Notes under the pieces: model-generated | What the model saw: only the letters and a program-made list of their open reading frames with translations | Databases searched by the model: none | Told to the model about the DNA's origin: nothing | In this document: positions 1-64,000 of the stretch, in pieces | Layout of the letters: each line of letters opens with the position of its first letter | Position numbering within the stretch: position 1 is the first letter of the stretch | Program-made: the position numbers and the translations under genes | NCBI GenBank assembly: GCA_050273025.1 | Contig: CP158635.1 | Location: 20,522,001-20,586,000 of the forward strand | DNA from: Cenococcum geophilum | Lineage: Eukaryota | DNA: 64,000 bases | Reading direction: 5' to 3'

Positions 1-126
1 CCCGCCCAAAGGCGAAACTGCGAGCTGTGGTCATCATGCAGAGCCATATCGAAGATTTCATCAGCTGCTCTTTATAATTTGTAAGTTTTTACTTGGTTCT
101 TTCTAATCCCAATCCTGCCTTCCTCT

Positions 127-1063
127 TAGTGATCTTTTTGGACTAGAGTAGAGTAGATCTAAGCTCAAATCCAGTCTATCTAGCTAGTAAACTGTTTAGC
201 TCTAAGAGCTCCTTAAAGCTCTAGTACATTTATATACTAAAAATAAAAGGGCTTAGCATTGGTATAGTATTATAAAAGGAAGAGCAGATATAGGATACCT
301 TACTAAAAGCTACCTATATTACTCTTCACTAATAACCTTAGTCTTATAGTTAATCTTAATAGCTATATATTATCCCTTCGGCTTCTCTTCCTTTTTATTA
401 ATTATATTGTCTTCTACCTAAGTAGAGGCCCCTATAGTACCCATAGTAGTAAGCTAGGCTTTACCGCTTCCTTAATAGATACCCTTTTATAAAACTTTCT
501 TATTAACTTATCTACTTCCTTATTATTAAATATACCTTTTAGCGGTAGCTTATAAAGAACTTTATTTATCTTAATTATATTTATATAAGGGATATTATTG
601 CGGTCACCTTAGGTTGCCCTTAGGATAACCCCCAGATACCCCTTAAATAGCCATTAGTTATATATTAAAGATATATACCTATAATATATAGTTTTAATAA
701 TCCTAAAGGCCTTACCTCCTTAAGAATTCGTCTCCTCTATAATCTATTCTATTTCTATAATTGTGCTTTATAACCCCTATCTATAAAGTCCCCTTACAAT
801 TTATTTATAATTAAAAGTGCTAATTATTAAAAAGTTATTAATAATTATTACTTATAAAAGGTATAGCTAATATATTAAGTGTAAATTAAATAAAAGCTAG
901 CTAGTTCTTATAGTAGTCCTATTAGTATTATAAAATATTAAAGTATGAGTTCTTAGTAAGAAATATATAGTTAATAGTAAGATATTCTTAAAAGTAATTA
1001 ATTCGCAGTAAGCTATTATATTTAAAGTAAGTTATCTTAAAGCGCTTATAATTAATTATATAT
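127..1063 (-). mobile_element. Degenerate hAT DNA transposon 3' part (terminus plus dimerization-domain remnant), interrupted by a solo LTR
   Basis: Terminus TAGTGATC (RIP of CAGTGATC) at 127 resembles the terminus at 42424. Minus strand ~830-890 reads LDVLAIPSMSDDCERLF after de-RIP, like the hAT C-terminal LAIPAMSAECERVFS motif. Confidence 0.5.
584..798 (+). mobile_element. Solo LTR of the Gypsy family at 10434-19351
   Basis: TATAAGGGATATT...CCCTTACA, clearly homologous to 10434-10650 and 19135-19351; flanked by 5-bp TSD ATTTA (579-583, 799-803). Confidence 0.93.
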
Positions 1064-1109
1064 TATAAGGTAAGGATATAAATAGGGAATCTAATTAATA
1101 GAATAATAG

Positions 1110-4100
1110 TGTTACGGACCTTATATCGGCAGTAGTACAACTACTAAGGAAAGACATATATGGGTTAGTTAAGATAGTACGGGAGGCATTGGAACCGATT
1201 AAGCTATAGAATAGGGGGTAACCAAGTTATATAACTAGTTATGTTATAAGTTTAAAACGTAGGAATATAGGAATATAGAAACGCGATATACTAATGTACT
1301 AATATACTAACGTACTAAACCCTTTACTATAGGGAGGAGTTATATATTTAAGGACACACGGTCTCTATAGATAGTTTCTCTTCTTTATAGTAAATCTTAG
1401 AATATAATTAGAGTTAATCTATTAGGTAACTACTCCACTAGTTATATTTACGTTGTCGGCTATTTTATACCTATATACCTAGCCCATTAACAAGTCTACC
1501 GTAGTATTTCCTATAAGGCTTCGTTACACATTTACTACTAAGGTTATAGTAAAAGAAGCTAAATAACATGCCACTAAAAGCAATAGCCATAACGCCGTTA
1601 ACGGTAGTAACTATATTAAGATTAGGTAACAATACTAGTATAGTAGACACTAACTCTTAGCTAATTACTATTAGACAGCTATAGGAAATAGTTAATTAAT
1701 TAATAGACAATAATAGGATACTTAAAAAAAGAATTAATGGAATTAGAACAGTTAAGGTTAAGTTACCCTTAATTAAGCAATTTTTAGGGGAGAAGTTAAA
1801 GCTTAAAGGATTCCTTATATAAATGCACTTTAAGGTTATATAAGAAGGAGTAAAACTAGGGACGCCTATAGATTAAGTCGTTTATATAGGACTATTCTTA
1901 ACAGGAAGAGTACTTAAGTGGTTTAAATCTTACCTTACGGAGGTATAGGAATACGGCATAACAACTATTAACTAGGAGGTATAATATATATTCTTAAGTT
2001 AGAGCGGGTTTATAAAACAATTAACGTAGATATTTAGAGACCTAGAGGTAACCACTACGGCAGAAAGAAAGCTTTAAAACTTAGTATAAAGGACTTTAAC
2101 AATTAAATATACGATATAGTTTTAAATATTAGTAATATAGGTTAAATAGAATAGTAAGATGCTTATGGTATAGTATAAGTAGGGATTTAAGGTAAAAGTC
2201 TAGGATATAATTATTCTAATAAAAGATACGGATACTCTTAGGGAATTAATTAATTAAGTAGTTAAAATTAATAATAAGATTTACTAAAGAGAGTAAACTA
2301 AGAAGGGTTAAGATAGAGTTTTATAGTTATATAAGGCGTAGGGCATATAATAATAAAGTTAAAGTTAAAAACTATAGTATAGTGTAGAGCTAATAGACCT
2401 AAGCGGTACTAAAGAAAATAAAAAATGGAATAAACAACTATAGAAACCCAAAGGATAAGGATTAAGTAATTAAAGGTCTAAGAAGTAAAGGCTAAACTAG
2501 GAATCTTAGTAGCAAAAGATATTTAGGCGGACTTTATAGCAAGAAAAATAGTTTAAAGAAGAAGCTTATATAAATTATAGAAAATAGGGTTATTATATTA
2601 AAGACTATAAAAGTAGCTAGAGTTACTATATAGTAAAAGGAATAAGACTAGTAGATAATATATACGTATAAAGGGATAATAATATACTATAAGGAATAAA
2701 AGAATATTTAATTAAGAGTTTCGCGTTTTATTATAATAACGTATACTAAATTTATAAGGACGCTAAGTATAGCGTAAGCTATTAGCTATAATAGCTAAAA
2801 TTAGTAAAGTTTAGAGAAACTAACAAACCATTTTATAGATTGGATATTAAGGACGATAAATTTAATATAGGCAAAATATTTAGTAATAATAAGGTAATAA
2901 AGGTAGCTTACTAGGAGTATATAGACCTTAAAGATGTTATAAAAGAGGTAGAAGATAATTCCACTATAAAATAGGGAATATTAATAGGGATTAAAACCCT
3001 ACTAAACACGATGTCTATCGCTTTATAAGATGTAAGAGAAGTAGGATAATAAACTACTTTGGCACTTAATAAAGGCAAAAGGCTAAAGGCTTAAGATTTT
3101 TAAGATAAAATAAAGGATAACTAAGATTCTTAAGATAAGATAAGGTAAGCTTAAGGACCTATAATAGATAATAACTAATAGAGTAGAGCAACGGCTTAGT
3201 TTAGTAATATATAAATAAGCTTAGGACGAAGTTTCCTAAAGGCATAAGATTCTTAAGACGAGATAAGTAAAATTTAAGACTCTTAAGACGAGATAAAAAT
3301 ACTATAGAAGCCTAGTTAGACTAAGGCTAGAGCTAAGCTTAAGAAAGAAGTAAGCTTAGGATTAAAAATCCTATAGGACTAAGAATTCTAGATATAAATA
3401 AGGACCATTAAATAAACTAAGATTAAAAAGTAAGAAGACTTTAAGAATCTACTTATAAGGCAAAAAAAAACTATAAAGGAATTTAGACAGAGAATCTTTA
3501 TATAATAAGAATAAAAGCTAGATTAGAAAATTAGTATACTAGGTTATATAAGGGATAGAGTACCTATATAAAGAATTATTAATAGACCTAAAGTAGGTAT
3601 ACTAAGAGCTAAGTAGCTTACTAAACTAGAAGATAAAGAGGATTTAGGGATCCCTACTAGGTATAAAGAACGATATATAAAGGGCTATTATAATATAGTA
3701 ATAAGAAGATACTTCCTTAAGGATAAGCCATATATACTCTAGCAGCTATACTAAAAGTAGTATAGGCAACGATATAATAATAAGTAGGAAAATTTCTATA
3801 TGTAGTTAGATAAGCGAGTTATTTAAAACTACCCTATTATGGAAAAAGCAATAAGTTATATTAAGGGAGCCTTAATTATAATATTAAAAGATCTAGAGGA
3901 ATAATTAGAGGACTAAAAAAGTAAGAGGCAAATCTTAGTACCTATAAATAAAGTTATAACGTTTAGATTAATATAATAAAGGTTTAAACTTAAAGATAAA
4001 GACAAGTTAAGAGTTAACCTAAAGCACTTAGTATACTATACGCTATTATAGATTGTATATATAGACGATATATATAATATGTATAAGAGTCCAAAAAAAA

Positions 4101-7100
4101 GAATTAGAAGTACCCTATAAGAATATATTAGGCGCCAGAAGAGTAATAGTATAGGAATGCTAAGTATATATATAGATAGCATTTAATAAAAGTTTAGGAG
4201 TTAGGAGACTTAATACTTTAATTAAAAAGATTTTTTATAGAAGAATGCTTAAATAGATAATAGTAGTGGAAATGCCTAGAGAATATATATCTATAGTATA
4301 TTAAAGATAAAAAGTAAACTAGGTATTGGCTAAAAAGTAAGCTAAGTGCATAAGGATTAAGCAGCTAATAGTTAAAAAAAGTAAAGGCCTATAGGACTAG
4401 AGGGAGCTAGTAGTAGAGCCTTAAACCCTTAAAGGAATTTAAGAACAATACCTAAATTTAAGAGTTAATTAGTAAGATTAGTAGTTTAAAGTACTAATAG
4501 ATAGTGGAGTAATACGGAACCATATTTTACTAGTAGTAGTAAAAAGAATAGGATTACCTTATAGATAAAAGGAATAATTTTACCTATTAGTTATAATTTT
4601 AAGAGATCTAATAACCTATAGAGGAGGGATTATTAACCTTAAAATAGGACCTATTTAGATAACTATTAAAGGAAAATAAATTAAGATGTCTTTTAATATC
4701 CTACTATTAGGACGGGATAAGGCAGTATTAGGAATACCTTAGTTATAGAAATATAACCTAAAGATTAATTAGATTATAGGTTAGGTTAATATTAGGGATA
4801 CTTAATGCTATAAGATATAATAGTAAACTAAGTTAATATAGTACTAAGTTAGAGTAATATATAAAGAAACTAAGCGAGGCTTAAGTTATATATTAAAGAG
4901 ATACTATAAGTATAGTAAGAAACTGTAAAGTCTAGAAAGTAAAAAGCTGGTAGATTATATAGTATAGGACTATAAGATAAAGTTAAAACTAGGAATAAGT
5001 CTAAGGTTCTTTCTAACCTATAAGCTTATTTAAGAGAAGTTAAGAATACTTAAAGAGTTTATTTAGGAGAACTTATAAAAGGGATATATTAGACTATTAT
5101 AGTTATTAGTAGGTTATCCAGTATTATTCGTACTAAAGAAGAATAGAAAACTTAGGCTATATATTAACTATAAATAGTTAAATAGTATTACTTATAAGGA
5201 TAGGTATCCTTTACTTTTAATTAGCAAAATTTAAGATAGGATAGGTAACGCGCAAATCTTTATAAAGATAGATCTAAGATAGACGTACTATTAGATTAGA
5301 ATTAAGGAAGATAATAAATAAAAGGCAGTCTTTAGGTTAAAGGAGGGACTATATAAACTATTAGTTATATAATTTGGGTTAATAAATATACCAATAACAT
5401 TTTAAAAGAGAATTAATAGTATATTAGGAGAATACCTTAATAAGTTTATTATAGTATACCTTAACAACATTATTATCTATTTAATAACCAAGGAAAAATA
5501 TAGAGAACATATTAAATAGGTCTTAAAGAGACTATAGGAAGAATAGATACTAGTAATAATTAAGAAATATAAGTTCTTTATAAGAAAGACCGATTTTATA
5601 AAATTTATTATTAAACTAGGTTATATTAGTATAGACCTAAAGAAAATTAAAGCTATAGTAAGTTGGTAAGAATTAGAGAATATAACGTAGTTAAGGTTAT
5701 TTTTAGGGGTTTATAACTACTATAGAAGTTTATAGTATAGTAGTTAAAGAATATTAAACTATTTACTAGGCTTATAAAGAAAGAGAAACTATAGGTATAA
5801 GGAGATAAATAAAGGAAGTTATTTAAGAAACTTAAGGAGTTATTTACCTAGGAGCTAATCCTTAAAATCTATTAACTAGGACTAGATATAGTTATAAAAA
5901 TAGATATATTAAACTTTATACTAGGAGTATATTTGCTATAAAAGTATAAGAGCGTATAACATTTAGTGGTATATTATAGTTGGAAGATATTACTAAAATC
6001 TATATTAAAGAAGTATTTATAAGGCATAGAGCACTAAATAAGATTATATTAGATAGAGATTTAAGATTTATCGCAGTATTCTAAAAGGTATTCTTAGCGG
6101 AATAAGGAGTTAGAGCAGTAACTTCTACTATATATTATCCGCAGACGGACAAATAAACGGAAAGATTAAATTAGATGCTAGAATAGTATCTAAGATATTA
6201 TATTAATTATACACATAATAATTAGGTATTAATATTACTAGTTATATAGTTTATATATAATACAACACTATAAGAAAGAATAGGCATATTACTATTTAAG
6301 GTAAATTATAGATATAAGCTAAGAATATTGTTATTACTATAATAAGTAAAGAAAACGAGTAGTATAGCTAAAGAAAAAATTAAGATATTAATAAACCTTT
6401 ATATAGACCTTATAGAATTGGCGAAAAAGGTATAAGAAAGAATAAAAAGGTACTATAATACTAAGAGATCTAAGGGACTAGATCTTAAGGAGGGAGATAA
6501 AGTATAGCTACTATATAAATTTTTTAAAAGTTAATAACTAAGTAAGAAATTAGACTATGTTAGATTAAGACCTTTTAAAATTATATAAAGGATTTCACTA
6601 GTTACGTTTAAGTTAAACTTACTAGCTAAAATAAAGATCTACCCTATATAGTATATTGCAATACTAGAGCCAGTATATAGGAATATTAAGCTACTAATTT
6701 ATAAAGTAGATATGTATAGAGGATAAGAAGAAGATAAATAGTAAGTTTTAAAAATTATTAGTTATAAGGATATTAATAATAAAATATAGTATAAGGTTAA
6801 GTAAATAGGCTATAATAAGACTACCTAGGAACTATTATAGAATTTAAAGAATATTATAGGCAAGGTATAGGAGTATTAAAAGAAAATAGGTTAGGTAATA
6901 TTAAGAAAGAGCCTAAAATAAAAGGATTAGTTAAAGGTAATAAACGAGCTAGATTATCTAAGGGATCTACTACTAGTATACTAGTTGTTTCCGCCTCTAC
7001 TTAATTAGAATCCCTTTTAGCCTCCTTAGCCTTAAGTTTAAATAGACCTTACTCTACTAAGCAAAGCTCTTTTAAGCGTACCTTTTTATAAACCTTTATT

Positions 7101-8033
7101 AAACGGCTTAGGCGAGTATAAGTATCTAGTTAAGCTTTTAGAGCCTAAAACGCCTTATTAAAACGACGCTAAACTTTAGTAAGGGCCTTAGCTAGCTTAC
7201 TCTCTAGTTTTTTAGCTGCTACTAATATATATAACCCTAGAATAGATTAGATAAAGAATTAGAAGGTTATAAAGAATAATAAAATACGTATACTTAGCGT
7301 TAGAAATAGATTAAATATTATAAGATAATTGTATATTCGCTCGCGTACACTTAATATAGGAAAAAGGTTAGTAACTATGTAGAGCTGTAATCGCAATATA
7401 TACTAGCTTTTTCTCTATATAATAAGAATAGGACGGTATAACTTCACTAAGTAATAGAATAAACGTTACTAGCTAGTTATAATAATTAGACACAGAGGAT
7501 TTAATAAAAGGCATTAGGAATAATAAAGGTTATTAAATTAAAGATAGGAATGCTATACCTTTAATAGATAACTTGGAGATAGAAGATATCTTTAAAAATA
7601 AAGATAAAAAGGAGGGGGATAGTATTACAGACCTTATATTAGCAGTAGTACGACTACTAAGGAAAGATATATATAGGTTAGTTAAGATAGTATAGGAGGC
7701 GCTAGAACCGATTAAGCTATAGGATAAGGGGTAGCTAAGTTATATAACTAGTTACGTTATAAGTTTAGAACGTAAAAATATAGGAATATAAGAACGTAAT
7801 ATACTAACGTACTAACGTACTAAACTCTTTACTATAGGGAGGAGTTATATATTTAAGGACACACGGTCTCTATAAATAGTTTCTCTTCTTTATAGTAAAT
7901 TTTAGAATATAATTAAAGTTAATCTGTTAGGTAACTACTCTACTAGTTATATTTATATTGTCGGCTATTTTATACCTATATACCTAGCCCATTAACAAGT
8001 CTACCGTAGTATTTCCTATAAGGCTTTATTATA
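1110..8033 (+). mobile_element. Ty3/Gypsy chromovirus-type LTR retrotransposon, RIP-inactivated, internally deleted
   Basis: LTRs 1110-1528 and 7623-8033; TSD AATAG; PPT AAAAGGAGGGGGATAG before the 3' LTR. gag from ATG 1568 with CCHC knuckle ~2565-2610; protease ~4495; RT YLDD-like ~5456; integrase and chromodomain to ~6900. Confidence 0.95.
7000..7514 (-). pseudogene. Antisense spliced accessory gene in Gypsy 3' region (Zn2Cys6-like + coiled coil), RIP-mutated
   Basis: ATG at 7514. De-RIP reading EVMPSCSRCxEKKLVCIAI...SCxECTRANMxxSC, then an intron (~7237-7290, CTAAT..TAG), then KVHKKVRSKELRLVEQGL. Homologous to 36480-37019. 3' end approximate. Confidence 0.7.
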
Positions 8034-8859
8034 AATAGAGTATATTATATAAATAGACAAATCCTTAAAGAAAAAGAAGGCGTTAAGATATAAGGTAAGG
8101 AAGAGTTTTCTATTAAGTAAAGCCTAAGTAGATAGTTATATAGCTGCGACTTGTATATAACTCGCCTATAAGGTACGTGCGCTATATATACCTAGAGAAA
8201 ACCCTTTCTTACCTTATACTTAGACTCCTCCTTTTCCTTAAAGATTTGTCTATCTATATAATATACTCTATTATTCTATTAATTGGACTCCTTATTTATA
8301 TCTTTACCTTATATTTAAATCCTTACCAATCCCCCTAAAAGGATAGCCGGTTTAATTATTTTACGATTTACAATGCCTTTAAAGACAAGATTAATACCTA
8401 TACTTAACGGTAATGCGCTATGGTAAAATCTCTTTAATACGATATAGAGTATATAACGATAACCCTTATATTACGTTCTATACCCCTTAATTAAGCCTTT
8501 TTTTAGTATAATATTACGATAGTCTAACTTTTGGCAATATCGCTAAGCACCTACTACCAATATCGGTATAACTAGTAGAGAATTTATATAAGAGAGGGCT
8601 CTATTTAGCCTGCGAGGTAGATATTCTAAGCTTTTTAGGTATTAAGCTCCTTTTTTCCCTACTTATTTACCTAATACGTAACTCTTAATATAATAATACT
8701 ATTGGTATTATAATACGCTCGGCCGAATAAACGGTATCGTACCAAAGAGATTTTACTGTAGTAATATAATTGCAAAACGCTTTAGGATCTAGTGTGGGAG
8801 GGTACGACCACTCTCAGATGGGAAAGTCACGGTGCTGTCTGTCTGTCTGTCGGCCGGTC

Positions 8860-9731
8860 CAGTGATGTTATTAATATTCAATATTAGTATAAGGCCATAT
8901 TGATATTGATATTGAATATTAGTTCAATATTGAAAAGATATTGAAAGATATTGAATATTGAATCTAGTACAGTCTTGGCATGGTGCTTTAATTAAAAGTA
9001 GGCTCCGTACGCCCCTAAGGTTTAGTAGAGCTTCAAAATAGCTGCTCTCTCGCGACTGTTCTCTTACCACTATCGTCAAGTTCGTGATCCTTGGCGCGGT
9101 GTAGTAGGTGTTGGCTGCTCTCTAGATTCTGCTAAGGCCTCCGAAGCCTCTTGTACTACATCCGTCGCTATAAGCCCATATTAAGCAGTACCATATTCGA
9201 TTCTTGCCGTCGCGGATAGCTTTATAAGGGAAAGGATCGCGGATATGCTACTATGTAAAAGTAGCCAACTTGCGCCTTTTATAAGGCGACTTTGGAGTGG
9301 TTATAGTTAGTGTAGAGTCGCTTAACGCGTTGTTGTCGCCGCTAGAGTAGGTAAACTGATTAGAATTAAGCTTAGAAATGGTAGAAGAAAATATATTATC
9401 GTTGTTAATTACGTTAGTAGATAAGGGAGGCATGGCGTTAATTAAGGGCAGAATGTAGGGGGGTAGTAAAAATCGTTAAAATTAATGTTATGCGCGATGT
9501 CATGCGAAGTCTAATTTAATGTTTGGTAATTTTTACTTTCTATGGGTTTACCTACTAAATTTAACATGCGTACGTCTTGTAAGCAGGCCCGAGAGTTATT
9601 TACCAATATATCTACCTTGTTTTTGCCACCTTAGCTTTAAAAATATTCAATATTTAATATCTTTTAGTATTAAACATATCGTATTGATATTGATATTGAA
9701 TGTTCAATATTTAATACTGATAACACTACTA
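8860..9731. mobile_element. hAT-type non-autonomous element (MITE)
   Basis: Imperfect TIRs CAGTGATGTTATTAATATTCAATATT / AATATTTAATACTGATAACACTACTA; many subterminal GATATT/AATATT repeats at both ends. Flanks GGCCGGTC and GGTCGG, the right copy cut short by an LTR. Confidence 0.75.
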
Positions 9732-9737
9732 GGTCGG

Positions 9738-9916
9738 TGTAAGGCATATTGCCTAGACGTACGGTAGGGAGTAGGTAAGCCGAGCATGAGTTATAAGGAG
9801 GGTCGATGGAAGAGGACGATATAGTAAAGAGTATAGCAATAGCCTCGTACGGAGATAAACCGATGAGGAGGATAGGAGGGCTATAAGCCCGAGTAAGGGT
9901 CAAAATAACCCTTATA
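9738..9916 (-). mobile_element. Isolated LTR with adjacent polypurine tract (3' LTR remnant on minus strand)
   Basis: TGTAAGG...CCTTATA ends. Immediately followed on + by TTGCCCCCCCCCTTT, the reverse complement of the PPT form seen at 19118-19134. Confidence 0.65.
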
Positions 9917-10433
9917 TTGCCCCCCCCCTTTATTAGGGCTGGCCCCTAGCCCGTATACCTAAATTAATTGTTTTTATATATAAAAGGTAAGTAGTGCTAA
10001 AGCCTTACTTGTATAGGGAAAATAGGGAAAAATACTAGCTAAGCAGCCTTAATAAAAACCTTAACCTATAGCTAAAACCCAGTAGGAAAAAAGGCCTATT
10101 TAGGAAGGAAAAAAGCGTCTGCTAGTGGGGTAAGACTTAATCGTATATAATTAATCTTAAAGAGATAATCGCCTGCGATTAAGTCTTAATAGCTCTATAG
10201 CTAGTAACCATAAGAATATCCCTTATATTGCCCTACCCCCTTCTTATAGTCAGCCCCTAATTACCCTTACCTTACGGTAGAGGGAGATTATAGAGGGCTC
10301 GTCCCGAAAGGGGTTTGGAGAGATATCGGCATTTAACTATAATAGGATCTTATAAGCTAAGCCGTAGCTTAGGAAGAGATAACTGTACAGTTAAGTCTTA
10401 GCGGCCCTTAGGCTGATGACCGGAGAGTCTCCG

Positions 10434-13400
10434 TATAAGGGATATTATTGCGGATACCTTAGGTTGCCCTTAGGACAACCCCCAGACGCCCCTTAGATAG
10501 TTGCCGGTTACGTGCTGGAGGTATATGCCCGTAGTATATAGTCTCTACAATCCTAGAGGCCTTACCTCCTTAAGGATTTGTCTCTCTTACTAATCTATCC
10601 TATTCTACAATTGTGTTCTTATAGCCCCCTGTCTATAAGATCCCCTTATATTTAAATCCTTCCTACTCTTTTTTAGAAGGGTAGTCGGCTTTAAGGACCA
10701 GATTGTTTGTTTATATCTTTTATTTATAACTACTATCCTCCTTTAAAATCTCGTAATAACTTAAACGGAAACTCTACGGATACCTTATGGAAAGCCGTCG
10801 CGTAAAGGCAGGAAGGTCCCTCTAATAGCGAGAGATTGCGATAATATAACCCTTTAGGCAAGATGGCTGAACGAGCCCTAATACCTAGATGCTCTAGGAG
10901 CTCGAAGACTCTCGTATACCTATAGTTACCGTTAAGGAAAACGCAGACACCCTCTATAATGGTTATAACGCTACTAGAAAGTAACTGGAACCCCTCTAGC
11001 CCCACCTAGGCTAATTAGAAGATTAAGTGCCAAAGGCAACCCTAAGATCTTCCCCTAAGCCAGAAATGCTAGAGGAATATATTAACGCGTTTAACTAGGG
11101 ACCTAACTAGAACCCTCCTAGAAGACTACCGGCCTATAATTAGTATAGTGGCGGTATATAGACTGCTTATAAGCTAAGTAGGCCTACTCCTTTAGGAAAC
11201 TAAACCTAAATACTAACTTAAGACCCAAGGCTTATTAGGAAACCCGTACTAGCCACTAGTGCTAATACTACCTCTATAGTAGGAGCTTCTCTAGGCCTAA
11301 GTTTAGAAGGTTAAGAGCCCTATACTAATCTCCTTTAAAACAGATATCGGGAAGCTGTTGTAAGGCTCTCGGAAGCCATGCGGGAGGAAGCTACTAATAA
11401 ATATATTAGAACCCTTTAAGGGTAAATTTATATCTAGTAGGGTTTAATCTAAGCTAGGTAAATTTTTTTATAACCTAGTTAAGGCTAAAGGCTTCCTAGG
11501 GGCTACCTAGTACCTACCTAAGGAAGTATAGAAGACTTAGAGAGGCACCTATATAATAAACGGAAAAAGGATATAGACTAACTGGCTAAGGTCTTTAGTA
11601 GTTTAGAACTTTGTTATAAACCTAACGCCTAATAGCTAGACGATTAGGTTCGCGAGGTAGATAACTTCTTTAAGATGCTAATGATATAAGATAATACTAA
11701 AGAGTGTATATACTGGATTATTAGTAAGATTAAAGACCGATTACTAAACCAGATTGCGCTTAATTAACTTAATAAAGAGTAAATTATAATATGGCTATAG
11801 CTATAGACCTTCCTAAAGGGTTGGACCTAAGATCCGTATGTTATATAATATAACAATGCAGAATAATTCTAGAATAGTACATAGCTGGACCGTTAAGACT
11901 TCCGCCAGTTTATAAACTTTATAAAAACTCATGCTTAATAGATGGATTTAAAGCCCTTTAAAAACAAGGACGGCAGCGTCTATAAGAAGGAGAAGATTAG
12001 ATTTATCTAGGCTAGAATTAAGCTAGTAATTTATAATAAAATAAAGCGCGTAGAAGCCCTATTACGGATTACCGTATATACGGATTTTAAATAAGCGGTT
12101 CTAAACGCTAAGGATGCGGTAAGGAACTAGACCTCTTTTAATAAGAAGCTAGGGGGTTACTAAAAGCGCGGGCACTTTAGTAGTAATATAGGGCAGACTT
12201 AACCTTTAAAGAAGCCGTTCTTAAAGAGAACTTTAAAAGGGTTAAAGTTAGGAACCTTAAATAACGGGAAAGACTCCTAGGGTTAACCCGATACCCATCC
12301 GGCACCTTTATAGGAATACTCTAAAAAGTTAAGAGAAAACTCTAGAGGCAGATTCTATTGGAAAAATAAGTAGGGTAATAACCGCACTAACGATCTAAAA
12401 AAAGAAAAGCCCTAGTTATAGACCTCTCTTAGTTATAACTAGGGTAAGATATAGAAGAAGAGACTTTCCGTATTACTGTTAAGCTAGAAATAACACTCCC
12501 TATAGGTGAAGTATAATAGTTTTAAGCACTATATAATAGCGGCGCCGAAATTAATTTTATATAATATAATTTAGTAAAAGAGTATAAACTTATCCCATTG
12601 TAAAGGTGGCGGAAACCTATTATAGGCTTTCTAGATAAGTATTGGATTAAGCTATATAGTACCTATAAGCTTATAGTGTTAGTGGCCGATATATATAACC
12701 GTACTAAGGTAATCGGCCCGGAACCCTTCTAAGCGGTTAACTTTATAGGTTACGACCTTATTCTTAGATACCCTTAGCTTATAAAAGTAGATCTTAAGAT
12801 ACGCTTTAAGACGGGAGCCTTTAAATAGTAGAACGATAAAGATTTAGAAGGGGGTATATTACTAATAAGCCTAAAGGATATCCTAGAGAATATAGCCCCA
12901 GGCGAAATAGTGTACACTCTATATCTAAAGGAGTATTAAATTTAACCCCTATTTAATAGCAAGATAGGTATAGAGCCTAGTATAGGTAATAACCCCTTTA
13001 TAACGGAAACCCTATAGGGAACTGCCGGATAAGTCGCGGAGATATTATAGGGAGGCGGCGATCTTAAGGATCTTATAAGATACTTTAACCGCTATAGGTT
13101 ACTCTGGCTTAAGTAATATACAAAAAGTATACTACAGCACCTCAAACGCTGCATTAAGGAGTTCCTTACCCTCTATTAGCTACTATATAAAACGGTTTAA
13201 CGTATAGTGGCAACTATATACGAGCAACTATTATAGCGTATAACGCTGCCCGTAAGTATCCTAAGGGAGCTCTAAAACCTACCTAATAATAATATAGAGA
13301 ATAAACGCGACCCTAATTTGTTAAATATTCTAGTAGGCCTAAGGGACTTACTAAGGGTATTTTTAGGTAGGAGAGCTAAAGTCCTACTGCAGAACTTAGA

Positions 13401-16400
13401 GTATAATTATATAATTAATTTAGAAGAAGGTAAGTAACCGCTAAACCTTCTTATTTATAACCTTTCGCGTAAAGAGCTTAAGATCCTACGGGAGTACCTT
13501 AATAGCTTACTGGAAAAGGGATGGATCTAGCCTAGTAAGTTGCCGTTAGGCGCGCCGATTCTCTTTATCCTAAAACTAGATGGAACTATAAGGCTATGCG
13601 TAAACTATCGCGGTCTTAATAAGATTATAATTAAGAACTGTTACCTACTACTACTAGTTAGTAAAATGCTAGATTAACTATTTAGGGCGAAGATCTTTAT
13701 AAAGTTAGATCTATAAGACGCCTATTATAGGCTCCGTATTAAAGAAGGGGATAAGTAGAAGACCGCTTTTAAGACCTAACACGGCCACTTTAAGTATTTG
13801 GTGATGCCTTTTGGGCTAGCTAATGCGCCTATAATATTCTAATTATATATTTACAGAGCCTTAGGGGGACTAGTTAACCGTATATACGTCGTCTATTTAG
13901 ATAATATCTTAATTTACTTAGAAGACGAGGATTAATACGAGCAACACGTCCGCGAAGTGCTGGAACGTTTAGATAATTAAAGCCTCTACGCTAAGGCGTT
14001 AAAGTATGTCTTTAATACTAAGCAGGTTAAGTTCCTGGGGTATATTATAACGCCTATAGGTGTAGTTATAGACCTAGTAAGGGTGTAGATAATTTAGGAG
14101 TGGCCGGAGCTAAAGAGCTACTAGGATGTTTAAGTGTTCCTAAGCTTTGCTAATTTCTATAGGCGCTTTATTTATAACTACTTAAATATTACCTAATACT
14201 TATCTAACTATATTGCGGAAGCTTCCTAAGACCTAACCTAAGGAGCAAAAAGCTTAAAGGCGGTAAGGAAGAAAACTAAAAAGGGATTAACTAAATAGTA
14301 TAAGCTATAGTTATAGCCCGGAAAGGTTTAGGAGGCCTTTTGGAAACTTTACGCGAAATTTACAAAAGCTTTATTGCTGCGGCATTTTAACCTAAATTAG
14401 CTATTGATGATAATTACTAATATATTGAATTTTGCCCTTGCTGGTATCCTACTATAACCTAATAGGTATCTGGACGCTACCTAGCTCTATTAGAGACTAG
14501 TAGTATTTTATAATAGAAAATTCTAGGGACTTAAAGTTAGGTATTATACCTACGATAAGGAACTGCTGGCTATAGTTAACTGCTTTAAACAGTGGCGACA
14601 CTACCTTAAGTACGCAAGCTATACTACTTATATACTCTTAGATCACTATAATCTACGCTACTTTATAACTATAAAGGAGCTTATACCTTAATAAGCTAGA
14701 TAGGTAGAGGAGCTTATATAATTTGATTTTGAGATTAAATATAAGCTAGGGGAAAACAACCCTGCTGATGGACCGTCACGACGGCTAGACTATGCTAAAG
14801 GCTTTAAAACGGGAGAAGGAAAATAGATAATAGATATCTTACTTCTTATATTGCAGAATAAGCTCCGGGTGTAGGATACTTAAGTACCTATAGCTCTATG
14901 CACTAAGTCTTAGGTAGTGTAAGCCCTATTAGTTTCTACTGATGTTTCGGCTAGTACCTGGTCTATTGCTAATAAGGGTCCGAATATACCTAAACAGGAC
15001 GTCCCTAATATATTTTTGGAACCTAGTAATATACCATTTCTAATTGCTAAGCTATCCCCTTAAATAAATAGCGAAGCTATAGAGTAATTGGAACTCGGAG
15101 CCCTGTAATAACTAAAGGACTTTAACCTTGTAGCGGCCTTTCTAACGCACGCGTATTAAAGAGTTGTAAGATCTATGGTATTATTTAGTTTTATACTTAG
15201 AGTAGTACGGGATAAAATAGCTTTTACCTAAAAACTATCCAAAAGTTTAATAGATCTTATCCATGAGGTGTAACGGAGGGACGCTTTTTATGCTATCCTT
15301 AATACGGAAGTAGACTGGAAACGTAATAGAAAGGAAGCTGCTAGGCGCTACTATTAGGAACTGGACCCAATGGGCCTACTACGTAAAGGTGGTAAGGTTT
15401 GGGTGCTATAAGAAGTAAATCTATAATAGAAGATTCTTATAAAGAATCACGATAATCCCCTGGGCGGCTACTATAGTTAAGTAAAAATAGTGGAATTACT
15501 TTAGCGTAAATACTATTGGCTAAGGCTTAATTAGGAAGTAAAGGAGTATATTAGCTATTGCGAGAAGTGTTAAGTATATAAGATCCGTAGGTATAAGCTA
15601 TAGGGTCTACTTAAATTAGTTCCCCCCACTAGTAAGCTATAGCGATATTACGCCATAGACTTTATTACGGATCTCCCGCTATCTAAAGATAGCTAAGGAC
15701 GAATATATAATTTGGTTTTTATACTTATTAATAGGTTTTTAAAGTACGTTTAATACCTTCCTATTAATAAGACGATTAATGTATAAGAGCTTACCAACCT
15801 AATTAAGGAGAAATGCTTTCTTAAAGTAGATTAGCCACACTCTATTATTACTAATAGGGGTAGTGTCTTTATAAGCTAATACTGGTCAGACCTATGCTTC
15901 TATTTAAAGATAGACTACTAGTATAGTATGGCTTTCTATTTATAGATAGATGGGTAAATAGAATGCTAGAACTAGGAACTGAAGTCTTACCTACGGATGT
16001 ATTTAAACTACTAGTAAGATAACTGGTGCGAGCTACTTCCGTACGCGGAGTACGCTTATAATTTAAAGCAATATATATTATATAAGTATGCACCAATCTA
16101 GATTGCCTATGGCGTTTAACTATTTGGGTTTAATAGTATACCTAATAATTACTAGCTAAGGCCGTATAATTAGTTATAGGATCTTACCGGGAAGTTAAAG
16201 GATATCTATTAGAGAGTATAAGGATACCTTTAGGAATAGGAGGAGTAATGAAAGAATGCGAAGTAGAGCCTATAAGATGCCTAAGAGTAGTAAAGACTTT
16301 AGTATAACCGCAAGCACTAGGATAAGCATTTTGGAGTAGGCGATGAGGTTTTATTACGTTTAATGAATATTAAGACCTGTTAACTATTAAAGAAGCTTAA

Positions 16401-19351
16401 TGCAAGATATCTAGGTCCCTTTTAAGTTAAGGAATAAATTAGTAAGCTAGCCTATTATCTCTAGCTACCCCTATCTATAGCCTATATATATTTAGTGTTT
16501 TATATAAACCTACTAGAGCTATAGCATAGACTACTACTAGAAAAGAACTTCCGTTTAGGCCCAATTAAACACCCTAAGGTGGTGGGTAAGTGGTACGAGG
16601 TTGAAGCTATACTATACTATAAGTCTGTTAAGAACAAGCTTTAATTTAAAGTTAAATGGCTAGGCTGGCCCGCTAAGGACTCTATATAGAAACTAGAGGA
16701 TTACCTTAATTATTATAAAGATATTCTAAAAGAATATTGGGACCAAGGTTTATAATCTATAAGTCGCAGAAAGCGCTCTAATACTACGGTGTTATTGCGA
16801 CCTATAAAGAAAGCTCGCGAAAAGAGTAAATAGGTTAAATTGGATATGGAACGGATAGGCTTTAGAAACTATAGGGATAGGGCTACGGCCTAAGGCAGAA
16901 TAGGTCCTTAGCCTTTTCACGTATATAGCATAGAGTTGATAGGGCATTTTGCTAGAATTGTATTCCTATTTATTAATCTATACTAGGAATATTATTTCTA
17001 GGGCTTCTAAGCCCTTTTTAAAAGCTTTATAAGGCCTTCCCAAGCACCTAATTAAGGTCCTTAATTGCTACTATATATAAAAATGAATCCTAAAAGTCCA
17101 AACTATAAATGCCTAATTTGAAAAGCCATTACGCCTTATTATTATTAGGAGTAGAATTAGTGTCCATCGGGCTACTAAGTGATGGCTAATAAGAATGGGA
17201 TCTAGATACCTTAGTAGGTATACGAGTAGGCATAAAAATAGGGGTAGGATAATAAGGTGTAGCTAGAGTAAAGACTCTTAAACACTTAATACTAATATTA
17301 GGTCTAAACCAATACTAACGAAGCTCTTGCGGCGTAAGCTTATAGTTAATAAAGACACGCTTAAGCCTAGAATAAACAGAGACGTTAGCTGGCTAGTATA
17401 GTTTAGAACCACCAAGACCTCGCTATAGCAACTGTTAGTTACCTATCCGCTAGGTATCTAAAGGGTAACCTACCTAATACTGTATTATGTTATGCTCTTT
17501 CGAAACTTAACGCGTATGCGCGAACTTCTTTCTGTAGTAGATAGCGACCTTCTTTTTATCACCCCTATTACGCACCCTATCCTTAATATACTAACCTTAC
17601 TCTCGCATTAGGCGTTACTAGTTAGCTTGCTGGGAATTATGGGCAGTGTAGATAGCCGTGGTATAGTCTCGAATTTAGCTAAGTCGTTTAGTATTTATAC
17701 TGGAATGAGAGAGAGCCTGGGCGATGTAGTAGTTAAGGACATTAAAGAAACGTCGCTACTTAGGCCTAGGCTATTGAAGCTTAAAGTTAGCAATGGAAAT
17801 CTATTAAGGATAGAAAAACTTACCTTAATGTAACTGCCGCTTTTAGTACGTATATATTAATTATAAGGACTAAAGGTATTAAATCTAATATAGTACGTTA
17901 TTATAAGCCTCTAGAATCCTGTCATTAGTTTTCTGGTCTTTTAAAGACGTATAGGTAAAATTATTTAGGTAGGACCAGCACTAGTTGCGAGTTAGCGGAG
18001 GTTGGGGTTTTATATATAAAGGTAAGGCTAGAATACGCTGTGGAATCTGCTTAGAAGAGCAGTTAGTAGAAGAATAAAGAGGTATATTAAATTAATGATG
18101 GAAAAGAAGAAAATCTTAATAATATATTAAAGATACGTCCAAAATTGGACGACGGTTAATGGCGAGAAGTAAGGTGTTTAAGAAAAGAAGTAGCTTGATA
18201 AGTAAGGTATCTTTATACTTTACCTTCTAATACCCTTTTGGTAAATAGCCGCAACTTTACCGATATAACTTTATTACAATAGCGCTATTTAAAAGGAAGG
18301 AAACACGCGTATAAGTTATTTAACTATTACTTCCTTATAAAAACTGACTACGCGGCTAGGGGAAGGCAATTAAGACGTTAAATTAAAGATGTATATGGGT
18401 TAAATTAGACCTAAAATAATACTATAGTATTAAAGAACAACGTTATAGACGTTCTTAACAATCGTATAATAGCTATAATTACTATTATAAAATGTCCCTG
18501 TTTGCTAGGTAGTAGAGCTACGCTAAATATATAGTATAGGACTACTAGATTTAAAAGCATATACACTAAATCTTAAGAGATAAGTCTCTTTAACTAACTA
18601 ATTGATACCTTAACCGCATCTAATAGCCTAAGGGTAAATGTAGAAGTAATGTGTTAGTGACGTAGAGGATTATAAGAAAAGGATTATAAGAAAGAATTAT
18701 AGACTATATCTTAGTAGTTAAAGATAATGGTAAGCTAAGGCTCTGTACGTTAAATCCTATACTAAAAGGTTCTACGGAACTATACTAGAATACTAAATTA
18801 CTTATAATACTTATAATTAATTACAGACTAGTATAAAGGCTTAGAAGCAGAGTTGTATAAAAATCCCTATATTAGCTTAGGTAGTTACTAGTATACTTCT
18901 AAAAGGCTTCCGATAGGTTTTTTAGCAATCCTTACGTCTTTTCTCCAGTTATGTTTTTTCCTTATTAAGGTTTTTTAGGAGTTTAAAGTAGGGGTTAGAT
19001 AGATAGATAATATATAGCGGTATGCCGACACCTCTTTAATATCTCTCCGAACCTCTTCTGGGACGAGCCCTTATAATCTCCCTACTATAAAGTAATGGCG
19101 ATTGGGGGCTGACCGTAAGAAGGGGGGGGGGCAATGTAAGGGATATTATTGTGGACACCTTGGGTTGCCCTTAGGACAACCCCTAAACGCCCCTTAGATA
19201 GTTGCCGGTTATATACCGGAGGCACGTACCCGTAGTATATAGTCTCTACAATCCCAGAGGCCTTACCTCCTTAAGGATTTATCTCTTTTACCAATCTATT
19301 CTATTCCACAATCGTGTCCTTATAGCCCCCTATCTATAAAATCCCCTTACA
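10434..19351 (+). mobile_element. Full-length Ty3/Gypsy chromovirus-type LTR retrotransposon, RIP-inactivated
   Basis: 217-bp LTRs 10434-10650 and 19135-19351; TSD CTCCG; G-rich PPT. Protease ~12530, RT YLDD ~13894, RNase H, integrase, chromodomain ~16590-16740. Confidence 0.96.
16990..18150 (-). pseudogene. Putative antisense multi-exon accessory gene in the long 3' region of the Gypsy element
   Basis: Canonical fungal introns on minus strand at 17771-17823 (GTAAGT..GCTAAC..TAG) and 17432-17473 (GTAGGT..ACTAAC AG). Exons stay in frame apart from RIP-type stops. Boundaries approximate. Confidence 0.5.
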
Positions 19352-22300
19352 CTCCGGGTCGGGCTGTAGCCCTTAAGCGATCGCGAATAATCTAAGAGCC
19401 GTAGCTCTTAAAGTAAGTAGTAGCTTATAAGACCACCTACGATCTTAATAAGCCGTAGCTCTTAGACAAGCTATAGCTCTAAGGCGGGCCGTAGCTCTAA
19501 GAGACAATCGCCTGTGATTAGGTCTTAATAGCCCTATATCTAACAACCGGAGAGTCTCTGGGTCGGGCCGTAACCCTTAGGCGAGCTGTAGCTCTTAAGG
19601 TAAGCCGCAGCTTATAAGATCGCAAGGATCTCTAAGCCGAAGCTCTTAGGTAAGCCGTAGCTTACAAAACTACATAGGATCTTTGAGCTGAAGCTTAGGG
19701 TTATATTTGACCTTAGAAGAGCATAGTAGTAGCTATAGCTTTAGAAGCTAGCCGTTAGTTCTTTAGATGGCCATTGAATAGCAATCGGATAGCCTTTAGG
19801 GTAGCTATATTTCTTTAAGGACGTTTAACCTTCTAAGCTCTATTGGTGGCACTGCCCTACGCAAGTAAACCGTGGTTGGCCTATAGAGTATTTATTGGGT
19901 TTCCTTACCACCGCCTTACTACTGTCTTGGTCAGCGACTCGGTTAACAACTTGGTCACCGACGTAGTCTACTACCCTTTCTTCCTTATGTATATATAGAG
20001 GCTATAGAGCCACATTTAATAGACAGAGTCCTTATTCCTTACTTACTTATTAGTGCACGGACTACTGATCGATAGTTATAAGCCTGGGTGACTTGCTATA
20101 TTGCACCTATTTAGCTAATTAAATTAATTAATTTAATTGATTCTACCCCTTATTAAATTGCTGTTTACTATTAAATCCTTTATTTGTCTTTATAAGCACC
20201 TTATAATATAACTTCTTAACCTAACTAAGCTAATTAAGACGAATGGATTAACCTAATTAGGCTTTAAGCCCGAACAGAAGACGTATAAAAATACATTAAC
20301 TCCTTAACTAAATGGGGTTAGTTGCCCTAATTACTTAAACTAGTCTTTTCTAGGCCTTAAGATATAAAGCTAGAAATAACCTTATATGCAGCTCTCTTTA
20401 AGGATAAAAAAGACGAGTTTTAAATTCTCTATAAGAGGTATAAGATAGTAAAGAAGGAATATAAAAAGTAGAAAGTAGCTTTAACTTCCCTATAAAGCTA
20501 TATTACTAGTATAGTGGCCAGGAACCTTAACACTTATATACTAGGTATTAACTCGGTATACAATATACTAGTAGCTCTTAAGGAGAGGGTTGCCCCTACT
20601 AATACAGCATATTAGCTCTACCTATCTACTTAATACACTAAGGTTAAAAAGGGCCTAAAGAACTAAAACTTCGAGGCCTGGTTATAGCAGTAGGAGAAAA
20701 CGTATAACGACTGTTAGAAGATTAACCTGCTAAACGTATACGGCGACTAAGTAATTAGAGACTTTCTAATAGTGGTAAAGCTAGTATTACTAAATTAGGC
20801 CTTAACGTAGAGGGTTAAATTTAATAAATACGACTAGGCTAATGATTATATAATATCTATATATTAACTAGTTAAAATATATTAGAACTATTAATAACTA
20901 AAAACTGCCTAGAAGAGAAGAAATTAGCTTAATACTAATATAGTAGGTTTCTAGGGCGAGTTAATTAATAGAGCTCGCAAGAATAAAGCTCCTAAGGCTC
21001 CTAAGGACAAGGCTCCTAAGATTATACCATTTAAGGCGTTATAGAAGAAAGACGCCCTATTATGCTACTGCGGAGCTATTTACTAGTTTTAGAACTATCC
21101 TTATATTAATAAATCGGTTTAATTAAAGAACTAGAAATTAAATAAAGCTACGGCTATAAATATTAAGGAAAAAATTATAAATGCTTTAGATTAGACCAAG
21201 TTAAAAATTTAAAAGATAAGGTAGTAGGCCTTAGATAAGGAAGCTTTATAAAAGGAAGCTATATAGAGCCTAGACGGAAATTGGGGGGAAGATAACAGTT
21301 CCTTTACTATATACTAAATAGGCGCCTATAAAGTAGGTACTAACTATAAGCTATATAATAGCGTAATTCTTAATAATAGAACTATAATATACGTTATTAA
21401 CAATTAATTAAGATTCGTTAATAAGCTTTAACTAAGTAATAACTTTATATATACTAGAATGGGTATAGATCTAGTTAAGGGTATAGGGATAGCAGTAATT
21501 ACTATCTAGACGCCATTAGGTCTTAAGAAGATCTTTTTAACTAACATAGTATATATAATAGCCTTTTATATAAATTTAGCCTACTTAAAGAAGTTTAATA
21601 ATAAGAATATATAGTGGGATAATAAGAAGAACGTACTATATAAAAAGGGTTATAATTAACCGTTCGTATATTATAAGTACTATTATAACCAATTAACCCT
21701 TAGGTATAATAAGCTAAAAGCCTTATTTATAATCTAATCGCGAGACCCTCTACCTAATTAAGAAGTAGTAGGAAGGCTTTAGTATAAGAAACTGGATTAT
21801 ATAGGACCCAATATAATTAAGTATCTACTCTAGAAGGTAGGTAGTACGAAGCTTTAAGGACTAGTAATAATTAACTATAAATCTTATACTATTAGCAAGG
21901 CTTATAAAATCGTATTAAAAAGAATACCTACTAATAAAGTAATAAGGCCCTTCTACTAAGTGTAGATTAGCTTATTTCTAAAAATCGTGACGTATAACGA
22001 TTATATCTAAACAATATATTTCTTTAATAAATTCTTATAGATAAATATGGTAGAGACCTTCGCCTATAAGTGATTATTAACGTAAATAATTATCCAATAT
22101 TTAAATAGGGTAAAGCGTTAATATAATTAAAAGATTAGGGTTATCCGAGTTAATAGCAAGACCTCCCTTAGTGGCAACTTCTATAGTTAGATAACCTAAA
22201 AAGGAATTACGGTAGAGCACTTAGCTCCATATATAAAGTCTTAGAATAGTTCTACTAAACGTTCTAAAGGGGCAATTATTATTAAGTCTTATTATATATA

Positions 22301-24432
22301 AATTAAAGCTTAATTACTAGAAGAGCTCTAATTAGAGATTATTAGAGCTATAACGTACTTAATTAATTAGACACTAAATTCTTAGCTTAGCTAGATAACA
22401 CCTTTTAAGAAGCTTTAGTTAGTACTAGGGCTTTTACCATTAAAGCTAAATATAGCCTATCTACGTGTATATAGCTATAGAGCTTACCTATTTAAATATA
22501 ACCTTTTATATACTTAAAAGCTTAAGCTAAAAGCTTATATTAGATACCTAGTTAAGTACTAGTTAACGAATTTCTTTAGGGTCTATATACCTAGTAAAAA
22601 AAAGTAATTTAAATAAGAGATATAACATTTAATAAGCAGTTGCTCTATAACAATAGTTAGCTAAATCTTACAAATCTACTCTAAAAACGCGCTAATTAAA
22701 TTTTGGAGGTAATTAACGTGTTATATATTAATAGGATATTTTAAAAAGAGCTTAATAAAATATTAAATAAGGATAATAAGACTTTAAATAAGATTTAAGT
22801 AGATAACAGTGGAAATTAATAGGCGGATTTTAGTAGAAATTAGAATTAAGTAACTAACTAAGATAATAATGTAATAAGCCTATAAACCTTAAAGGACAAT
22901 TTCCTACCTACCCTTTCTACCCTAGATAAAACGCTAGAACCTTAATTAATTCCTATTAAAAGATCCTTAAGCTCCTTAGCTCCCTCTACCTATTAACAAC
23001 CGTGTTATAAATACGTACCTATAAAGGATAACTTATAGGACGATAATGGCGCAGCTATTAAGGAAGCTAATATTATAAAAGGTAAATAATTAAGGAGGCT
23101 ACCTAAACGATACTTAGTTTATCTAACTTACCTTAAGGAAGTAAATAGCTATAAAGTACTTTAGACGGCCTTATATAGGCCTAAAATATTATAGGAAAAA
23201 TTATTATAATAAGCTACTACCTCTGTATAAGAGCTAGAAGAAGCTTCTAAAACACTAATATAGGGTAAAGTTTCTAGCTATAGCTATAAAAGAGTATATG
23301 GACCTAAAAGGTTGTAAAACGTTTAAGGTCGTAAATAAAACACTATCTATTAAAATCGTGCCTACTATATAGAAATTTATCTATAAAACGGACATTAACA
23401 ATTATCTAACAAAGTTTAAAGCATAACTCTACGTAAAAGGCAATTTGTAAGAGTTTATTTATAAAGACACCTATATAGCAACTCTAGCAGCTAAGGTCTT
23501 TAAAGCTCTTATAGTAGTTATTATAGCATTTAATTTGGACATTTGGTAGGATAACGCTATTAACGCGTTTATAAACAGCTTAATTAATAAAATAGTCTAT
23601 ATTAAGTATCCGGATGGATTTACTATTAAGGGCAAATATCTACTACTATGTAGAGCTCTCTATAGACTTTAACAATCGCCACGTCTCTAGTATAATAACT
23701 TAAGTTAGGAACCCACCAAATTAGGGTTAAAGCCTATTAGTAGAGAGCTGTGTCTTTACTATAATAATTAGCTAATTATATTCTTTTATATAGATAATAT
23801 CTATACTATATATACTAAGGAGAACTCATTAAGGCTTCTAAGCTTTAAAGGTGCACTTATAAAGAAATTATAGTAATATTTAATATAGGGGGGTTATATA
23901 ACGATAGGGGCGTATATAACCTTAGGGGCTTTTAGGGTACTAGCATTATTATTACCTCTTTTAGCTTCTATTATATCTTTTAGAGGTTATCCCTTATTTT
24001 CTATTAATACGTTCTTTTCTATACCGGTTAAATCTACGCGATTTAGATATTATCTATATTGCTATCTATCCCACTTTTATATATAAAGTCCTCCTTAAAT
24101 ATAGCGCTTTAGGAGAGTATCTTTATTAGTATAGAGTTCTTTCTAGCTTTATAGCGGGCGCCTTCTTAGATAAAGGCTAGGTTATAGGCCTAAATATCCT
24201 ACTAGTAGGTAGGGTTAGCCTTTATAGCTAGTGTCTTACAATTAGTTTAGATTTCCCTAATAAAGGAGGATAGTTTTAGTCTATCCTCCGGCTAAATAAA
24301 TTATCTTTATTATATATTTAGCTAAATATTTATTAGTTACACAGGGTGACTCACCAATAACGACTACTTAAGTAGGTTATAGTAATGTTGGTTAATAAAG
24401 CTTATTAATCGGAATGAGAAAGGGCGAGAAGC

Positions 24433-25024
24433 TTACCTTAGTGGACTCATACTAAGAAATCGATTGCGCTGGCGCGCTAAACTCCTTCGGATATTTGATC
24501 GATTTCTTAGTCTGAGGGACTTTGGCGAGATTTATATGAAAGCATAAGCTTTTTTTGTAAGGAAAACTTATAAACCCCAACAAAATTAATTAATCTCCCT
24601 ATAACGTATTTTAAGGTAAAAAATATATTAAATTACTCAGGAGATCTAGCTCTATAGATTATGAAATTTTAGGCTTTTTATACCTTACGTGGGCCCGTAT
24701 ATAAGGGTACGTAAAAGTGCTTATGCTTTTAACAACGGGAATTTTAACTTTAACGAAATTAATCTCAGATTTAGGAGGGGATATTATAATTCTAAAGCTG
24801 TTAGTATATAAAGTAGCCACCTAAGATATATCTATGAACTTTTAAAGACTTTATTTTATTACGTTGTAGAGGAAATCCCTATACAAAATTGCTAAAACTA
24901 AGATTTTTGCTTATGCTTTTAACAAAACTCGCCAAAGCCTCTCAGACGTGATTTTGCAATTCGGAAGACGGCGTAGGTTATTCCGACGCTAGCTAAAAAA
25001 TCACGTCTGAGCTCGCTGAGGTAA
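24433..25024. mobile_element. MITE with long composite TIRs inserted in the Copia 3' LTR (possibly Mutator-like)
   Basis: Termini TTACCTTAG / CTGAGGTAA; duplicated target GCGAGAAGC (24424-24432, 25025-25033). The uninterrupted sister LTR gives the empty site. Confidence 0.85.
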
Positions 25025-28000
25025 GCGAGAAGCCTAAGACTCCTCGCTACGCTAGTGCCGCGGCGTTACATAACGACCGCTTGCCTCATTCCCAACACTA
25101 GCAACTCTTCTTTTATAGTTACTATCTATATATAAATACTGCTTAACTAATATAATAAATATTAATTCTCTTTACTTACTATTACTATTATAAGATAAGT
25201 CTCGCTGTTCTAAAATTTGCCTCTTAGTATATAGTGCTTTCTTACTTAAAGTCGTAGGTAAATATTATATTGGGGCCGCTAAGGCGCTAGTTATAAGCGA
25301 GCTAATAGCAATTTTCTATACTGGGTATAGAAAATCCTAATTAGCTAGTTAAAATTAGGGTCTATAGAATATTATACTTCCCCCTTTAGAAAAGTCTTAG
25401 TAAGAGAATCTAACTAATTAGATAACTTTAACCGCTGGTTAAAGTTCCTGGATATCTTAAGACCTTATATAACTAAGAAATTTCTAGAGACTCCCTTTTA
25501 ACCTAACCTTTAACTTATATATATAGAGTATTTATATTAATAAACGTCTCTAGTACCTTATTTGGGTTTGCCTTCGTTATTATATCTACTAGATTATCTT
25601 AGCTATTAATCTATTAAATCTTAAAGAGTTCTTAACGCTTATAGGATTGCTAAAGTGCCATAATATTAATTATAAGGCGCTTCTCCTTTATAGTACTAAG
25701 CTTAACTAAATACTTATAGAGGGAATATAAGTCGGTGTATACGATTATAGGGATAACAGGAAGTTTAAGTTAATCTATAATTATCTTTAGGGTAGTTCTA
25801 ATTATAATTGCTATATTAACTCTGCTAACTATTCTATATATCTCTAACGCTAGAACGCTTTAAGTAATATATTTACTCTTAGTTAAGCTTTAATAGATAA
25901 AATTACCGTAAATTATAAAGTTATTCTCTCTAGTAGATTTATTTATAATAATAATTTTATATCTTAGCTAAGAGCTAAAATCTTTATTATTTATAAACGA
26001 TCTATTAATAAATACAAAGAGCTTAGCGGTAGGAAGATTAATAGGCACGTAGAGTAATCCCCAATTAAGATGGTTTATTTACTAGGAAAAACGCTTATTT
26101 AGGGCAAGAATATTATCCTTAGTTGGTTCCTAGTATTAAGCGGTAACAGAGAGATCAAATAAAGCCTTAGGTTAATAGATAGAAGCAATATAAGCTCTAC
26201 AAGCGCGTTACTTTATATATCCTTACTTTAGAGAATTAACGTTAATAATATTAATCTTCTTACCTTAACCCTTCTAGCGTAAAGCAATAGAATCCTTATT
26301 TAGGGAGAGGATATATCTATTAAAGAGTAATAGTGTTATTAAATTAAGCTTTTCCTTTAGCTTTACTATAAGATTTACCTTTATTAGCTCGTTTTCTTTA
26401 AGAGCTAAGAACTAGTTATCTCTTAAGATAATTATATCGTTAGTTTATATGCCGATAATTTTAAATAGAGTTCCTATAGTTATAATAAAGAAGTAGGGGT
26501 TAAATATAGAAGTAGTTATTAAAAGCTTCTCTTTATAGTGCTTACTGTAAGTAGCCTACTAGTAAGTTTCTACCTCTACAATTCTATATAATGGCTTAAG
26601 CATAACTATAATTATATCTTTAGGATACTGGTAGCGAATTTGCTCTAAAAGGTATACTAATATTAAGCGCTAAAGGTATATCTCTAATTGGGTGTAGGCT
26701 TAAGTAATATCTTATAAATAAACCGCTATTCTATTCTTTATTAAGGAGGGAGCTAGCGCAATAATAACTTACTAACTAGCTTATTAAATCGTAGGAGATT
26801 ATATAAGAATTACCTCCTTACTATTATTATTATAACCTTAAATAATAAGCCTTAATTTCTTAAATAGGGCGTTAGTAGCTTTACCCTTAATCTCGTTAAC
26901 CATTCTTAACTTAAAGATGCGAACTCTATCAAACTTAGTAGGGTTATACTTCTTAAATTTAAAGACTTCTCTTATAATAAGACTATCGATCTCCTACTTA
27001 TTAGATGCTTAAAAAGGAGCTCCTAGAGTTATAATACGACCTTTTTTTAAAGCTGTTTTGCAAGTTTAAAGTTAGCCTTCTCCTTAGCTGTTATAAAGGC
27101 TATTAATAGCTTAACTCTATTCTTAATAGCAGCAATAAATTGCTCTTTAAAATTAACAAAATATTAGCGATTTTATAATCCCTTTAGGCAACCTCTACCG
27201 CGTTATGGTTACGGCGTATCTAACTATAATTATATTAGGATTATAGTCGCCTTCTAGAGCATATTAATTATGGTTCTCCTTTAGGGCATTTTCTATAGTA
27301 TCCTACAAAGGCTTAGAACTGTTATTTTTATAGTAAGGCTTAATAATAGTTAAATAGAATTAAGTGGGTTTATAAGGTATTTAAATAGTATAAGTCTAAC
27401 TATTAATTATAATAAGTTAATATAGGCTTAACTATTCTCCCTTTTTACGCTATACGCGTATCTTAAACTAGAGTGGCAGATTAAATATAGTTAAGGTATT
27501 TAGGCTATTTCTTATTCCTAGTATATTATTAACCTAGCGTATAACATAGAGATATTATACCTCCTTTATTGCCTTATAAATAGCCTTAGCTTATTATATA
27601 ATAGAGGGAGATAGTAGAGAATTATTAGTTATTTAAGGGTAGGCGCTAAAGACTAGTAACGTAGGTACGAGTCTATTTAGGCCAGCGGAATTATTAATAG
27701 CTTTAATAGCTATTTGCAAGGTAAGTTTTTTGCTAGCGTTCTCTAGTTTTAAAGAGATAATCTTATATACGCGGCGTAATAGCGTATAATATCGCTCCAC
27801 TTTTTTAATACTATTATGTGCCTTAATAGGGACTTCCTTAACCTTAATTGCTATTACCTTTATCTATTATTAAAACTCTATAGATAAGAAGTTCTTTTCT
27901 ATATTATAGACGATTTAATTAGGGGGTCTTAGGTAGATATTAATCTAGTATAATTAAAGGGTATTTTATGCGTTCCTAGCTAATATATCCTTTAAAAAAC

Positions 28001-29587
28001 GTACGGCTTAGAAGGAGGTTAAGAAGTTAATAACTTAGAGTACTAGCTTGCCGCTAAGATATATAACGTTAACAATAATATAGAAGTTAAAGTTGTAGTT
28101 ATCTTTAAGGGTAAACTTAAATTGGCTAGGGGGCTTCTGGTTTATTTAGTAGTAATAATAGTACTTTATAAGATACTTAATTGCCTTAACCTTAACTTTA
28201 TAGCCTACTTATTAAAGAACCCTAAGTAATTAATAAATAGATAGGTGGCTAAAACGATGGTGTAGTTAACGTAACTCTAACTTAGTTAAATGGCTCTAAG
28301 TAATACTTTTTTCTAGTTAATAAAGGAGTAACTAGGGGTAATCCTACTTACCTATAACGGGCACCCAATTATCTCCCTAAACGAGTATATTCTTAAGGTT
28401 ATTAAGCTTAATACCTAATTTATTTATATCTTTAATACAAAATAGAAATGGGGTATTTGTAGAAATAACGTAGAAAGTGATATGCCTTAAGGGGGTTTGG
28501 ACCCTAATTGTGCTAAAAGAGATTATAGTACCCTTACTAAAATAAATTGTATATTAGCCTGCCGTTAAATAGTTAATCTAAATAGAGCTATTAAGCTACT
28601 AAAGGGCTTGAACTTAAGGTTTTCCTACTATAAATACTCCTGCGGCTCTAGTATCTAGTATAATACTATAAAAAAAACATTCGCTAAGTATTTATTATTA
28701 AAGAAGAACGCAGAACTCTCCCTTAGCTTATTAAAAATATTTAACTTTATAATAGAATAGAGCGTAGATTAGTTATTAAGAATAGTAACGGTTTATATAC
28801 TATTTACCTTACTATACTTAGTAAAGTATTAGTTAGGAGAGTAGTCCTTAATTTCTATATCTATAAGGAGCTGTTTAGCCTTATTAACCTTACCCTTAAG
28901 ATCTTTTACGCCTTTATATTAAACTAGAAAGCTTTAAAAGTAAGCTATAGTGACCTTATAATTTCTAACGTTTCTTATACTTTAGCGAAACTTATTATAT
29001 ACCTCCTTTTATTTATTAAAAGAATGCCTAGTTAACTAATAATTCGGTTTCTTATAAACGTAGCACTTCTTTTAGTAATTACTTTAAAATAAACCTCTAT
29101 AAGGGCCTCCACCTTTACCTTATAGTTGTTAATTATACCCTCTACCGTATTATTTACCCTAGCTACTATATATTCGATTAGTCTAGTTATAATTATATTA
29201 GTTAGGCGGGTTGATTAAAGTAGGTTAAAGTTAGGCGTTAAATTGCTATACTTTTTAAGAGCGTAAAGTAGTGCTAATAGAAGATCTTAATTAAGTATAT
29301 ACTCCTTTATAAGTATTTATAGGATTAAAAAGTATAAGGTTATATTCTTTAACGCCTTAATATACGCTAATAATTTAATTACATAGGCTAAAATCCTCTT
29401 AATATAATTCGGATAAACTATGCTAAATTATCTAAAGTTAATTAAAGAGCTTTTAAAGATAATTAAGCTAAGGGATACTTAGGTTTATAGCAATAATCCT
29501 TAAAAAGGTAGTTTCTCTCTATTCTAATATATACTGCTACTTATTCTCTTTTATTTTAAAGTGGTATTTTAACTTATATATTATACG

Positions 29588-32500
29588 TGTTACGGACGCT
29601 TTAAGTATAATGTTACGACTACTTAGAGAAGAGTTGGAAGAAGCTAGTTAGTTAATAAGAGCACGGTCTAGGATGGATTTGGTAGAGCTATATAATAAGG
29701 AATGGTAATTAAGGTTACATAATATGCTACGTATTAAACGAGAGGAATGAGAGGAACTTACGTACCTTATATATAATACGTATATTACGTATAAGAAGGA
29801 TTTTATAGGAGTACGGTTGTGTATTTAAGGACCCTTAGTCCCTACCTAGATAGTTCCTTCCTTGTAGTAATTCTTAGAATATAATTAGAGTTAATTTATT
29901 AGGCAACCACTCCACTAGTTATTATTATGTTGTTAACTTTAATTTGTATTACCTATATACCTAGCCCATTAATAAGCCTACCGTAGTACTTGCTATAAGG
30001 TTCCGTTATATAATTACTACCTAGTTATAGTATTAAATATAGAAAGTTAAATAATATGCCACTAAAAGTAGCTACTATAACGCCATTGACGGCGGCAACT
30101 ACTTTAGGGTTAGGAGGTGACACTAATATAGCGGACACTAACTTATAACAACCTATAACGGTAGAACAATTATAAAAAATAGTTAACTAGTTAATAGAGA
30201 ATAATGCAGCACTTAAAAATAGGATTAATGGGATAGGTATAGTAAAGGTTAAGTTACTATCGATTGAAAGATTTTTAGGAGAGAGATTGAAGCTTAAAGG
30301 ATTCCTTATATAAATGCACTTTAAGGTCGCGTAAGAGGGAGTAAAGCTGGCGACACCTATAGATTAAATAGCGTACGCAGGGCTATTCTTAATAGGAAGA
30401 GTACTTAAATAGTTTAAGCCTTACCTTATAGAAATATAAGTAAATGGAATAATAACTATAAACCAAGAGGTACGGTTTATATTTTTAAGCTAGAACGGAT
30501 TTATAGAATAACTTACGTAAATATTTGGAGACCTAGAGGCAGTAGCTATAGCGGAAAGAAAACTCTAAGATATTACGCAATGAACCTTAGCAATTAAGTA
30601 TATAACGTAGTTTTAAATATTAGCAATATAAGTTAAGTGGAATAATAGGGCGCTTATGGCACAGTATAAGTAAGGACTTAAGGCTAAAGTTTAAAATATA
30701 ATTATCCTAATAGAAGATGCGGACACCCTAAGGGAACTAATAGATTAAGCGATAAAGATTAATAATAGGATCTACTAAAGGGAATAGACTAAGAGAGGTT
30801 AGGATAGAGTTCTATAGTTATATAAGACGCAGAGTACGTAACGACTAAAGCTAAGTTAGAAACTATGGTATGGCGCAGAGCTAATGGACCTAAGTAGTAC
30901 TAAAGAAGCCTATAAGAGATGGAGTAAGAAACTATAAAAACCTAGAGGTTAAGAATTTAGTAATTATAGGACTAAGAAGCAGAGGCTAAACTAGGGATCT
31001 TAACAGTAGAAGACGTTTAGGCGGACTTTATAGCAAAGTTAATGGTTTAAAGACGGAGCTTATATAAATTACGGAAAACAAGGTTACTTCGCGAGGGATT
31101 ATAAAGATGGTTAGAATTACTATATAATAAAGGGAACTAGACTAATAGTAGAAGACATATATGTATAGGGGAACGATAGTGTACTATAAGGAATAAAAGA
31201 GTATTCAATTAGAAGTTTTGCGTTTTGTTATAATAACGCATACTAAATTTATAAAGATGCTAAGTATAGCGTAAGCTATTAGCTATAAGAGCTAAAATCT
31301 ATAAAGTGTAGAGGAACTAATAAACCAGTTCGCAGATTGGATATTAAGGATAATAAATTTAATATAGGCGAAACATTTTATAATAATAAGGCGATAGAGG
31401 CGGCTTATTAGGAGCACGTAGACCTTAGAGATGTTATACTAGAGGTAAAGGATAATCCCACTATAGAATAGGGAACATTAGTAGGGATTAAGACCCTACT
31501 AGACACGATGTTTATCGCTTCGCGAGACACAAGAGAAGTAGAATAGCGAACTACTTCGGCACTTAATAAAGGCAAAAGGCTAAAGGCTTAAGATTCTTAA
31601 GACGAGATAAGAGACGACTAAGATTCTTAAAGTAAGATAAGGCACACCTAAGGACCTATAATGGACGAAAACCGATAAAGTAGGGCAGTAGCTTAGTTTA
31701 AAGATATATAAATAAGCTTGGGATAAGAATTCCTAACGGCATAAGATTCTTAAGACGAGATAAGTAAGATTTAAGACTCTTAAGATGAGATAAAAACACT
31801 ACGGACGCCTAGTTAGACTAAGGCGGGAGCTAAGCTTAAGTTAGAAGCAAGCTTAGGATTAAAGAATCTAAGAGACTAGCAATTTAGAGTACGAATTAGG
31901 ACACCCATAAGTAAGAGGTAAGGGGCTTTTTTATAGATTAGAGAATCTATAATATAAACAGTAGTTAGACTAGGAGATAAATATATGGACCTAGAGGACC
32001 TACTAGGAGAACGCAGTGTTTGGCCTAAAGATTAAAAAGTTAATACTAAGATTAAGAAGTAAGGTGACTTTAAGGATCTACTTATAAGACGCGAAAGAAA
32101 AGAAACTATGGAGGAATTTAGAGTAAGAATTACCTTATAGCAAGAACAGAAACTAGATAAGAGATCTAATATATTGGGACGTATAAGGAACAGAGCACTA
32201 GTATAAAGAATCACTAATAGACCTAGAATAGGCACACTAAGAGCTAAGTGGCTTACTAAACTGGAGTAAGAAGAGGATTTAGGGATTTCTACTAGGTTTG
32301 AGGAACGACATACTAAAGGCTGTTACGATATAGTAATAAAGAGATATTTCCTTATAAATAAGCCGTATATACTTAAGCAGTTATACCAAAAGTAGTATAG
32401 ACAACGACACAATAATAAGTAGGAAGATTTCTATATATGGTTAGACGAAAAAGTTATCTAAGACTACCTAATTATAGAAAAGGCTATGACTTATATTAAA

Positions 32501-35500
32501 GGAGCCTTAATTATAATATTAAAGGATTTAGAGGAGTAATTAGAGGACTAGAGAAGTAAAAGGCGAATCTTAGTACCTGCGAACGAAGTTGCAACGCTTA
32601 GATTAATACGAGATAGGTTTAAACTTAAAGATAAAGACGAGCTAAGAGTTGACCTAAGATATTAAGCATATTATACACTATTGTAGATAGTATATATGGA
32701 TGATGCGTGTAATATATATAGAGCACTAAAGGACAAAAATTGGAAGTATCTAATAAGGATGTATTGGAGGACGGATAAGGTAAAATATTAAAACGCTAAG
32801 TATATATATAGTTGGCACCTAGTAGAAGTTTAAGAATAAGGAGACTTAATACTTTAACTAGGAAGATTCCTTATAGAAGAATACCTAGATAAACGATAAT
32901 GGTAGGAATGTCCAGAGAATACCTATCTATGGTATATTAAAGATAAAAAGCGAACTAAGTATTAGCCTAAGATGGACTAAGTATAAATAGGATCTAGTAG
33001 CTAATAGTTGGGAAAAGTAGAGGCCTATAGGACTAGAGGGAGCTAGTGGTAGAGCCTTAGACCCTTAAAGGAATTTAAGGACGGTATCTAAATTTACGAG
33101 TTAAATGGCAAGATTAATAGTTTAAGGCATTAATAGATAGTGGAGCAATAAGGAACTATATCTCGCTAGCAGCAGTTAAAAGAATGGGATTACTATATAG
33201 ACAGAAAGAACGACCTTACCTATTAGTAACAATTTTAGGAGATCTAATAGCCTATAGAGGAGGTATTATTAATCTTAAAATAGGACCAATTTAGTTAACT
33301 ATTAAAGGAAGATAAATCGAGATATCTTTTAATATATTACTATTAGGAAATAATAAGGCAATACTAGGAATGCCTTAGTTATAGGAATATAATCTAAAAA
33401 TCAACTAGATTACAGGTTAAGTCAATATTAGGGATACTCAACGCCATAAGGTGCGATAATAAGCCAAGTTAGTATAATACTAAGTAGGAGCAACCTACAA
33501 AGAAATGGAAAAAGGGCTAAGCTATATACTAAAGAGATACCATAAGTATGGCAAGAAGTTATGGTTACTTAAGAGTAAAAAGCTGTTAGAGTATATAGCA
33601 TGGGACTATAAGATAGAATTAGAACTAGGAATAAGTCTAAGGTTCTTTTTAATCTATAAGCTTACCAAAGAGAAAGGTAGAGCATTAAAAGAGTTTATTT
33701 AAGAAAACTTACGGAAGGAATACATTAAACCATCGCAGTTATTAGCGGGTTATTCAGTACTATTTATACTAAAGAAGAATAGTAAACTAAGGCTGTGTAT
33801 TAACTATAGATAGTTAAACAGTATTATAAGAAAGGATAGGTATCCTTTACCCTTAATTAGCGAGATCTAAGATAGGATAGGTAATGCGCAAATCTTTATA
33901 AAAATAGATCTAAGATGGGCGTACTATTAGATTAGAATTAAGAAAGGCGACGAATAAAAGGCAGCCTTTAGGTTAAAGGAAGGACTGTATAAACCATTAG
34001 TTATATAATTTAGGCTTATAAACGCACTAGCAACGTTTTAGAAGCGTATTAATAATATATTAGGAGAATACTTGGATGAATTTATTATAGTATACTTTAA
34101 TAATATTATTATCTACTTAATAGCTAAGAAAGAATACGGAGAATACGTTAAATAGGTTTTAAAGAGACTATAAGAAGAATAGATACTAGTAGCAATTAAG
34201 AAATGCGAGTTCTTTACTAGGAAGACCGATTTTATAAGATTTATTATTAAACTAGGCCAACTTAGTATAGATCTAAAGAAGATCGAGGCTATAGTAAATT
34301 AGTAAGAACTAGAGAATGTTACGCAGTTAAGATTATTCCTAGGGTTTTATAATTACTATAGAAGGTTTATAGCGTAGTGGTTAAAAGATATTAAACTACT
34401 TACGCGATTAATAAAGAAAGAAGAACTATAGGTATGGGGAGAGGAATAGTAGGGACTCTTTAAGAAAATTAAAGAGTTGTTTACTTAAGAGCTAGTTCTT
34501 AAGATCTATTAACTAGGACTAAAAACGGTTATAGAGATAAATGTATTAGACTTTATACTAGGGGCATACTTTATATAAAAGTATTTAGATGGATGGCACC
34601 TAGTAGCATACTATAGTTAGAAAATAACACCACTAGAGTTAAACTACGATATCTATAATAAAGAGTTATTAGGTATAATTACAGCACTAAAGAAATAAAG
34701 GGCATTCTTATAAGGTATAGAGAAACTATTTATAGTTAAAATAGATTATAAGAACCTAATAGGATTTTTAATAATAAAGGAACTTAACTAAAGACAGGTT
34801 AGATGGGTAGAGATACTTATAGAATACTATTTTAAGATTTAGTATACCAAGGGTATAGACAATACGCGGGCCAATACGTTAAGTTAAAAGGCTGAATTAT
34901 AAAACGACAAGAAGCTATTAGGGGCTTTACTATAAAGAGACATAGACGGGTTAATTAGATATAATTATCCGAAAATCGCAGTAACTTAAGAAGATAAGCT
35001 AAAAAGAGTTTATAAGTTACTAAAAAGCTTTTAGGTATAAAGAATTTTAGAAGTATAGCTAGAAGATCTATAGTCGGATATATACGAAAACTAAGAAGTA
35101 AAGTATATCCCAAGAAGTATAGCGGAGTAGTTTATAGAAGACTTCTATAAGGGACTAACTTAAGGATATAATAGAGCCACGGGCTTAGTATTAAGACTCT
35201 AAGAGGAGTACATTATTAATGGAATCTAGAGGATAGCTAGGAAGGTCGCTAAGGAGTATTTAGATTGCTAAAGAAATAAACTAACGAGGTATAAGCTATA
35301 TAGAGGGCTATAACCTATTAAAATACCAGAGAGACTATAGGAGGTTATATTATAGGACTTTATTATTAAGCTACTAAAGTTAAGAGACCCTATTACTGGA
35401 CAGGATTATAACGCGATTTTAGTAATAGTAGACAAGCTTACGAAGTAGGGATACTTTATAGCCTATATAGAAGAAATCTTAGCAGAGGATATCGCTAGAA

Positions 35501-37535
35501 TCTATATTAAAGAAGTATTTGTAAGATATAGAGCACTAAGTAAAATTATATTGGATAGAGATCTAAGATTCGTAGTAGTATTCTAGAAGGTATTTTTAGC
35601 GGAGTAAGGAGTTCAAGCAGTAACTTTCACTGTATATTATCCGCAGATAGGCGGTTAAACGGAAAGATTAAATTAGATACTAGAGCAGTATCTAAGATAT
35701 TATGTCAATCACGTATAGAATAATTGGGTATCGTTGTTACTAGTTATATAGTTTACGTATAACGCAACACCTTAAGAAGGAATAGGTATGTTACTATTTA
35801 AGGCAAATTACGGATATAAGCCGAGAACATTATTATCGCTATATTAAGTAAAGAAAATGAGTAGCACAGCTAAAGAAAGAATAAAGACATTAATAAATCT
35901 TTATATAGACCTTATAGAATTAGCAAAGGAAGTATAAGAGAAAATAAAAAGGTACTATAATGCTAAGAGATCTAAGGGACTAGATCTTAAGGAGGGAGAT
36001 AAAGTGTGGCTATTATATAAAAATTTTAAGAGTTAACGACTAAGTAAGAAGTTAAACTACGTTAGACTAGGACCTTTTAAAATTACGCAGAAAATTTCAC
36101 CGGTCACGTTTAAGTTAAACCTACTAGCTAAAATAAAAATCTACCCTATATAATATATTGTAATACTAGAGCTAGTATACGGGAATATTAAGCTACTAGT
36201 CTATAAGGCAGACATATATAGAGGACAAGAGGAAGATAAATAGTAAGTTTTAAGGATCGTTAGCTATAAGGATATTAACGATAAAACATAGTATAAGGTA
36301 AAGTGGATAGGCTATAATAAGACTACTTAGGAGCTACTAGAGAATTTAAAGAATGTTATAAGAAAGGTATAGGAGTATCGGAAGAAAGTAGGTTAGGCAA
36401 CATTAATAAAGAAGAATCGCTAAAAAATAAGTTACCTAAGGGGGACCTAGGAAGAGCGACTACCGAACTACTTAGAGTTATTCCCTTTATAGGAAGAGAG
36501 TTGGTTCTCTTATTACTAAGTTCCTAAAGACCTTACTTTATAAGTTTTTACTCCTTAGAACGGACCTTCTTACGAACTTTCTTAAGACGAAGTAGCTGAG
36601 TAGACGCCGTAATGCAAGTATTTAGGGCCTTCTGCTTAGCGTTATGGGAACGCTTAAGCTTGGCAAGAGCCTGCGCTAGATTACCGTTAAGCTTCGCAGC
36701 CGTAGATTAAACACGAGACCCTATAATAAATTACTTAGGGAACTTAAAGACTACTAGGAGTTATAGGACGCGTATACTTAGCGTTAGAAGTAGAGCGAAC
36801 ATCGCAGGACGATTAAATATTTGCTTTGGTGCACTCCGAATAAGAGGAGGGTTGCTAAGATAAAGGACTCGCCAACGCAATATAAATTAACCCCTTTCTC
36901 GTATAACGAGAACACGGAGATAGTATGATTTTACTAAGCAATAATATAGCAGTAATAGTGCGGGCACGACGTTGCGCGTGTAAAGAAGAAGATGCTTTAG
37001 GTATAATAAGTAATGACATTAACTAAATTAATTAGGCGGACATTATACCTCTAGTAAACGACTTGGAGATGCTAGAAATCTTTAAGGACGAAGATAGAGA
37101 GAAGGGAGATAGTGTTACGGACGCTTTAAGTACAATATTATAACTACTTAGAGAAGAGTTAGAAGAAGCTAGTTGGTTAATAAAAGCACGGTCTAAGATA
37201 GATCCGGTAGAGCTATGTAATGAGGAATAGTAACTAAGGTTATATAACATACTATATATTAAATAAGAGGAATAAGAGGAACTTACATACCTTATATATA
37301 ATACGTATATTATATATAAGAAGGATTTTATAGGAGTACGGTTGTGTATTTAAGGACCCTTAGTCCCTATCTAGATAGTTCCTTCCTTATAGTGATTTTT
37401 AGAATACAATTAGAGTTAATCTATTAGGTAACCACTCCACTAGTTATTATTACGTTGTTGACTTTAATTTGCATTACCTATATACCTAGCCCATTAACGA
37501 GCCTACCGTAGTACTTGCTATAAGGTTCCGTTATA
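29588..37535 (+). mobile_element. Full-length Ty3/Gypsy chromovirus-type LTR retrotransposon related to 1110-8033, RIP-inactivated
   Basis: LTRs 29588-30010 and 37113-37535; TSD ATACG. gag ATG ~30056, CCHC ~31060-31102, protease ~33135, RT ~34093, RNase H, integrase, chromodomain ~36240-36380. Confidence 0.96.
36480..37019 (-). pseudogene. Antisense spliced accessory gene in Gypsy 3' region (Zn2Cys6-like + coiled coil), RIP-mutated
   Basis: ATG at 37019. PCSR(C)TRKGLI(C)IALASP...S(C)SECTKANIxSSCDV, then an intron (~36721-36776), then WSRVxSTAAKL...RLKKVRKKVRSKExKLIKxGL. 3' end approximate. Confidence 0.75.
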
Positions 37536-39183
37536 ATACGGTTAAAATTATATCCTTTTCCTACCAAATAGTTATAATAGAAGGTACTAGCTCAGCCCTT
37601 AAGTATAACGGAATAGGCGTTATAGTATTAATTAGACTCTATTTCTACTTTCTAGTAATAGTTATAGAAAATACGTAGTTTTAAATTAAGGATATTATAT
37701 AGTTTTCTACTAAACTTCTTCCCCTAATCCGAATAGAGCTTCGTAAGCTCTATAAGTAATTTTAAACTACCTTTAATTTAAGATTAAGATGGAGGAGGTA
37801 GGAGTTGCATTATAGGCTATAGTAGGGACGTAGGTCTAATCGGTAGAGTCTAAAGGTTATTAAATTGCGGAGTAATAGGATCCTATACCTGCTTTTATTA
37901 GGGTATAGTATCTAACATTAAAGCTATAGGTTAAATTGGATATAGAGGAGTTAAGGGCAAAGGTAGATTTGTCTTTAGAGGTGTATTACTTAAATTCTAT
38001 TATAAGTTAAGCTTTCTTATAGTGCGTAGTTGGTGCTTAATCTCTTATAGAGTCTATTCGTGCTCTTCTTTTACGTTAATAACCTACTCCTAAATATTAT
38101 CTCTAATAGTACCCCCGTCTATAGGTATAAATACTTTATACTCCTATAAGAAGTTACGGAAGTCTTATATAATATCCTTCTTTATAGGAGTTTATATTTC
38201 CTTTATTTATCTAATAAAGTCCTCCCTTATATAGTACTATAGTATAATATTATTATATTCGCTGTCTTTATAGTATGCTATATAGTATAATAAGAATCTG
38301 TTTAGGTCCTATTGCTTAGCGTTTATAAAGTTAATTATATTAGTATTCTATATTTCTAGGTTAATGTCCTTCTTATACTTCTTTAGATAGGTTAATGCCA
38401 TAATAGGTATAGAATCGACGGGGTGTTGTACGTTAAAGGTAGGTAGGATTTTTGGTTTTATAGGATCTCGTAGGTTTACTATTAAGAAGTAGGTAATTTA
38501 AGATATTATTTAACGCGTTTTAGACGTCGTTTAACGCGTTTTAGATGTTAACTTAGGACTATAGGTTTAGTAACACTTCTGACCTAAAGTACTCGACCAA
38601 ATCTTTATAAACGTGGTTGTTCTATATAATAAACGCAACTTAGTATCTTCTAGTACTTAGTAACACTTCTATTACTAGTTTTCCGTAAGTTTAAGGTAGC
38701 GCAGTATTGCTAGAATCTATTCCATATAAGCGCATATAGCACCCCTATACGAGACTATCTCTTCTATTCAAAAACCTAGCTACTCTATAGTTAACTATAT
38801 ATTTAACCACTAATTAGTATTAGTTATATAGGGTGACTTACCAATAACAACTACTCGAGTAGGTTATAATAATGTTGGTTAATAAAGCTTATTAATTGGA
38901 ATGAGAAAGGGCGAAGAGCCTAAGACTCCTCGCCACGCTAGTGCCGCGGCGTTACGTGACGACCGCTTGCCTCATTCCCGACAATATTAAAATAGAATAT
39001 TAATTTTTAGCTAAGGATTTATATTATAGGACCCTAGGTTTAGAATATAGAAAGGGATACTATATTAGCGCTATCCGTTAAAAGCAATATATAATTTTAA
39101 GATAAAGGTAACTGGCCGACTAGCTTGGCCGTTATAGCCTTTTACCTAGATAGGCTTCTCTAATTAGGTGGCTTTTATATTTA

Positions 39184-39913
39184 GGGGGTGTTCGGTTGCA
39201 CCTCCATATTCAATATGGAGCCTCCATATTGTAACCGAAATGGAGCTCAAATCTGAATATGAGGTGGGTGTTCGGTAAATCTGACGACTTTTGAATATGA
39301 AGCTCCTCCATATCGGTAAGCGCGTCAAATTTGCAAGCTATACTGTATACAGTAGTTGAAATGAGGTTCTTGGCACCATTTCAATATGTAGCTTTAAGCT
39401 CCCATTCCATATTCCATATTAATATGGAGCTCCCACATACGCGCCAAAGTGACGACTTCTCGTGATATGGCGACTCCACACGCCTCAACCGCGATACTGC
39501 TGTCGCATTTGCAAGCCTTATATAATATTATTGTCTTAACCTTCGTAAACGCGATAAGCTTATTTCTAGGGGCGTCGCAGGTGTCACTGTAACTCGACTA
39601 CGGGTCGCACGGGAGGCGGGCGAAGGCGTAGAAAACGTCGATCGCAGAGAGGGTGTTGGCCGAGGAGGAGGCTCCATTGCCATACTAAAATAGGGAGTCG
39701 CGATAGAGGCCTAGTGGCAGAGAGGGGCTCATTCGAATCGCTCACCAACGTCAATCATGTATTATGCGAAGTCAAATATGGAGCCTTAACCGAACAGTCG
39801 ACTCAATTACATATTCAAATGGTAGCCGCCACTAATTACAAAACGGGTGACACTAAAAAGCGCACGGATTGACAGATTATGAATATGGAGGCAATTTGCA
39901 ACCGAACACCCCC
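39184..39913. mobile_element. PIF/Harbinger (Tourist-like) MITE, weakly RIPed
   Basis: Perfect 17-bp TIR GGGGGTGTTCGGTTGCA; subterminal CCATATT/AATATGGAG repeats; sits in the Gypsy protease region. Flanks TTA / TTT, so the TSD is not exact. Confidence 0.82.
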
Positions 39914-42423
39914 TTTTAGAAATTTAGCAACATTATTTATATAGGTAGTATTTATAAAGGCAAAGCTATTTACTCAGTATTAATAAGGGCGGTTATATTT
40001 ACTCTATATCTATTTTAAGATACTATATATAGAATAGTAAAATACTTTCTACCTATTAACTAACTAAGATTAATCTCTTTAAGACCAATAGGGTACCCTA
40101 GGGGGGAGTCTTTCCCTAGGGTTCTTTTTTTCCTAACTTATTAGATATTTCTTTTTCCTCTATCTCCTTAATATCGCCTATATCCTTTAGCTCTAGGTAA
40201 AATAAGGTAAAGTAACCCTTTTTATTATAGTTATAGTATATAGCCAAGGTAGGGTTAATTAGGGTATTGCAATAAGTACTAGTTAATAGTATAGTATATA
40301 GCTAGTTAGGCGAGGCTTACTAGTACATAGATATAACTAATTTTAGTATAAGAGCTATTATAGCTTATCTTCCTACTCTAGCTCCTATAGGTATAGCTAA
40401 TAAGTTTTAATCACTATAAGCCCTTTTTTATTAATTAGAACGGGTATTAATTTACTTTAGTTCTAAGTTAAGTAATAAATATTAGACTGTAAGTCTTTAG
40501 TAGGTTAGTAGGTCGTTTAAGGCTACTATAATCTTCTCTTATAGTTAAACCGTTAGCTTATTATATAGGTCTAAACAGTAGTTCTTAAGAGGAACCTAGC
40601 CTTTACTTACTAAGTATAAGAATTAAGTCTAAAACTTAGTAAAGGATTAGTTTAACTTTATTATTAAGCTATTATAGTTATAACATATATCCTATGCTTT
40701 ATTTAGGTTTATATATATAGCGGCTAAATACTATAGTATTTTACTAATAGATGTAAAGCGAATAGGGGAGTCGTCCTTAAATTTAGCTTAAAGGTAACGT
40801 TAGGCATCTCCTATAGTTTAACTAAAGAGGTAAAGCATCTTAGCTTTTTTAGAGGGGAAGTAGTTATAGTTAACGCGGAGTTTTCTTTATACTTAGATCC
40901 TCTAATTCTTAAAGGTAGGGTTTATCCCGTTAAATAGGGGTTAGGGGTTAAAAAGCTTAACAAACTTTAATTACTTTGTTATTATATCCATACTCCCTAG
41001 TATATTATATTTAGTAGAGTAAATAGGTTAGCTAGGGCTTTAAAAAAGGGAAGCTAGGCTATGTTATAGAGCTGTAAGGCTTTCTGGGATCTCTTATGGA
41101 GTCTCATATATATATTTTTAATTTAAGATAATTAGCTTTCTAGCTGGCCGTAAGGGCATAAATCTGCTTATATACGTCTATAAAGTTATTATTATCTTTA
41201 ACCTCTAATCCTAATTAGATCTTAGGTTCCTCTTAGGTAAAGGCAGCTCTTTTTAATAAGCTTACTTTAGGTGCCATTATTAGCTTTCTAAGGTTTATTA
41301 GTATTATACGCTTTAGTTTTAATTCTAGAGGTATAGGTCTAGTTCTATCTAGCTTATAAAGTAGGATATTATTAAGGCCTTCCTAGGTAGCGTAGAGTTA
41401 TTTTAGTGTCTAAGTATAGCGCGTTAACACGTTATTGCAGATAAAGTTTCTTTTAGGGTAGGATATTATTAAGGCCTTCCTAGGCAGTATAGGGTAAGCT
41501 TAGTATAATGTTATAGCTTATATAAATGCCTCTAAACTAAAGCTTGTAAAATACTATATTATAAAGATACTAAGCTAAAGAGAAAGAAAAGGGGGTTGCT
41601 AGGACCAAAGTAAATAAATATATAGTAGCAGCCGCTAAGGCGCTAGTAATAGGCGAGCCAATTATAGGTCGGCAGAATATAGCAGAATTTAGTAGGTGGT
41701 GTGCTACAGCGCCGTTATAAAGGTAGAAGTATAAGATATTTATTTATTAACTAAATTTAGTTAATATTAAGGAAAGGATCTAAATCTATAAAGGTAAGTA
41801 AGGAGAAAGATATAGGAATATTTAACTTAACACCATACTAAGACCCGTGATGCAGCTTTAACCTATAGGGGCTTAAAGCTAGGGGGGTATGTCGATCCAG
41901 GTCAGGTTTTAAAACGGGTTTCCTTACCGCCATCTTACTACCATCTCGGTCAGCAACTCGGTCAACCCCGGTTACCGACATAGTCTACTGCCCCTTCTTC
42001 CTTATATATATATAGAGGCTATAGAGCCACATTTAATAGACAGAGTCCTTATTCTTTACTTACTTATCGGTGCACGGACTACCGATCGACAGTATTATAA
42101 GCTTAATCGTGTAGGATCCCCCATAACTCCTACTAGAAAGCTTTTAAATAGCAATTAAATCGCCTTCGGGTTGCCATTGGGGCAGAGCTATACCGCTATA
42201 CTGCCAATCATATACAGGTATACCAATTGCCTTAGGAGATAATCGCGTACGATCTAGATAGCCCTAATAGGTAGCTACTGTCTCCCTTATCTCCTAATCT
42301 GTATCTACTACTATAAGCAGATGCGATCTGCCAGCGTCTACTGGTGTATCTACTCTGCAGTATACGCAATCGTTTTAGGTAAAGGTAGAGGTCCTAATCC
42401 GTATTTTAATACCATTATGCGGA

Positions 42424-42930
42424 CAGTGATCTTGTTAGATTGGAGTGAAGTGGATTTAACCCCCAAATCCACTCTATATACCAAAAAGCTAATAGAGCTC
42501 CAGGAACTCTAATACAGCTCCAGATCAAATATATACTATAAATAGTAAGTCTTAGCATTAGATCTAAATTAGACGTTAAGCAATAAATGAATAATAATAA
42601 TATAACTATAGTATAAGCCTCTTATGCTGCCGCTATTAGAGAAAAGAATTTATCAATTTATTTATACTATAAGAGTTAGTTTAATAGTACTTATAGCTAT
42701 TTAAAGACACCTTTATATCTTTTTTATCCTCTATATCCTATAGGTACTTACTATATTTAATCTTTAATAGTAAGAATACATCTAATATATTTACTATAGC
42801 TTTTTTCTATTCTATTAATTCTAACTAATACGCTAAGTAGTAGGGTTATATTAGATAGTACTTTAAGTTGAATTTAAAATAGTATATAATATCGTACTTT
42901 TTATTCTTATAGTGCTATTAAAGGTAGTGT
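42424..42930. mobile_element. Probable hAT-like terminus and degenerate remnant
   Basis: CAGTGATCTTGTTAGATTGGAGTGAAGTGGAT resembles 127-160; followed by RIPed AT-rich sequence. Right boundary uncertain. Confidence 0.4.
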
Positions 42931-43945
42931 ATTGTAACGTGTCCCGCACTACGTCGCCATACGGCCAAAAAGATAAAGAGTGATTGCGAACCTATTGCGA
43001 CTCTTGCGGGACCTAATATATATACTCTTACATATATATAGACATTTACCTTTAGCTTCTATATAATTACGCCATTTAGAAGCCTCTTTTCTATATTTTA
43101 GTAGTAGTTAACACCTTCTTTTTACTAATAGCTTCCTCTACTATATTATTATAATCCTTACTAAAGAACTCTACCTATTTATTAGCTACTACTTTAGTTA
43201 AAATATTTACTGCTTAAAGCGCCGTCTAAATAACTATAGTAATTTTAGCGTTTTTAGTATTAGTGGATATATTAATAGTTATAGCGGCCTTATATTTAAC
43301 ATTAAGATTAACCCTTTAAGCCTTTCGTTTATGCTTTAACTATACTTCTATTATTTTCTTTACTTCGCATTATTTATCTATATCGTTTACTTTCTTTAGG
43401 TATTATAGGATCCTTCGGATTTAATAACGCAATAATAGTAGTTAATTAATTAAGCCAGAAAGATTAAAGGCTATAATGTTTATAGCTTAATATATATTTT
43501 AAGCAATAAATACTTAGTATTTAAAGGCTCTAAATGGAATAGCTAGGATATTACTAAATATTTATATTTAGGATAAAGGCTTAAAAAATCTTTGGGCTAT
43601 TCTATAATATAAAGAGGTGTCGGTATAGGTAGTATAGGTTTAATAGTAAGGTCTACTTCTTTAGGCGCTTTAGAAGTGTTCTTTATAGTATTTTTAGGTG
43701 CTTTAGCTTTCCTCCTATGCGTTATGGCGCTAACTAAAATAAGAAATAATATCGGCTTTAAATGGCTTCGAGATATAGGCGACAGCGATACATTAGCATG
43801 CAGGATGGGTGTTCTCATGCGCGAGTATAGAAAAAAGGTTCAAACAGGCGAGGATTCGGTGGTTGATCATGGTTTCTGACATTTGATCGTCTTTTTCCGA
43901 AGCGACTGTAAGTAAATTTTGGGCGTTGGCGGTTGGCCCACCATA

Positions 43946-44454
43946 CAGCGATGTTCACGACCAGCTTCACCCCCCCCCCTTTAGCGAGCGCTGCGAGATT
44001 TCAAATTCGCTACGCGCATCCAATCTCGCTTGATTGCCGCCAGCTGTACATAGTAATTGTAGCGAAGCCATATGCTTGGCTGCAAGAACGTCGCGATCCC
44101 GCAGTGTCGTGATCTTCACCAGATATCGTGAGGTTTCCACCCGTATGATATTGCTAAATTTCATTGACCTCTCTGCAGAGACAGCGTTGTATTCGCGTTC
44201 TGGCGGCCACAAGGGAGGCGTAGTTACGGTGGGAGAAGGGGGAGAAGAGGAAGCGTACGTCTTTAATTTAATTCCCCTAGCCAACCAAGGCGTTTCTCTA
44301 GGGCAACCAAAAAGGTCCTTGCGTGTGGCTACAGCCGTTCGCTACAGGTACTACGTACGGCTAGTAGCAATTAAGCGAGGTTGGATACGCGTAGCGAATT
44401 TAAAATCTCGCAGCGCTTGCTAAAGGGGGGGGGTGAAGCTGGTCGTGAACATCA
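43946..44454. mobile_element. MITE with ~125-bp TIRs; the last 3 bp of its right TIR (CTG) are displaced to 56214-56216 by the Crypton array
   Basis: Left TA|CAGCGATGTTCACGACCAGCTTCACCCC...; right ...GGGTGAAGCTGGTCGTGAACATCA + CTG|TA. TA on both outer flanks. Confidence 0.85.
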
Positions 44455-44825
44455 ATAGTATGTCCACGGTTTGATTTGTATGGCTAAATTAGCCGCTAAG
44501 TCACAATTTGGTAGGCAGGAGGCCCGTGCGCTCAGCGCCATGTGGATATTACCCCATATTCACAGTCAATCTTTAATCGCCAGCAACGCCGTAGCAACGT
44601 CGCGCTCTTAACACCCGTTAAGTGGTATACGTAGAGCTGTCCAAGGGCTCTCTGCTCGCACTAGGATGGCAAGAATTGGCCGTAGGTTAATAGAGATATT
44701 TGCGTTTTAAATTAGGCGCTACTATTATATAAGTACCCTACTAAACTTATACTGCACTAAAATAAGCCCCTAAGGGGCTATAGATAAAGGCTTTAAGAGG
44801 ACTCCTTAAAAGTTAAATATATATA

Positions 44826-47050
44826 CTATTTTAAAGCTTTTTTACCTACTTAAAGCCGTTTATAAAGCTAATCTAGCGAGCACTATATCCGCTTCTGCTG
44901 TTAATTAACCTACTATATAGCCGCTTCCTTGCTAACCCTTTAGGCCTACGCAACCCGCCTAATTTCCTTAATAACCTTAAGCTATAGGGAGTACTATTAG
45001 AGCTCGTTCTACCAGCTAGCCTACTATTTACTACCCTATTTAGAATCTAGCGCTGCTATAAAAGGATTACCTCTAAGCCCTTTAGTCTACTCGCGCTAAA
45101 GGGCCTATATAGACTTTATTATACGGCATATACAATATATAGGCGGCTACTTAGGCGGCTGCTTGGGCTTAGGCCCTTACTATAGCTATAGCTATAGCTA
45201 TAGCTATAGCGGCGCTAGTAAAGGGGAAGCTATAGTGCTTACCTAGGCTAATATATTCTAGCTTAATTCCGTAATAGATAAAGGCGCTAGTAGACGTACT
45301 ATTGGTAGACGTACCGTTAGTAGGTATACTGTTAGACGTAAATATACGGATACTAAAGGGACCTTAAGCTAAAAGGTAAGGCTGCTAAATATAAGTAATT
45401 AAAGCTATAAAGACTGCGCCTACTAGGACTTGGCTATATAGTTAAATAACACCTATAGCTTGCGTACTTGGGCGTCTATAGTCTTTAGGCGGTTTATAAT
45501 AGCTAGTATAGCCTAGTAAAGTATTAATAGCTAGCTAGGGCCTTCTTCCTCCTACTATAGGTAGGCTTTAACCTTCCGCGTAAAGGGTAGATAGGCCTTA
45601 TACTAAAAAACTAGGTGGTTTTATATAGGGCTACTTAGGAATATCTTATAGAGGACTACTAAGTTCTATAGGATAACCTCCTAGAGATAAAATAGGAGGT
45701 TTATAGTGCCTATAGCCGTAAGGTTGTTAACCTAGCCAACCTAAAGGCTAAACTAACCCTTTTAGATGTTTAGCTTTAGCTAGATTATTAACAGTAGTAT
45801 ATTAAGGGGGGCAACGCTTGCCCTATAAATCTTAAAGCAGCCTATCTACGGCAAATAGCCGGCTATTGTCCGTATAAACTCCCGCGGTAGCGAGTTTAAG
45901 TAGTAGCTAACTATTTACTCCTAGTTTTACCTACTAGCGCGTTTAATCTGGTCCTTGCTAACCCCTTTTAGCTTCACTATTTTAGCGCTAGCGCTTCGCC
46001 TAATATAGGTCTTCTTTTATAAAAAGACGCTAATAGCCTAGAATGCCTTAGTAACCTACTCCCGCTATAAGTTATACGAGAAGGCCGTCTTACGGTCCCT
46101 AGCGCTGCTCTTAATTAGGCGGATATTATACTACGCTAACCACTTATTAAAGTCTAGGAACGGCTTATTACTAAGGTCCTAGTAGTATAGGAGGTAGAAA
46201 GCTAGCCCGCTAAGTATATAGATAAGCGGCTTCTTATTATATAGAGCTCTAATAGTCTTAAGGCGGCTATATTAGTTCTACTTACTAGCGTATATAGTAA
46301 ATATTAGGGGCATATAGCGCGTAGGACCTTCCCCCTTAAACTTAAAGGTAAATAGGTCTAAGATCTCGGCGGAGCGCCTATTACTACCGCGGGTAAATAT
46401 ATAGTAGCCTAGTAGGATATCTACAAGTATATAAAGGTAGTATTCTAGTAAGGAGTCTCTACAGGCCTATAGCTCGCGGCAAACACTCTTAAACTCGTCC
46501 TCTATATATCCATTAAGTAGTATATCCCTACCCTTATCTATAAACTACTCCTTTTCCCACTACGCGTCCCTCCGTTATAGAACCTTTAGGTAATCCCTAA
46601 TATTATCCTCCTACGGGGACTAGTAGCTATTTATCCTTATACCCTTCTACATCTAGTAGAAGTCTATTAGGGTAGTAATATAGCCATAAACTAAGCGCTA
46701 GGAGAGCCGCGTCTTATTCTAGGGCATATTATTACTAGCCTTACGGCTTTTTACTTTTAGTGGCTGGCCTATAACCTCCTTAATAAAAAAAAGAAGTAGC
46801 TTCTCTTCTATAACGGTATTACTATTATAGTACTACTTCCGCTTATAAAAGGCCTAGAAAAACGTGTATTAGTTATAAGTATACTACTCTATAAAGCACC
46901 TACCTACTTACCTTAAACTCTTTCTACTTCGGCTTATAATTTAAAGACGTATTTTTAGATCTCTCGGAATATATAAGGGTAAAGATACTCTACGCGTTAG
47001 CGCGTAGTTCGGCATTATTCGTAACGTTAATCTTTACATAACTAATTAAT
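44826..47050 (-). pseudogene. Crypton tyrosine recombinase with C-terminal GCR1_C-like domain, copy 1
   Basis: De-RIP motifs RPKNTS.NY.PKQKEF, DTVTEEKLLLFL, DKGRDTLLDGY, RRSAEISDL, KKTHIGRS, RRAGRWN, GCYLNSLPR, LWREWTEGL.GNPSVAALDSKWG. Intron 46854-46911. Start codon not resolved. Confidence 0.88.
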
Positions 47051-47765
47051 GGTATTTTTAAGATATATAGGACGCTGCTAGAGAAGCTACGCCCTAAGGG
47101 GGGGTTCCTATTTTCCTATATACGCAAATATAGACTAGGGAGAAAAGGTAGAGAAAGTATACCTACTAAATAAGTAACTTTACCGTATAGGGTAAATAAA
47201 CGGGCGTATGGCTGGGCTAATAGGCCAATAGTACGCGCGTATTAGCGACTTGATTAGTAGGGGTAAAGACATTTAAAGATGTCCACGGCTTGGCTATAGG
47301 CTTGGCCGTAGATATCCGCGAATGTTAATGGGGGTCGTATATATTATATACGGCTCAGCGACTAAGCGGGCGCTTAGCTAAGCCGTAAACACTAATAGTA
47401 TATCTACGGTTCGATTTATATAGCTAAATCAGCCGCTAAGTTATAATTTGGTAAGTAGGAGGCCTATACGCTTAGCGCTATATAGATATTACCCTATATC
47501 CACAGTCGATCTTTAATCGCCAGCAACGCCGCAGTAACGTCACGCTTTTAACACCTATTAAGCGGTATACGTAGAGCTGTTTAAGGGCTCTCTACTCGCA
47601 TTAGGATGGCAAGAATTAGCTATAGGTTAATAGAGATATTTACGTTTTAGATTAGGCGCCGCTATTATATAAGTACCCTACTAAACTTATACCGCACTAA
47701 AATAAGCCCCTAAGGGGCTATAGATAAAGGCTTTAAGAGGACTCCTTAGAAGTTAGATATATATA

Positions 47766-49990
47766 CTATTTTAAAGCTTTTTTACCCGCTTAAAGCCGTT
47801 TATAAAGCTAATCTAGTAAGCACTATATCCGCTTCTACTATTAATTAACCTACTATATAGCCGCTTTCTTACTAACCCTTTAGGCCTACGCGACCTACCT
47901 AATCTCCTTAATAACCTTAAGCTGTAGGGAGTACTATTAGAGCTTATTCTGCTAGCTAGCCTACTATCTACTACCCTATTTAGAATCTAGCGCTACTATA
48001 GAAGGATTACCTTTAAGCCCTTTAGTCCACTCGCGCTAAAGGGCCCGTATGGACTTTACTATATAATATATACAATATACAGACAGCTGCTTAGGCGGCT
48101 ACTTAGGCTTAGGCCCTTATTACGGCTATAGCTATAGCTATAGCTGCGGCGGCGCCGGTAAAGGGGAAGCTATAGCGCTTACCCGGGCCGATATATCCTA
48201 ACTTAATTCCGTGATAGATAGAGGCGCTAGTAGACGTACTATTAGTAAATATACCGTTGGTAGGTATGCTGTTAGACGTAAATATATAGATGCTAAAGGG
48301 ACCTTAAGCTAAAAGGTAAGGCTGCTAGATGTAAGTAATTAAAGCTATAAAGACTATGCCTACTAGAACTCGGCTATACAGTTAAATAACGCCTATAGCT
48401 CGCGTGCTCGGGCGTCTATAGTCTTTAGGCGGTCTATAATAGCCAGTATAGCCTAGTAGAGTATTAATAGCTAGCTAGGGCCTTCTTTCTCCTATTATAG
48501 GTAGGCTTCGACCTTCCACGTAAAGGGTAGATAGGCCTTATACTAGAAGACTAGGTGGTTCTATATAGGGCTACTTAGGAACATCTTACGGAGGACTACT
48601 AAGTCCTATAGGATAACCTCCTAAAGATAAAACAGGAGGTTTATAGCGCCTATAACTATAAGGTTGTTAACCTAGCTAACTTAAGGGCTAAACTAACCCT
48701 TTTAGATGTCTAGCTCTGGCTAGATCGTTAATAGTAGTATATTAGGGGGGGCAACGCTTGCCCTATAAATCTTAAAGCAGCCTATCTACGGTAAATAGCC
48801 GGCTATTATCTGTATAAACTCCTACGGCAGCAAGTTTAAGTAGTAGCCGACTATCTGCTCCTAGTTTTACCTACTAGCGTATCTAATCTAGTCCTTACTA
48901 ACCCCTTTTAGCTCTACTATCTTAGCGCTAGCGCTTCGCCTAATATAGGTCTTCTTCTATAAAAAGACGCTAATGGCTTAAAATGCTTTAGTAACCTACT
49001 TCCGCTATAAGTTATATAAGAAGGCCGTCTTATAGTCCCTAGCGCTGCTCTTAATTAGGCGGATATTATACTACGCTAACTACTTACTAAAGTCTAGGAA
49101 CGGCTTATCGCTAAGGTCCTAGTAGTATAAGAGGTAAAAAGCTAGCCTACTAAGTATATAGATAAGCGGCTTCTTATTATATAGAGCTCCGATAGTTTTA
49201 AGGTAGCTATATTAGTTCTACTTACTAGCGTATATAGTAAATATTAGGGGTATATAGCGCGTAGAACCTTTCCCCTTAAACTTAAAGGTAAATAGGTCTA
49301 AGATCTCGGCGGAGCGCCTATCGCCGCTATAGGTAAGTATATAGTGGCTTAGTAGGATATCTATAAGCGTATAGAGGTAGTATTTTGGTAAGGAGTTTCC
49401 GCGGGTCTATAGCTTGCGGTAAACGCTTTTAAACTCATCCTCTGTATATCCGTTAAGTAGCGTATCCCTACCCTTATTTATAAACTACTCCTTTTCCTAC
49501 TACGCGTCCCTCTATTATAGAACCTTTAGGTAATCCCTAACGTTATTCTCTTATAGGGACTAGTAGCTATTTATTTTTATACCCTTCTATATCTAGTAGA
49601 GGTCCGTTAAGGTAGTAATATAGCCGTAAACTAAGCGCTAGGAGAGCCGCGTCTTATCCTAAGGCACGTTATTACTAGCCTTACAGCTTTTTACTTTTAG
49701 TGGCTAGCCTATAACCTCCTTAACAAGGAAAAGAAGTAGCTTCTCTTCTATAATGGTATTGCTGTTATAGTACTGCTTCCGCTTATAAAAGGCCTAGGAA
49801 GATACGCGTTAGTTATAAGTATACTACTTTATAAAGTACCTACCTACTTACCTTAAACTCTTTCTGCTTTGGCTTATAATTTAGAGATATATTTTTAGGT
49901 CTTTTAGAACACATAAGGGTAAGGATACTCTACGCGTTAGCGCGTAGTTTAGTATTATTTACAACGTTAATCTTTACGTAACTAATTAAT
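47766..49990 (-). pseudogene. Crypton tyrosine recombinase, copy 2
   Basis: Colinear with copy 1 at +2940 bp. Confidence 0.88.
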
Positions 49991-50705
49991 GGCATTTTTA
50001 AGATATATAGGACGCTGCTAGAGAAGCTGCGCCCTAAGGGGGGGTTCCTATTTTCCTATATACGCAGATATAGACTAGGGAAGAGAGGTAGAGAAAGTAT
50101 ACCTACTAAATAAGTAACCTTACTGTATAGGGTAAATAAACGGGCGTATGGCTGGGCTAATAGGCCAATAGTACGCGCGTATTAGCGACTTAATTAGTAG
50201 GGGTAAAGACATTTAAAGATGTCCACGGCTTAGCTATAGGCTTGGCCGTAGATATCCGCGAATGTTAACGGGGGTCGTATATATTACGTGCGGCTCAGTA
50301 ACTAAGCGGGCGCTTAGCTAAGCTGTAAACACTAATAGTATGTCTATGGTTCGATTTGTATGGCTAAATCAGCCGCTAAGTCATAATTTAGTAGGCAGGA
50401 GGCCCGTGCGCTTAGCGCTATATAGATATTACCCTATATCTACAGTCAATCTTTAATCGCCAGCAACGCCGCAGCAATGTCGCGCTCTTAATACCCGTTA
50501 AATAGTATGCGTAGAGCTGTCCAAGGGCTCTTTACTCGCACTAGGATGGTAAGAATTAGCCATAGGTTAATAGAGATATTTGCGTTTTAAATTAGGCGCC
50601 GCTATTGTATAAGTACCCTACTAAACTTATACCGCACTAAAATAAGCCCCTAAGGGGCTATAGATAAAGGCTTTAAGAGGACTCCTTAAAAGTTAAATAT
50701 ATATA

Positions 50706-52930
50706 CTATTTTAAAGCTTTTCTACCCGCTTAAAGCCGTTTATAAAGCTAATCTAGCAAGTACTATATCCGCTTCTACTGTTAATTAACCTACTATATAG
50801 CCGCTTCCTCGCTAACCCTTTAGGCCTACGCGACCCGCCTAATCTCCTTAATAACCTTAAGCTATAGGGAGTACTATTAGAGCTCGTTCTACCGGCCAGC
50901 CCGCTATTTACTATCCTATTTAGAATCTAGCGCTGCTATAGAAGGATTACCTCTAAGCCCTTTAGTTTACTCGCGCTAAAGGGCCTATATAGACTTTATT
51001 ATACGGCACATATAATATACGGGCGGCTACTTAGGCGGCTGCTTGGGCTTAGGCCCTTACTACGGCTATAGCTATAGCTATAGCTGCGGCGGCGCCAGTA
51101 AAGGGGAAGCTATAGTGCTTACCTAGGCTAATATATTTTAGCTTAATTCCGCAATAGATAAAGGCGCTAGTAGACGTACTATTGGTAGACGTGCCGTTAG
51201 TAGATATACCGTTAGATATAAATATACGGATGCCGAAGGGACCTTAAGCCGAAAGGTAAGGCTACTAGATATAAGTAATTAAAGCTATAAAGACTGCGCC
51301 TACTAGGACTTAGCTATATGGTTAAATAACGCCTATAGCTTACGTACTTGGGCGTTTATAGTCTTTAGGCGGTCCGTAATAGCTAGCACGGCTTAGTAGA
51401 GTATTAATAGTTAACTAGGGCCTTCTTCCTCCTACTATAGGTAGGCTTTAACCTTCCGCGTAAAGGGTAAATAGGCCTTATACTAGAAGACCAGGTGGTT
51501 TTATATAGGGCTACTTAGGAATATCTTATAGAGGACTACTAAGTCCTATAGGATAACCTCCTAGAGATAAAATAGGAGGTTTATAGCGCCTATAGCCGTA
51601 AGGTTGTTAACCTAGCCGATTTAAAGGCTAAACTAACCCTTTTAGACGTCTAGCTCTAGCTAGATCGTCAACAGTAGTATATTAGGGGGGGCGACGCTTG
51701 CCCTACAAATCTTAAAGCAGCCTATTTGCGGCGAATAGCCGGCCATCGTCCGTATAAACTCCCGTAGTAGCAAGTTTAAGTAATAGCTAACTATTTACTC
51801 CTAGTTCTACCTATTAGCGCGTTTAATCTGGTCCTTGCTAACCCCTTTTAGCTTTACTATTTTAGCGCTAGCGCTTTGCCTAATATAGGTCTTCTTTTAT
51901 AAAAAGACGCTAATAGCCTAGAATACCTTAGCAACCTACTCCCATTATAAGTTATACAAAAAGGCCGTCTTACGGTCCCCAGCGCTGCTCTTAATTAGGC
52001 GGATATTATATTACGCTAACTACTTACTAAAGTCTAGGAACGGCTTATTGCTAAGGTCCTAGTAGTATAGGAGGTAGAAAGCTAGCCCGCTAAGTATATA
52101 GATAAGCGGCTTCTTATTATATAGAGCTCTAATAGTCTTAAGGCGGCTATACTAGTTCTACTTACTAGCGCGTATAGTAAATATTAGGGGTATACAGCGC
52201 ATAGGACCTTCCCCCTTAAACTTAAAGGTAAATAGGTTTAATATTTCGGCGGAGCGCCTATTACTACCGCGGGTAAGTATATAGTAGCCTAGTAGGATAT
52301 CTATAAGTATATAAAGGTAGTATTCTAGTAAGGAGTCTCTGCAGGCCTATAGCTCGCGGTAGATACTCTTAAACTAGTCCTCTATATATCTATTAAGCAG
52401 TATATTCCTACCCTTATCTATAAACTACTCCTTTTCCTACTACGCGTCCCTCCGTTATAGAACCTTTAGGTAATCCCTAATATTATCCTCCTACAGAAAC
52501 TAGTGGCTATTTATTCTTATACCCTGTTATATTTAATAGAAGTCTATTAGAGTAGTAATATAGCCGTAAACTAAGCGCTAGGAGAGCCGCGTTTTGTCCT
52601 AGGGCATATTATTACTAGCCTTACGGCTTTTTACTTTTAGTAGCTAGCCTATAACCTCCTTAATAAGGAAAAGAAGTAGCTTCTCTTCCGTAACGGTATT
52701 ACCGTTATAGTACTACTTCCGCTTATAAAAGGTCTAGAAAAACGTGTATTAGTTATAAGTATACTACTCTATAAAGCACCTACCTACTTACCTTAAACTC
52801 TTTCTACTTCAGCTTATAATTTAAAGACGTATTTTTAGGTCTCTCGAAATATATAAGGGTAAAGATACTCTACGCGTTAGCGCATAGTTCGGCATTATTT
52901 GCGACATTAATCTTTACGCAACTAATTAAT
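50706..52930 (-). pseudogene. Crypton tyrosine recombinase, copy 3
   Basis: Colinear with copy 1 at +5880 bp. Confidence 0.88.
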
Positions 52931-53645
52931 GGCATTTTTAAGATATATAGGACGCTGCTAGAGAAGCTGCGCCCTAAGGGGGGGTTCCTATTTTCCTATA
53001 TACGCAGATATAGACTAGGGAGGAGAGGTAGAGAAAGTATATCTACTAGATAAGTAATTTTACCGTATAGGGTAAATAAACGGGCGTATGGCTAGGCCAA
53101 TAGGCTAATAGTACGCGCGCATTAGCGACTTGATTAGTAGGGGTAAAGATATTTAAAGATGTCTACGGCTTAGCTATAGGCTTGGCTATAGATATCCGCG
53201 AATATTAATAGGGGTTATATATATTACGTGCGGCTTAGCAACTAAGCGGGCGCTTAGCTAAGCCGTAAACACTAATAGTATATCTACGGTTTAATTTATA
53301 TAGCTAAATCAGCCGCTAAGTTATAATTTGGTAGGTAGGAGGCCCGTGCGCTTAGCGCTATATAGATGTTACCCTATATCCACAGTCGATCTTTAATCGC
53401 TAATAACGCCGCAGTAACGTCGCGCTTTTAATACCTATTAAGCGGTATGCATAGAGCTGTCTAAGGGCTCTCTACTCGCACTAGGATGGCAAGAATTAGC
53501 TATAGGTTAATAGAGATATTTACGTTTTAGATTAGGCGCCGCTATTATATAAGTACCCTACTAAACTTATACCGCACTAAAATAAGCCCCTAAGGGGCTA
53601 TAGATAAAGGCTTTAAGAGGACTCCTTAGAAGTTAGATATATATA

Positions 53646-55870
53646 CTATTTTAAAGCTTTTTTACCTATTTAAAGCCGTTTATAAAGCTAATCTAGCGAG
53701 CACTATATCTACTTCTACTATTAATTAACCTACTATATAGCCGCTTCCTTACTAACCCTTTAGGCCTACGCGACCTACCTAATCTCCTTAATAACTTTAA
53801 GCTGTAGGGAGTACTATTAGAGCTTATTCTGCTAGCTAGCCTACTATTTACTACCCTATTTAGAATCTAGCGCTACTATAAAAGGATTACCTTTAAGCCC
53901 TTTAGTCTACTTGCGCTAAAGGGCCTGTACGGACTTTACTATATAGCATATACGATATACGGGCGGCTGCTTAGGCGGCTGCTTAGGCTTAGGCCCTTAC
54001 TGCGGCTATAGCTGTAGCTATAGCTACAGCGGCGCCAGTAAAGGGGAAGCTATAGTGCTTACCTAGGCCAATATATCCTAACTTAATTCCGTAATAGATA
54101 AAGGCGCTAGTAGACATACCATTAGTAAATATACCGTTGGTAGGTGTGCTGTTAAACATAAATATATAGATACTAAAGGGACCTTAAGCTAAAAGGTAAG
54201 GCTGCTAGATGTAAGCAATTAAAGCTACAAAGACTGTGCCTACTAGAACTCGGCTATATAGTTAAATAATGCCTATAGCTCGCGTGCTTAGGCGTCTATA
54301 GTCTTTAAGCGGTCTATAATAGCTAGCACGGCCTAGTAGAGTATTAATAGCTAGCTAGGGCCTTTTTCCTCCTACTATAGGTAGGCTTCGACCTTCTGTA
54401 TAAAGGGTAGATAGGCCTTATACTAGAAGACTAGGTGGTTCTATATAGGGCTACTTAGGAATATCTTGTGGAGGACTACTAAGTCCTATAGAATAACCTC
54501 CCAAAGATAAAATAGGAGGTTTATAGCGCCTATAGCTATAAGGTTATTAACCTAGCTAACTTAAGGGCTAAACTAACCCTTCTAGACGTCTAGCTCTGGC
54601 TAGATCGTCGACAGTAGTATATTAGGGGGGGCAACGCTTGCCCTATAAATCTTAAAGCAGCCTATCTACGGTAAATAGCCGGCTATTGTCTGTATAAACT
54701 CCTACGGCAGCGAGTTTAAGTAGCAGCCGACTATCTGCTTCTAATTTTACCTACTAGCGTATTTAATCTGGTCCTTACTAACCCCTTTTAGCTCTACTAT
54801 CTTAGCGCTAGCGCTTCGCTTAATATAGGTCTTCTTCTATAAAAAGACGCTAATGGCTTAAAATACCTTAATAACCTACTTCCGCTGTAAGTTATACGAG
54901 AAGGCCGTCTTATAGTCCCTAGCGCTGCTCTTAATTAGGTGGATATTATACTACGCTAACTACTTACTAAAGTCTAGGAACGGCTTATTGCTAAGGTCCT
55001 AGTAGTATAAGAGGTAGAAAGCTAGCCCACTAAGTATATAGATAAGCGGCTTCTTATTATATAGAGCTCTAATAGTTTTAAGGTAGCTATACTAGTTCTA
55101 CTTACTAGCGTATATAGTAAATATTAGGGGTATATAGCGCGTAAAACCTTCCCCCTTAAATTTAAAAGTAAATAGGTCTAAGATCTCGGCGGAGCGCCTA
55201 TTGCCGCTATAGGTAAGTATATAGTGGCTTAGTAGGATATCTATAAGCGTACGGAGGTAGTATTTTAGTAAGGAGTTTCCGCGGGCTTATAGCTTGCGGT
55301 AGACGCTCTTAAACTCGTCCTCTATATATCCGTTAAGTAGCGTATTCCTACCCTTATTTATAAACTGCTCCTTTTCCCGCTACGCGTTCCTCTATTATAA
55401 AACCTTTAGGTAATCCCTAACATTATTCTCCCGCGGGGACTAGTAGCTGTTTATTTCTATACCCTTCTACATCTAGTAGAGGTCCGTTAGGGTAGTAATA
55501 TAGCCGTAAACTAAGCGCTAGGAGAGCCGCGTCTTATCCTAGGGCACGTTATTACTAGCCTTACGGCTTTTTACTTTTAGTGGCTAGCCTATAACCTTCT
55601 TAACAAGGAAAAGAAGTAGCTTCTCTTCTATAATGGTATCGCCGTTATAGTACTGCTTCCGCTTATAAAAGGCCTAGGAAGACACGCGTTAGTTATAAAT
55701 ATACTACTTTATAAAGCACCTACCTACTTACCTTAAACTCTTTCTGCTTTGGCTTATAATTTAGAGACATATTTTTAGGTCTCTTGGAACGCATAAGGGT
55801 AAAGATACTCTACGCGTTAGCGCGTAGTTCGGCATTATTTGCGACGTTAATCTTTACGCAACTAATTAAT
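53646..55870 (-). pseudogene. Crypton tyrosine recombinase, copy 4
   Basis: Colinear with copy 1 at +8820 bp. Confidence 0.88.
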
Positions 55871-56481
55871 AGCATTTTTAAGATATATAGGACGCTGCTA
55901 GAGAAGCTGCGCCCTAAGGGGGGGTTCCTATTTTCCTATATACGCAGACATAGACTAGGGAGGAGAGGTAGAGAAAGCATACCTACCGGATAAGTAACCT
56001 TACCGCATAGGGTAATAAACGGGCGCACGGCTGGGCCAATAGGCCAATAGTACGCGCGCATCAGCGACTCGATTAGTAGGGGTAAAGACATTCAAAGATG
56101 TCCACGGCTTGGCTGCAGGCTCGGCCGTGGACATCCGCGAATGTCGACGGGGGTCGTATGTATCACGTGCGGCTCAGCGACTGAGCGGGCGCTCAGCCGA
56201 GCCGTGAACACCACTGTAGTTGATCGAAGGCCGAACTTCTCGCTTTGCTCCCCAAGAACCTCCACTAGTGGAGATCCTACCAAAGCTAAACTCATCCTTG
56301 ATCAAGGAACCTACAGCCTCGTATCCATTATTTTGGACGCTCTTACATACGGCCTGGATTCTGGGAACTAGAACGCAAGACTAAAAGCCCAGCCAATTCG
56401 CGCAAGTCGCAAAGCCATACCCATATATCACCGTTCCTGAGCACCTTTTAGAAGACCGCAAGTGGATTTCGACTAGGGGAA

Positions 56482-57651
56482 ATGATGGAAGAAGACGATG
56501 ATGAGTTCTACGGTCATGATGGGACGGCCAATGCTCCTGGCAGCGGTGATCAAAGCAAGCAGGACGCCTCTGCCAACGGCCAGGCCAATAACAAGGACGA
56601 CAACTTGGACGAAGAGCTCGAGTCTGGAGAGGAAGAAGAAGAGGGCAGTGATTCAGTATGCGCCGACGGCTCTATCTTTAGCTCTCACATTTACTGACTG
56701 TTTTTTCAGGATATCGAGATCATCACTGATCGACCCCAAGCTCAAAAGCCTATATCGTGAGTTCTCCCAATCTCAATCACCCCAAATTTTCAGCATACCT
56801 CTTGGAGTTACCTTGTAAGAAGTACTAACTATCATAGCCAATCCACGGTTGACTCTATAAAAGACCCCCGCGCTACCGACCAAACCTCGAGTCGCTCGCA
56901 AACACACCAGCAACAATCCGCACCCAAAGCCACCCTCTCAGCTCCCACCGCCCCTTCCGCACCACAGCAGCCAGGCTCCAGTTATCCCGAAGTGCGCACC
57001 TCCACAATTGACGTCAATGCCGACCCAGTTTACCCACCCGTCGGCAAGCCCATCTCCCAAACCGACATCGACGCCGACCTCGCGGAGAACACGAAGCCAT
57101 GGCGACTTCCTGGCGCTGACCAATCCGACTACTTCAACTATGGCTTTGACGAATTCACCTGGGAGATGTACCGGCAGCGACAAGCGACCATGACCGGCAC
57201 GCTCGCGACCCAGAAAGCCGAAACGGCGCAATTCCAGCAAATGTTCGGCGGCGCGACGTCCGTCCCCTCGACCTCTCCCGCCCCGCCCGTCCCCGGCGCG
57301 CCCACGGGCCCCGCTGCCCAGCAGGCCAGCATGGCGAACCCCATGGCCGCGATGATGGGCATGCCCGGCATGCCCGGCAGCCAGGAGGAGATGGCCACCG
57401 CGATGCAGGCTGTCATGATGCAGCAGGGGATTACGGATCCCAGCCAGCTGGATTTTAATACCTTCATGGCGAGCTTTCAGCAGCAGATGGCGGGCGGTGG
57501 CATGCCCGGACAGCAGGCGCCGCAGCAGCAGCAACAGGCGCAGGCACAAGGCTATGGACAGGGCTACGGGAATTATGCGCAACAGCAAGGCGGAGGACAG
57601 CAGTATGGTGGAAGGGGACAAGGTGGACGCGGTGGAGGGAGAAGATGGTAG
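56482..57651 (+). CDS. FIP1: Pre-mRNA polyadenylation factor Fip1 (exons 56482-56655, 56710-56756, 56838-57651)
   Basis: Acidic N-terminus, DIEII motif, Fip1 motif KPWRLPGADQSDYFNYGFDEFTWEMY, Q/G- and RGG-rich tail. GT-AG introns with branch sites keep the frame. Confidence 0.93.
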
Positions 57652-57990
57652 TTTAGGGAAAGGTTTCTTGCATTGGATGGCGTTTTTTGGTTGGATGGGT
57701 GTAGGATACCTAAAGCTGGGTTTGGTGGTCGCTTCAACGAGTCTTCCGTCGAAAGATTCACTACAGATGTCACCGAACGGCATCTAAAAGAAATATAAGA
57801 ATAAATCCGGTCATTAATTTCACAATTCAATGACACTAAGATGTCAATATGATGGGTGCGCACAGGAAGTGGCTCCTCCCGGCAGTTCCAGCTTAACATG
57901 ACCCTAGTCAAATACAGTCTAGAACAAACGCCGAGTTTTGTCTGTTTCCCATATAAGAGAATCCTCTAGGCATATTAGTGTCTTCAGTGT

Positions 57991-59092
57991 TTATTCCCCT
58001 ATCTCATCTCCGCCTCCAAACGCGCCCCCAGGTATCCGTCCCTCATTCAGCTCCTTCTCCAGTCTCGTGATCTCCGACAGGCTCTTAGCATTCCTAATCA
58101 GCCCCTCCACTCGCTTCTTCTCCTTGTCCGTCAGCTTGACGCGGGCGACCTTCGAGCCGGGCGCGGAGCCGTTGACGTCAGATGGGATGTCGAAGGTGCG
58201 AGTTTTGATGCCCATAATCTGATTAGGAATGTAGTTAGTTGGAGATTTGGACGAGAACAACACGAAGGAAATGAAGTGGGGGAGCACGTACCTTAGAAGC
58301 TAACGCTGAAGGTTCATTAGCCGTGCCAAATAGCTCCTTGGCCTGGCTGCGTTCGGAATCTTTGACCTTTTGGAAGTCGAGGAAGCGGACTGAGGGGCAG
58401 CGGTAGAGGACCCAATAGCGGTAATGCTGTCGAAAGATTCATATTATCAGTATGCTTCTAAATGTCAAACCCGTGATCTGCGAACTGGCCAACAGACGTC
58501 TGGAGTCTTATTTCAGGAAATGGAAAGCTCACTTCTCTACTTGTAACCGGATTCTGTAACAGGACCAAATGTGTCAGATTCAGAAATCCCGCCAACGGAT
58601 CCAGATCCGCGAGTTCAGAAATCTGGTTCTCAGTCAAGACCAGCGTCGTCAGGTGGGGTATCGACTTTGAAAGAGCTGGATGGATGACTGAGATGCGGTT
58701 ACGTGCAAGTAGGAGGGTGCGCAGACGGGGACTGAGCGGGAAGTTGGATAGTTGTGAAATGTCATTGTCGGTAAAGTCGATCGCGTCTTGGTCCTATACG
58801 GTCCCAGAAGAACCGGAAGTCAGAGACAGCATTACAATCGTAGTCCGGTCTAGAACAGCGTGCGAGGCAGTATAATGAGAGGGATTCAACGTACCTTCGC
58901 AGCGCCCAAGTTCTCGATAGCGGGGATCTTGTGTCCTGTAGCCTCGCAAAAGAGAATTGATATTAATGCAGCTCAAAAAAGCGTAGTATCTGCCCCTTTC
59001 AGCGAGTACGCACCTCGTAGGTCCAGCTCGCGTTCTGTGAGTGGGTTGATGTAGGAGAGGGAGTTCTGGATTAGGTCCGCTGTTAGCCTCAT
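57991..59092 (-). CDS. LEA1: U2 snRNP protein A' (leucine-rich repeat), multi-exon
   Basis: MRLTADLIQNSLSYINPLTERELDLRG..HKIPAIENLG, DQDAIDFTDNDI, HYRYWVLYRCPSVRFLDFQKVK, C-terminal LIRNAKSLSEITRLEKELNEGRIP; several GT-AG introns. Confidence 0.92.
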
Positions 59093-59409
59093 TTTGTACC
59101 GTTTCTCCTTTCTGAAGATATCTTTTGTTTGTTTGATGAGTACCGCGGCGCAAGCCGGATATCCTTCTTGAGGATTTATTGGGAGAGGACTAGAGTGTAG
59201 TCGGTCTGTGGGAGGGGCACGATGTCGCGTTGTTATGAATGGGAACTTCTCGACATTGAAAAATACCGGGTGCACTAGCGCCTTTTTGGGAAATCCCGCC
59301 TCAGGCGAAGAGCGCTTGCCCTGCTATGTCATGGGAAATCTTTCAAATTAAGATCGCAATTAATTAGAGATGCTAGAATTGTCAACCATTCATCTACTGT
59401 CTAGGCTAC

Positions 59410-62400
59410 CTATTGGAACACGTAAATTATGCCAGACCTGTCCACCGATATAATCATACCATAAGGATACTCCAATAAAGCTACATCAAGAATATTATCT
59501 AGATGACTTCTCAACAGGTGTTGCTGCTGCAAGGAAATAATAGACGACCTAGACGGCTTTGTAGAACCCCTCCTCGCTGACGTATTAGGGGTTCGGCTGC
59601 TATCTCGGACGTTGGAAGTCGACGACTGCTGGCCTTGTGGCTGTGACAGCAGCTCAGTAACAACAATGGTCTCCTGATTCGGCTGGCTGATGTTGTATTG
59701 CGGCTTAGACTCCTCTAGTTCTAGGCCGCTGACAATCATGGACGCTTCATAATGAGCAGTATCCCAGTATCGGACTTTCCAATCAGGGCCCGCAGTGACT
59801 AGGAAGAATTGTTTTGGATCGCTTCCATCGTCGGGAGGTTGTGTGCCTATCGCGAGGGATCGGATACCACGATTGATGCTTGTGCTACTTGTAGGCTCCA
59901 GTGATGTAGCGAAGCGGCCTAGCATGCCACCTGCCCTTTCTTCATCCACATCAATCAATGTCATGCTTTTGGGGCTATCCTTGCTCAAACCTGTGCGGTA
60001 GATTTCCTTGCAGAGGAGCTTCTCTAGATCCCAGACCGTTACTTCACCTTGGCCGGTACCGCCTGCGATGTATACCTTGCCTTTGCGTGATCGAACTGGC
60101 TGAAGAATTATCCGATGTATAGGAGATGAGCCGTGGAAGCCCCAGGCTTTAAGCCGCAGCTTGAATCGAAGATCCCAGAGATCTATCACACCATGAGTAG
60201 TGCCTAGAAGTAGCCAGTGATGTCGTTTATCGATACAAAAACAGGTTGGTGTACCGTGATGCAGAGGGTTCTGAAGCACATAGAGCTCGGCCATTGTTCT
60301 CAACTCCAAGGCAATAACTCGCGAAGTATTGGTGGCCAAAACCAACGTTGACTGAGTTTCGCTCTTGTAGTGCTCAGACCAAACAGCATACTCGCCATGA
60401 CGAAGTTGGTGTTGCCGTAGAACTTTCAATTTTCCGTATTTCGTCCCACCTTGCACTTGGCTGTAATCCACTTTGACCACGTGGATACTGCCATCAGTAC
60501 CCGTACATACGAAACAGTAGGTATTTTCGACAAACACGAGGCTTGAGGCTTTCGTACTCTCAGCCAGTCTGTAAGTTTGTCGGGATCGATGTGCAATATT
60601 TCGTTCCAAACGCCCAGAGTCCCAGATTTTGACGGAACCGTCGTCAGACCCAGTAATAAAGAACGAGTGATCTGGCGCAACAAGAACACGGCTAATAGCA
60701 GCGGTATGTTCGCCCATCATAGCCACTAGTGTTCCTTCAGGGCGCCATGGATTGGTGGATGAGGATGCTTGACCGTTACCACGCTTAATGGGTAGACGCC
60801 TGCTATTTGGTTGTATCTGCATCCCAAACTCAACCTCATCAACTGGATAGTTCTCTAAATAAAGAGAGTCTAGTAGTTTCAAAATACTAGGATCATTGCC
60901 AGTATAGTTATGCGCATCTTTGTACTTGATCCTCGAAGGGCTCTTCCGGTGCTGTTCTTGGGCAACTGCAAGCTGGGACTGCTGCCGACCTCTTGCCATG
61001 AAGTCGCGTTGGCTTGCACCGTCAACCTTACCGAAAGCATTCGTCGAAGTTGTTCCAGTCTCAGGAAGAGCCTTGTTGTCGTTGGGATTTAACAGACTTA
61101 TGGCGCTATTCCTATGCCGAACAACATGACTATGTTCGCCCAGGGTGATACCGCCGATGGAGCTAACTGGAGATTGTCCGCCAGGAGAATCATTGCCTTT
61201 GGGTACCGATCTAGGTACTTGAAGAGAGGTACGACGAAGTTCAACATCAGAGGAAGGCGAGTCTTGAGCTGATCGTAGTGCGCCAGGCGATGACGATAGG
61301 CTAGGTAGAGTCGGTGTAGAACTCGTTCTCATGCCAGTCTCACCTCGTACTAGTTTGTCGACCTGAGTATTTGCATGAAGCCTCTTTCGATGAGACAGGT
61401 GACCATCCTCAGAGGTGGACGCGTCAAGCAAAGCGTCAGCAATTGTACGGGGCTGCCTCTCCTCGTTTGCTGAAGTTTCCCCATCTTTGACTTGTGCTTT
61501 TTCAAAGACCTCCTTATCATTATCAAACAAAACTGTTTGAGGAATGATATCTAGGTCTTTTAATGCAATGATGTTGTTGAAATTTGAGGGGACCGTATCG
61601 GGATCGTCTTTTCGTCTGCGGTGAGCTACCCGCCAAATGAACTCTCTGAGAGCTACAAGCTTAAACTCATCTTCAACGCCCATACCAGCATTCCGCAGAC
61701 GAGTGAGCCATTGGTCATCCTCTTCATTCTTCGACAATCGGCTGAGAGCTTTTGGCCCAAGGTTTTTGGCAGAAACTGTTAGTATTGAATCTTCAGCAGA
61801 TCCAAAAGAGAAGGTTCGTTGCTGCTTCGCTGGTATCCAGAACAGCCCTTTCTCAGATTTCATGGCCCAGGTCGAAGCCATATCTAAAATCAGTCTTGGT
61901 AATGGCTTCTTCAGCGAATCTAGAAGCCTCAATTCAGAAAGATCCGAAGGAAGCACTTTAAGATAGGTTTTGATGAGAGGAAGGACAATGCTGTGGGTAT
62001 CAGCAATCGACAGAAACTTTGCAGCAGAGGATATAAAATGTGCGGCGGCTTCTCGAATCCAAATGTTCGGATGCATTGTGAAGCGTCCGACGATATCAAC
62101 CAATTCCCAGGTCTTGGATCGCTGGAACAAACCAAGCTCTGCCATAGATGAGAACGATCTCAGGACCCTTTCCACAACAAACTCCTCCGGGTCCGTCAGT
62201 GCCTGAACCATTAACGGCAGAATAAATTCTTCAAGACTTGGACCCCCAACATATATTGCTACACCAACGATAGTCTCGAAGAAAGCGCATTTCAACATCC
62301 AATCGCGGTCATTGAGGTAGGTATTCAGATGGCTTAGTATAACGTCGTTCGCTTTAGTGCTTCCAAAAAATACACACAAAGTCGAGACAGATCCTAGCAT

Positions 62401-64000
62401 AGCTCGTCGGACAGCCGAGTCGCTGTCTGTCAAAAGGGCTTTAGTCTGGACTTCAAATTGTGATACAAGGTCGTCTCGAGCTACATCAAAAAGAGTTTGA
62501 TACACAGAATGACTCATACTGTCATCTTCAGCTTCAGGATCGCTGGTGGGTAAAGACCCGTCAGCACGTAGTGCCTGCATCATATCCAAGAACCTAGATG
62601 CGGTGCTGGCCAATGTAGCCATACAAGAGGCATATGTCATTCTTACCAGGGCACTTGGTTTCGTCGGCGATCCAGGCGCGAAGGGCTGGAGTCTTGGAAG
62701 TATGTATTCTGGGAAGATGTATGCGTTAATTGGCGAGACAACGGAGACAAGAGCAAGCTGTTTCACAGTAAGTTTGCTAAAAATAAAGAAAATAAAGTGA
62801 AGTTGGACGAAAAGGGATACGTACAAGCTGAGTCAAAGTGCGAAGTGCTGTTACCTTTACTAGGTCTGATTTATCGTTCAAGAGTGTCATCACGTATGGT
62901 AGAATACGATCAAGTTTTGCCTCATCTGTGGTTCTTTCCGCGAAGGCTAGCAATAGTTCACATGCGCGAATGCGAGCAGATGCCCTAGCTGTGCCCCTTA
63001 GGGAGGATACAACAATAGTGAGGAAGATGAGAGTTCCGTCATCTACCGATTTTCCTGAAGTAGGCGAGGCTTGGTGCTGGTAGTTCGGTATGTTGATAAA
63101 AAGTGGGAAGAGGTCATTGTCTAATTTGGAGGTAGGTTGGGGTGCTCTGCTTGGCTCTTTTCCATTCTCCTGACCCAAGAAGTATGAGATCTTGTCGAAG
63201 TCGTTATAGATCTTCTCAATCCGGTCATCGGATTCTCCAAGGTTCTCGGTTCCTGCAGTCACTGGTCTTCGACCTGAGGTAGGATCCGTAATGGTGTACA
63301 TGTACTGCTGAAGAAATCCGTAGAAGTAATCTGGGAAGGCTTTGTGACGCCAGAAGTTTAAATACTCGTCCGCTGAATATCTCGACTCAGGCTCTAATTG
63401 GATCATGTGGGAGACCATTTCGCGAATATCTTTATCGTGAATTTTGCTGAGGTGTGTGTGTTCAGGCTCATACTCACCTTGGCGATATTTAAACAGCTGG
63501 CTCAATGAGAAGATAGGGGTTTCTAGGAATAACTCCGCAATCACACACCCAACGCTGAAAATATCCATCGCCCAGGTGACACCTGTCTCTCCGGGCTGTG
63601 CTCCAGCAGATAAAAACCTCTCCGGTGCCAAATAGCATGTGCGACGCCCAGAGGTGTCAAAATAAAAAGAAAAGTCTGCAGGATTGTCCTCTGGGAGATA
63701 AGTAGGTTTAAACGACGAAGAAAAGTCTGATAGATACAACCAGTTCCAGGAAGTAACTAATGAATTTTCCGTCTTTATGTCACCGTGATATATGTTCCGA
63801 GCATGACAATCACGGACAGCACATAGTAGTTGGAACGAGAGCCATTTCTTCTCAATGTCCTCGAGAAATGGCCGAGTACTGTGTGCATCAGCTGCAGTTC
63901 AAGACAAATATTTGAAAACATACCTCATGCGATCATATAACGAACTATGAATGTATTGCCGGACTAAATATCCATTTGTGCTCGTTTCCAAGATGCGGTG
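59410..64000 (-). CDS. VPS15: Vps15 / phosphoinositide 3-kinase regulatory subunit 4 (kinase-HEAT-WD40); 5' end outside the window
   Basis: HGDIKTEN, DFSSSFKPTYLPEDNPADFSFYFDTSGRRTCYLAPERF, HEAT region (NDVILSHLNTYLND), WD40 repeats. Introns near 62757-62822 and ~63880-63923. Confidence 0.96.

Follow-up and report, generated by a model that had tools for sequence, protein, structure and literature searches.

The window, by which we mean the whole stretch of DNA analysed here (64 kb), holds two copies of the same retrotransposon. The younger copy, element B, is a complete Ty3/gypsy chromovirus that has been mutated by RIP, with LTRs flanked by a TSD and the domain order PR-RT-RNase H-INT-chromodomain (Table 1). 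Its 5' and 3' LTRs are 91% identical, and all 38 of the 38 differences between them are transitions. The gag-pol domains of element B were taken from Pfam matches on the read-through translation, and the chromodomain was placed at about 36214-36385 only by eye and by similarity, with the integrase-chromodomain stretch aligned to two intact relatives from metagenomes, L002 and L003, where the Pfam Chromo family is matched with E-values of 5e-9 and 2e-9 respectively. On the strand opposite to gag-pol the element carries the relic of a further gene. In the LTR upstream of this antisense gene the sole repeated motif seen is GTACGTGA, not CGG pairs.

Table 1. Features of the two element copies; positions are those of the window.
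Feature	Position	Strand	Remarks
Element B	29588-37535		complete RIP-mutated Ty3/gypsy chromovirus
5' LTR of element B	29588..30010	+	TG...TA ends, TA being a RIPed CA
TSD ATACG of element B	29583-29587 and 37536-37540		flanks both LTRs
gag-pol of element B, RIP-broken	30011..36440	+	protease, RT, RNase H, integrase, SH3_Tf2-1, chromodomain
Antisense gene relic, two exons, 202 codons	37019-36356	-	between chromodomain and polypurine tract (PPT) of element B
Exon 1	36776..37019	-	ATG 37019-37017; 81 codons + 1 base; carries the six-Cys module
Codons of the Cys module		-	TGT 36914, TAT 36905, TAT 36884, TAT 36842, TGC 36833, TGC 36806
Intron, 55 nt	36721..36775	-	donor ATACGC, acceptor TTATAG
Exon 2	36356..36720	-	long helix, linker, conserved C-terminus ...LPNLLSSDTPIPFL; stop 36358-36356
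Polypurine tract AGGACGAAGATAGAGAGAAGGGAGATAG	37085..37112	+	66 nt upstream of the antisense ATG in minus-strand reading
3' LTR of element B	37113..37535	+	possible origin of an antisense promoter
Element copy A, older	1339-8034		second copy of the same element in the 64-kb window
Antisense gene relic in copy A	about 7529-6854	-	Y/Y/Y/Y/C/Y at the Cys columns

The antisense gene and its state in the window

Read on the minus strand from the ATG at 37019, exon 1 gives ...SPCSRYTRKGLIYIALASPLS*QPSSYSECTKANI*SSCDV, and the six-Cys module has at present the form C-x2-Y-x6-Y-x13-Y-x2-C-x8-C. The TAT codons at three of its sites are explained by RIP, which through the change of TpG to TpA turns TGT into TAT. 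The intron shows the same kind of decay: its donor now reads ATACGC, RIPed from GTGCGC or GTACGC, and a candidate branch point, AGTAAT, is found 11 nt upstream of the acceptor TTATAG. A preliminary description of this DNA had recognised the intron correctly and needed correction of its boundaries, to 36775-36721. The obvious donor GTATAC at 36777, two bases further upstream, does not join the exon frames when paired with the acceptor AG at 36722-36721, and the donor at 36775 was adopted instead. Spliced in this way the junction reads SNAK-W-SRV, in agreement with SDAEWSRVQ in homologues that are contiguous at this point. The same description had set the gene at 36480..37019, of which the start holds; the lower bound does not, the stop codon lying at 36358-36356.

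The antisense gene copy in element B is dead: it contains six in-frame stops (codons 55, TAG, and 69, TAA, in exon 1 and four of RIP type in exon 2), Tyr replaces Cys at three sites, and the splice donor is mutated. In copy A TAY stands at five of the six Cys sites, and in the pairwise alignment its intron region is ungapped relative to element B. The RNA raw-read run X21 yielded 54 reads for this dead locus, all of them partial and none with a likeness of 95% or more; none lay over 36482-36998 and none contained the intron joint, a result that says nothing about the gene, since the copy is dead.

As a control for chance we searched all six frames of the 64-kb window, and 200 block shuffles, for the module pattern relaxed to [CY] at the cysteine sites. 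The window contains two matches, on the minus strand at 36914 and 7430, which are the homologous sites of the two element copies. The block shuffles have a mean of 0.055 matches, or 0.015 when at least three of the sites are Cys.

Relatives, splicing and selection

Homologues were sought among 1.84 billion proteins with a HMMER profile made from the two RIPed window translations, which returned 60 proteins at E<=1e-3, including 8 at E<=1e-10. With the same RIPed translations Pfam gave no relevant match, and in a word-based protein search for longer proteins with RIPed exon 2 none of the 523 candidates scored. In the un-RIPed homologues P0068 and P0071 all six sites are Cys, and SVSDAEWSRVQ continues without a break over the predicted junction. 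Of the database proteins, P0006, P0008, P0068, P0070, P0071 and P0074, six in all, cross the junction, and another six (P0007, P0020, P0031, P0058, P0065 and P0066) continue into the intron, as expected of genomic DNA. Intron-less forms of the gene are present in environmental assemblies, and we infer that these contigs are transcripts. One further sequence, L001, gave the impression of an intron-less copy in tblastn and was rejected as such, since it enters the intron and has frameshifts.

The gene copies that we compared are the two window copies and those on metagenome contigs, with 75 metagenome loci in six data sets. In 92 of 93 metagenome copies the gene stands tail-to-tail with the integrase-chromodomain part of a gypsy pol on the opposite strand. 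The six Cys sites contain only TGY or TAY in all 83 aligned copies, and the intron is 55 nt long in every one of them. Thus the earlier proposals that the three TAT codons once encoded Cys, as they do in the un-RIPed homologues, and that an antisense intron is retained in the element both stand. The coding sequence is a multiple of three in 78 of the 83 copies in spite of nine length classes of exon 2, and in 78 copies of the 83-sequence alignment the start codon has become ATA through RIP of the ATG that the window retains. The spliced frame is fully open in two of the 83, L002 and L003, where the six Cys are kept as well; the concern that less-mutated copies might lack the cysteines or an open spliced frame is thereby answered favourably. 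A de-RIP consensus had been suggested as a check. In its simple form, from 81 copies, four stops persist, and all four can be read as Gln codons (CAA/CAG) that were RIPed in more than 90% of copies. The consensus is consistent with a real gene and contributes little to the case.

Selection can be estimated from the two intact copies, a comparison that had also been called for at the outset. Between L002 and L003 the antisense frame has a dN/dS of 0.147 (0.062 in exon 1 and 0.227 in exon 2) at a dS of 0.63, and the differences are distributed over the first, second and third antisense codon positions as 8/3/27 in exon 1 and 14/14/38 in exon 2. These sequence comparisons show an antisense gene that is conserved, linked to its element and, by this measure, under purifying selection. 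Because the six Cys are present in un-mutated relatives, the junction is read across, pol is adjacent in 92 of 93 copies and dN/dS is near 0.15, we conclude that the antisense gene is real, and put the probability of a genuine element gene that is dead in the window copy at roughly 85%. The earlier suggestion of an intron-containing element gene on the antisense strand is thus borne out by its relatives, its splice junction and its linkage.

Two explanations without such a gene have to be weighed. The relaxed pattern could have arisen by chance in AT-rich, RIPed DNA, where Tyr codons are common, or the relic could be a fragment of a host gene that was captured once and has no role in the element; the many stops in the window copies would agree with either. 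However, the pattern occurs solely at two homologous sites where 0.055 matches are expected, its place and orientation are constant in 92 of 93 copies, at 75 loci and in six metagenome data sets, and a dN/dS of 0.15 is maintained at a dS of 0.63, so that we assign this explanation a negligible probability and regard it as already refuted as far as sequence data allow. The second explanation starts from the sense strand. In L002 and L003 the pol ORF is stop-free from the chromodomain across the antisense gene and the PPT into the LTR, and the available pieces of L068 and L001 are likewise stop-free in the sense frame. With this frame open, both strands of the region may be read in intact relatives, as we think probable, and part of the conservation could serve the sense strand. 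Carried to its end, the argument makes the antisense frame a shadow of sense coding, with a long C-terminal extension of pol as the real product and the Cys pattern as a by-product. Given the antisense protein and the codon usage, the chance of an open sense frame is indeed low (P = 0.056 and 0.004 for exons 1 and 2 of L002, 0.11 and 0.0135 for those of L003), but given the sense protein an open antisense exon 2 is also expected by chance with P of only about 0.01. Moreover, the sense-frame dN/dS, which is 0.01-0.2 within pol, climbs to 0.49-0.92 where it overlaps exon 2 and to 0.25-0.40 where it overlaps exon 1, against 0.23 and 0.06 in the antisense frame, and the excess of changes in exon 2 (38 of 66) falls at third positions of the antisense frame, equivalent to second positions of the sense frame. 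Loss of the intron would also shift the frame of pol, yet six database proteins are without exactly those 55 nt, bounded by GT..AG. We consider a mere shadow of sense coding very improbable; to judge from these comparisons, dual coding, with both frames held open, fits better than either frame alone.

The cysteine module

The encoded protein would have about 200 residues, and its six-Cys module resembles, at the sequence level, both DUF3716, for which we know of no function, and Zn2Cys6. A short N-terminal stretch precedes the module. After the module come a helix some 100 residues long, in which a basic block, RLEKVREKVRSKEW, is invariant, then a linker rich in Ser and Pro, and a conserved tail with the pattern LP..F..DTP.PF. 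The helical segment that had been proposed to follow the intron is recovered by AlphaFold in P0071 at residues 98-199 with pLDDT >95, the sole confident region of the model. For the Cys module pLDDT is 45-60 in the full model and has a mean of 49.5 when the module is modelled alone, the alignment consisting of 8 sequences.

The spacing C-x2-C-x6-C-x13-C-x2-C-x8-C is constant in 8 of 8 un-RIPed sequences. A Pro stands three positions ahead of Cys4 and a Lys two positions behind Cys5, and the six Cys form three CxxC-type groupings. The classical Zn(II)2Cys6 signature is C-x2-C-x6-C-x(5-12)-C-x2-C-x(6-8)-C, and the Cys3-Cys4 loop of 13 residues is one beyond its range. Neither Pfam family reaches its gathering cut-off. 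For Zn_clus (PF00172, cut-off 21 bits) the best score is 17.0 bits, with exon 1 of L002, and P0068 and P0071 score 13.6 and 8.1 bits; E-values on exon 1 are 5e-3 to 6e-3 (best 0.0052), five of the eight members have E<=0.1, the most for any family, and the alignment is partial, with profile positions 18-37 only on the first half of the module. For DUF3716 (PF12511, cut-off 22 bits) the scores are 20.1 bits in L003 and 18.6 bits in L002, exon 1 of both being covered from position 3 to 59 of 59 at E-values of 6e-4 to 2e-3, with three of the eight members at E<=0.1. DUF3716 thus fits slightly better, by its whole profile and by its E-value. A sequence-profile search of the PDB had its best match at E 0.047, to a Mediator subunit on the helix, and contained no GAL4-type chain at E<=10. 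A VIA-align comparison of the module with 48,161 chains, made with the model of mean pLDDT 49.5 from the 8-sequence alignment, gave no match at Z>=2, and Foldseek gave none with the full model. As a lead only, the ESM Atlas places the whole protein nearest (0.92) to a 204-aa Ascomycota cluster automatically named 'Zn(2)-C6 fungal-type domain-containing protein', and the Cys module alone scores <0.9.

These results bear on the preliminary description's likening of the product to the GAL4 type. A true Zn(II)2Cys6 member would bind two zinc ions in a binuclear-cluster DNA-binding domain, have a dimerising coiled coil and recognise CGG-type sites. The layout speaks for this, since six N-terminal Cys with 2-6-n-2-m spacing and a long helix immediately downstream is the arrangement of cluster and dimerisation coiled coil in GAL4-type factors, and so do the invariance and CxxC-type grouping of the cysteines, the Pro near Cys4 and the Lys near Cys5, the number of members that touch Zn_clus and, as a lead, the name of the nearest Atlas cluster. 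The antisense protein nevertheless differs from these factors by its length of about 200 residues, by its longer middle loop and by the absence of the fungal transcription-factor middle homology region. Every Zn_clus score is under the cut-off and confined to one short part of the profile, whereas DUF3716 is matched over its full length with a better E-value; the sequence-profile search of the PDB contained no GAL4-type chain at E<=10, and the motif repeated in the LTR is GTACGTGA rather than CGG pairs. Membership of the GAL4 type is unlikely on this balance, and none of the matches establishes it.

Possible function and known parallels

The gene is best explained as the third gene of a Ty3/gypsy chromovirus family, placed opposite gag-pol between the chromodomain and the PPT. 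Antisense transcription would start at or near the 3' LTR, and the intron would outlast retrotransposition since, on the genomic (sense) RNA, this sequence does not form an intron. The product may bind zinc, pair through its helix and work for the element in trans, with nucleic acid or chromatin as its most likely target, either in control of LTR transcription or in evasion of silencing. We hold this mechanism of a zinc-binding dimeric regulator only tentatively.

No more than a working analogy is provided by HBZ of HTLV-1, an antisense, spliced and dimerising bZIP regulator that is transcribed from the 3' LTR. Both would be small nuclear factors that dimerise by a helix and are encoded by an antisense, spliced gene near the 3' LTR of a retroelement; there is no homology between a deltaretroviral bZIP and a fungal Cys cluster. 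Extending the analogy, one may picture a widespread ascomycete chromovirus lineage with its own antisense spliced zinc-cluster/coiled-coil regulator, wholly inside an extended pol frame, so that each strand of some 600 bp would be read. The sense frame would be held open with its amino acids only loosely constrained, perhaps to spare the genomic RNA a long 3' UTR, and the target of the protein would be the LTR or host silencing, which would make it the fungal counterpart of HBZ. This wider scenario is speculative and we regard it as doubtful.

To our knowledge extra genes are rare in LTR retrotransposons, and for those of fungi no function is known. For one such gene we supply a model of start, exons and intron, the intact relatives L002 and L003, purifying selection and a domain outline, which make it testable for zinc, for LTR binding and for effects on transcription or escape from genome defence. 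Because both of its copies are dead, the window itself adds only annotation. The open pol frame over the antisense gene is a candidate for antiparallel dual coding in a retroelement.

Boty is an element of the grey mould. It carries an antisense gene, brtn (Zhao et al. 2011, Virology 417:248; as cited in excerpts of PMC7264820, PMC8365987, PMC4227169 and PMC5987419), which these excerpts describe as lying in the pol-3' LTR interval of a fungal chromovirus, as belonging to class aORF-3R (PMC7264820), and as retained in most Boty copies with its function unknown. The layout, with an antisense gene after pol and before the 3' LTR, is thus not new: brtn is its precedent, and since it was already in print (excerpts of PMC7264820 and PMC8365987) the suggestion of novelty in the earlier description has to be dropped. 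The window gene is placed as in class aORF-3R, on the opposite strand after the pol domains and before the 3' LTR inside a complete element, and is conserved likewise (dN/dS 0.147, in-frame indels in 78 of 83 copies, two of 83 fully open). The excerpts allow a comparison with brtn by layout, not by sequence, both being extra antisense genes before the 3' LTR of a chromodomain-bearing gypsy element. None of the 16 database matches looked up had an NCBI record or the name brtn, and searches of the literature for antisense genes of zinc-cluster type in LTR elements of fungi gave only citations of brtn.

The antisense ORFs of the plant gypsy elements Grande1, RIRE2, Retand and PvRetro13 are also located between pol and the 3' LTR, conserved within families and of unknown function, according to excerpts of PMC7264820 and PMC11963269. 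They share position and orientation with the window gene; they belong to plant non-chromovirus lineages, and the likeness that we see is one of layout. In Zymoseptoria tritici the class II transposon REP9 encodes the DUF3716 proteins REP9-1 and REP9-2 (excerpt of PMC8232023). Common to these and the antisense gene is that a transposon accessory gene carries a Cys-rich module of fungi, some 60 residues long, but REP9 is a DNA transposon whereas the carrier in the window is an LTR element, and the DUF3716 match is sub-threshold (20.1 against 22 bits). This link would connect the gene with the accessory genes of a fungal DNA transposon unrelated to its own element, and hints at a protein module that is associated with transposons.

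An intron-containing antisense gene between chromodomain and PPT

In element B, the complete RIP-mutated chromovirus of the window, the minus-strand translation from ATG 37019 reads MSLLIIPKASSSLHAQRRARTITAILLLSKIILSPCSRYTRKGLIYIALASPLS*QPSSYSECTKANI*SSCDVRSTSNAK. It has the spacing C-x2-Y-x6-Y-x13-Y-x2-C-x8-C, and a helical frame, STAAKLNGNLAQALAKLKRSHNAKQKAL..., lies downstream of this module. The equivalent columns in the older copy A are Y/Y/Y/Y/C/Y. Searching all six frames of the whole window with the relaxed [CY] pattern returns only these two sites, compared with a mean of 0.055 matches in shuffled windows. The six-position pattern seen on the minus strand in the preliminary description is thus confirmed, and it is not due to chance.

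The intron was placed by means of un-RIPed relatives, in which the Cys module and the helix follow each other without a break. In the window copy exon 1 ends with ...AAC GCT AAG T and exon 2 starts with GG TCT CGT, and the spliced junction reads SNAK-W-SRV versus SDAE-W-SRVQ in the relatives. The exon 2 frame ends in ...LPNLLSSDTPIPFL followed by a stop, in agreement with the C-terminus of the database homologue P0006, and the gene therefore spans 37019-36356. The window copy is dead: six stops interrupt its frame, three of the Cys have become Tyr, and its splice donor is mutated (ATACGC).

Coordinates of the antisense gene, its carrier element and the neighbouring host genes (window positions unless a metagenome locus is named)
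Feature	Position	Strand	Remarks
Antisense gene	37019-36356	-	202 codons; stop 36358-36356
Antisense gene intron	36775-36721	-	55 nt; fixed by contiguous relatives
Pol extension past chromodomain	L002:3784-4905; L003:29-1093; window equivalent 36386-37230	- (loci); + (window)	~330 codons
Tandem LTR repeats	L002:3725-3775; L001:~650-720; window 37290-37340		RIPed in window
Element B 5' LTR	29588-30010		
Element B gag-pol		+	many stops; protease, RT, RNase H, SH3_Tf2-1 matches
Element B chromodomain	~36214-36385		recognised through similarity to intact relatives
Element B PPT	37085-37112		
Element B 3' LTR	37113-37535		
Copy A	1339-8034		older member of element B's gypsy family
Fip1-motif protein	56761-57651	+	host gene at AT-rich block edge
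VPS15-like kinase	59410-63898	-	host gene; Pkinase, HEAT, WD40; two ORFs

Relatives, conservation and selection

The antisense gene is a real gene. Pfam gave no match on the RIPed window translations, and a word-based protein search with the RIPed translation found no relatives. An HMMER profile built from both window copies of exon 2 and searched against 1.84 billion representatives matched 60 proteins at E<=1e-3, 8 of these at E<=1e-10, and further searches gave additional relatives. The 16 proteins that were looked up all derive from environmental assemblies of JGI or ENA, and none is usefully named. Two un-RIPed proteins, P0068 and P0071, read ...IMPSCSRCAKEGLVCVAIAAPAGRQPSSCAECTRANMRSFCDVRSVSDAEWSRVQSAAAKLDGEL..., with Cys at all six positions and the Cys module continuous with the helix. 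Scanning metagenomes with the alignment of these proteins gave 75 loci in six data sets, the majority from a single long-contig data set. The integrase-chromodomain lies on the opposite strand and ends at the 3' end of the antisense gene in 92 of the 93 copies with a C-terminal match; the 16-25 nt 'overlap' of pol with the antisense gene is an artefact of the pol query cut point.

We aligned 82 near-full-length copies, 68-79% identical to the window gene, with that gene (n = 83), leaving out 23 partial pieces of 105 from blastn. All six Cys codons are TGY or TAY in every sequence, and the number of Cys kept ranges from six (5 copies) to none (9 copies). The intron proposed between Cys module and helix is borne out, being exactly 55 nt long in 83/83; the acceptor is YAG in 80, and the donor is GTGCGC in 17 and GTACGC in 3, the remainder being RIP derivatives. 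At the start codon 78 sequences have ATA, which is a RIPed ATG, and the window copy retains ATG. Coding length is divisible by three in 78/83 despite nine exon 2 length classes, and stops number from 0 to 15 per copy. The preliminary description held that less-mutated copies lacking the six cysteines or an open spliced frame would count against it; what we find speaks in its favour, since the two intact copies L002 and L003, which come from other data sets, keep all six cysteines and have fully open frames with GT..AG introns.

Comparison of L002 with L003 gives dS = 0.63, dN = 0.093 and dN/dS = 0.147 (0.062 for exon 1, 0.227 for exon 2), the antisense frame having the lowest dN/dS among the six frames tested. 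Differences over codon positions 1/2/3 number 8/3/27 in exon 1 and 14/14/38 in exon 2, and the helix indel in exon 2 is exactly seven codons (QEAAAAQ), i.e., one heptad.

The pol frame, transcription and the protein

The pol frame of L002 and L003 stays open past the chromodomain. It crosses the whole antisense gene (exon 2, then intron, then exon 1) and the PPT, where the sense frame encodes EDEDEE..., and stops ~120 nt into the LTR. Partial pol-tail pieces from two further loci, L068 and L001, are also without stops, the latter with one frameshift. When synonymous codons of the antisense exons are permuted and the sense frame is scored, the chance of an open sense frame is P = 0.056 (exon 1) and 0.004 (exon 2) for L002, and 0.11 and 0.0135 for L003; in the reverse test, the antisense frame is open by chance with P ~0.01 in exon 2 and P = 0.78-0.83 in exon 1. 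Sliding dN/dS in the sense frame is 0.01-0.2 in pol, 0.49-0.92 over exon 2 and 0.25-0.40 over exon 1: the sense amino-acid sequence is weakly constrained over the antisense gene. Pfam found no match on the sense tail apart from Chromo. We read the antisense protein as the constrained product, with the sense frame held open largely regardless of the residues it encodes, and antiparallel dual coding is possible in the intact relatives. One idea is that an open sense frame would spare the genomic RNA a long 3' UTR.

Exactly the 55 nt of the intron are absent from six database proteins (P0006, P0008, P0068, P0070, P0071 and P0074), and six others translate into the intron. The intron-less proteins lie on contigs of 0.9-1.4 kb, which we infer to be assembled transcripts. 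The P0071 frame extends 5' of the first ATG by ~90 nt, roughly to the PPT/LTR border, which would fit, without showing, an antisense start in or adjoining the 3' LTR. Just upstream of the gene the LTR contains tandem GTACGTGA / GTACGT(C/A)G repeats, with at least four copies in L002 and L001; these are not CGG pairs and may form an enhancer or binding-site array.

AlphaFold (20-row alignment) predicts for P0071 a single helix over residues 98-199 with pLDDT >95, in line with the helical segment expected after the intron, a Cys module with pLDDT 45-60 (49.5 on its own) and a disordered tail. Fold searches with the predicted models gave no matches, and a PDB sequence-profile search gave no GAL4-type chain at E<=10. 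On un-RIPed exon 1, DUF3716 scores E = 6e-4 and 2e-3 (20.1 and 18.6 bits, below the cut-off of 22) over profile positions 3-59 of 59, and Zn_clus scores E = 6e-3 and 0.03 (17.0 and 14.9 bits, below the cut-off of 21) over positions 18-37 only; at E<=0.1, 5/8 members touch Zn_clus and 3/8 DUF3716. Because these matches are sub-threshold, the module is best called Zn2Cys6-like and DUF3716-like, membership of either family being unproven; the proposed resemblance to a GAL4-type cluster stands as a likeness. In the ESM Atlas the clusters adjoining the whole protein consist of Ascomycota proteins of ~200 residues. One of these clusters (score 0.92) bears the automatic name 'Zn(2)-C6 fungal-type domain-containing protein', which is a lead rather than a test. 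The best-conserved block, RLEKVREKVRSKEW(K/R)LVEQGL, lies in the helix; at L012:~10380-10440 this block shows an in-frame tandem expansion (REKV REKV REKV REKV), with an exon 2 of 425 nt.

The gene belongs with the known antisense accessory genes of LTR elements. According to PMC7264820, several plant elements have antisense ORFs located between pol and their 3' LTR, and so does Boty of Botrytis and Sclerotinia, whose gene brtn is credited to Zhao et al. 2011; brtn/BRTN is also mentioned in passages of PMC8365987 and PMC5987419. The likeness to brtn is one of described position: antisense, between pol and the 3' LTR. PMC8232023 reports that the accessory genes of one Zymoseptoria DNA transposon include DUF3716 proteins. 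No paper found in our literature searches describes an antisense zinc-cluster gene carried by an LTR element of a fungus.

Carrier element and chromosomal setting

In the window, a fungal chromosome arm, ~55 kb consist of AT-rich RIP-type DNA (GC 25-40%); near 56 kb GC steps from ~40% to ~50%, and normal genes of ~50% GC, Fip1 and a VPS15-like kinase whose two ORFs are presumably split by an intron, lie beyond. The LTRs of element B are 91% identical, all 38 differences being transitions; its termini are TG...TA, and it is flanked on either side by ATACG, a target duplication of 5 bp. Its gag region contains a direct repeat of 61 nt (31580-31640 and 31733-31793, 80% identical). Copy A is ~80% identical to element B, with heavier RIP and the same antisense relic. 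Two DNA runs, X1 and X5, of which one is a root metagenome, contain tens of thousands of contig pieces that match window positions 36200-37600 with 80-99% likeness; wherever the organism is found, the element family is highly repeated. At L002:614-3520 (minus strand) the gag-pol of a second element begins right past the LTR closing the first, which looks like a tandem pair with one common LTR.

Follow-up and report, generated by a model that had tools for sequence, protein, structure and literature searches.

Within the window, that is, the whole stretch of 64 000 nucleotides that was analysed, a CryptonF element was probably integrated site-specifically into the right TIR of a TA-flanked, high-copy MITE, the ends of which would serve as recurrent landing sites, and was thereafter multiplied in register to give an array. 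The mechanism is a known one, namely the integration of a Crypton at a short, near-identical target; the target itself is unreported. The coordinates of the features are given in Table 1.

Table 1. Features of the MITE and of the Crypton array, in window coordinates.
Feature	Position	Strand	Remarks
MITE body: TA flank, left TIR, interior and right TIR to the Crypton junction	43944-44454	.	Inverted repeat; family copies on 16 metagenome contigs
TA flank, left	43944-43945		
Left TIR	43944-44066		
Right TIR up to the Crypton junction	44338-44454		
Target half-site in the MITE TIR (CGTGAACATCA)	44444-44454	+	Left-hand copy of the direct repeat (11 nt) on either side of the array
Crypton unit 1, 2940 bp	44455-47394	-	Dead recombinase gene, ~44829-46727, 68 in-frame stops
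Right arm of the core site (ATGTCCACGG) at the left end of the unit	44460-44469	-	In inverted orientation to the terminal arm, from which 7 nt separate it across a unit junction
Crypton unit 2, 2940 bp	47395-50334	-	Dead gene, ~47769-49667, 71 stops
Crypton unit 3, 2940 bp	50335-53274	-	Dead gene, ~50709-52607, 68 stops
Crypton unit 4, 2939 bp	53275-56213	-	Dead gene, ~53649-55547, 66 stops; NDC10_II match, ~54411-55457
Subterminal palindrome with two further copies of the arm motif (GATGTCCACGGC ... GCCGTGGACATC)	56097-56135	.	
Copy of the arm motif with 1 mismatch, after the palindrome	~56141-56150		
Crypton terminal arm + CA (CGTGAACACCA)	56203-56213	+	Right copy of the direct repeat
Final CTG of the MITE right TIR + TA flank	56214-56218	.	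Severed by the array; intact family ends read ...CATC(A/G)CTG-TA
TA outside the right end	56217-56218		

The Crypton array

The interval 44455-56213 consists of exactly four head-to-tail units (Table 1). Alignment of the units gave 506 variable columns, 503 of them C/T or A/G, and one 1-bp indel; this excess of transitions is the signature of RIP. Because the units differ in their mutations, the array is not an assembly duplication. With regard to composition, it lies at the border of two blocks of this fungal-looking DNA, an AT-rich one with a RIP signature that extends to ~44 kb (GC 0.25-0.39) and, from 56 kb, one of normal composition with genes (GC 0.46-0.54), among them a VPS15-like kinase/WD40 gene.

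When stop codons were read as X, the minus strand of unit 4 matched the Pfam family NDC10_II (the Crypton/Ndc10 tyrosine-recombinase fold) at E 6.1e-42, and the RIP-damaged read-through of the same strand gave a weak match to GCR1_C (E 0.013, 16.2 bits, below the cut-off of 23). A database search returned 25 proteins of 571-755 aa, all of which carry PF16787. The best homologue (P0007, 628 aa) was 62% identical with 100% coverage of the query region, and the de-RIPed frame was colinear with its residues 1-628 at 75% identity, in a single frame and without introns; the window frame aligned with the homologues up to their end, 23 of the 25 carrying PF12550. The motifs GDRRSAE, THIGR and GRWNQEQM..CYL of the homologues correspond to the R, H-x-x-R and Y of tyrosine recombinases; in the four window copies, each of which contains 66-71 in-frame stops, the His of H-x-x-R is replaced by Tyr. 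Judged from its sequence, the element is a dead CryptonF-type element with an intron-less gene of ~633 codons, predicted to encode a tyrosine recombinase with GCR1_C, and the initial annotation of the interval as a Crypton array is thereby upheld.

The ends of the unit carry no TIRs, LTRs or other long repeats. In the de-RIP consensus 51 stops were still present in the 633-codon frame, and no open frames of at least 80 codons were found apart from one 94-codon stretch running across the junction. RIP saturation of the array is seen in the 196, 175 and 132 sites that are mutated in one, two and three copies, respectively, and the Crypton at a second locus, L009 (see below), still has G or C at 65 sites that are A or T in the de-RIPed unit of the window. 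CpG sites account for 228 of the 503 visible mutations; the apparent CpG bias probably arises artefactually, from saturation at CpA, and no conclusion was drawn from it.

The MITE and its restored right end

With 44455-56213 excised in silico, ...GCTGGTCGTGAACATCA meets CTGTA, and the restored right end of the MITE equals the reverse complement of its left end, TACAGCGATGTTCACGACCAGC, at 21 of 22 positions, as had been proposed from the first reading of the sequence. The restored element is a foldback MITE of 516 bp (43944-44454 plus 56214-56218) with TA flanks and TIRs of ~123 nt, the inverted repeat having 88.6% identity (BLAST, E 2.7e-40) and being far beyond chance. Its ends, with the array removed, are TA-CAGCGATGTTCACG... 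on the left and ...CGTGAACATCACTG-TA on the right. The single difference between them, A versus G, reflects natural variation within the MITE family, the restored form being present in 10 and the left-end form in 5 of the 15 intact metagenome ends. The restored right end is the majority form among intact ends, and the target sequence predates the Crypton.

The family was sampled on JGI metagenome contigs with a 22-nt probe taken from the TIR so as to exclude its terminal 6 nt. This gave 17 loci, of which 16 were MITE ends (on 16 contigs); the remaining one, L012, was rejected as a chance match in GC-rich DNA. Fifteen of the 16 ends were intact, all of them with TA-CAG(T/C)GATG (T in 10, C in 5) and likewise all with CGTGAACATC(A/G)CTG-TA. 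Full MITE copies at L004 are bordered by TA at either end, with no duplication longer than that, L005 has TA at its left end and a right end altered by RIP, and L007 illustrates that two MITE copies can abut with one TA in common; a subfamily with a different tip also exists on the metagenome contigs. No empty MITE site was seen among the metagenome MITE loci, so that the flanking TA is a putative target-site duplication. One hint on the TA was obtained from a contig of run X6, whose match to the right flank starts no earlier than 56217, at the TA. Taken together by sequence, the length of the TIRs, the CAGTG tips and the flanking TA are consistent with a Tc1/mariner-type MITE, in agreement with the class first suggested for it, TA-CAG(T/C)G being present in 15/15 intact ends.

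Locus L001 was considered as a possible autonomous parent of the MITE; it has only the outer 146 nt in common, and no transposase-like frame was found in the 1.5 kb examined. Loose ends at 44089 in 12-13 contigs suggest that MITE relatives with other interiors exist. The right TIR, which adjoins the array, differs by five transitions from the right-type family consensus, compared with none between the left TIR and the left type; this asymmetry fits RIP leaking from the array into the neighbouring TIR.

Abundance was assessed on contigs of four sequencing runs, which were aligned to 43000-57500 at an identity of at least 90%. Between 2,565 and 8,313 short-read contigs per run were aligned to the stretch, thousands of them to the MITE in the four runs, and summed depth, which is not to be taken as copy number, was 830-15,683 over the MITE versus 3-47 on the single-copy flank (in run X1, 15,683 in the MITE bin versus 47 in the flank, again not a copy number). 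Contig counts and summed depth show that both the MITE and the Crypton are highly repeated, the former being a short, gene-less, TIR-bearing, multi-copy element.

The joining site and the target match

At the unit junctions, three internal and two outer, the unit ends with ...CCGTGAACACCA and starts with ATAGTATGTCCACGG, with variants due to RIP; by their sequence, these junctions would display what the junction of a Crypton circle looks like. The core site read from them is ...CCGTGAACAC CA / ATAGT ATGTCCACGG... (the oblique stroke marks the joint, here and below), in which inverted arms of 10 nt surround a spacer of 7 nt, a layout that is cited as typical of tyrosine recombinases where PMC3212892 deals with such sites. 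Five copies of the arm motif (four exact, one with a single mismatch) are present in the de-RIPed unit, all at most ~120 nt from the junction, and none was found elsewhere in the 2.9 kb of that unit; a sixth copy, ~100 nt inside the left end, is present in the less mutated Crypton of L009.

The MITE end, TCGTGAACAT-CA-CTG-TA, consists of one such arm followed by the first two bases of the spacer. Its motif TCGTGAACAT equals each of the Crypton arms, CCGTGAACAC and CCGTGGACAT, at 8 of 10 positions, so that the resemblance between MITE termini and Crypton arms reported in the initial annotation was confirmed. The array is flanked by the repeat CGTGAACA(T/C)CA, the left copy of which is ordinary MITE sequence (found in 15/15 intact ends); the half-site CGTGAACATCA itself gave 12 matches in intact MITE ends, at 11 of the 17 loci. 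The two copies of the repeat are equal at 10 of 11 positions, for which the chance at a fixed place was calculated here as ~8e-6. The pattern CGTGRACAY occurs eight times in the 64-kb window versus 0.07 expected, a number reached in none of 100 shuffles, and the matches are distributed over the two MITE ends and six Crypton unit ends. The Crypton terminus in the window is CACCA and the target CATCA, and the match to the target covers 11 nt (10/11), as against the 4-6 bp reported. Nothing resembling the second arm was found in the target on the right side of the crossover (~1/10 match of the window flank by eye), and a target with one arm is not a full attB in the phage sense.

A second occupied MITE end

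One of the 16 ends recovered with the MITE-only probe, that at L009, on a contig of 45 kb, was occupied by a Crypton, and this is the count of MITE copies with a Crypton at the same base in the metagenome sample. Its junction, ...CGTGAACATCA/ATAGTATGTCCACGG, is identical with that of the window; in its wider context (...GGTCGTGAACATCA/ATAGTATGTCCACGGTTCGATT...), base position and orientation with respect to the TIR are likewise those of the window. The TIR beside the Crypton is of the left type in L009 and of the right type in the window, and the far MITE end of L009 is 35 nt short and adjoins a different repeat. The Crypton of L009 is separated from the de-RIPed unit of the window by 23 transversions and 8 indel events over 1.5 kb; the corresponding figures for the four window units among themselves are 3 transversion columns and 1 indel. 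From these sequence differences L009 is read here as a second, independent Crypton integration, belonging to a diverged lineage and lying in another flank. As the locus was found from the MITE side, it bears on reuse of the site and not on the fraction of Cryptons that use MITE ends, and the sequence examined covers one end of its Crypton. A search for the Crypton left end in a viral contig collection gave 0 matches.

It is unlikely, though of all the other explanations the one to be taken most seriously, that the window holds a one-off insertion for which a CAYCA-like match of ~5 nt was sufficient, the likeness over 9-11 nt being coincidental and L009 having descended, with rearrangement, from the same event. 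Published Crypton targets and terminal repeats, as far as PMC3212892 and PMC9977147 describe them, are of only 4-6 bp, and the known insertion sites number two. The two TIR types are, moreover, alike in their outer 80 nt; since the differences begin ~80 nt inside the terminus, inversion of the MITE interior could convert the right type of site into the left type, and a single ancestral insertion followed by such an inversion and by duplication and rearrangement could in principle have given rise to L009. Against coincidence speak the small chance calculated above for the 10/11 match at a fixed place and the absence of CGTGRACAY from the remainder of the 64 kb. Against common descent speak the different flank of L009, its truncated far MITE end and a lineage 8 indel events and 23 transversions away, and random placement would be very unlikely to give the same base and orientation in one of the 16 MITE ends sampled.

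Growth of the array

The RIP mutations common to exactly two units are concentrated in two alternating pairs, with 67 for units 1 + 3 and 74 for units 2 + 4, versus 15, 7, 8 and 4 for units 1 + 2, 1 + 4, 2 + 3 and 3 + 4, respectively. These pair-specific mutations are spread along the whole unit and are of the C>T and G>A kinds alike, and pairwise identity is 93.0% for units 1 and 3, 93.4% for units 2 and 4 and 88-90% for the other pairs. Because RIP mutates each copy independently, the shared pattern means that RIP acted on a dimer of units A and B before this dimer was copied as a block. The course of events would thus have been the formation of a dimer, its mutation by RIP in a sexual cycle, block duplication of the mutated dimer to ABAB and a further round of RIP. 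In its simplest form the block duplication may have been a sister-chromatid exchange between the leftmost and the rightmost junction sites; alternatively, a dimer circle may have been excised and re-integrated. Since the step from two to four units was made in perfect register and the junction sites are the sole homology outside the array, exchange at the junction sites fits best. The resident genes were probably already damaged by then, so that a recombinase supplied in trans would have been needed for growth of the array.

A capture of the Crypton by repair, in which a circle or concatemer was joined at the 11-nt match by microhomology-mediated or single-strand-annealing repair without a recombinase, and in which the array is an integrated rolling-circle concatemer that later underwent gene conversion, is improbable as a whole. 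An 11-nt microhomology would be enough for such repair, and exact multiples of the unit are also expected from concatemers; the crossover, however, falls precisely within the spacer that separates the two inverted arms of the Crypton core site, L009 used the same base, and the 67 and 74 shared mutations compared with 4-15 in the other pairs require a dimer hit by RIP before the tetramer, a stage that the integration of a single concatemer does not provide.

In the four runs, no independent read or contig spans the four-copy structure. A 33-kb contig of run X1 extends from 20 nt inside the right end of the Crypton into the flank without any difference, and as X1 is possibly the source sample, this contig is not independent support. 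The joint 44454/56214, which would mark an empty Crypton site, is absent from the best-supported 15 of 66 contig joints, all of them driven by X1, which has no bearing on its presence or absence. The shares of sampled words were 0.45-0.56 in the runs of organism B versus 0.77-0.78 in X1-X4, the former being close to the share of the flank in the query; this hints at strains of organism B that lack the particular RIP-marked unit of the window, and was not counted as evidence.

Proposed model of integration

In the preferred reading, which builds on the junction sequences, the Crypton would have entered the right TIR of the MITE by site-specific recombination, along the lines of Goodwin's model of Crypton integration as described in PMC3212892 and PMC13465315. 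The outer end of the TIR would mimic one Crypton arm together with the first two spacer bases, and exchange would have taken place at the shared CA or immediately to its left. All four recombinase genes of the window are dead, and neither an intact copy of the Crypton nor a circle or excision product was seen in the sequences examined. By sequence, the products at the two joints are the MITE arm with the Crypton left end and the Crypton arm with CTG-TA on the right. Because the MITE is abundant and carries the half-site at both ends of each copy, its ends are candidates for recurrent landing sites, and the two insertions at the same base (n=2) suggest that MITE ends may be a favoured landing site for the Crypton family of the window.

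The initial annotation had left two alternatives, of which the MITE end as a landing pad was strengthened by L009 with its identical base and orientation, and the MITE as a non-autonomous partner lost ground. That the MITE was moved by the Crypton enzyme through its terminal binding motif is very improbable: although an arm-like motif is present at both MITE termini and otherwise only at Crypton ends in the window, BLAST of the MITE against the window finds the MITE alone, so that nothing beyond the 9-11-nt motif is common to both elements, the motif copies are inverted and not direct, on which a tyrosine recombinase would produce inversion and not excision, the long TIRs and the TA-CAG(T/C)G of 15/15 intact ends are the signature of Tc1/mariner-type cut-and-paste (DDE) transposition, and Cryptons are without TIRs or target duplications in the descriptions given in PMC3212892.

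Relation to known systems

The element resembles the CryptonF elements of fungi and oomycetes, as characterized in PMC3212892 (Kojima and Jurka 2011; Goodwin et al. 2003, as cited), in its single protein with a tyrosine recombinase and GCR1_C, in its length of ~3 kb, in having no TIRs of its own and in its short terminal direct repeat, one copy of which belongs to the target. It differs from them in the length of this repeat (11 nt, 10/11, versus 4-6 bp), in a target that lies within the TIR of another transposon and in the exact four-unit array. The active CryptonF-1_cRei of Chlamydomonas reinhardtii (PMC9977147), the only Crypton known to have been seen moving, ends with CACCG and targets CAYCG; as in the window, the terminus recombines with a near-identical target, with the same CAYC core and the same tolerated C/T position. 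Unlike the window element it is active and has gene-proximal targets, and neither transposon targeting nor arrays are mentioned in the part of PMC9977147 that concerns it. In MarCry-1_FO of Fusarium oxysporum (PMC3212892) a CryptonF is likewise combined physically with a TIR-bearing, TA-duplicating Mariner-type element; that composite, however, is still mobile as a mariner, through a DDE transposase of its own and TIRs of 16 bp. The host in the window, in contrast, is a gene-less MITE whose TIR is split 3 nt from the tip, with no sign of a composite that moves.

Lambda-type tyrosine integrases of phages and integrative elements recombine attP with attB sites that have inverted arms around a spacer of ~7 nt, the exchange taking place within the spacer. 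Common to that system and the window are orientation-specific insertion, hybrid left and right sites and the repeated use of one chromosomal sequence. The window target differs in having one recognisable arm and in being a multi-copy sequence of transposon origin instead of one conserved gene of the host.

In a literature search, subscription papers and supplements aside, no report was found of Cryptons that target a MITE TIR or of Crypton arrays, nor of a core site read from tandem junctions, a whole-arm target, reuse of a MITE TIR tip or a datable four-unit Crypton array.

Significance

To our knowledge, very few Crypton integrations have been seen, and target rules consist mainly of matches of 4-6 bp. 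The locus described here displays a full core site, a target that copies one arm and two spacer bases, and the same base used twice, and its ABAB mutation pattern dates the growth of an array relative to RIP, which is rarely possible. The junction of the Crypton and the end of the MITE provide defined substrates for a recombination assay with an intact homologue. If the preference held genome-wide, it would clearly exemplify, for eukaryotes, how one transposon family can provide another with its attachment site, and would offer a simple route to the Mariner-Crypton composite of Fusarium. The stronger proposal, that the termini of the resident mariner-type MITE are the main chromosomal attachment site of this Crypton family, is put forward tentatively and is itself rather doubtful. 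If true, hundreds of MITE ends would be harmless docking sites for a second, unrelated transposon, and each docking could be a first step toward composites of the MarCry type and could seed an in-register array that grows by exchange between recombinase sites even after RIP has killed its genes.

Sequence next to the array

The array of four head-to-tail, RIP-mutated CryptonF units lies inside the right terminal inverted repeat (TIR) of the MITE. That TIR (44338-44454), which adjoins the array, carried 5 transitions when compared with the right-type consensus of the family, whereas the far TIR (43944-44066) carried 0 against the left-type consensus; the difference looks like RIP reaching a short distance outward from the array into the adjoining TIR.

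For the right flank, contigs of two sequencing runs were compared with the window. In a 733-nt contig of run X6 (window 56217-56882), the match began only at 56217, the TA, and was preceded by 67 dissimilar letters; in a contig of run X8 it began at 56229, with 174 letters ahead. From these alignments, the X6 and X8 strains may have no Crypton at this site, and are perhaps without the MITE there too.

Further along the window, at about 3 kb from the array, a VPS15-like gene divided by an intron was found, and this is an ordinary housekeeping gene.

Features annotated in the window and in metagenome-contig loci
Feature	Location	Strand	Description
VPS15-like protein kinase gene	59410-63568	minus	kinase C-terminal part, HEAT/VPS15 helical domain, WD40 propeller
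MITE subfamily	L004 230-718, L007 1529-1660		TA-CAG tips unchanged, TIR interior or tip different (CAGCCTATTGCACGACC...)

AT-rich stretches and a probable further repeat family

The two strands differed strongly in composition in the AT-rich stretches 2001-8000 and 30001-38000, where GC skew was 0.18-0.35 and AT skew reached 0.23; this set them apart from the remainder of the window. Positions 1-1048 of L009, a metagenome contig with a Crypton at the MITE end, were similar to window 36505-37533, 29587-30011, 7221-8023 and 1339-1528, and these stretches are probably copies of one further RIP-mutated repeat family in the same orientation.

MITE family and elements sharing its ends

Each TIR contains a poly-C/poly-G run (window 43970-43981 and 44422-44431), which varied in length from 7 to 11 across family copies in the loci; in contigs, deletions of 1-3 occurred. 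Copies of the subfamily were found to abut other MITEs at a common or nearby TA, which suggests clustering of MITEs of this family. In metagenome contig L005, another foldback element lies nested within a MITE copy at 434-654. It measures about 220 bp, has inverted ends of its own (GGACCACGCAAAATTGAATTTCCC...) and represents a second small MITE family.

At window position 44089 (MITE position 146), 12-13 contigs in each of three runs diverged into dissimilar sequences with low agreement (0.49-0.56), and locus L001 had only the outer 146 nt in common with the MITE. The genome seems to contain further elements that share the MITE's ends and differ in their interiors, and the autonomous parent of the MITE is possibly among them.

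Follow-up and report, generated by a model that had tools for sequence, protein, structure and literature searches.

The window analysed here is a 64,000-nucleotide stretch of Cenococcum geophilum DNA, and positions 44,455 to 56,213 of it consist of four Crypton units arranged head to tail on the minus strand. U1 (44455..47394), U2 (47395..50334) and U3 (50335..53274) are each 2,940 bp long, whereas U4 (53275..56213) measures 2,939 bp and has a 1-bp deletion after 56013. The start-to-start steps are 2940, 2940 and 2940/2939 bp. The 3' end of U1 adjoins a MITE, and the 5' end of U4 adjoins the final 5 nt of that MITE. No spacer separates the four units, and nothing resembling a TSD is present at the array beyond the 2-nt CA. 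The start spacing and the homology bounds thus agree with the preliminary description, which gave four colinear 2940-bp units with neither spacer nor conventional TSD. Homology of the array extends from 44442 to 56213, which exceeds the four units by a terminal redundancy of 13 bp, GYCGTGAACAYCA. If the crossover falls within the CA dinucleotide, 44455 and 56213 would be the exact bounds of the element.

Identity between units ranges from 0.883 to 0.935, with 6.5–11.7% of positions differing across all pairs. Pairwise comparison of the units gave 191–345 differences, 0–3 transversions and a single 1-bp indel; all 3 transversions of the array are in U3. TRF did not report the array because its longest period is 500. 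The count of four units is taken from the assembly. The runs compared consist of short-read contigs, all of which break inside the array. Short unit-specific contigs of run X1 match with 0 mismatches at a depth of 85–94, compared with 57.5 in the flank, but this run is probably the source data of the assembly and therefore gives no independent support for the copy number.

The recombinase frame and its family

Every unit carries one unspliced minus-strand frame of about 729 codons. The frame of U1 (44826..47015; 729 codons plus stop, the start codon being tentative) contains 74 premature stops, that of U2 (47766..49955) 77, that of U3 (50706..52895) 76, and that of U4 (53646..55835) 72; 56 of the stops are common to all four units. 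They coincide with W/Q/R positions of intact homologous proteins. The frame aligns to these homologues colinearly, gap-free and in a single frame with no indel, which argues against the spliced ORF proposed earlier.

NDC10_II (Pfam cut-off 26.3 bits) was matched by all four units at 126–145 bits (128 in U1, 130.1 in U2, 126.3 in U3 and 145.1 in U4; E 1e-36 to 1e-42). GCR1_C (cut-off 23 bits) shares the reading frame of the tyrosine-recombinase domain and scores 29.8 bits in U2 and 30.1 bits in U3, while U1 (20.7 bits) and U4 (16.9 bits) fall below the cut-off; the corresponding values in intact relatives are 70.9 and 69.7 bits. A six-frame Pfam scan of U4 placed the two domains in one minus-strand frame only and detected no other domain, hence no reverse transcriptase. 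Both domains are carried by 23 of 23 homologues, the best of which has 62% identity across 96% of the query, and among named proteins a hypothetical one from Zopfia rhizophila is closest. The unit has no LTR or long TIR, and its ends have TG/CA alone in common. The domain pair and the CryptonF-type assignment of the preliminary description are supported by all 23 homologues and by the Pfam matches, those to GCR1_C exceeding the cut-off in U2 and U3 only. Judged from these alignments, the units are a CryptonF-type tyrosine-recombinase DNA transposon inactivated by RIP.

R-H-R-Y are taken here to be the catalytic residues of the recombinase. The R..HxxR..W..Y motifs described previously are partly preserved. 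The Arg in the RRSAEI box and the GCYLNSLP tyrosine are retained, but the His of HxxR is changed to Tyr and the conserved Trp to a stop in all four units, and in U3 the Arg of HxxR is also changed to Gln. By its coding sequence, the element is dead. It had been suggested that four copies would allow an intact recombinase to be rebuilt. A C/G-preferring (de-RIP) consensus of the units, however, keeps 56 premature stops in the frame, with 67–80 stops in every frame of the whole unit, and so the intact protein is not recovered from the four copies. Relatives at the DNA level with full units are likewise all RIP-dead, with longest ORFs of at most 115 aa, and intact ORFs are confined to more distant copies.

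The junction core and the insertion target

In coding orientation, the ends of the element read 5'-GTGTTCACGGC...ACCGTGGACAT ACTATTG-3', and joined head to tail they form ACCGTGGACAT-ACTATTG-GTGTTCACGGC at every junction. This junction is a lox/FRT-like 29-bp candidate recombination site, composed of two imperfect 11-bp inverted arms (8/11 identical as inverted repeats) and a 7-bp spacer. The RIP-mutated core lies at 47382..47410 between U1 and U2. The same 11-7-11 core is found at 53262..53290 between U3 and U4 and, with no indel, at 50322..50350 between U2 and U3, a joint that would have been made by block doubling. The insertion boundaries coincide with the last 2 nt of the spacer. Each unit carries three extra arm copies near the core: an inverted 11-mer pair in its 5' non-coding part (in U4, 56098..56134, with 56098-56108 on the minus and 56124-56134 on the plus strand) and a fifth 11-mer copy in its 3' non-coding part (in U1, 44556..44566, minus strand). 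In the window, 21 copies of the RIP-tolerant 11-mer were counted where 2.9 were expected, and 0 of 100 shuffles contained as many as 21. Its strict form was counted 68 times across the 462,616 bp of the related loci; simulated counts averaged 0.2 and never exceeded 2. The 11-mer occupies five fixed positions across 39 units, and arm and spacer are conserved in the distant intact relatives L004 and L012. Precise junctions carrying a putative recombination site fit the earlier proposal that the internal junction equals the circle junction, and the internal junctions are plausibly of this kind.

The array adjoins a MITE-like foldback element at 43946..44454, whose arms of at least 96 nt show 88% complementarity and extend to the tips. 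Crypton-like 11-mers are present at both tips (43951-43961 and 44442-44452). The array is inserted at TG (CA on the + strand), 5 nt within the right terminal inverted repeat of this ~512-bp TA-flanked MITE, and it has split off the final 3 nt of the right tip, CTG (56214..56216). The target motif is TG^ATGTT. The MITE tip, CAGTG ATGTTCACGAC, resembles the Crypton arm, and the insertion is bounded by a near-identical 13-bp direct repeat. The two copies of the MITE target duplication, TA at 43944..43945 and at 56217..56218, are placed by an empty-site contig, and their 2 letters fit either side. This 10,368-bp contig of run X5, from another sample, passes from 43943 straight to 56217, the letters TA being common to both sides, and contains neither the MITE nor the array; the empty site is one metagenome contig with a left side of 63 nt.

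The TA duplication, terminal inverted repeats, small size and multiple copies identify a Tc1/mariner-type MITE, and the CAGTG tip is presumably typical of Tc1/mariner. The same MITE borders arrays or units on their 3' side at L040 (94% over 475 bp), L018, L035 and L055; at L055 both tips are occupied and TA lies on either side of the composite. Across insertions, the 5' flank ends in TG in 14 of 19 cases and in TA in 4 of 19. Among the 27 3' flanks listed, 19 start with AT and 11 with ATGTT or ATATT.

RIP mutation and doubling of a two-unit block

In filamentous ascomycetes, RIP acting on tandem duplications produces transitions only, prefers CpA and leads to a high TpA/ApT ratio. The array is alike in all three respects, with nothing unusual, and its second-best context is CpG. 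Differences between units are nearly all RIP-type transitions (C-to-T/G-to-A). The fraction mutated is 0.40–0.59 at CpA, 0.25–0.31 at CpG and 0.03–0.08 at CpT and CpC. TpA/ApT is 2.1 and (CpA+TpG)/(ApC+GpT) is 0.35 in the array, while the right flank has normal values of 0.75 and 1.24. The preliminary description of the ORF as RIPed is confirmed by the almost purely transitional differences, the context bias and these indices. RIP is weaker at both outer edges of the array, where pattern 0111 clusters in the first 294 bp and pattern 1110 in the last 294 bp, which reflects the real chromosomal position of the array. RIP-like changes are fixed in all four units at 283 sites. Most of these can be explained by parallel saturation at CpA and CpG sites, and the 16 in rare contexts suggest that the founder unit may have been lightly mutated before duplication.

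The mutations group U1 with U3 and U2 with U4 as sister pairs. This pairing has 141 shared-mutation sites, compared with 19 and 15 for the other pairings (shared-derived patterns: 1010, 67; 0101, 74; 1100, 15; 0011, 4; 0110, 8; 1001, 7). The sister pattern is evenly distributed along the unit, and no chimeric units were seen in the array. At CpT sites, U1 and U3 share 19 mutations against 2.9 expected (p 8e-14) and U2 and U4 share 17 against 2.4 (p 5e-13), whereas other unit pairs share 3–7. At CpC sites, the alternate pairs share 4 and 6 against about 0.5 expected. Only ~3–8% of CpT and CpC sites are mutated per unit, yet about half of these mutations are common with the alternate partner. 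Six premature stops are exclusive to U1 and U3 and five to U2 and U4. C-to-T and G-to-A changes number 28 and 39 in pattern 1010, and 40 and 34 in pattern 0101. The tree of the units is ((U1,U3),(U2,U4)), and they form one clade. Since RIP mutations, including premature stops, are shared by descent within each pair, the final event duplicated a pair of units that RIP had inactivated. On this comparison of mutated sites, the data show that the block was doubled after RIP had begun, when the element was already dead.

Exact tandem arrays, with 29 exact junctions, are present at 20 of 65 related metagenome loci, and at some of these the target shares merely ~2–7 bp with the element end. This recurrence favours an element-driven path to arrays and is evidence that head-to-tail arrays are a normal or common state of this Crypton family. 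The alternating unit similarity is also found in two independent arrays, L038/L040 and L049. The preliminary description explained the array by a multimeric circle or by serial integration. The recurrent arrays of the relatives favour such an element-driven route, but the shared RIP mutations and stops contradict the placement of all four units by an active element with mutation only afterwards.

Origin of the array and comparison with known systems

We consider it probable that the locus as a whole is a RIP-dead CryptonF array produced by insertion into a MITE tip, dimer formation, RIP and then block doubling. Site-specific recombination would have inserted an excised circle at the MITE tip, which resembles an arm. 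The full site regenerated at the boundary or junction would favour a second unit and hence a dimer, and this tandem duplication would provoke RIP and kill both units. The dead dimer would later have been doubled as a whole block. A recombinase may have acted in trans, either by exchange between array ends on sister chromatids or by excision and re-integration of a dimer circle; alternatively, host replication or recombination may have used the 13-bp end redundancy. A second round of RIP would have followed. It is a more tentative proposal that a lox-like site is regenerated on integration, that the recombinase builds, doubles and reshuffles arrays, also in trans on dead copies, and that tips of mariner-type MITE TIRs are adopted as multi-copy attachment sites.

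An array made purely by the host, in which replication slippage or unequal exchange at the short end repeats multiplied one Crypton insertion with no role for the recombinase, is a less likely alternative. The 13-bp near-identical direct repeat suffices for microhomology-mediated tandem duplication with the same precise junction, and the last doubling involved dead units. However, exact arrays also occur where target and element end share so few bases, and unequal crossing-over would yield chimeras and adjacent sisters rather than the block doubling seen here and in two other arrays. It is improbable that an active element placed all four units, from a multimeric circle or serial fresh circles, and that RIP followed independently. 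The precise junctions with their putative core and the frequency of arrays in the family agree with such placement, as do the near-equal unit distances in L022, L041, L044 and L066, which are expected if units preceded RIP. Against it, alternate units share derived RIP states far above chance even in rare CpT/CpC contexts, the other four pairs do not, and premature stops are among what is shared. A circle newly released by an active copy would lack the mutations of a neighbour, and the doubling evidence speaks against active placement for the last step.

Slightly less probable still is that RIP itself produces the alternating similarity, with units i and i+2 pairing around the middle unit as a return loop and being mutated together without common descent. 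Its occurrence in three arrays would suit this geometric argument, itself an inference. Chance co-mutation, however, needs near saturation, which the low CpT/CpC fractions do not approach, and C-to-T and G-to-A changes are both shared, so that no single strand-specific episode explains the sharing. To our knowledge, RIP does not copy mutations between pairing partners. Expansion of the repeat by the assembler is very improbable. No long read spans the array and the short-read contigs break inside it, but an assembler cannot invent units that differ at 6.5–11.7% of positions, each with its own pattern; the unit-specific X1 contigs at near single-copy depth and the weaker RIP at both outer edges also argue against an artefact.

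The sites of Cre/loxP and Flp/FRT have inverted arms of 11–13 bp and a spacer of 6–8 bp, and tandem integrants of integrative elements arise because integration regenerates sites that accept copies or release monomers and multimers. In sequence, the Crypton junction likewise has inverted arms around a short spacer. Unlike those systems, the Crypton target appears to need one arm and 2–3 nt of the spacer only. As far as we know, no order of DNA transposons in eukaryotes is less well understood than Cryptons, and CryptonF elements were reportedly described by Goodwin et al. in 2003.

The account of CryptonF in Kojima & Jurka 2011 (PMC3212892) gives terminal repeats of 4–6 bp, and its sections on these elements describe neither recombination-site architecture nor tandem arrays. 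As in that account, the element here encodes one protein with tyrosine-recombinase and GCR1_C domains, lacks long terminal repeats and has a very short end repeat; a proposed circle intermediate and a target resembling one terminus are further likenesses. In contrast to the elements described there, the joined unit ends give an 11-7-11 core of inverted arms and spacer, accompanied by three accessory arms, the crossover repeat is 2–3 nt (TG/TTG), and head-to-tail arrays are common in the family studied here. According to the relevant part of Lopez-Cortegano et al. 2023 (PMC9977147), CryptonF-1_cRei of Chlamydomonas ends in CACCG, targets the near-identical CAYCG, excises cleanly while increasing in copy number, and inserts near genes. 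The array resembles it in its short end motif similar to the target and in its closeness to a Fip1-like gene. CryptonF-1_cRei is active and dispersed, whereas the array is dead, tandem and RIP-mutated, with the target TG^ATGTT. MarCry-1_FO of Fusarium oxysporum joins a Crypton to a Tc1/mariner-type element with TIRs and TA duplications (PMC3212892), and here too a Crypton is physically combined with a mariner-type element. By that description, MarCry-1_FO encodes a DDE transposase and is mobile as a single unit; the partner here is a non-coding ~512-bp MITE, with the Crypton 5 nt inside the TIR tip.

In their passages on element ends, PMC3212892 and PMC9977147 give a few shared bases and define no recombination site. 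The locus and its relatives yield a defined candidate site of 29 bp, on which the recombinase of an intact relative could be assayed, and they point to the MITE tip as a preferred target. The RIP mutations serve as a built-in clock, according to which block doubling of an array is possible even once the element is dead; this bears on the transition from transposon to tandem repeat. If the lox-like-site reading is true, Cryptons would be the eukaryotic counterpart of tandemly integrating prokaryotic elements, a direct path would lead from transposon to satellite-like array, and the origin of Crypton-mariner fusions such as MarCry would be explained. Host consequences of the inactive array at this locus are probably small. 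The array lies ~250 bp upstream of the Fip1-like gene.

The array and its encoded recombinase

The four units U1 (44455-47394), U2 (47395-50334), U3 (50335-53274) and U4 (53275-56213) are direct copies with start-to-start spacings of 2940, 2940 and 2940/2939 bp, which agrees with the four colinear units of the preliminary description; this count comes from the assembly, and the public runs are short-read contigs. No additional Crypton copy was found beyond these four within the window. TRF was silent on the 2940-bp units because they exceed its maximum period of 500 bp. When the units and their flanks were aligned with MAFFT, homology began at 44442 and ended at 56213, a span of four units with a 13-bp redundancy in addition (left copy GTCGTGAACATCA, right copy GCCGTGAACACCA). 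Pairwise identity between units is 0.883-0.935, with 191-345 differences per pair. Transversions account for 0-3 of these per pair, all three being in U3, and the single indel is a 1-bp deletion in U4 after 56013. The RIP indices of the array are 2.1 (TpA/ApT) and 0.35 ((CpA+TpG)/(ApC+GpT)), compared with 0.75 and 1.24 in the right flank, and the mutation pattern of the array is RIP. RIP-like changes are fixed in all four units at 283 sites, 266 of them in CpA/CpG and 16 in rare contexts; parallel saturation is expected for the fixed CpA/CpG changes, and the founder may have carried some mutations already at the time of the first duplication. The repeat (CTATAG)x5 at 45180-45210 occurs in U1 only and probably arose by RIP from a short repeat richer in GC.

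Run X1, which is probably the source data, contains unit-specific contigs with 0 mismatches at a depth of 85-94, against 57.5 in the flank; contig depth is not equal to copy number. A 20,818-bp contig of the same run covers the window from 56190 onward. Runs X6 and X9 have no listed joint spanning the array; one X6 contig matches from 56217 and is preceded by 67 unmatched letters. Mutation is lighter in the outer 300 bp of the array: sites with the derived state absent only from U1 (0111) are concentrated in the first bin and those absent only from U4 (1110) in the last. This weaker mutation at the edges fits a genuine chromosomal array with these ends. The array is real and is a RIP-dead CryptonF array, an element of a known kind.

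None of the four units has an open frame of at least 80 codons. When U4 was read through in six frames with X at stops, Pfam matches were confined to one minus-strand frame (NDC10_II, E 6e-42; GCR1_C, E 0.013). The NDC10_II scores of this frame were 128, 130.1, 126.3 and 145.1 bits in U1 to U4, all above the Pfam cut-off of 26.3 bits. The GCR1_C scores were 20.7, 29.8, 30.1 and 16.9 bits, which exceeds the cut-off of 23 bits in U2 and U3 and falls short of it in U1 and U4. The intact relative protein P0001 reached 302 and 70.9 bits, respectively, and the intact relative L004 294.5 and 69.7 bits. A word-seeded search gave 23 homologous proteins, all with both domains; the best had 62% identity over 96% of the query, and the sole named entry, a hypothetical protein, comes from Zopfia rhizophila.

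Aligned with intact proteins, all four units stay in one frame, free of gaps and frameshifts, to a common stop after GRKALK, and their in-frame stops sit at W, Q or R residues of the intact proteins. The ORF is therefore unspliced, and not spliced as had been claimed. It extends over 729 codons from a tentative upstream ATG (intact relatives, 628-830 codons). Each unit carries 72-77 premature stops, 56 of which are common to all four. The His of the HxxR motif is changed to Tyr and the conserved Trp to a stop in all four units, and the RRSAEI box and the Tyr of GCYLNSLP are preserved. In a C/G-preferring consensus of the units, each frame contains 67-80 stops across the full unit length and the 56 shared premature stops persist, which rules out a de-RIP consensus as a way to an intact ORF. 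Four copies alone are insufficient to reconstruct the recombinase, contrary to the earlier expectation.

Junction site, insertion target and the MITE

The 11-mer RCCGTGRACAY occurs five times around each junction, and its RIP-tolerant form matches the window 21 times where 2.9 matches are expected; none of 100 shuffles reached 21. Written in the coding orientation, the junction is ACCGTGGACAT-ACTATTG-GTGTTCACGGC, that is, two imperfect inverted arms (8/11 identical) flanking a 7-bp spacer, with three extra 11-mer copies at about +80, +100 and -120. The strict 11-mer was found 68 times in 462,616 bp from 67 related loci on metagenome contigs (simulated mean 0.2, maximum 2), at five matching positions in most of 39 full units. 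The distant intact relatives L004 and L012 also carry the 3' arm and spacer. The arms of L006, another relative with an intact ORF, are altered yet remain mutually inverted over 7 nt, a single hint of covariation. The sequence gives good support to the proposal that each internal junction is the same as the circle junction.

Insertion preference was read from the flanks of related units. The 5' flanks end in TG in 14 of 19 cases and in the RIP-compatible TA in 4 of 19, where the 19 include L022, in truth an internal junction. Among 27 listed 3' flanks, which include five internal junctions of the divergent subfamily (L057, L032), 19 start with AT and 11 with ATGTT or ATATT. Insertion therefore takes place at about TG^ATGTT, a target made up of the final bases of the Crypton's own spacer followed by the beginning of its own arm. 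This agrees with the Crypton model in the relevant passages of PMC3212892 and PMC9977147, in which a short terminal motif recombines with a near-identical target. Those passages do not include an inverted-arm site; the Crypton termini listed in Additional file 1 of PMC3212892 may be relevant to this point.

The foldback element left of the array has arms of at least 96 nt with 88% complementarity, and a Crypton-like 11-mer lies in both tips (43951-43961 and 44442-44452). In run X5, a root metagenome, a 10,368-bp contig joins window position 43943 straight to 56217, with two letters (TA) that fit either side. This allele lacks both the foldback element and the array, and its empty site reads CCACCA-TA-GTTGATCG. 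This identifies the foldback element as a MITE flanked by TA, composed of 43946-44454 and CTG at 56214-56216, and the array lies 5 nt inside its right tip (CAGTG^ATGTTCACGAC, coding orientation). In each of four related loci, an array or unit likewise has the MITE next to its 3' end: L040 (94% over 475 bp, at the other tip than in the window), L018 (96% over 285 bp), L035 and L055, where inverted units sit at both tips and TA borders them on either outer side. The MITE-Crypton composite retains a TIR-like end (15/18 bases identical) because the Crypton 5' end resembles the MITE tip. It recalls MarCry-1_FO as treated in the corresponding part of PMC3212892. In L055, a second MITE copy (1-146) lies 2 nt (TA) from the Crypton-bearing one, placing two MITEs side by side. 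The L040 array was rejected as an orthologue of the window locus, as it is bordered on the far side by an LTR element, uses the opposite MITE tip and has units that belong to another clade.

Probable doubling of a mutated two-unit block

Sites at which exactly two units share the derived (T/A) state are distributed unevenly, with 67 in U1+U3 and 74 in U2+U4 against 15 in U1+U2, 4 in U3+U4, 8 in U2+U3 and 7 in U1+U4. Sharing between the alternate units is uniform along the unit length. Mutational hot spots are rejected as its cause, since they would lift every pair equally. At CpT, co-mutation was observed 19 times in U1-U3 (2.9 expected, p 8e-14) and 17 times in U2-U4 (2.4 expected, p 5e-13), compared with 3-7 in the other four pairs. 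The corresponding values at CpC were 4 (0.6 expected), 6 (0.4 expected) and 0-2, and at CpG 68 (30.6 expected), 65 (29.0 expected) and 18-47. In a tree of 39 units, those of the window form one clade, ((U1,U3),(U2,U4)). Of the premature stops, six occur in U1+U3 alone and five in U2+U4 alone. The shared derived states, the tree and the private stops indicate that a block of two units, both already mutated, was copied whole, and that RIP went on afterwards. The earlier view that the array simply records how an active element integrated fails at least for this last step.

If the precursor consisted of exactly two units, the doubling must have had its breakpoints at the ends of the array, inside the 13-bp redundancy; the same 13 bp constitute the half-site. 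A recombinase acting in trans could have exchanged both array ends between sister chromatids or, in a variant of this route, re-integrated an excised dimer circle. Host microhomology-mediated duplication would fit equally well.

Exact head-to-tail junctions, 29 in total, were found in 20 of the 65 loci that match at the DNA level (L038 and L040 are overlapping parts of one contig), and the divergent subfamily L057 and L032, which is likewise arrayed, falls outside this count through the junction filter. Differences inside related arrays are again nearly all transitions. Alternating similarity appears in two independent arrays, L038/L040 (alternate units 0.961 and 0.954, others 0.912-0.919) and L049 (0.943 and 0.893-0.898). 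In L056 the close pair consists of adjacent units, and no pairing structure among units was found in L022, L041, L044, L057 and L066. RIP has inactivated each of the 35 full-length related units, none of which has an ORF longer than 115 aa; intact ORFs of 600-830 codons occur in more distant copies (L003, L004, L005, L006, L008-L010, L012, L015, L028, L030, L047 and L060). L003 and L004 are one locus in two contigs, with an intact Crypton ORF of 680-683 codons, and in L003 the element lacks ~40 nt at its extreme 5' end. A title and abstract search found no description of Crypton arrays. Relative to the papers searched and read, the site architecture, the MITE-tip target, the array prevalence and the block doubling are new.

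Neighbouring features

A Fip1-like gene (56452-57651, plus strand; Pfam Fip1 motif, 71.8 bits) begins ~250 bp away from the array's 5' end and is divergent from it. From 56214 onward the RIP indices have normal values, and RIP therefore did not spread into this gene. An ~8-kb element at 29587-37533 with ~425-bp repeats at its ends (29587-30011 and 37113-37533) looks like a RIP-mutated LTR retrotransposon. Its relatives occur in many metagenome loci, one of them inserted into the MITE in L040, and a second, partial copy of this repeat family lies at 1338-8023 (blastn against L016, L022, L031 and L040). These two copies coincide with AT-rich segments of strong strand asymmetry at 2001-8000 and 30001-36000 (GC skew 0.20-0.35, AT skew 0.13-0.23), which may reflect strand-biased RIP or the LTR-like element's own composition. 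A further repeat family at 15154-19353 is common to L035, L036 and L054, with 81-87% identity over up to 4.2 kb.

Follow-up and report, generated by a model that had tools for sequence, protein, structure and literature searches.

A tandem CryptonF array inside a miniature element

The window analysed here, a 64,000-nucleotide stretch of the Cenococcum geophilum genome, contains a head-to-tail array of four CryptonF units at 44455-56213, with periods of 2940, 2940 and 2939 bp. Units 1 to 4 occupy 44455-47394, 47395-50334, 50335-53274 and 53275-56213, and each carries its gene on the minus strand. The array is lodged in a non-coding Tc1/mariner-type miniature element of about 516 bp (43944-44454 and 56214-56218). 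On its left side, this element has a TA at 43944-43945 followed by a left inverted repeat that starts at 43946 with CAGCG; its arms, of about 120 bp, span 43950-44066 and 44338-44453. The inverted repeats begin CAG[C/T]G and TA stands on both sides, the pattern of Tc1/mariner elements. Because the CTG of the right repeat and the TA resume at 56214-56218, past the array, the array sits 3 bp inside the repeat tip. Contigs from four runs match the miniature element in large numbers, and to judge by loose ends at 44089 and 44123, a longer parent of it may exist elsewhere.

Positions 1-43600 of the window are AT-rich over a long stretch (GC 0.24-0.42), show strand-skewed blocks and contain no Crypton copy; other mutated repeats presumably make up this part. 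The right flank is GC-normal and carries a gene for a Vps15-like kinase/WD40 protein (phosphoinositide 3-kinase regulatory subunit 4; 59410-63898, minus strand), whose closest named homologues are from Dothideomycetes (Lepidopterella, 70%; Mytilinidion, 63%). No second Crypton family was found in the window, in the fetched metagenome contigs or in a scan of viral contigs.

The four units are 88-93% alike in pairwise comparison, and 504 of their 507 variable columns are transitions (C/T or A/G), the mark of repeat-induced point mutation. By context, 200 of the 504 transition columns lie in CpG and 162 in CpA/TpG; this excess of CpG over CpA/TpG sets the array apart from Neurospora-type repeat-induced mutation, whose classic bias is to CpA alone. 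Units 1 and 3 have 67 mutated columns in common and units 2 and 4 have 74, versus 4-15 for the remaining pairs, which gives the array a higher order of period 2 and indicates that its last doubling was the duplication of an already mutated dimer, mutated again afterwards.

The Crypton family has very many diverged copies in contigs of four sequencing runs: the 16.5-kb stretch 42000-58500 drew 8843 contigs from run X1, versus a single long contig on the unique flank. No empty site, in the form of a joint spanning the whole array, was found among the 15 of 78 joints listed for reads and contigs on 42000-58500. One 954-nt contig from run X5, which bears another strain label, matches 56217-57103 and has 67 unlike letters before that match. 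Its departure from the window coincides exactly with the outer edge of the mariner-type element, a weak hint that this strain may be without the element and the array at the locus.

Remnants of the recombinase gene

With stops read as X, the minus strand matches the Pfam profile NDC10_II at E=6e-42 (6.1e-42; residues 249-597, profile positions 5-316 of 317), and the mutated window copy gives a weak match to the C-terminal DNA-binding domain GCR1_C (E=0.013) that lies below the cut-off. A protein search returned 36 homologues of 538-788 aa, and all 36 contain both NDC10_II (PF16787) and GCR1_C (PF12550), the pair also borne by the intact homologues of 571-788 aa. The best homologue, P0001 (628 aa), is colinear with the unit from first to last residue, with no intron and no frameshift. 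Aligned with it, the remnant in unit 4 spans 53649-55547 on the minus strand (about 633 codons), and equivalent minus-strand remnants lie near 44829-46727, 47769-49667 and 50709-52607. The ends of the unit agree with the domains. The unit begins ATAGT... and finishes ...ACACCA, without terminal inverted or long direct repeats, and a short sequence is common to one terminus and the target: CA, extending up to ACAYCA and more. Judged by domains and ends, the repeat unit is a CryptonF transposon, which bears out the Crypton assignment made in a preliminary description of this DNA.

No open frame was found in the array units. Each of the four remnants has 66-71 in-frame stops; in all four, the presumed HxxR histidine (H241 in P0001) has become tyrosine and W267 is a stop, and the tyrosine Y276 is retained. 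On these assignments of catalytic positions in P0001 (HxxR, Y276), made by inference, the R-H-R-Y set is not intact in the window copies. The stops and the loss of the histidine in all units mean that the window copies are dead, which is no argument against their membership of CryptonF. Restoring the frame by placing C or G at mutated columns failed, leaving 67-80 stops per frame with four copies and 31-44 with 27 copies, and no intact Crypton copy was present in 51 metagenome contigs.

A two-armed core at joints and junctions

Every joint between units consists of a 10-nt arm, a 7-bp spacer and an inverted arm. The arms, CCGTGAACAC and the reverse complement of ATGTCCACGG, match at 8 of 10 positions; both mismatches are transitions and both are present in every copy. 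The preliminary description had put together such a site from the least mutated ends, GCCGTGAACACCA at 56201-56213 and ATAGTATGTCCACGGT at 44455-44470, both of which stand in the sequence as it gave them, and had noted mutated versions at three joints, which we locate at 47383-47409, 50323-50349 and 53263-53289 (plus strand). At the joint between units 1 and 2, the core comprises arm d (47383-47392), the spacer (47393-47399), whose first two bases are a mutated CA, and inverted arm e (47400-47409); the mutated cores at 50323-50349 and 53263-53289 belong to the joints between units 2 and 3 and units 3 and 4. The core pattern has four matches in the window, versus none expected from 100 shuffles: the three mutated joints and a hybrid at 44443-44469.

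This hybrid is the left junction of the array, an attL-like site on the plus strand in which a target arm, TCGTGAACAT (44443-44452), and the common CA (44453-44454) are followed by the element's ATAGT (44455-44459) and its arm ATGTCCACGG (44460-44469). The target origin of the first arm is evident from the partner inverted repeat at 43950-43962 and from unoccupied repeat tips in other contigs. The attR-like right junction (56202-56218, plus strand) has the element arm CCGTGAACAC (56202-56211) and the common CA (56212-56213), followed by the last three bases of the mariner-type repeat, CTG (56214-56216), and the TA target duplication (56217-56218).

Inverted repeats of the joint's quality (10-nt arms, spacer of 5-9, match of at least 8/10) number 25 in the de-mutated unit, versus 11.5 +/- 4.4 in 200 shuffles, so that a random point falls within one fairly often. 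We therefore rejected the joint's inverted repeat as stand-alone evidence. The lox-like geometry of the preliminary description, inverted arms around a 7-bp spacer, recurs at every joint with its 8/10 arms, but the inverted repeat by itself is within chance; what lends the core significance is the repeated occurrence of the arm motif, together with where other copies end and insert.

Ends of other copies

According to the preliminary description, the site would be refuted if other copies ended at different positions. We scanned metagenome contigs with a mutation-tolerant purine/pyrimidine pattern of the right end; as the end patterns demanded the arm and CA, the scan covers copies with ends of this kind. 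It returned 62 unique right ends in 51 contigs, 26 of them tandem joints and 36 ends against flanking DNA, with 56 of the 62 coming from one metagenome; the window's own locus is absent from the fetched contigs. All 36 flank ends diverge immediately after ...ACAC[C/T]A, so that the site withstands this check. The 26 tandem joints, found in many contigs, are identical in structure to those of the window, and ATAGT precedes the right arm in 38 of 39 left ends. BLAST added three ends that had escaped the patterns: one truncated where its contig stops, a right end that is two bases short, and a left end of the ordinary kind.

Several individual ends deserve mention. In metagenome contig L031 (~616-770), a 150-nt right-end fragment stops at ...AAACAC without the CA, the sole end found that does not diverge after CA. 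In L010, the left end near 690-703 starts at the right arm, with TGAGGTA in place of CAATAGT, and the right end is normal; this copy fits neither junction model. Short right-end fragments of about 70-400 nt (L026, L030, L018, L023 and others) are 94-98% identical to the de-mutated consensus, having probably escaped mutation because of their shortness, and two of them have a common breakpoint near unit position 2724.

Exchange is confined to CA

In all 36 right junctions the arm ends in C; a T stands there in 11 of 14 left junctions, and the window's own left junction also has T. Beyond CA, left junctions continue with element sequence and right junctions with target sequence. Because the target keeps its T and the element its C at the last arm base, the exchange is confined to CA, and both strands are joined within or at the edges of this dinucleotide. 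The crossover that the preliminary description placed at a CA shared with the target is thereby upheld.

The remaining five spacer bases differ between the partners, with CTGTA, AAATA and others in targets versus ATAGT in the element. The site thus has the two inverted arms around a 6-8-bp spacer that are found in loxP, FRT and lambda sites (here 10-bp arms matching at 8/10 and 7 bp at every joint), but it departs from their rule of spacer identity, as element and targets have only CA in common. Compared on these features, it resembles the attDOT/attB sites of CTnDOT more than loxP. No right arm was seen in the targets flanking the metagenome ends. Of the tyrosine-recombinase core architecture proposed earlier, element and targets therefore share the left arm and CA but neither the right arm nor the other five of the seven spacer bases, and the case for the 7-bp spacer and for a part played by the right arm is a geometric one.

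Insertion targets resemble the arm

In 22 of the 36 flank ends, the element is followed by CTG+TA and 22 different outer flanks, which places these copies, like the window array, 3 bp inside a Tc1/mariner repeat tip; not all 22 need be independent integrations. At least three miniature-element subfamilies (GTGAACAT, GTGCACAT and GTGTACAT) have been entered at this same base, as has a further TA-flanked CACTG tip. The contigs also contain eight unoccupied tips of the form ...GTCGTG.ACATCACTG+TA, with last bases ...ACAT[C/T]ACTGTA, under a pattern that matched a ninth, unrelated stretch as well. Between the mariner-type tip and the arm motif, 8-9 of 10 positions agree, and CA follows.

The other 14 of the 36 right ends lie outside mariner tips and are equally precise. 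Among six non-mariner left flanks, three are arm-like (TAAACATCA, CGAACATCA and CAATATCA) and three weakly so. The mariner-tip target and the arm-like nature of the target had no place in the preliminary description, and neither had the additional motif pairs beside the core that are described below.

The arm motif recurs around the joint

With at most one mismatch and on both strands, the arm motif CCGTG[G/A]ACA[T/C] has five matches in the de-mutated unit built from four copies and six in the 27-copy consensus. A seventh copy matches at 8/10 in the best copy, and at up to 9/10 if a T is taken as a mutated C. All copies fall between -115 and +111 of the exchange point. In 300 shuffles, the motif occurred 0.05 times on average and once at most, with none reaching three.

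The copies comprise one lone motif, a 6-bp-spaced pair, the joint pair (spacer of 7 bp) and, about 96 bp beyond the joint, a second pair spaced by 6 bp. Upstream of the joint, the least mutated cluster lies at 56098-56150 and comprises motif a (56098-56107, minus), motif b (56125-56134, plus), a 6-bp spacer and motif c (56141-56150, minus, one mismatch); motifs a and b together form a 39-nt near-palindrome. Equivalent clusters occur at 47279-47331, 50219-50271 and 53159-53211 in the other units. On the far side of the joint, the third arm pair spans 47480-47505, with motif f (47480-47489, plus, 8/10 in the best copy and up to 9/10 with its T counted as a mutated C), a 6-bp spacer and motif g (47496-47505, minus); it is found again at 44540-44565 and 50420-50445, and g alone at 53376-53385. 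Right-end fragments without mutation, from the metagenome contigs, bear the same cluster, and the joint-side stretch that contains it gives a much more stable single-strand fold than its shuffles (z=-4.87). The arm motif appears to behave like a recognition element.

A second small repeat, GCTCAGC, is present in three copies, with both orientations represented, at 56171-56200 (also at 47352-47381), between the arm cluster and the terminal arm, and a related GCT.AGC lies just inside the left end of the unit.

A proposed recombination site and its alternatives

We consider it probable that the joint is the recombination site of the CryptonF element, with the motif bound by its tyrosine recombinase, the flanking pairs acting as accessory sites and arrays arising through a site rebuilt at repeat tips. 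CCGTG[G/A]ACA[T/C] would then be the candidate binding element of the Crypton's own tyrosine recombinase. The two inverted copies 7 bp apart that straddle the circle or tandem joint would form the crossover core, and two further inverted pairs (6-bp spacers, about 77 bp away on one side and about 96 bp on the other) together with one extra copy would be putative accessory sites. A circle carrying the two-armed core would pair with an arm-like half-site followed by CA, and exchange at CA would insert the element; such a half-site and CA would be all that an integration target needs. The best half-site in the genome would be the tip of a Tc1/mariner-type repeat (...GTCGTGAACATCA, then CTG+TA), which could explain why most copies sit there. 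Integration at a tip would rebuild a two-armed site at the left junction, through which further circles could enter and produce tandem arrays, to be destroyed afterwards by repeat-induced C-to-T mutation.

The proposed site leaves a question about the number of exchanges. If the second strand were cut on the far side of the spacer, two exchanges 7 bp apart over heterology should leave a mismatch and hence 5-bp-shifted junctions in roughly half of the insertions, and such shifted forms account for none of the 36 right ends and at most one of the 14 left ends in the metagenome contigs. A possible answer, which we put forward tentatively, is a single homology-checked strand exchange at CA beside one target half-site, with the resulting four-way junction finished by replication or by host junction-cutting enzymes. 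On this proposal, the four-way junction would be unable to migrate into the unlike spacer; integron attC sites and the integration of CTX phage offer comparisons, and the palindrome-rich joint (z=-4.87) might act in folded form. A single exchange would explain the position of all 36 right junctions at CA with no shifted form, the copy gain of active Cryptons despite clean excision, as far as the cited part of the Chlamydomonas study reports it (PMC9977147), and the commonness of tandem arrays. It would likewise explain targets that have no right arm.

Goodwin and colleagues are said to have proposed that Cryptons recombine via a few bases common to the element end and the target, and accordingly only the short common sequence (ACAYCA or CA) might matter here, the inverted arm on the far side being a coincidence. 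The absence of a right arm from targets and the chance-level inverted repeat of the joint suit such a reading, and the portions of the literature cited here describe known Cryptons with only 4-6-bp terminal direct repeats (PMC3212892, PMC8969392). We nevertheless hold it to be unlikely, as the arm motif recurs five to seven times, only around the joint and in three arm-spacer-arm pairs, and targets resemble the arm over 8-10 bases, both at mariner tips and in two or three further cases. Moreover, the targets bear ACAT, the commonest form among the motif copies, and not the ACAC of the donor arm, which favours recognition by a protein over homology between donor and target.

Slightly less likely again, in our judgement, is that the motif marks real protein-binding but non-catalytic sites, either for GCR1_C or as promoter or autoregulatory elements, with the CA crossover specified otherwise. 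Four motif copies do lie 650-770 bp upstream of the gene start, on its 5' side, in a palindrome-rich region, and the protein has a separate DNA-binding domain; against this, the 3' end of the element has motif copies too, one of the copies directly adjoins the exchange point, and the targets mimic that very copy together with CA.

It is improbable, finally, that the joints and most copies are not tyrosine-recombinase products at all but the outcome of unequal crossing-over or duplication, for which the mutated dimer duplicated in this array (67 and 74 common columns versus 4-15) speaks, or, at mariner tips, of spread as a composite by a mariner transposase, in keeping with the retained TA on both sides and the 12/15 imperfect inverted repeat and with MarCry-1_FO, a Crypton inside a mariner element with TA duplications according to the account cited (PMC3212892), because the 26 tandem joints in many contigs have one structure, precision is no lower at the 14 of 36 ends outside mariner tips, and several miniature-element subfamilies are occupied at the same base, so that such processes account for later spread and not for the origin of the joint.

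Relation to known systems

CryptonF transposons were reportedly described by Goodwin et al. in 2003, and Cryptons are said to have been known since then; we know of no recombinase-binding site defined for them so far. In the literature that we searched, no paper came up that reports inverted arms or repeated binding motifs for the ends of Cryptons. What appears to be new here is the site architecture, for which we met no published account, along with the hot spot at mariner tips and a link to MarCry-type fusions. The proposed recombination site is a concrete, testable candidate for a poorly understood class of eukaryotic transposons, and it brings together an exactly placed crossover dinucleotide, a candidate binding motif of 10 bp laid out as core plus accessory copies, half-sites that serve as natural targets, and intact homologous proteins. 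A defined pair of eukaryotic tyrosine recombinase and site would be relevant to transposon mechanism, to the 'captain' enzymes of Starships and to genome engineering.

CryptonF elements pair an NDC10_II-type tyrosine recombinase with a GCR1_C domain, in the terms of the cited part of one survey (Kojima & Jurka 2011, PMC3212892), and Cryptons are described there and in a second partly cited account as generally low in copy number, with terminal repeats of 4-6 bp (PMC3212892, PMC8969392). The unit in the window, like known CryptonF elements, has a single protein with both domains, a length of about 3 kb, no terminal inverted repeats and a short sequence shared by end and target. A close parallel is the active CryptonF-1_cRei of Chlamydomonas, whose ends CACCG and targets CAYCG, as the cited section gives them, correspond to CACCA and CAYCA here with the same C/Y wobble (PMC9977147). 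In contrast to CryptonF elements as the cited passages describe them, the present family has inverted arms on either side of the joint and two additional arm pairs, a target likeness of 8-10 bases, a hot spot at Tc1/mariner tips, frequent tandem arrays (26 of 62 ends) and many diverged copies.

A bacterial system with a similar core layout is CTnDOT. Its integrase, IntDOT, works on a 7-bp overlap in which a conserved dinucleotide is joined to a 5-bp variable coupling sequence, between imperfect inverted arms, with donor and target arms alike at 8/10, according to the cited part of PMC2817482. The candidate Crypton site likewise has a dinucleotide beside the left arm, five variable bases and an arm-like target, and IntDOT is described in the cited portions as requiring identity only at the first exchange (PMC2817482, PMC2034462). 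IntDOT is, however, the integrase of a bacterial conjugative transposon, works with arm-type sites and host factors, and has no sequence relationship to the Crypton protein here. CTnDOT also exchanges both strands and leaves mismatched coupling sequences, whereas no shifted form was found here among 36 right ends.

A core of inverted motifs accompanied by extra copies bound by the same recombinase is known from FRT of the yeast 2-micron plasmid, which recombines two full sites without half-site integration and carries its accessory motifs as direct repeats confined to one side. The TnpI recombinase of Tn4430 also binds both a core pair and accessory motifs (PMC2847244, in the part cited), and its IRS, with a core of two inverted motifs and extra copies nearby, resembles the layout proposed here, where binding is putative. 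TnpI resolves or inverts between two full sites, again without half-site integration, and its accessory motifs, too, form direct repeats and lie to one side only.

For the association with a mariner-type element, the precedent is MarCry-1_FO of Fusarium oxysporum, which the cited text presents as a CryptonF inside a TA-flanked Tc1/mariner-type element (PMC3212892). MarCry relies for its movement on a DDE transposase that it encodes itself, whereas the partner here is non-coding and about 516 bp long, with the Crypton 3 bp from its tip. The mimicry of the Crypton arm by the mariner repeat tip suggests how Crypton-mariner fusions such as MarCry may arise.
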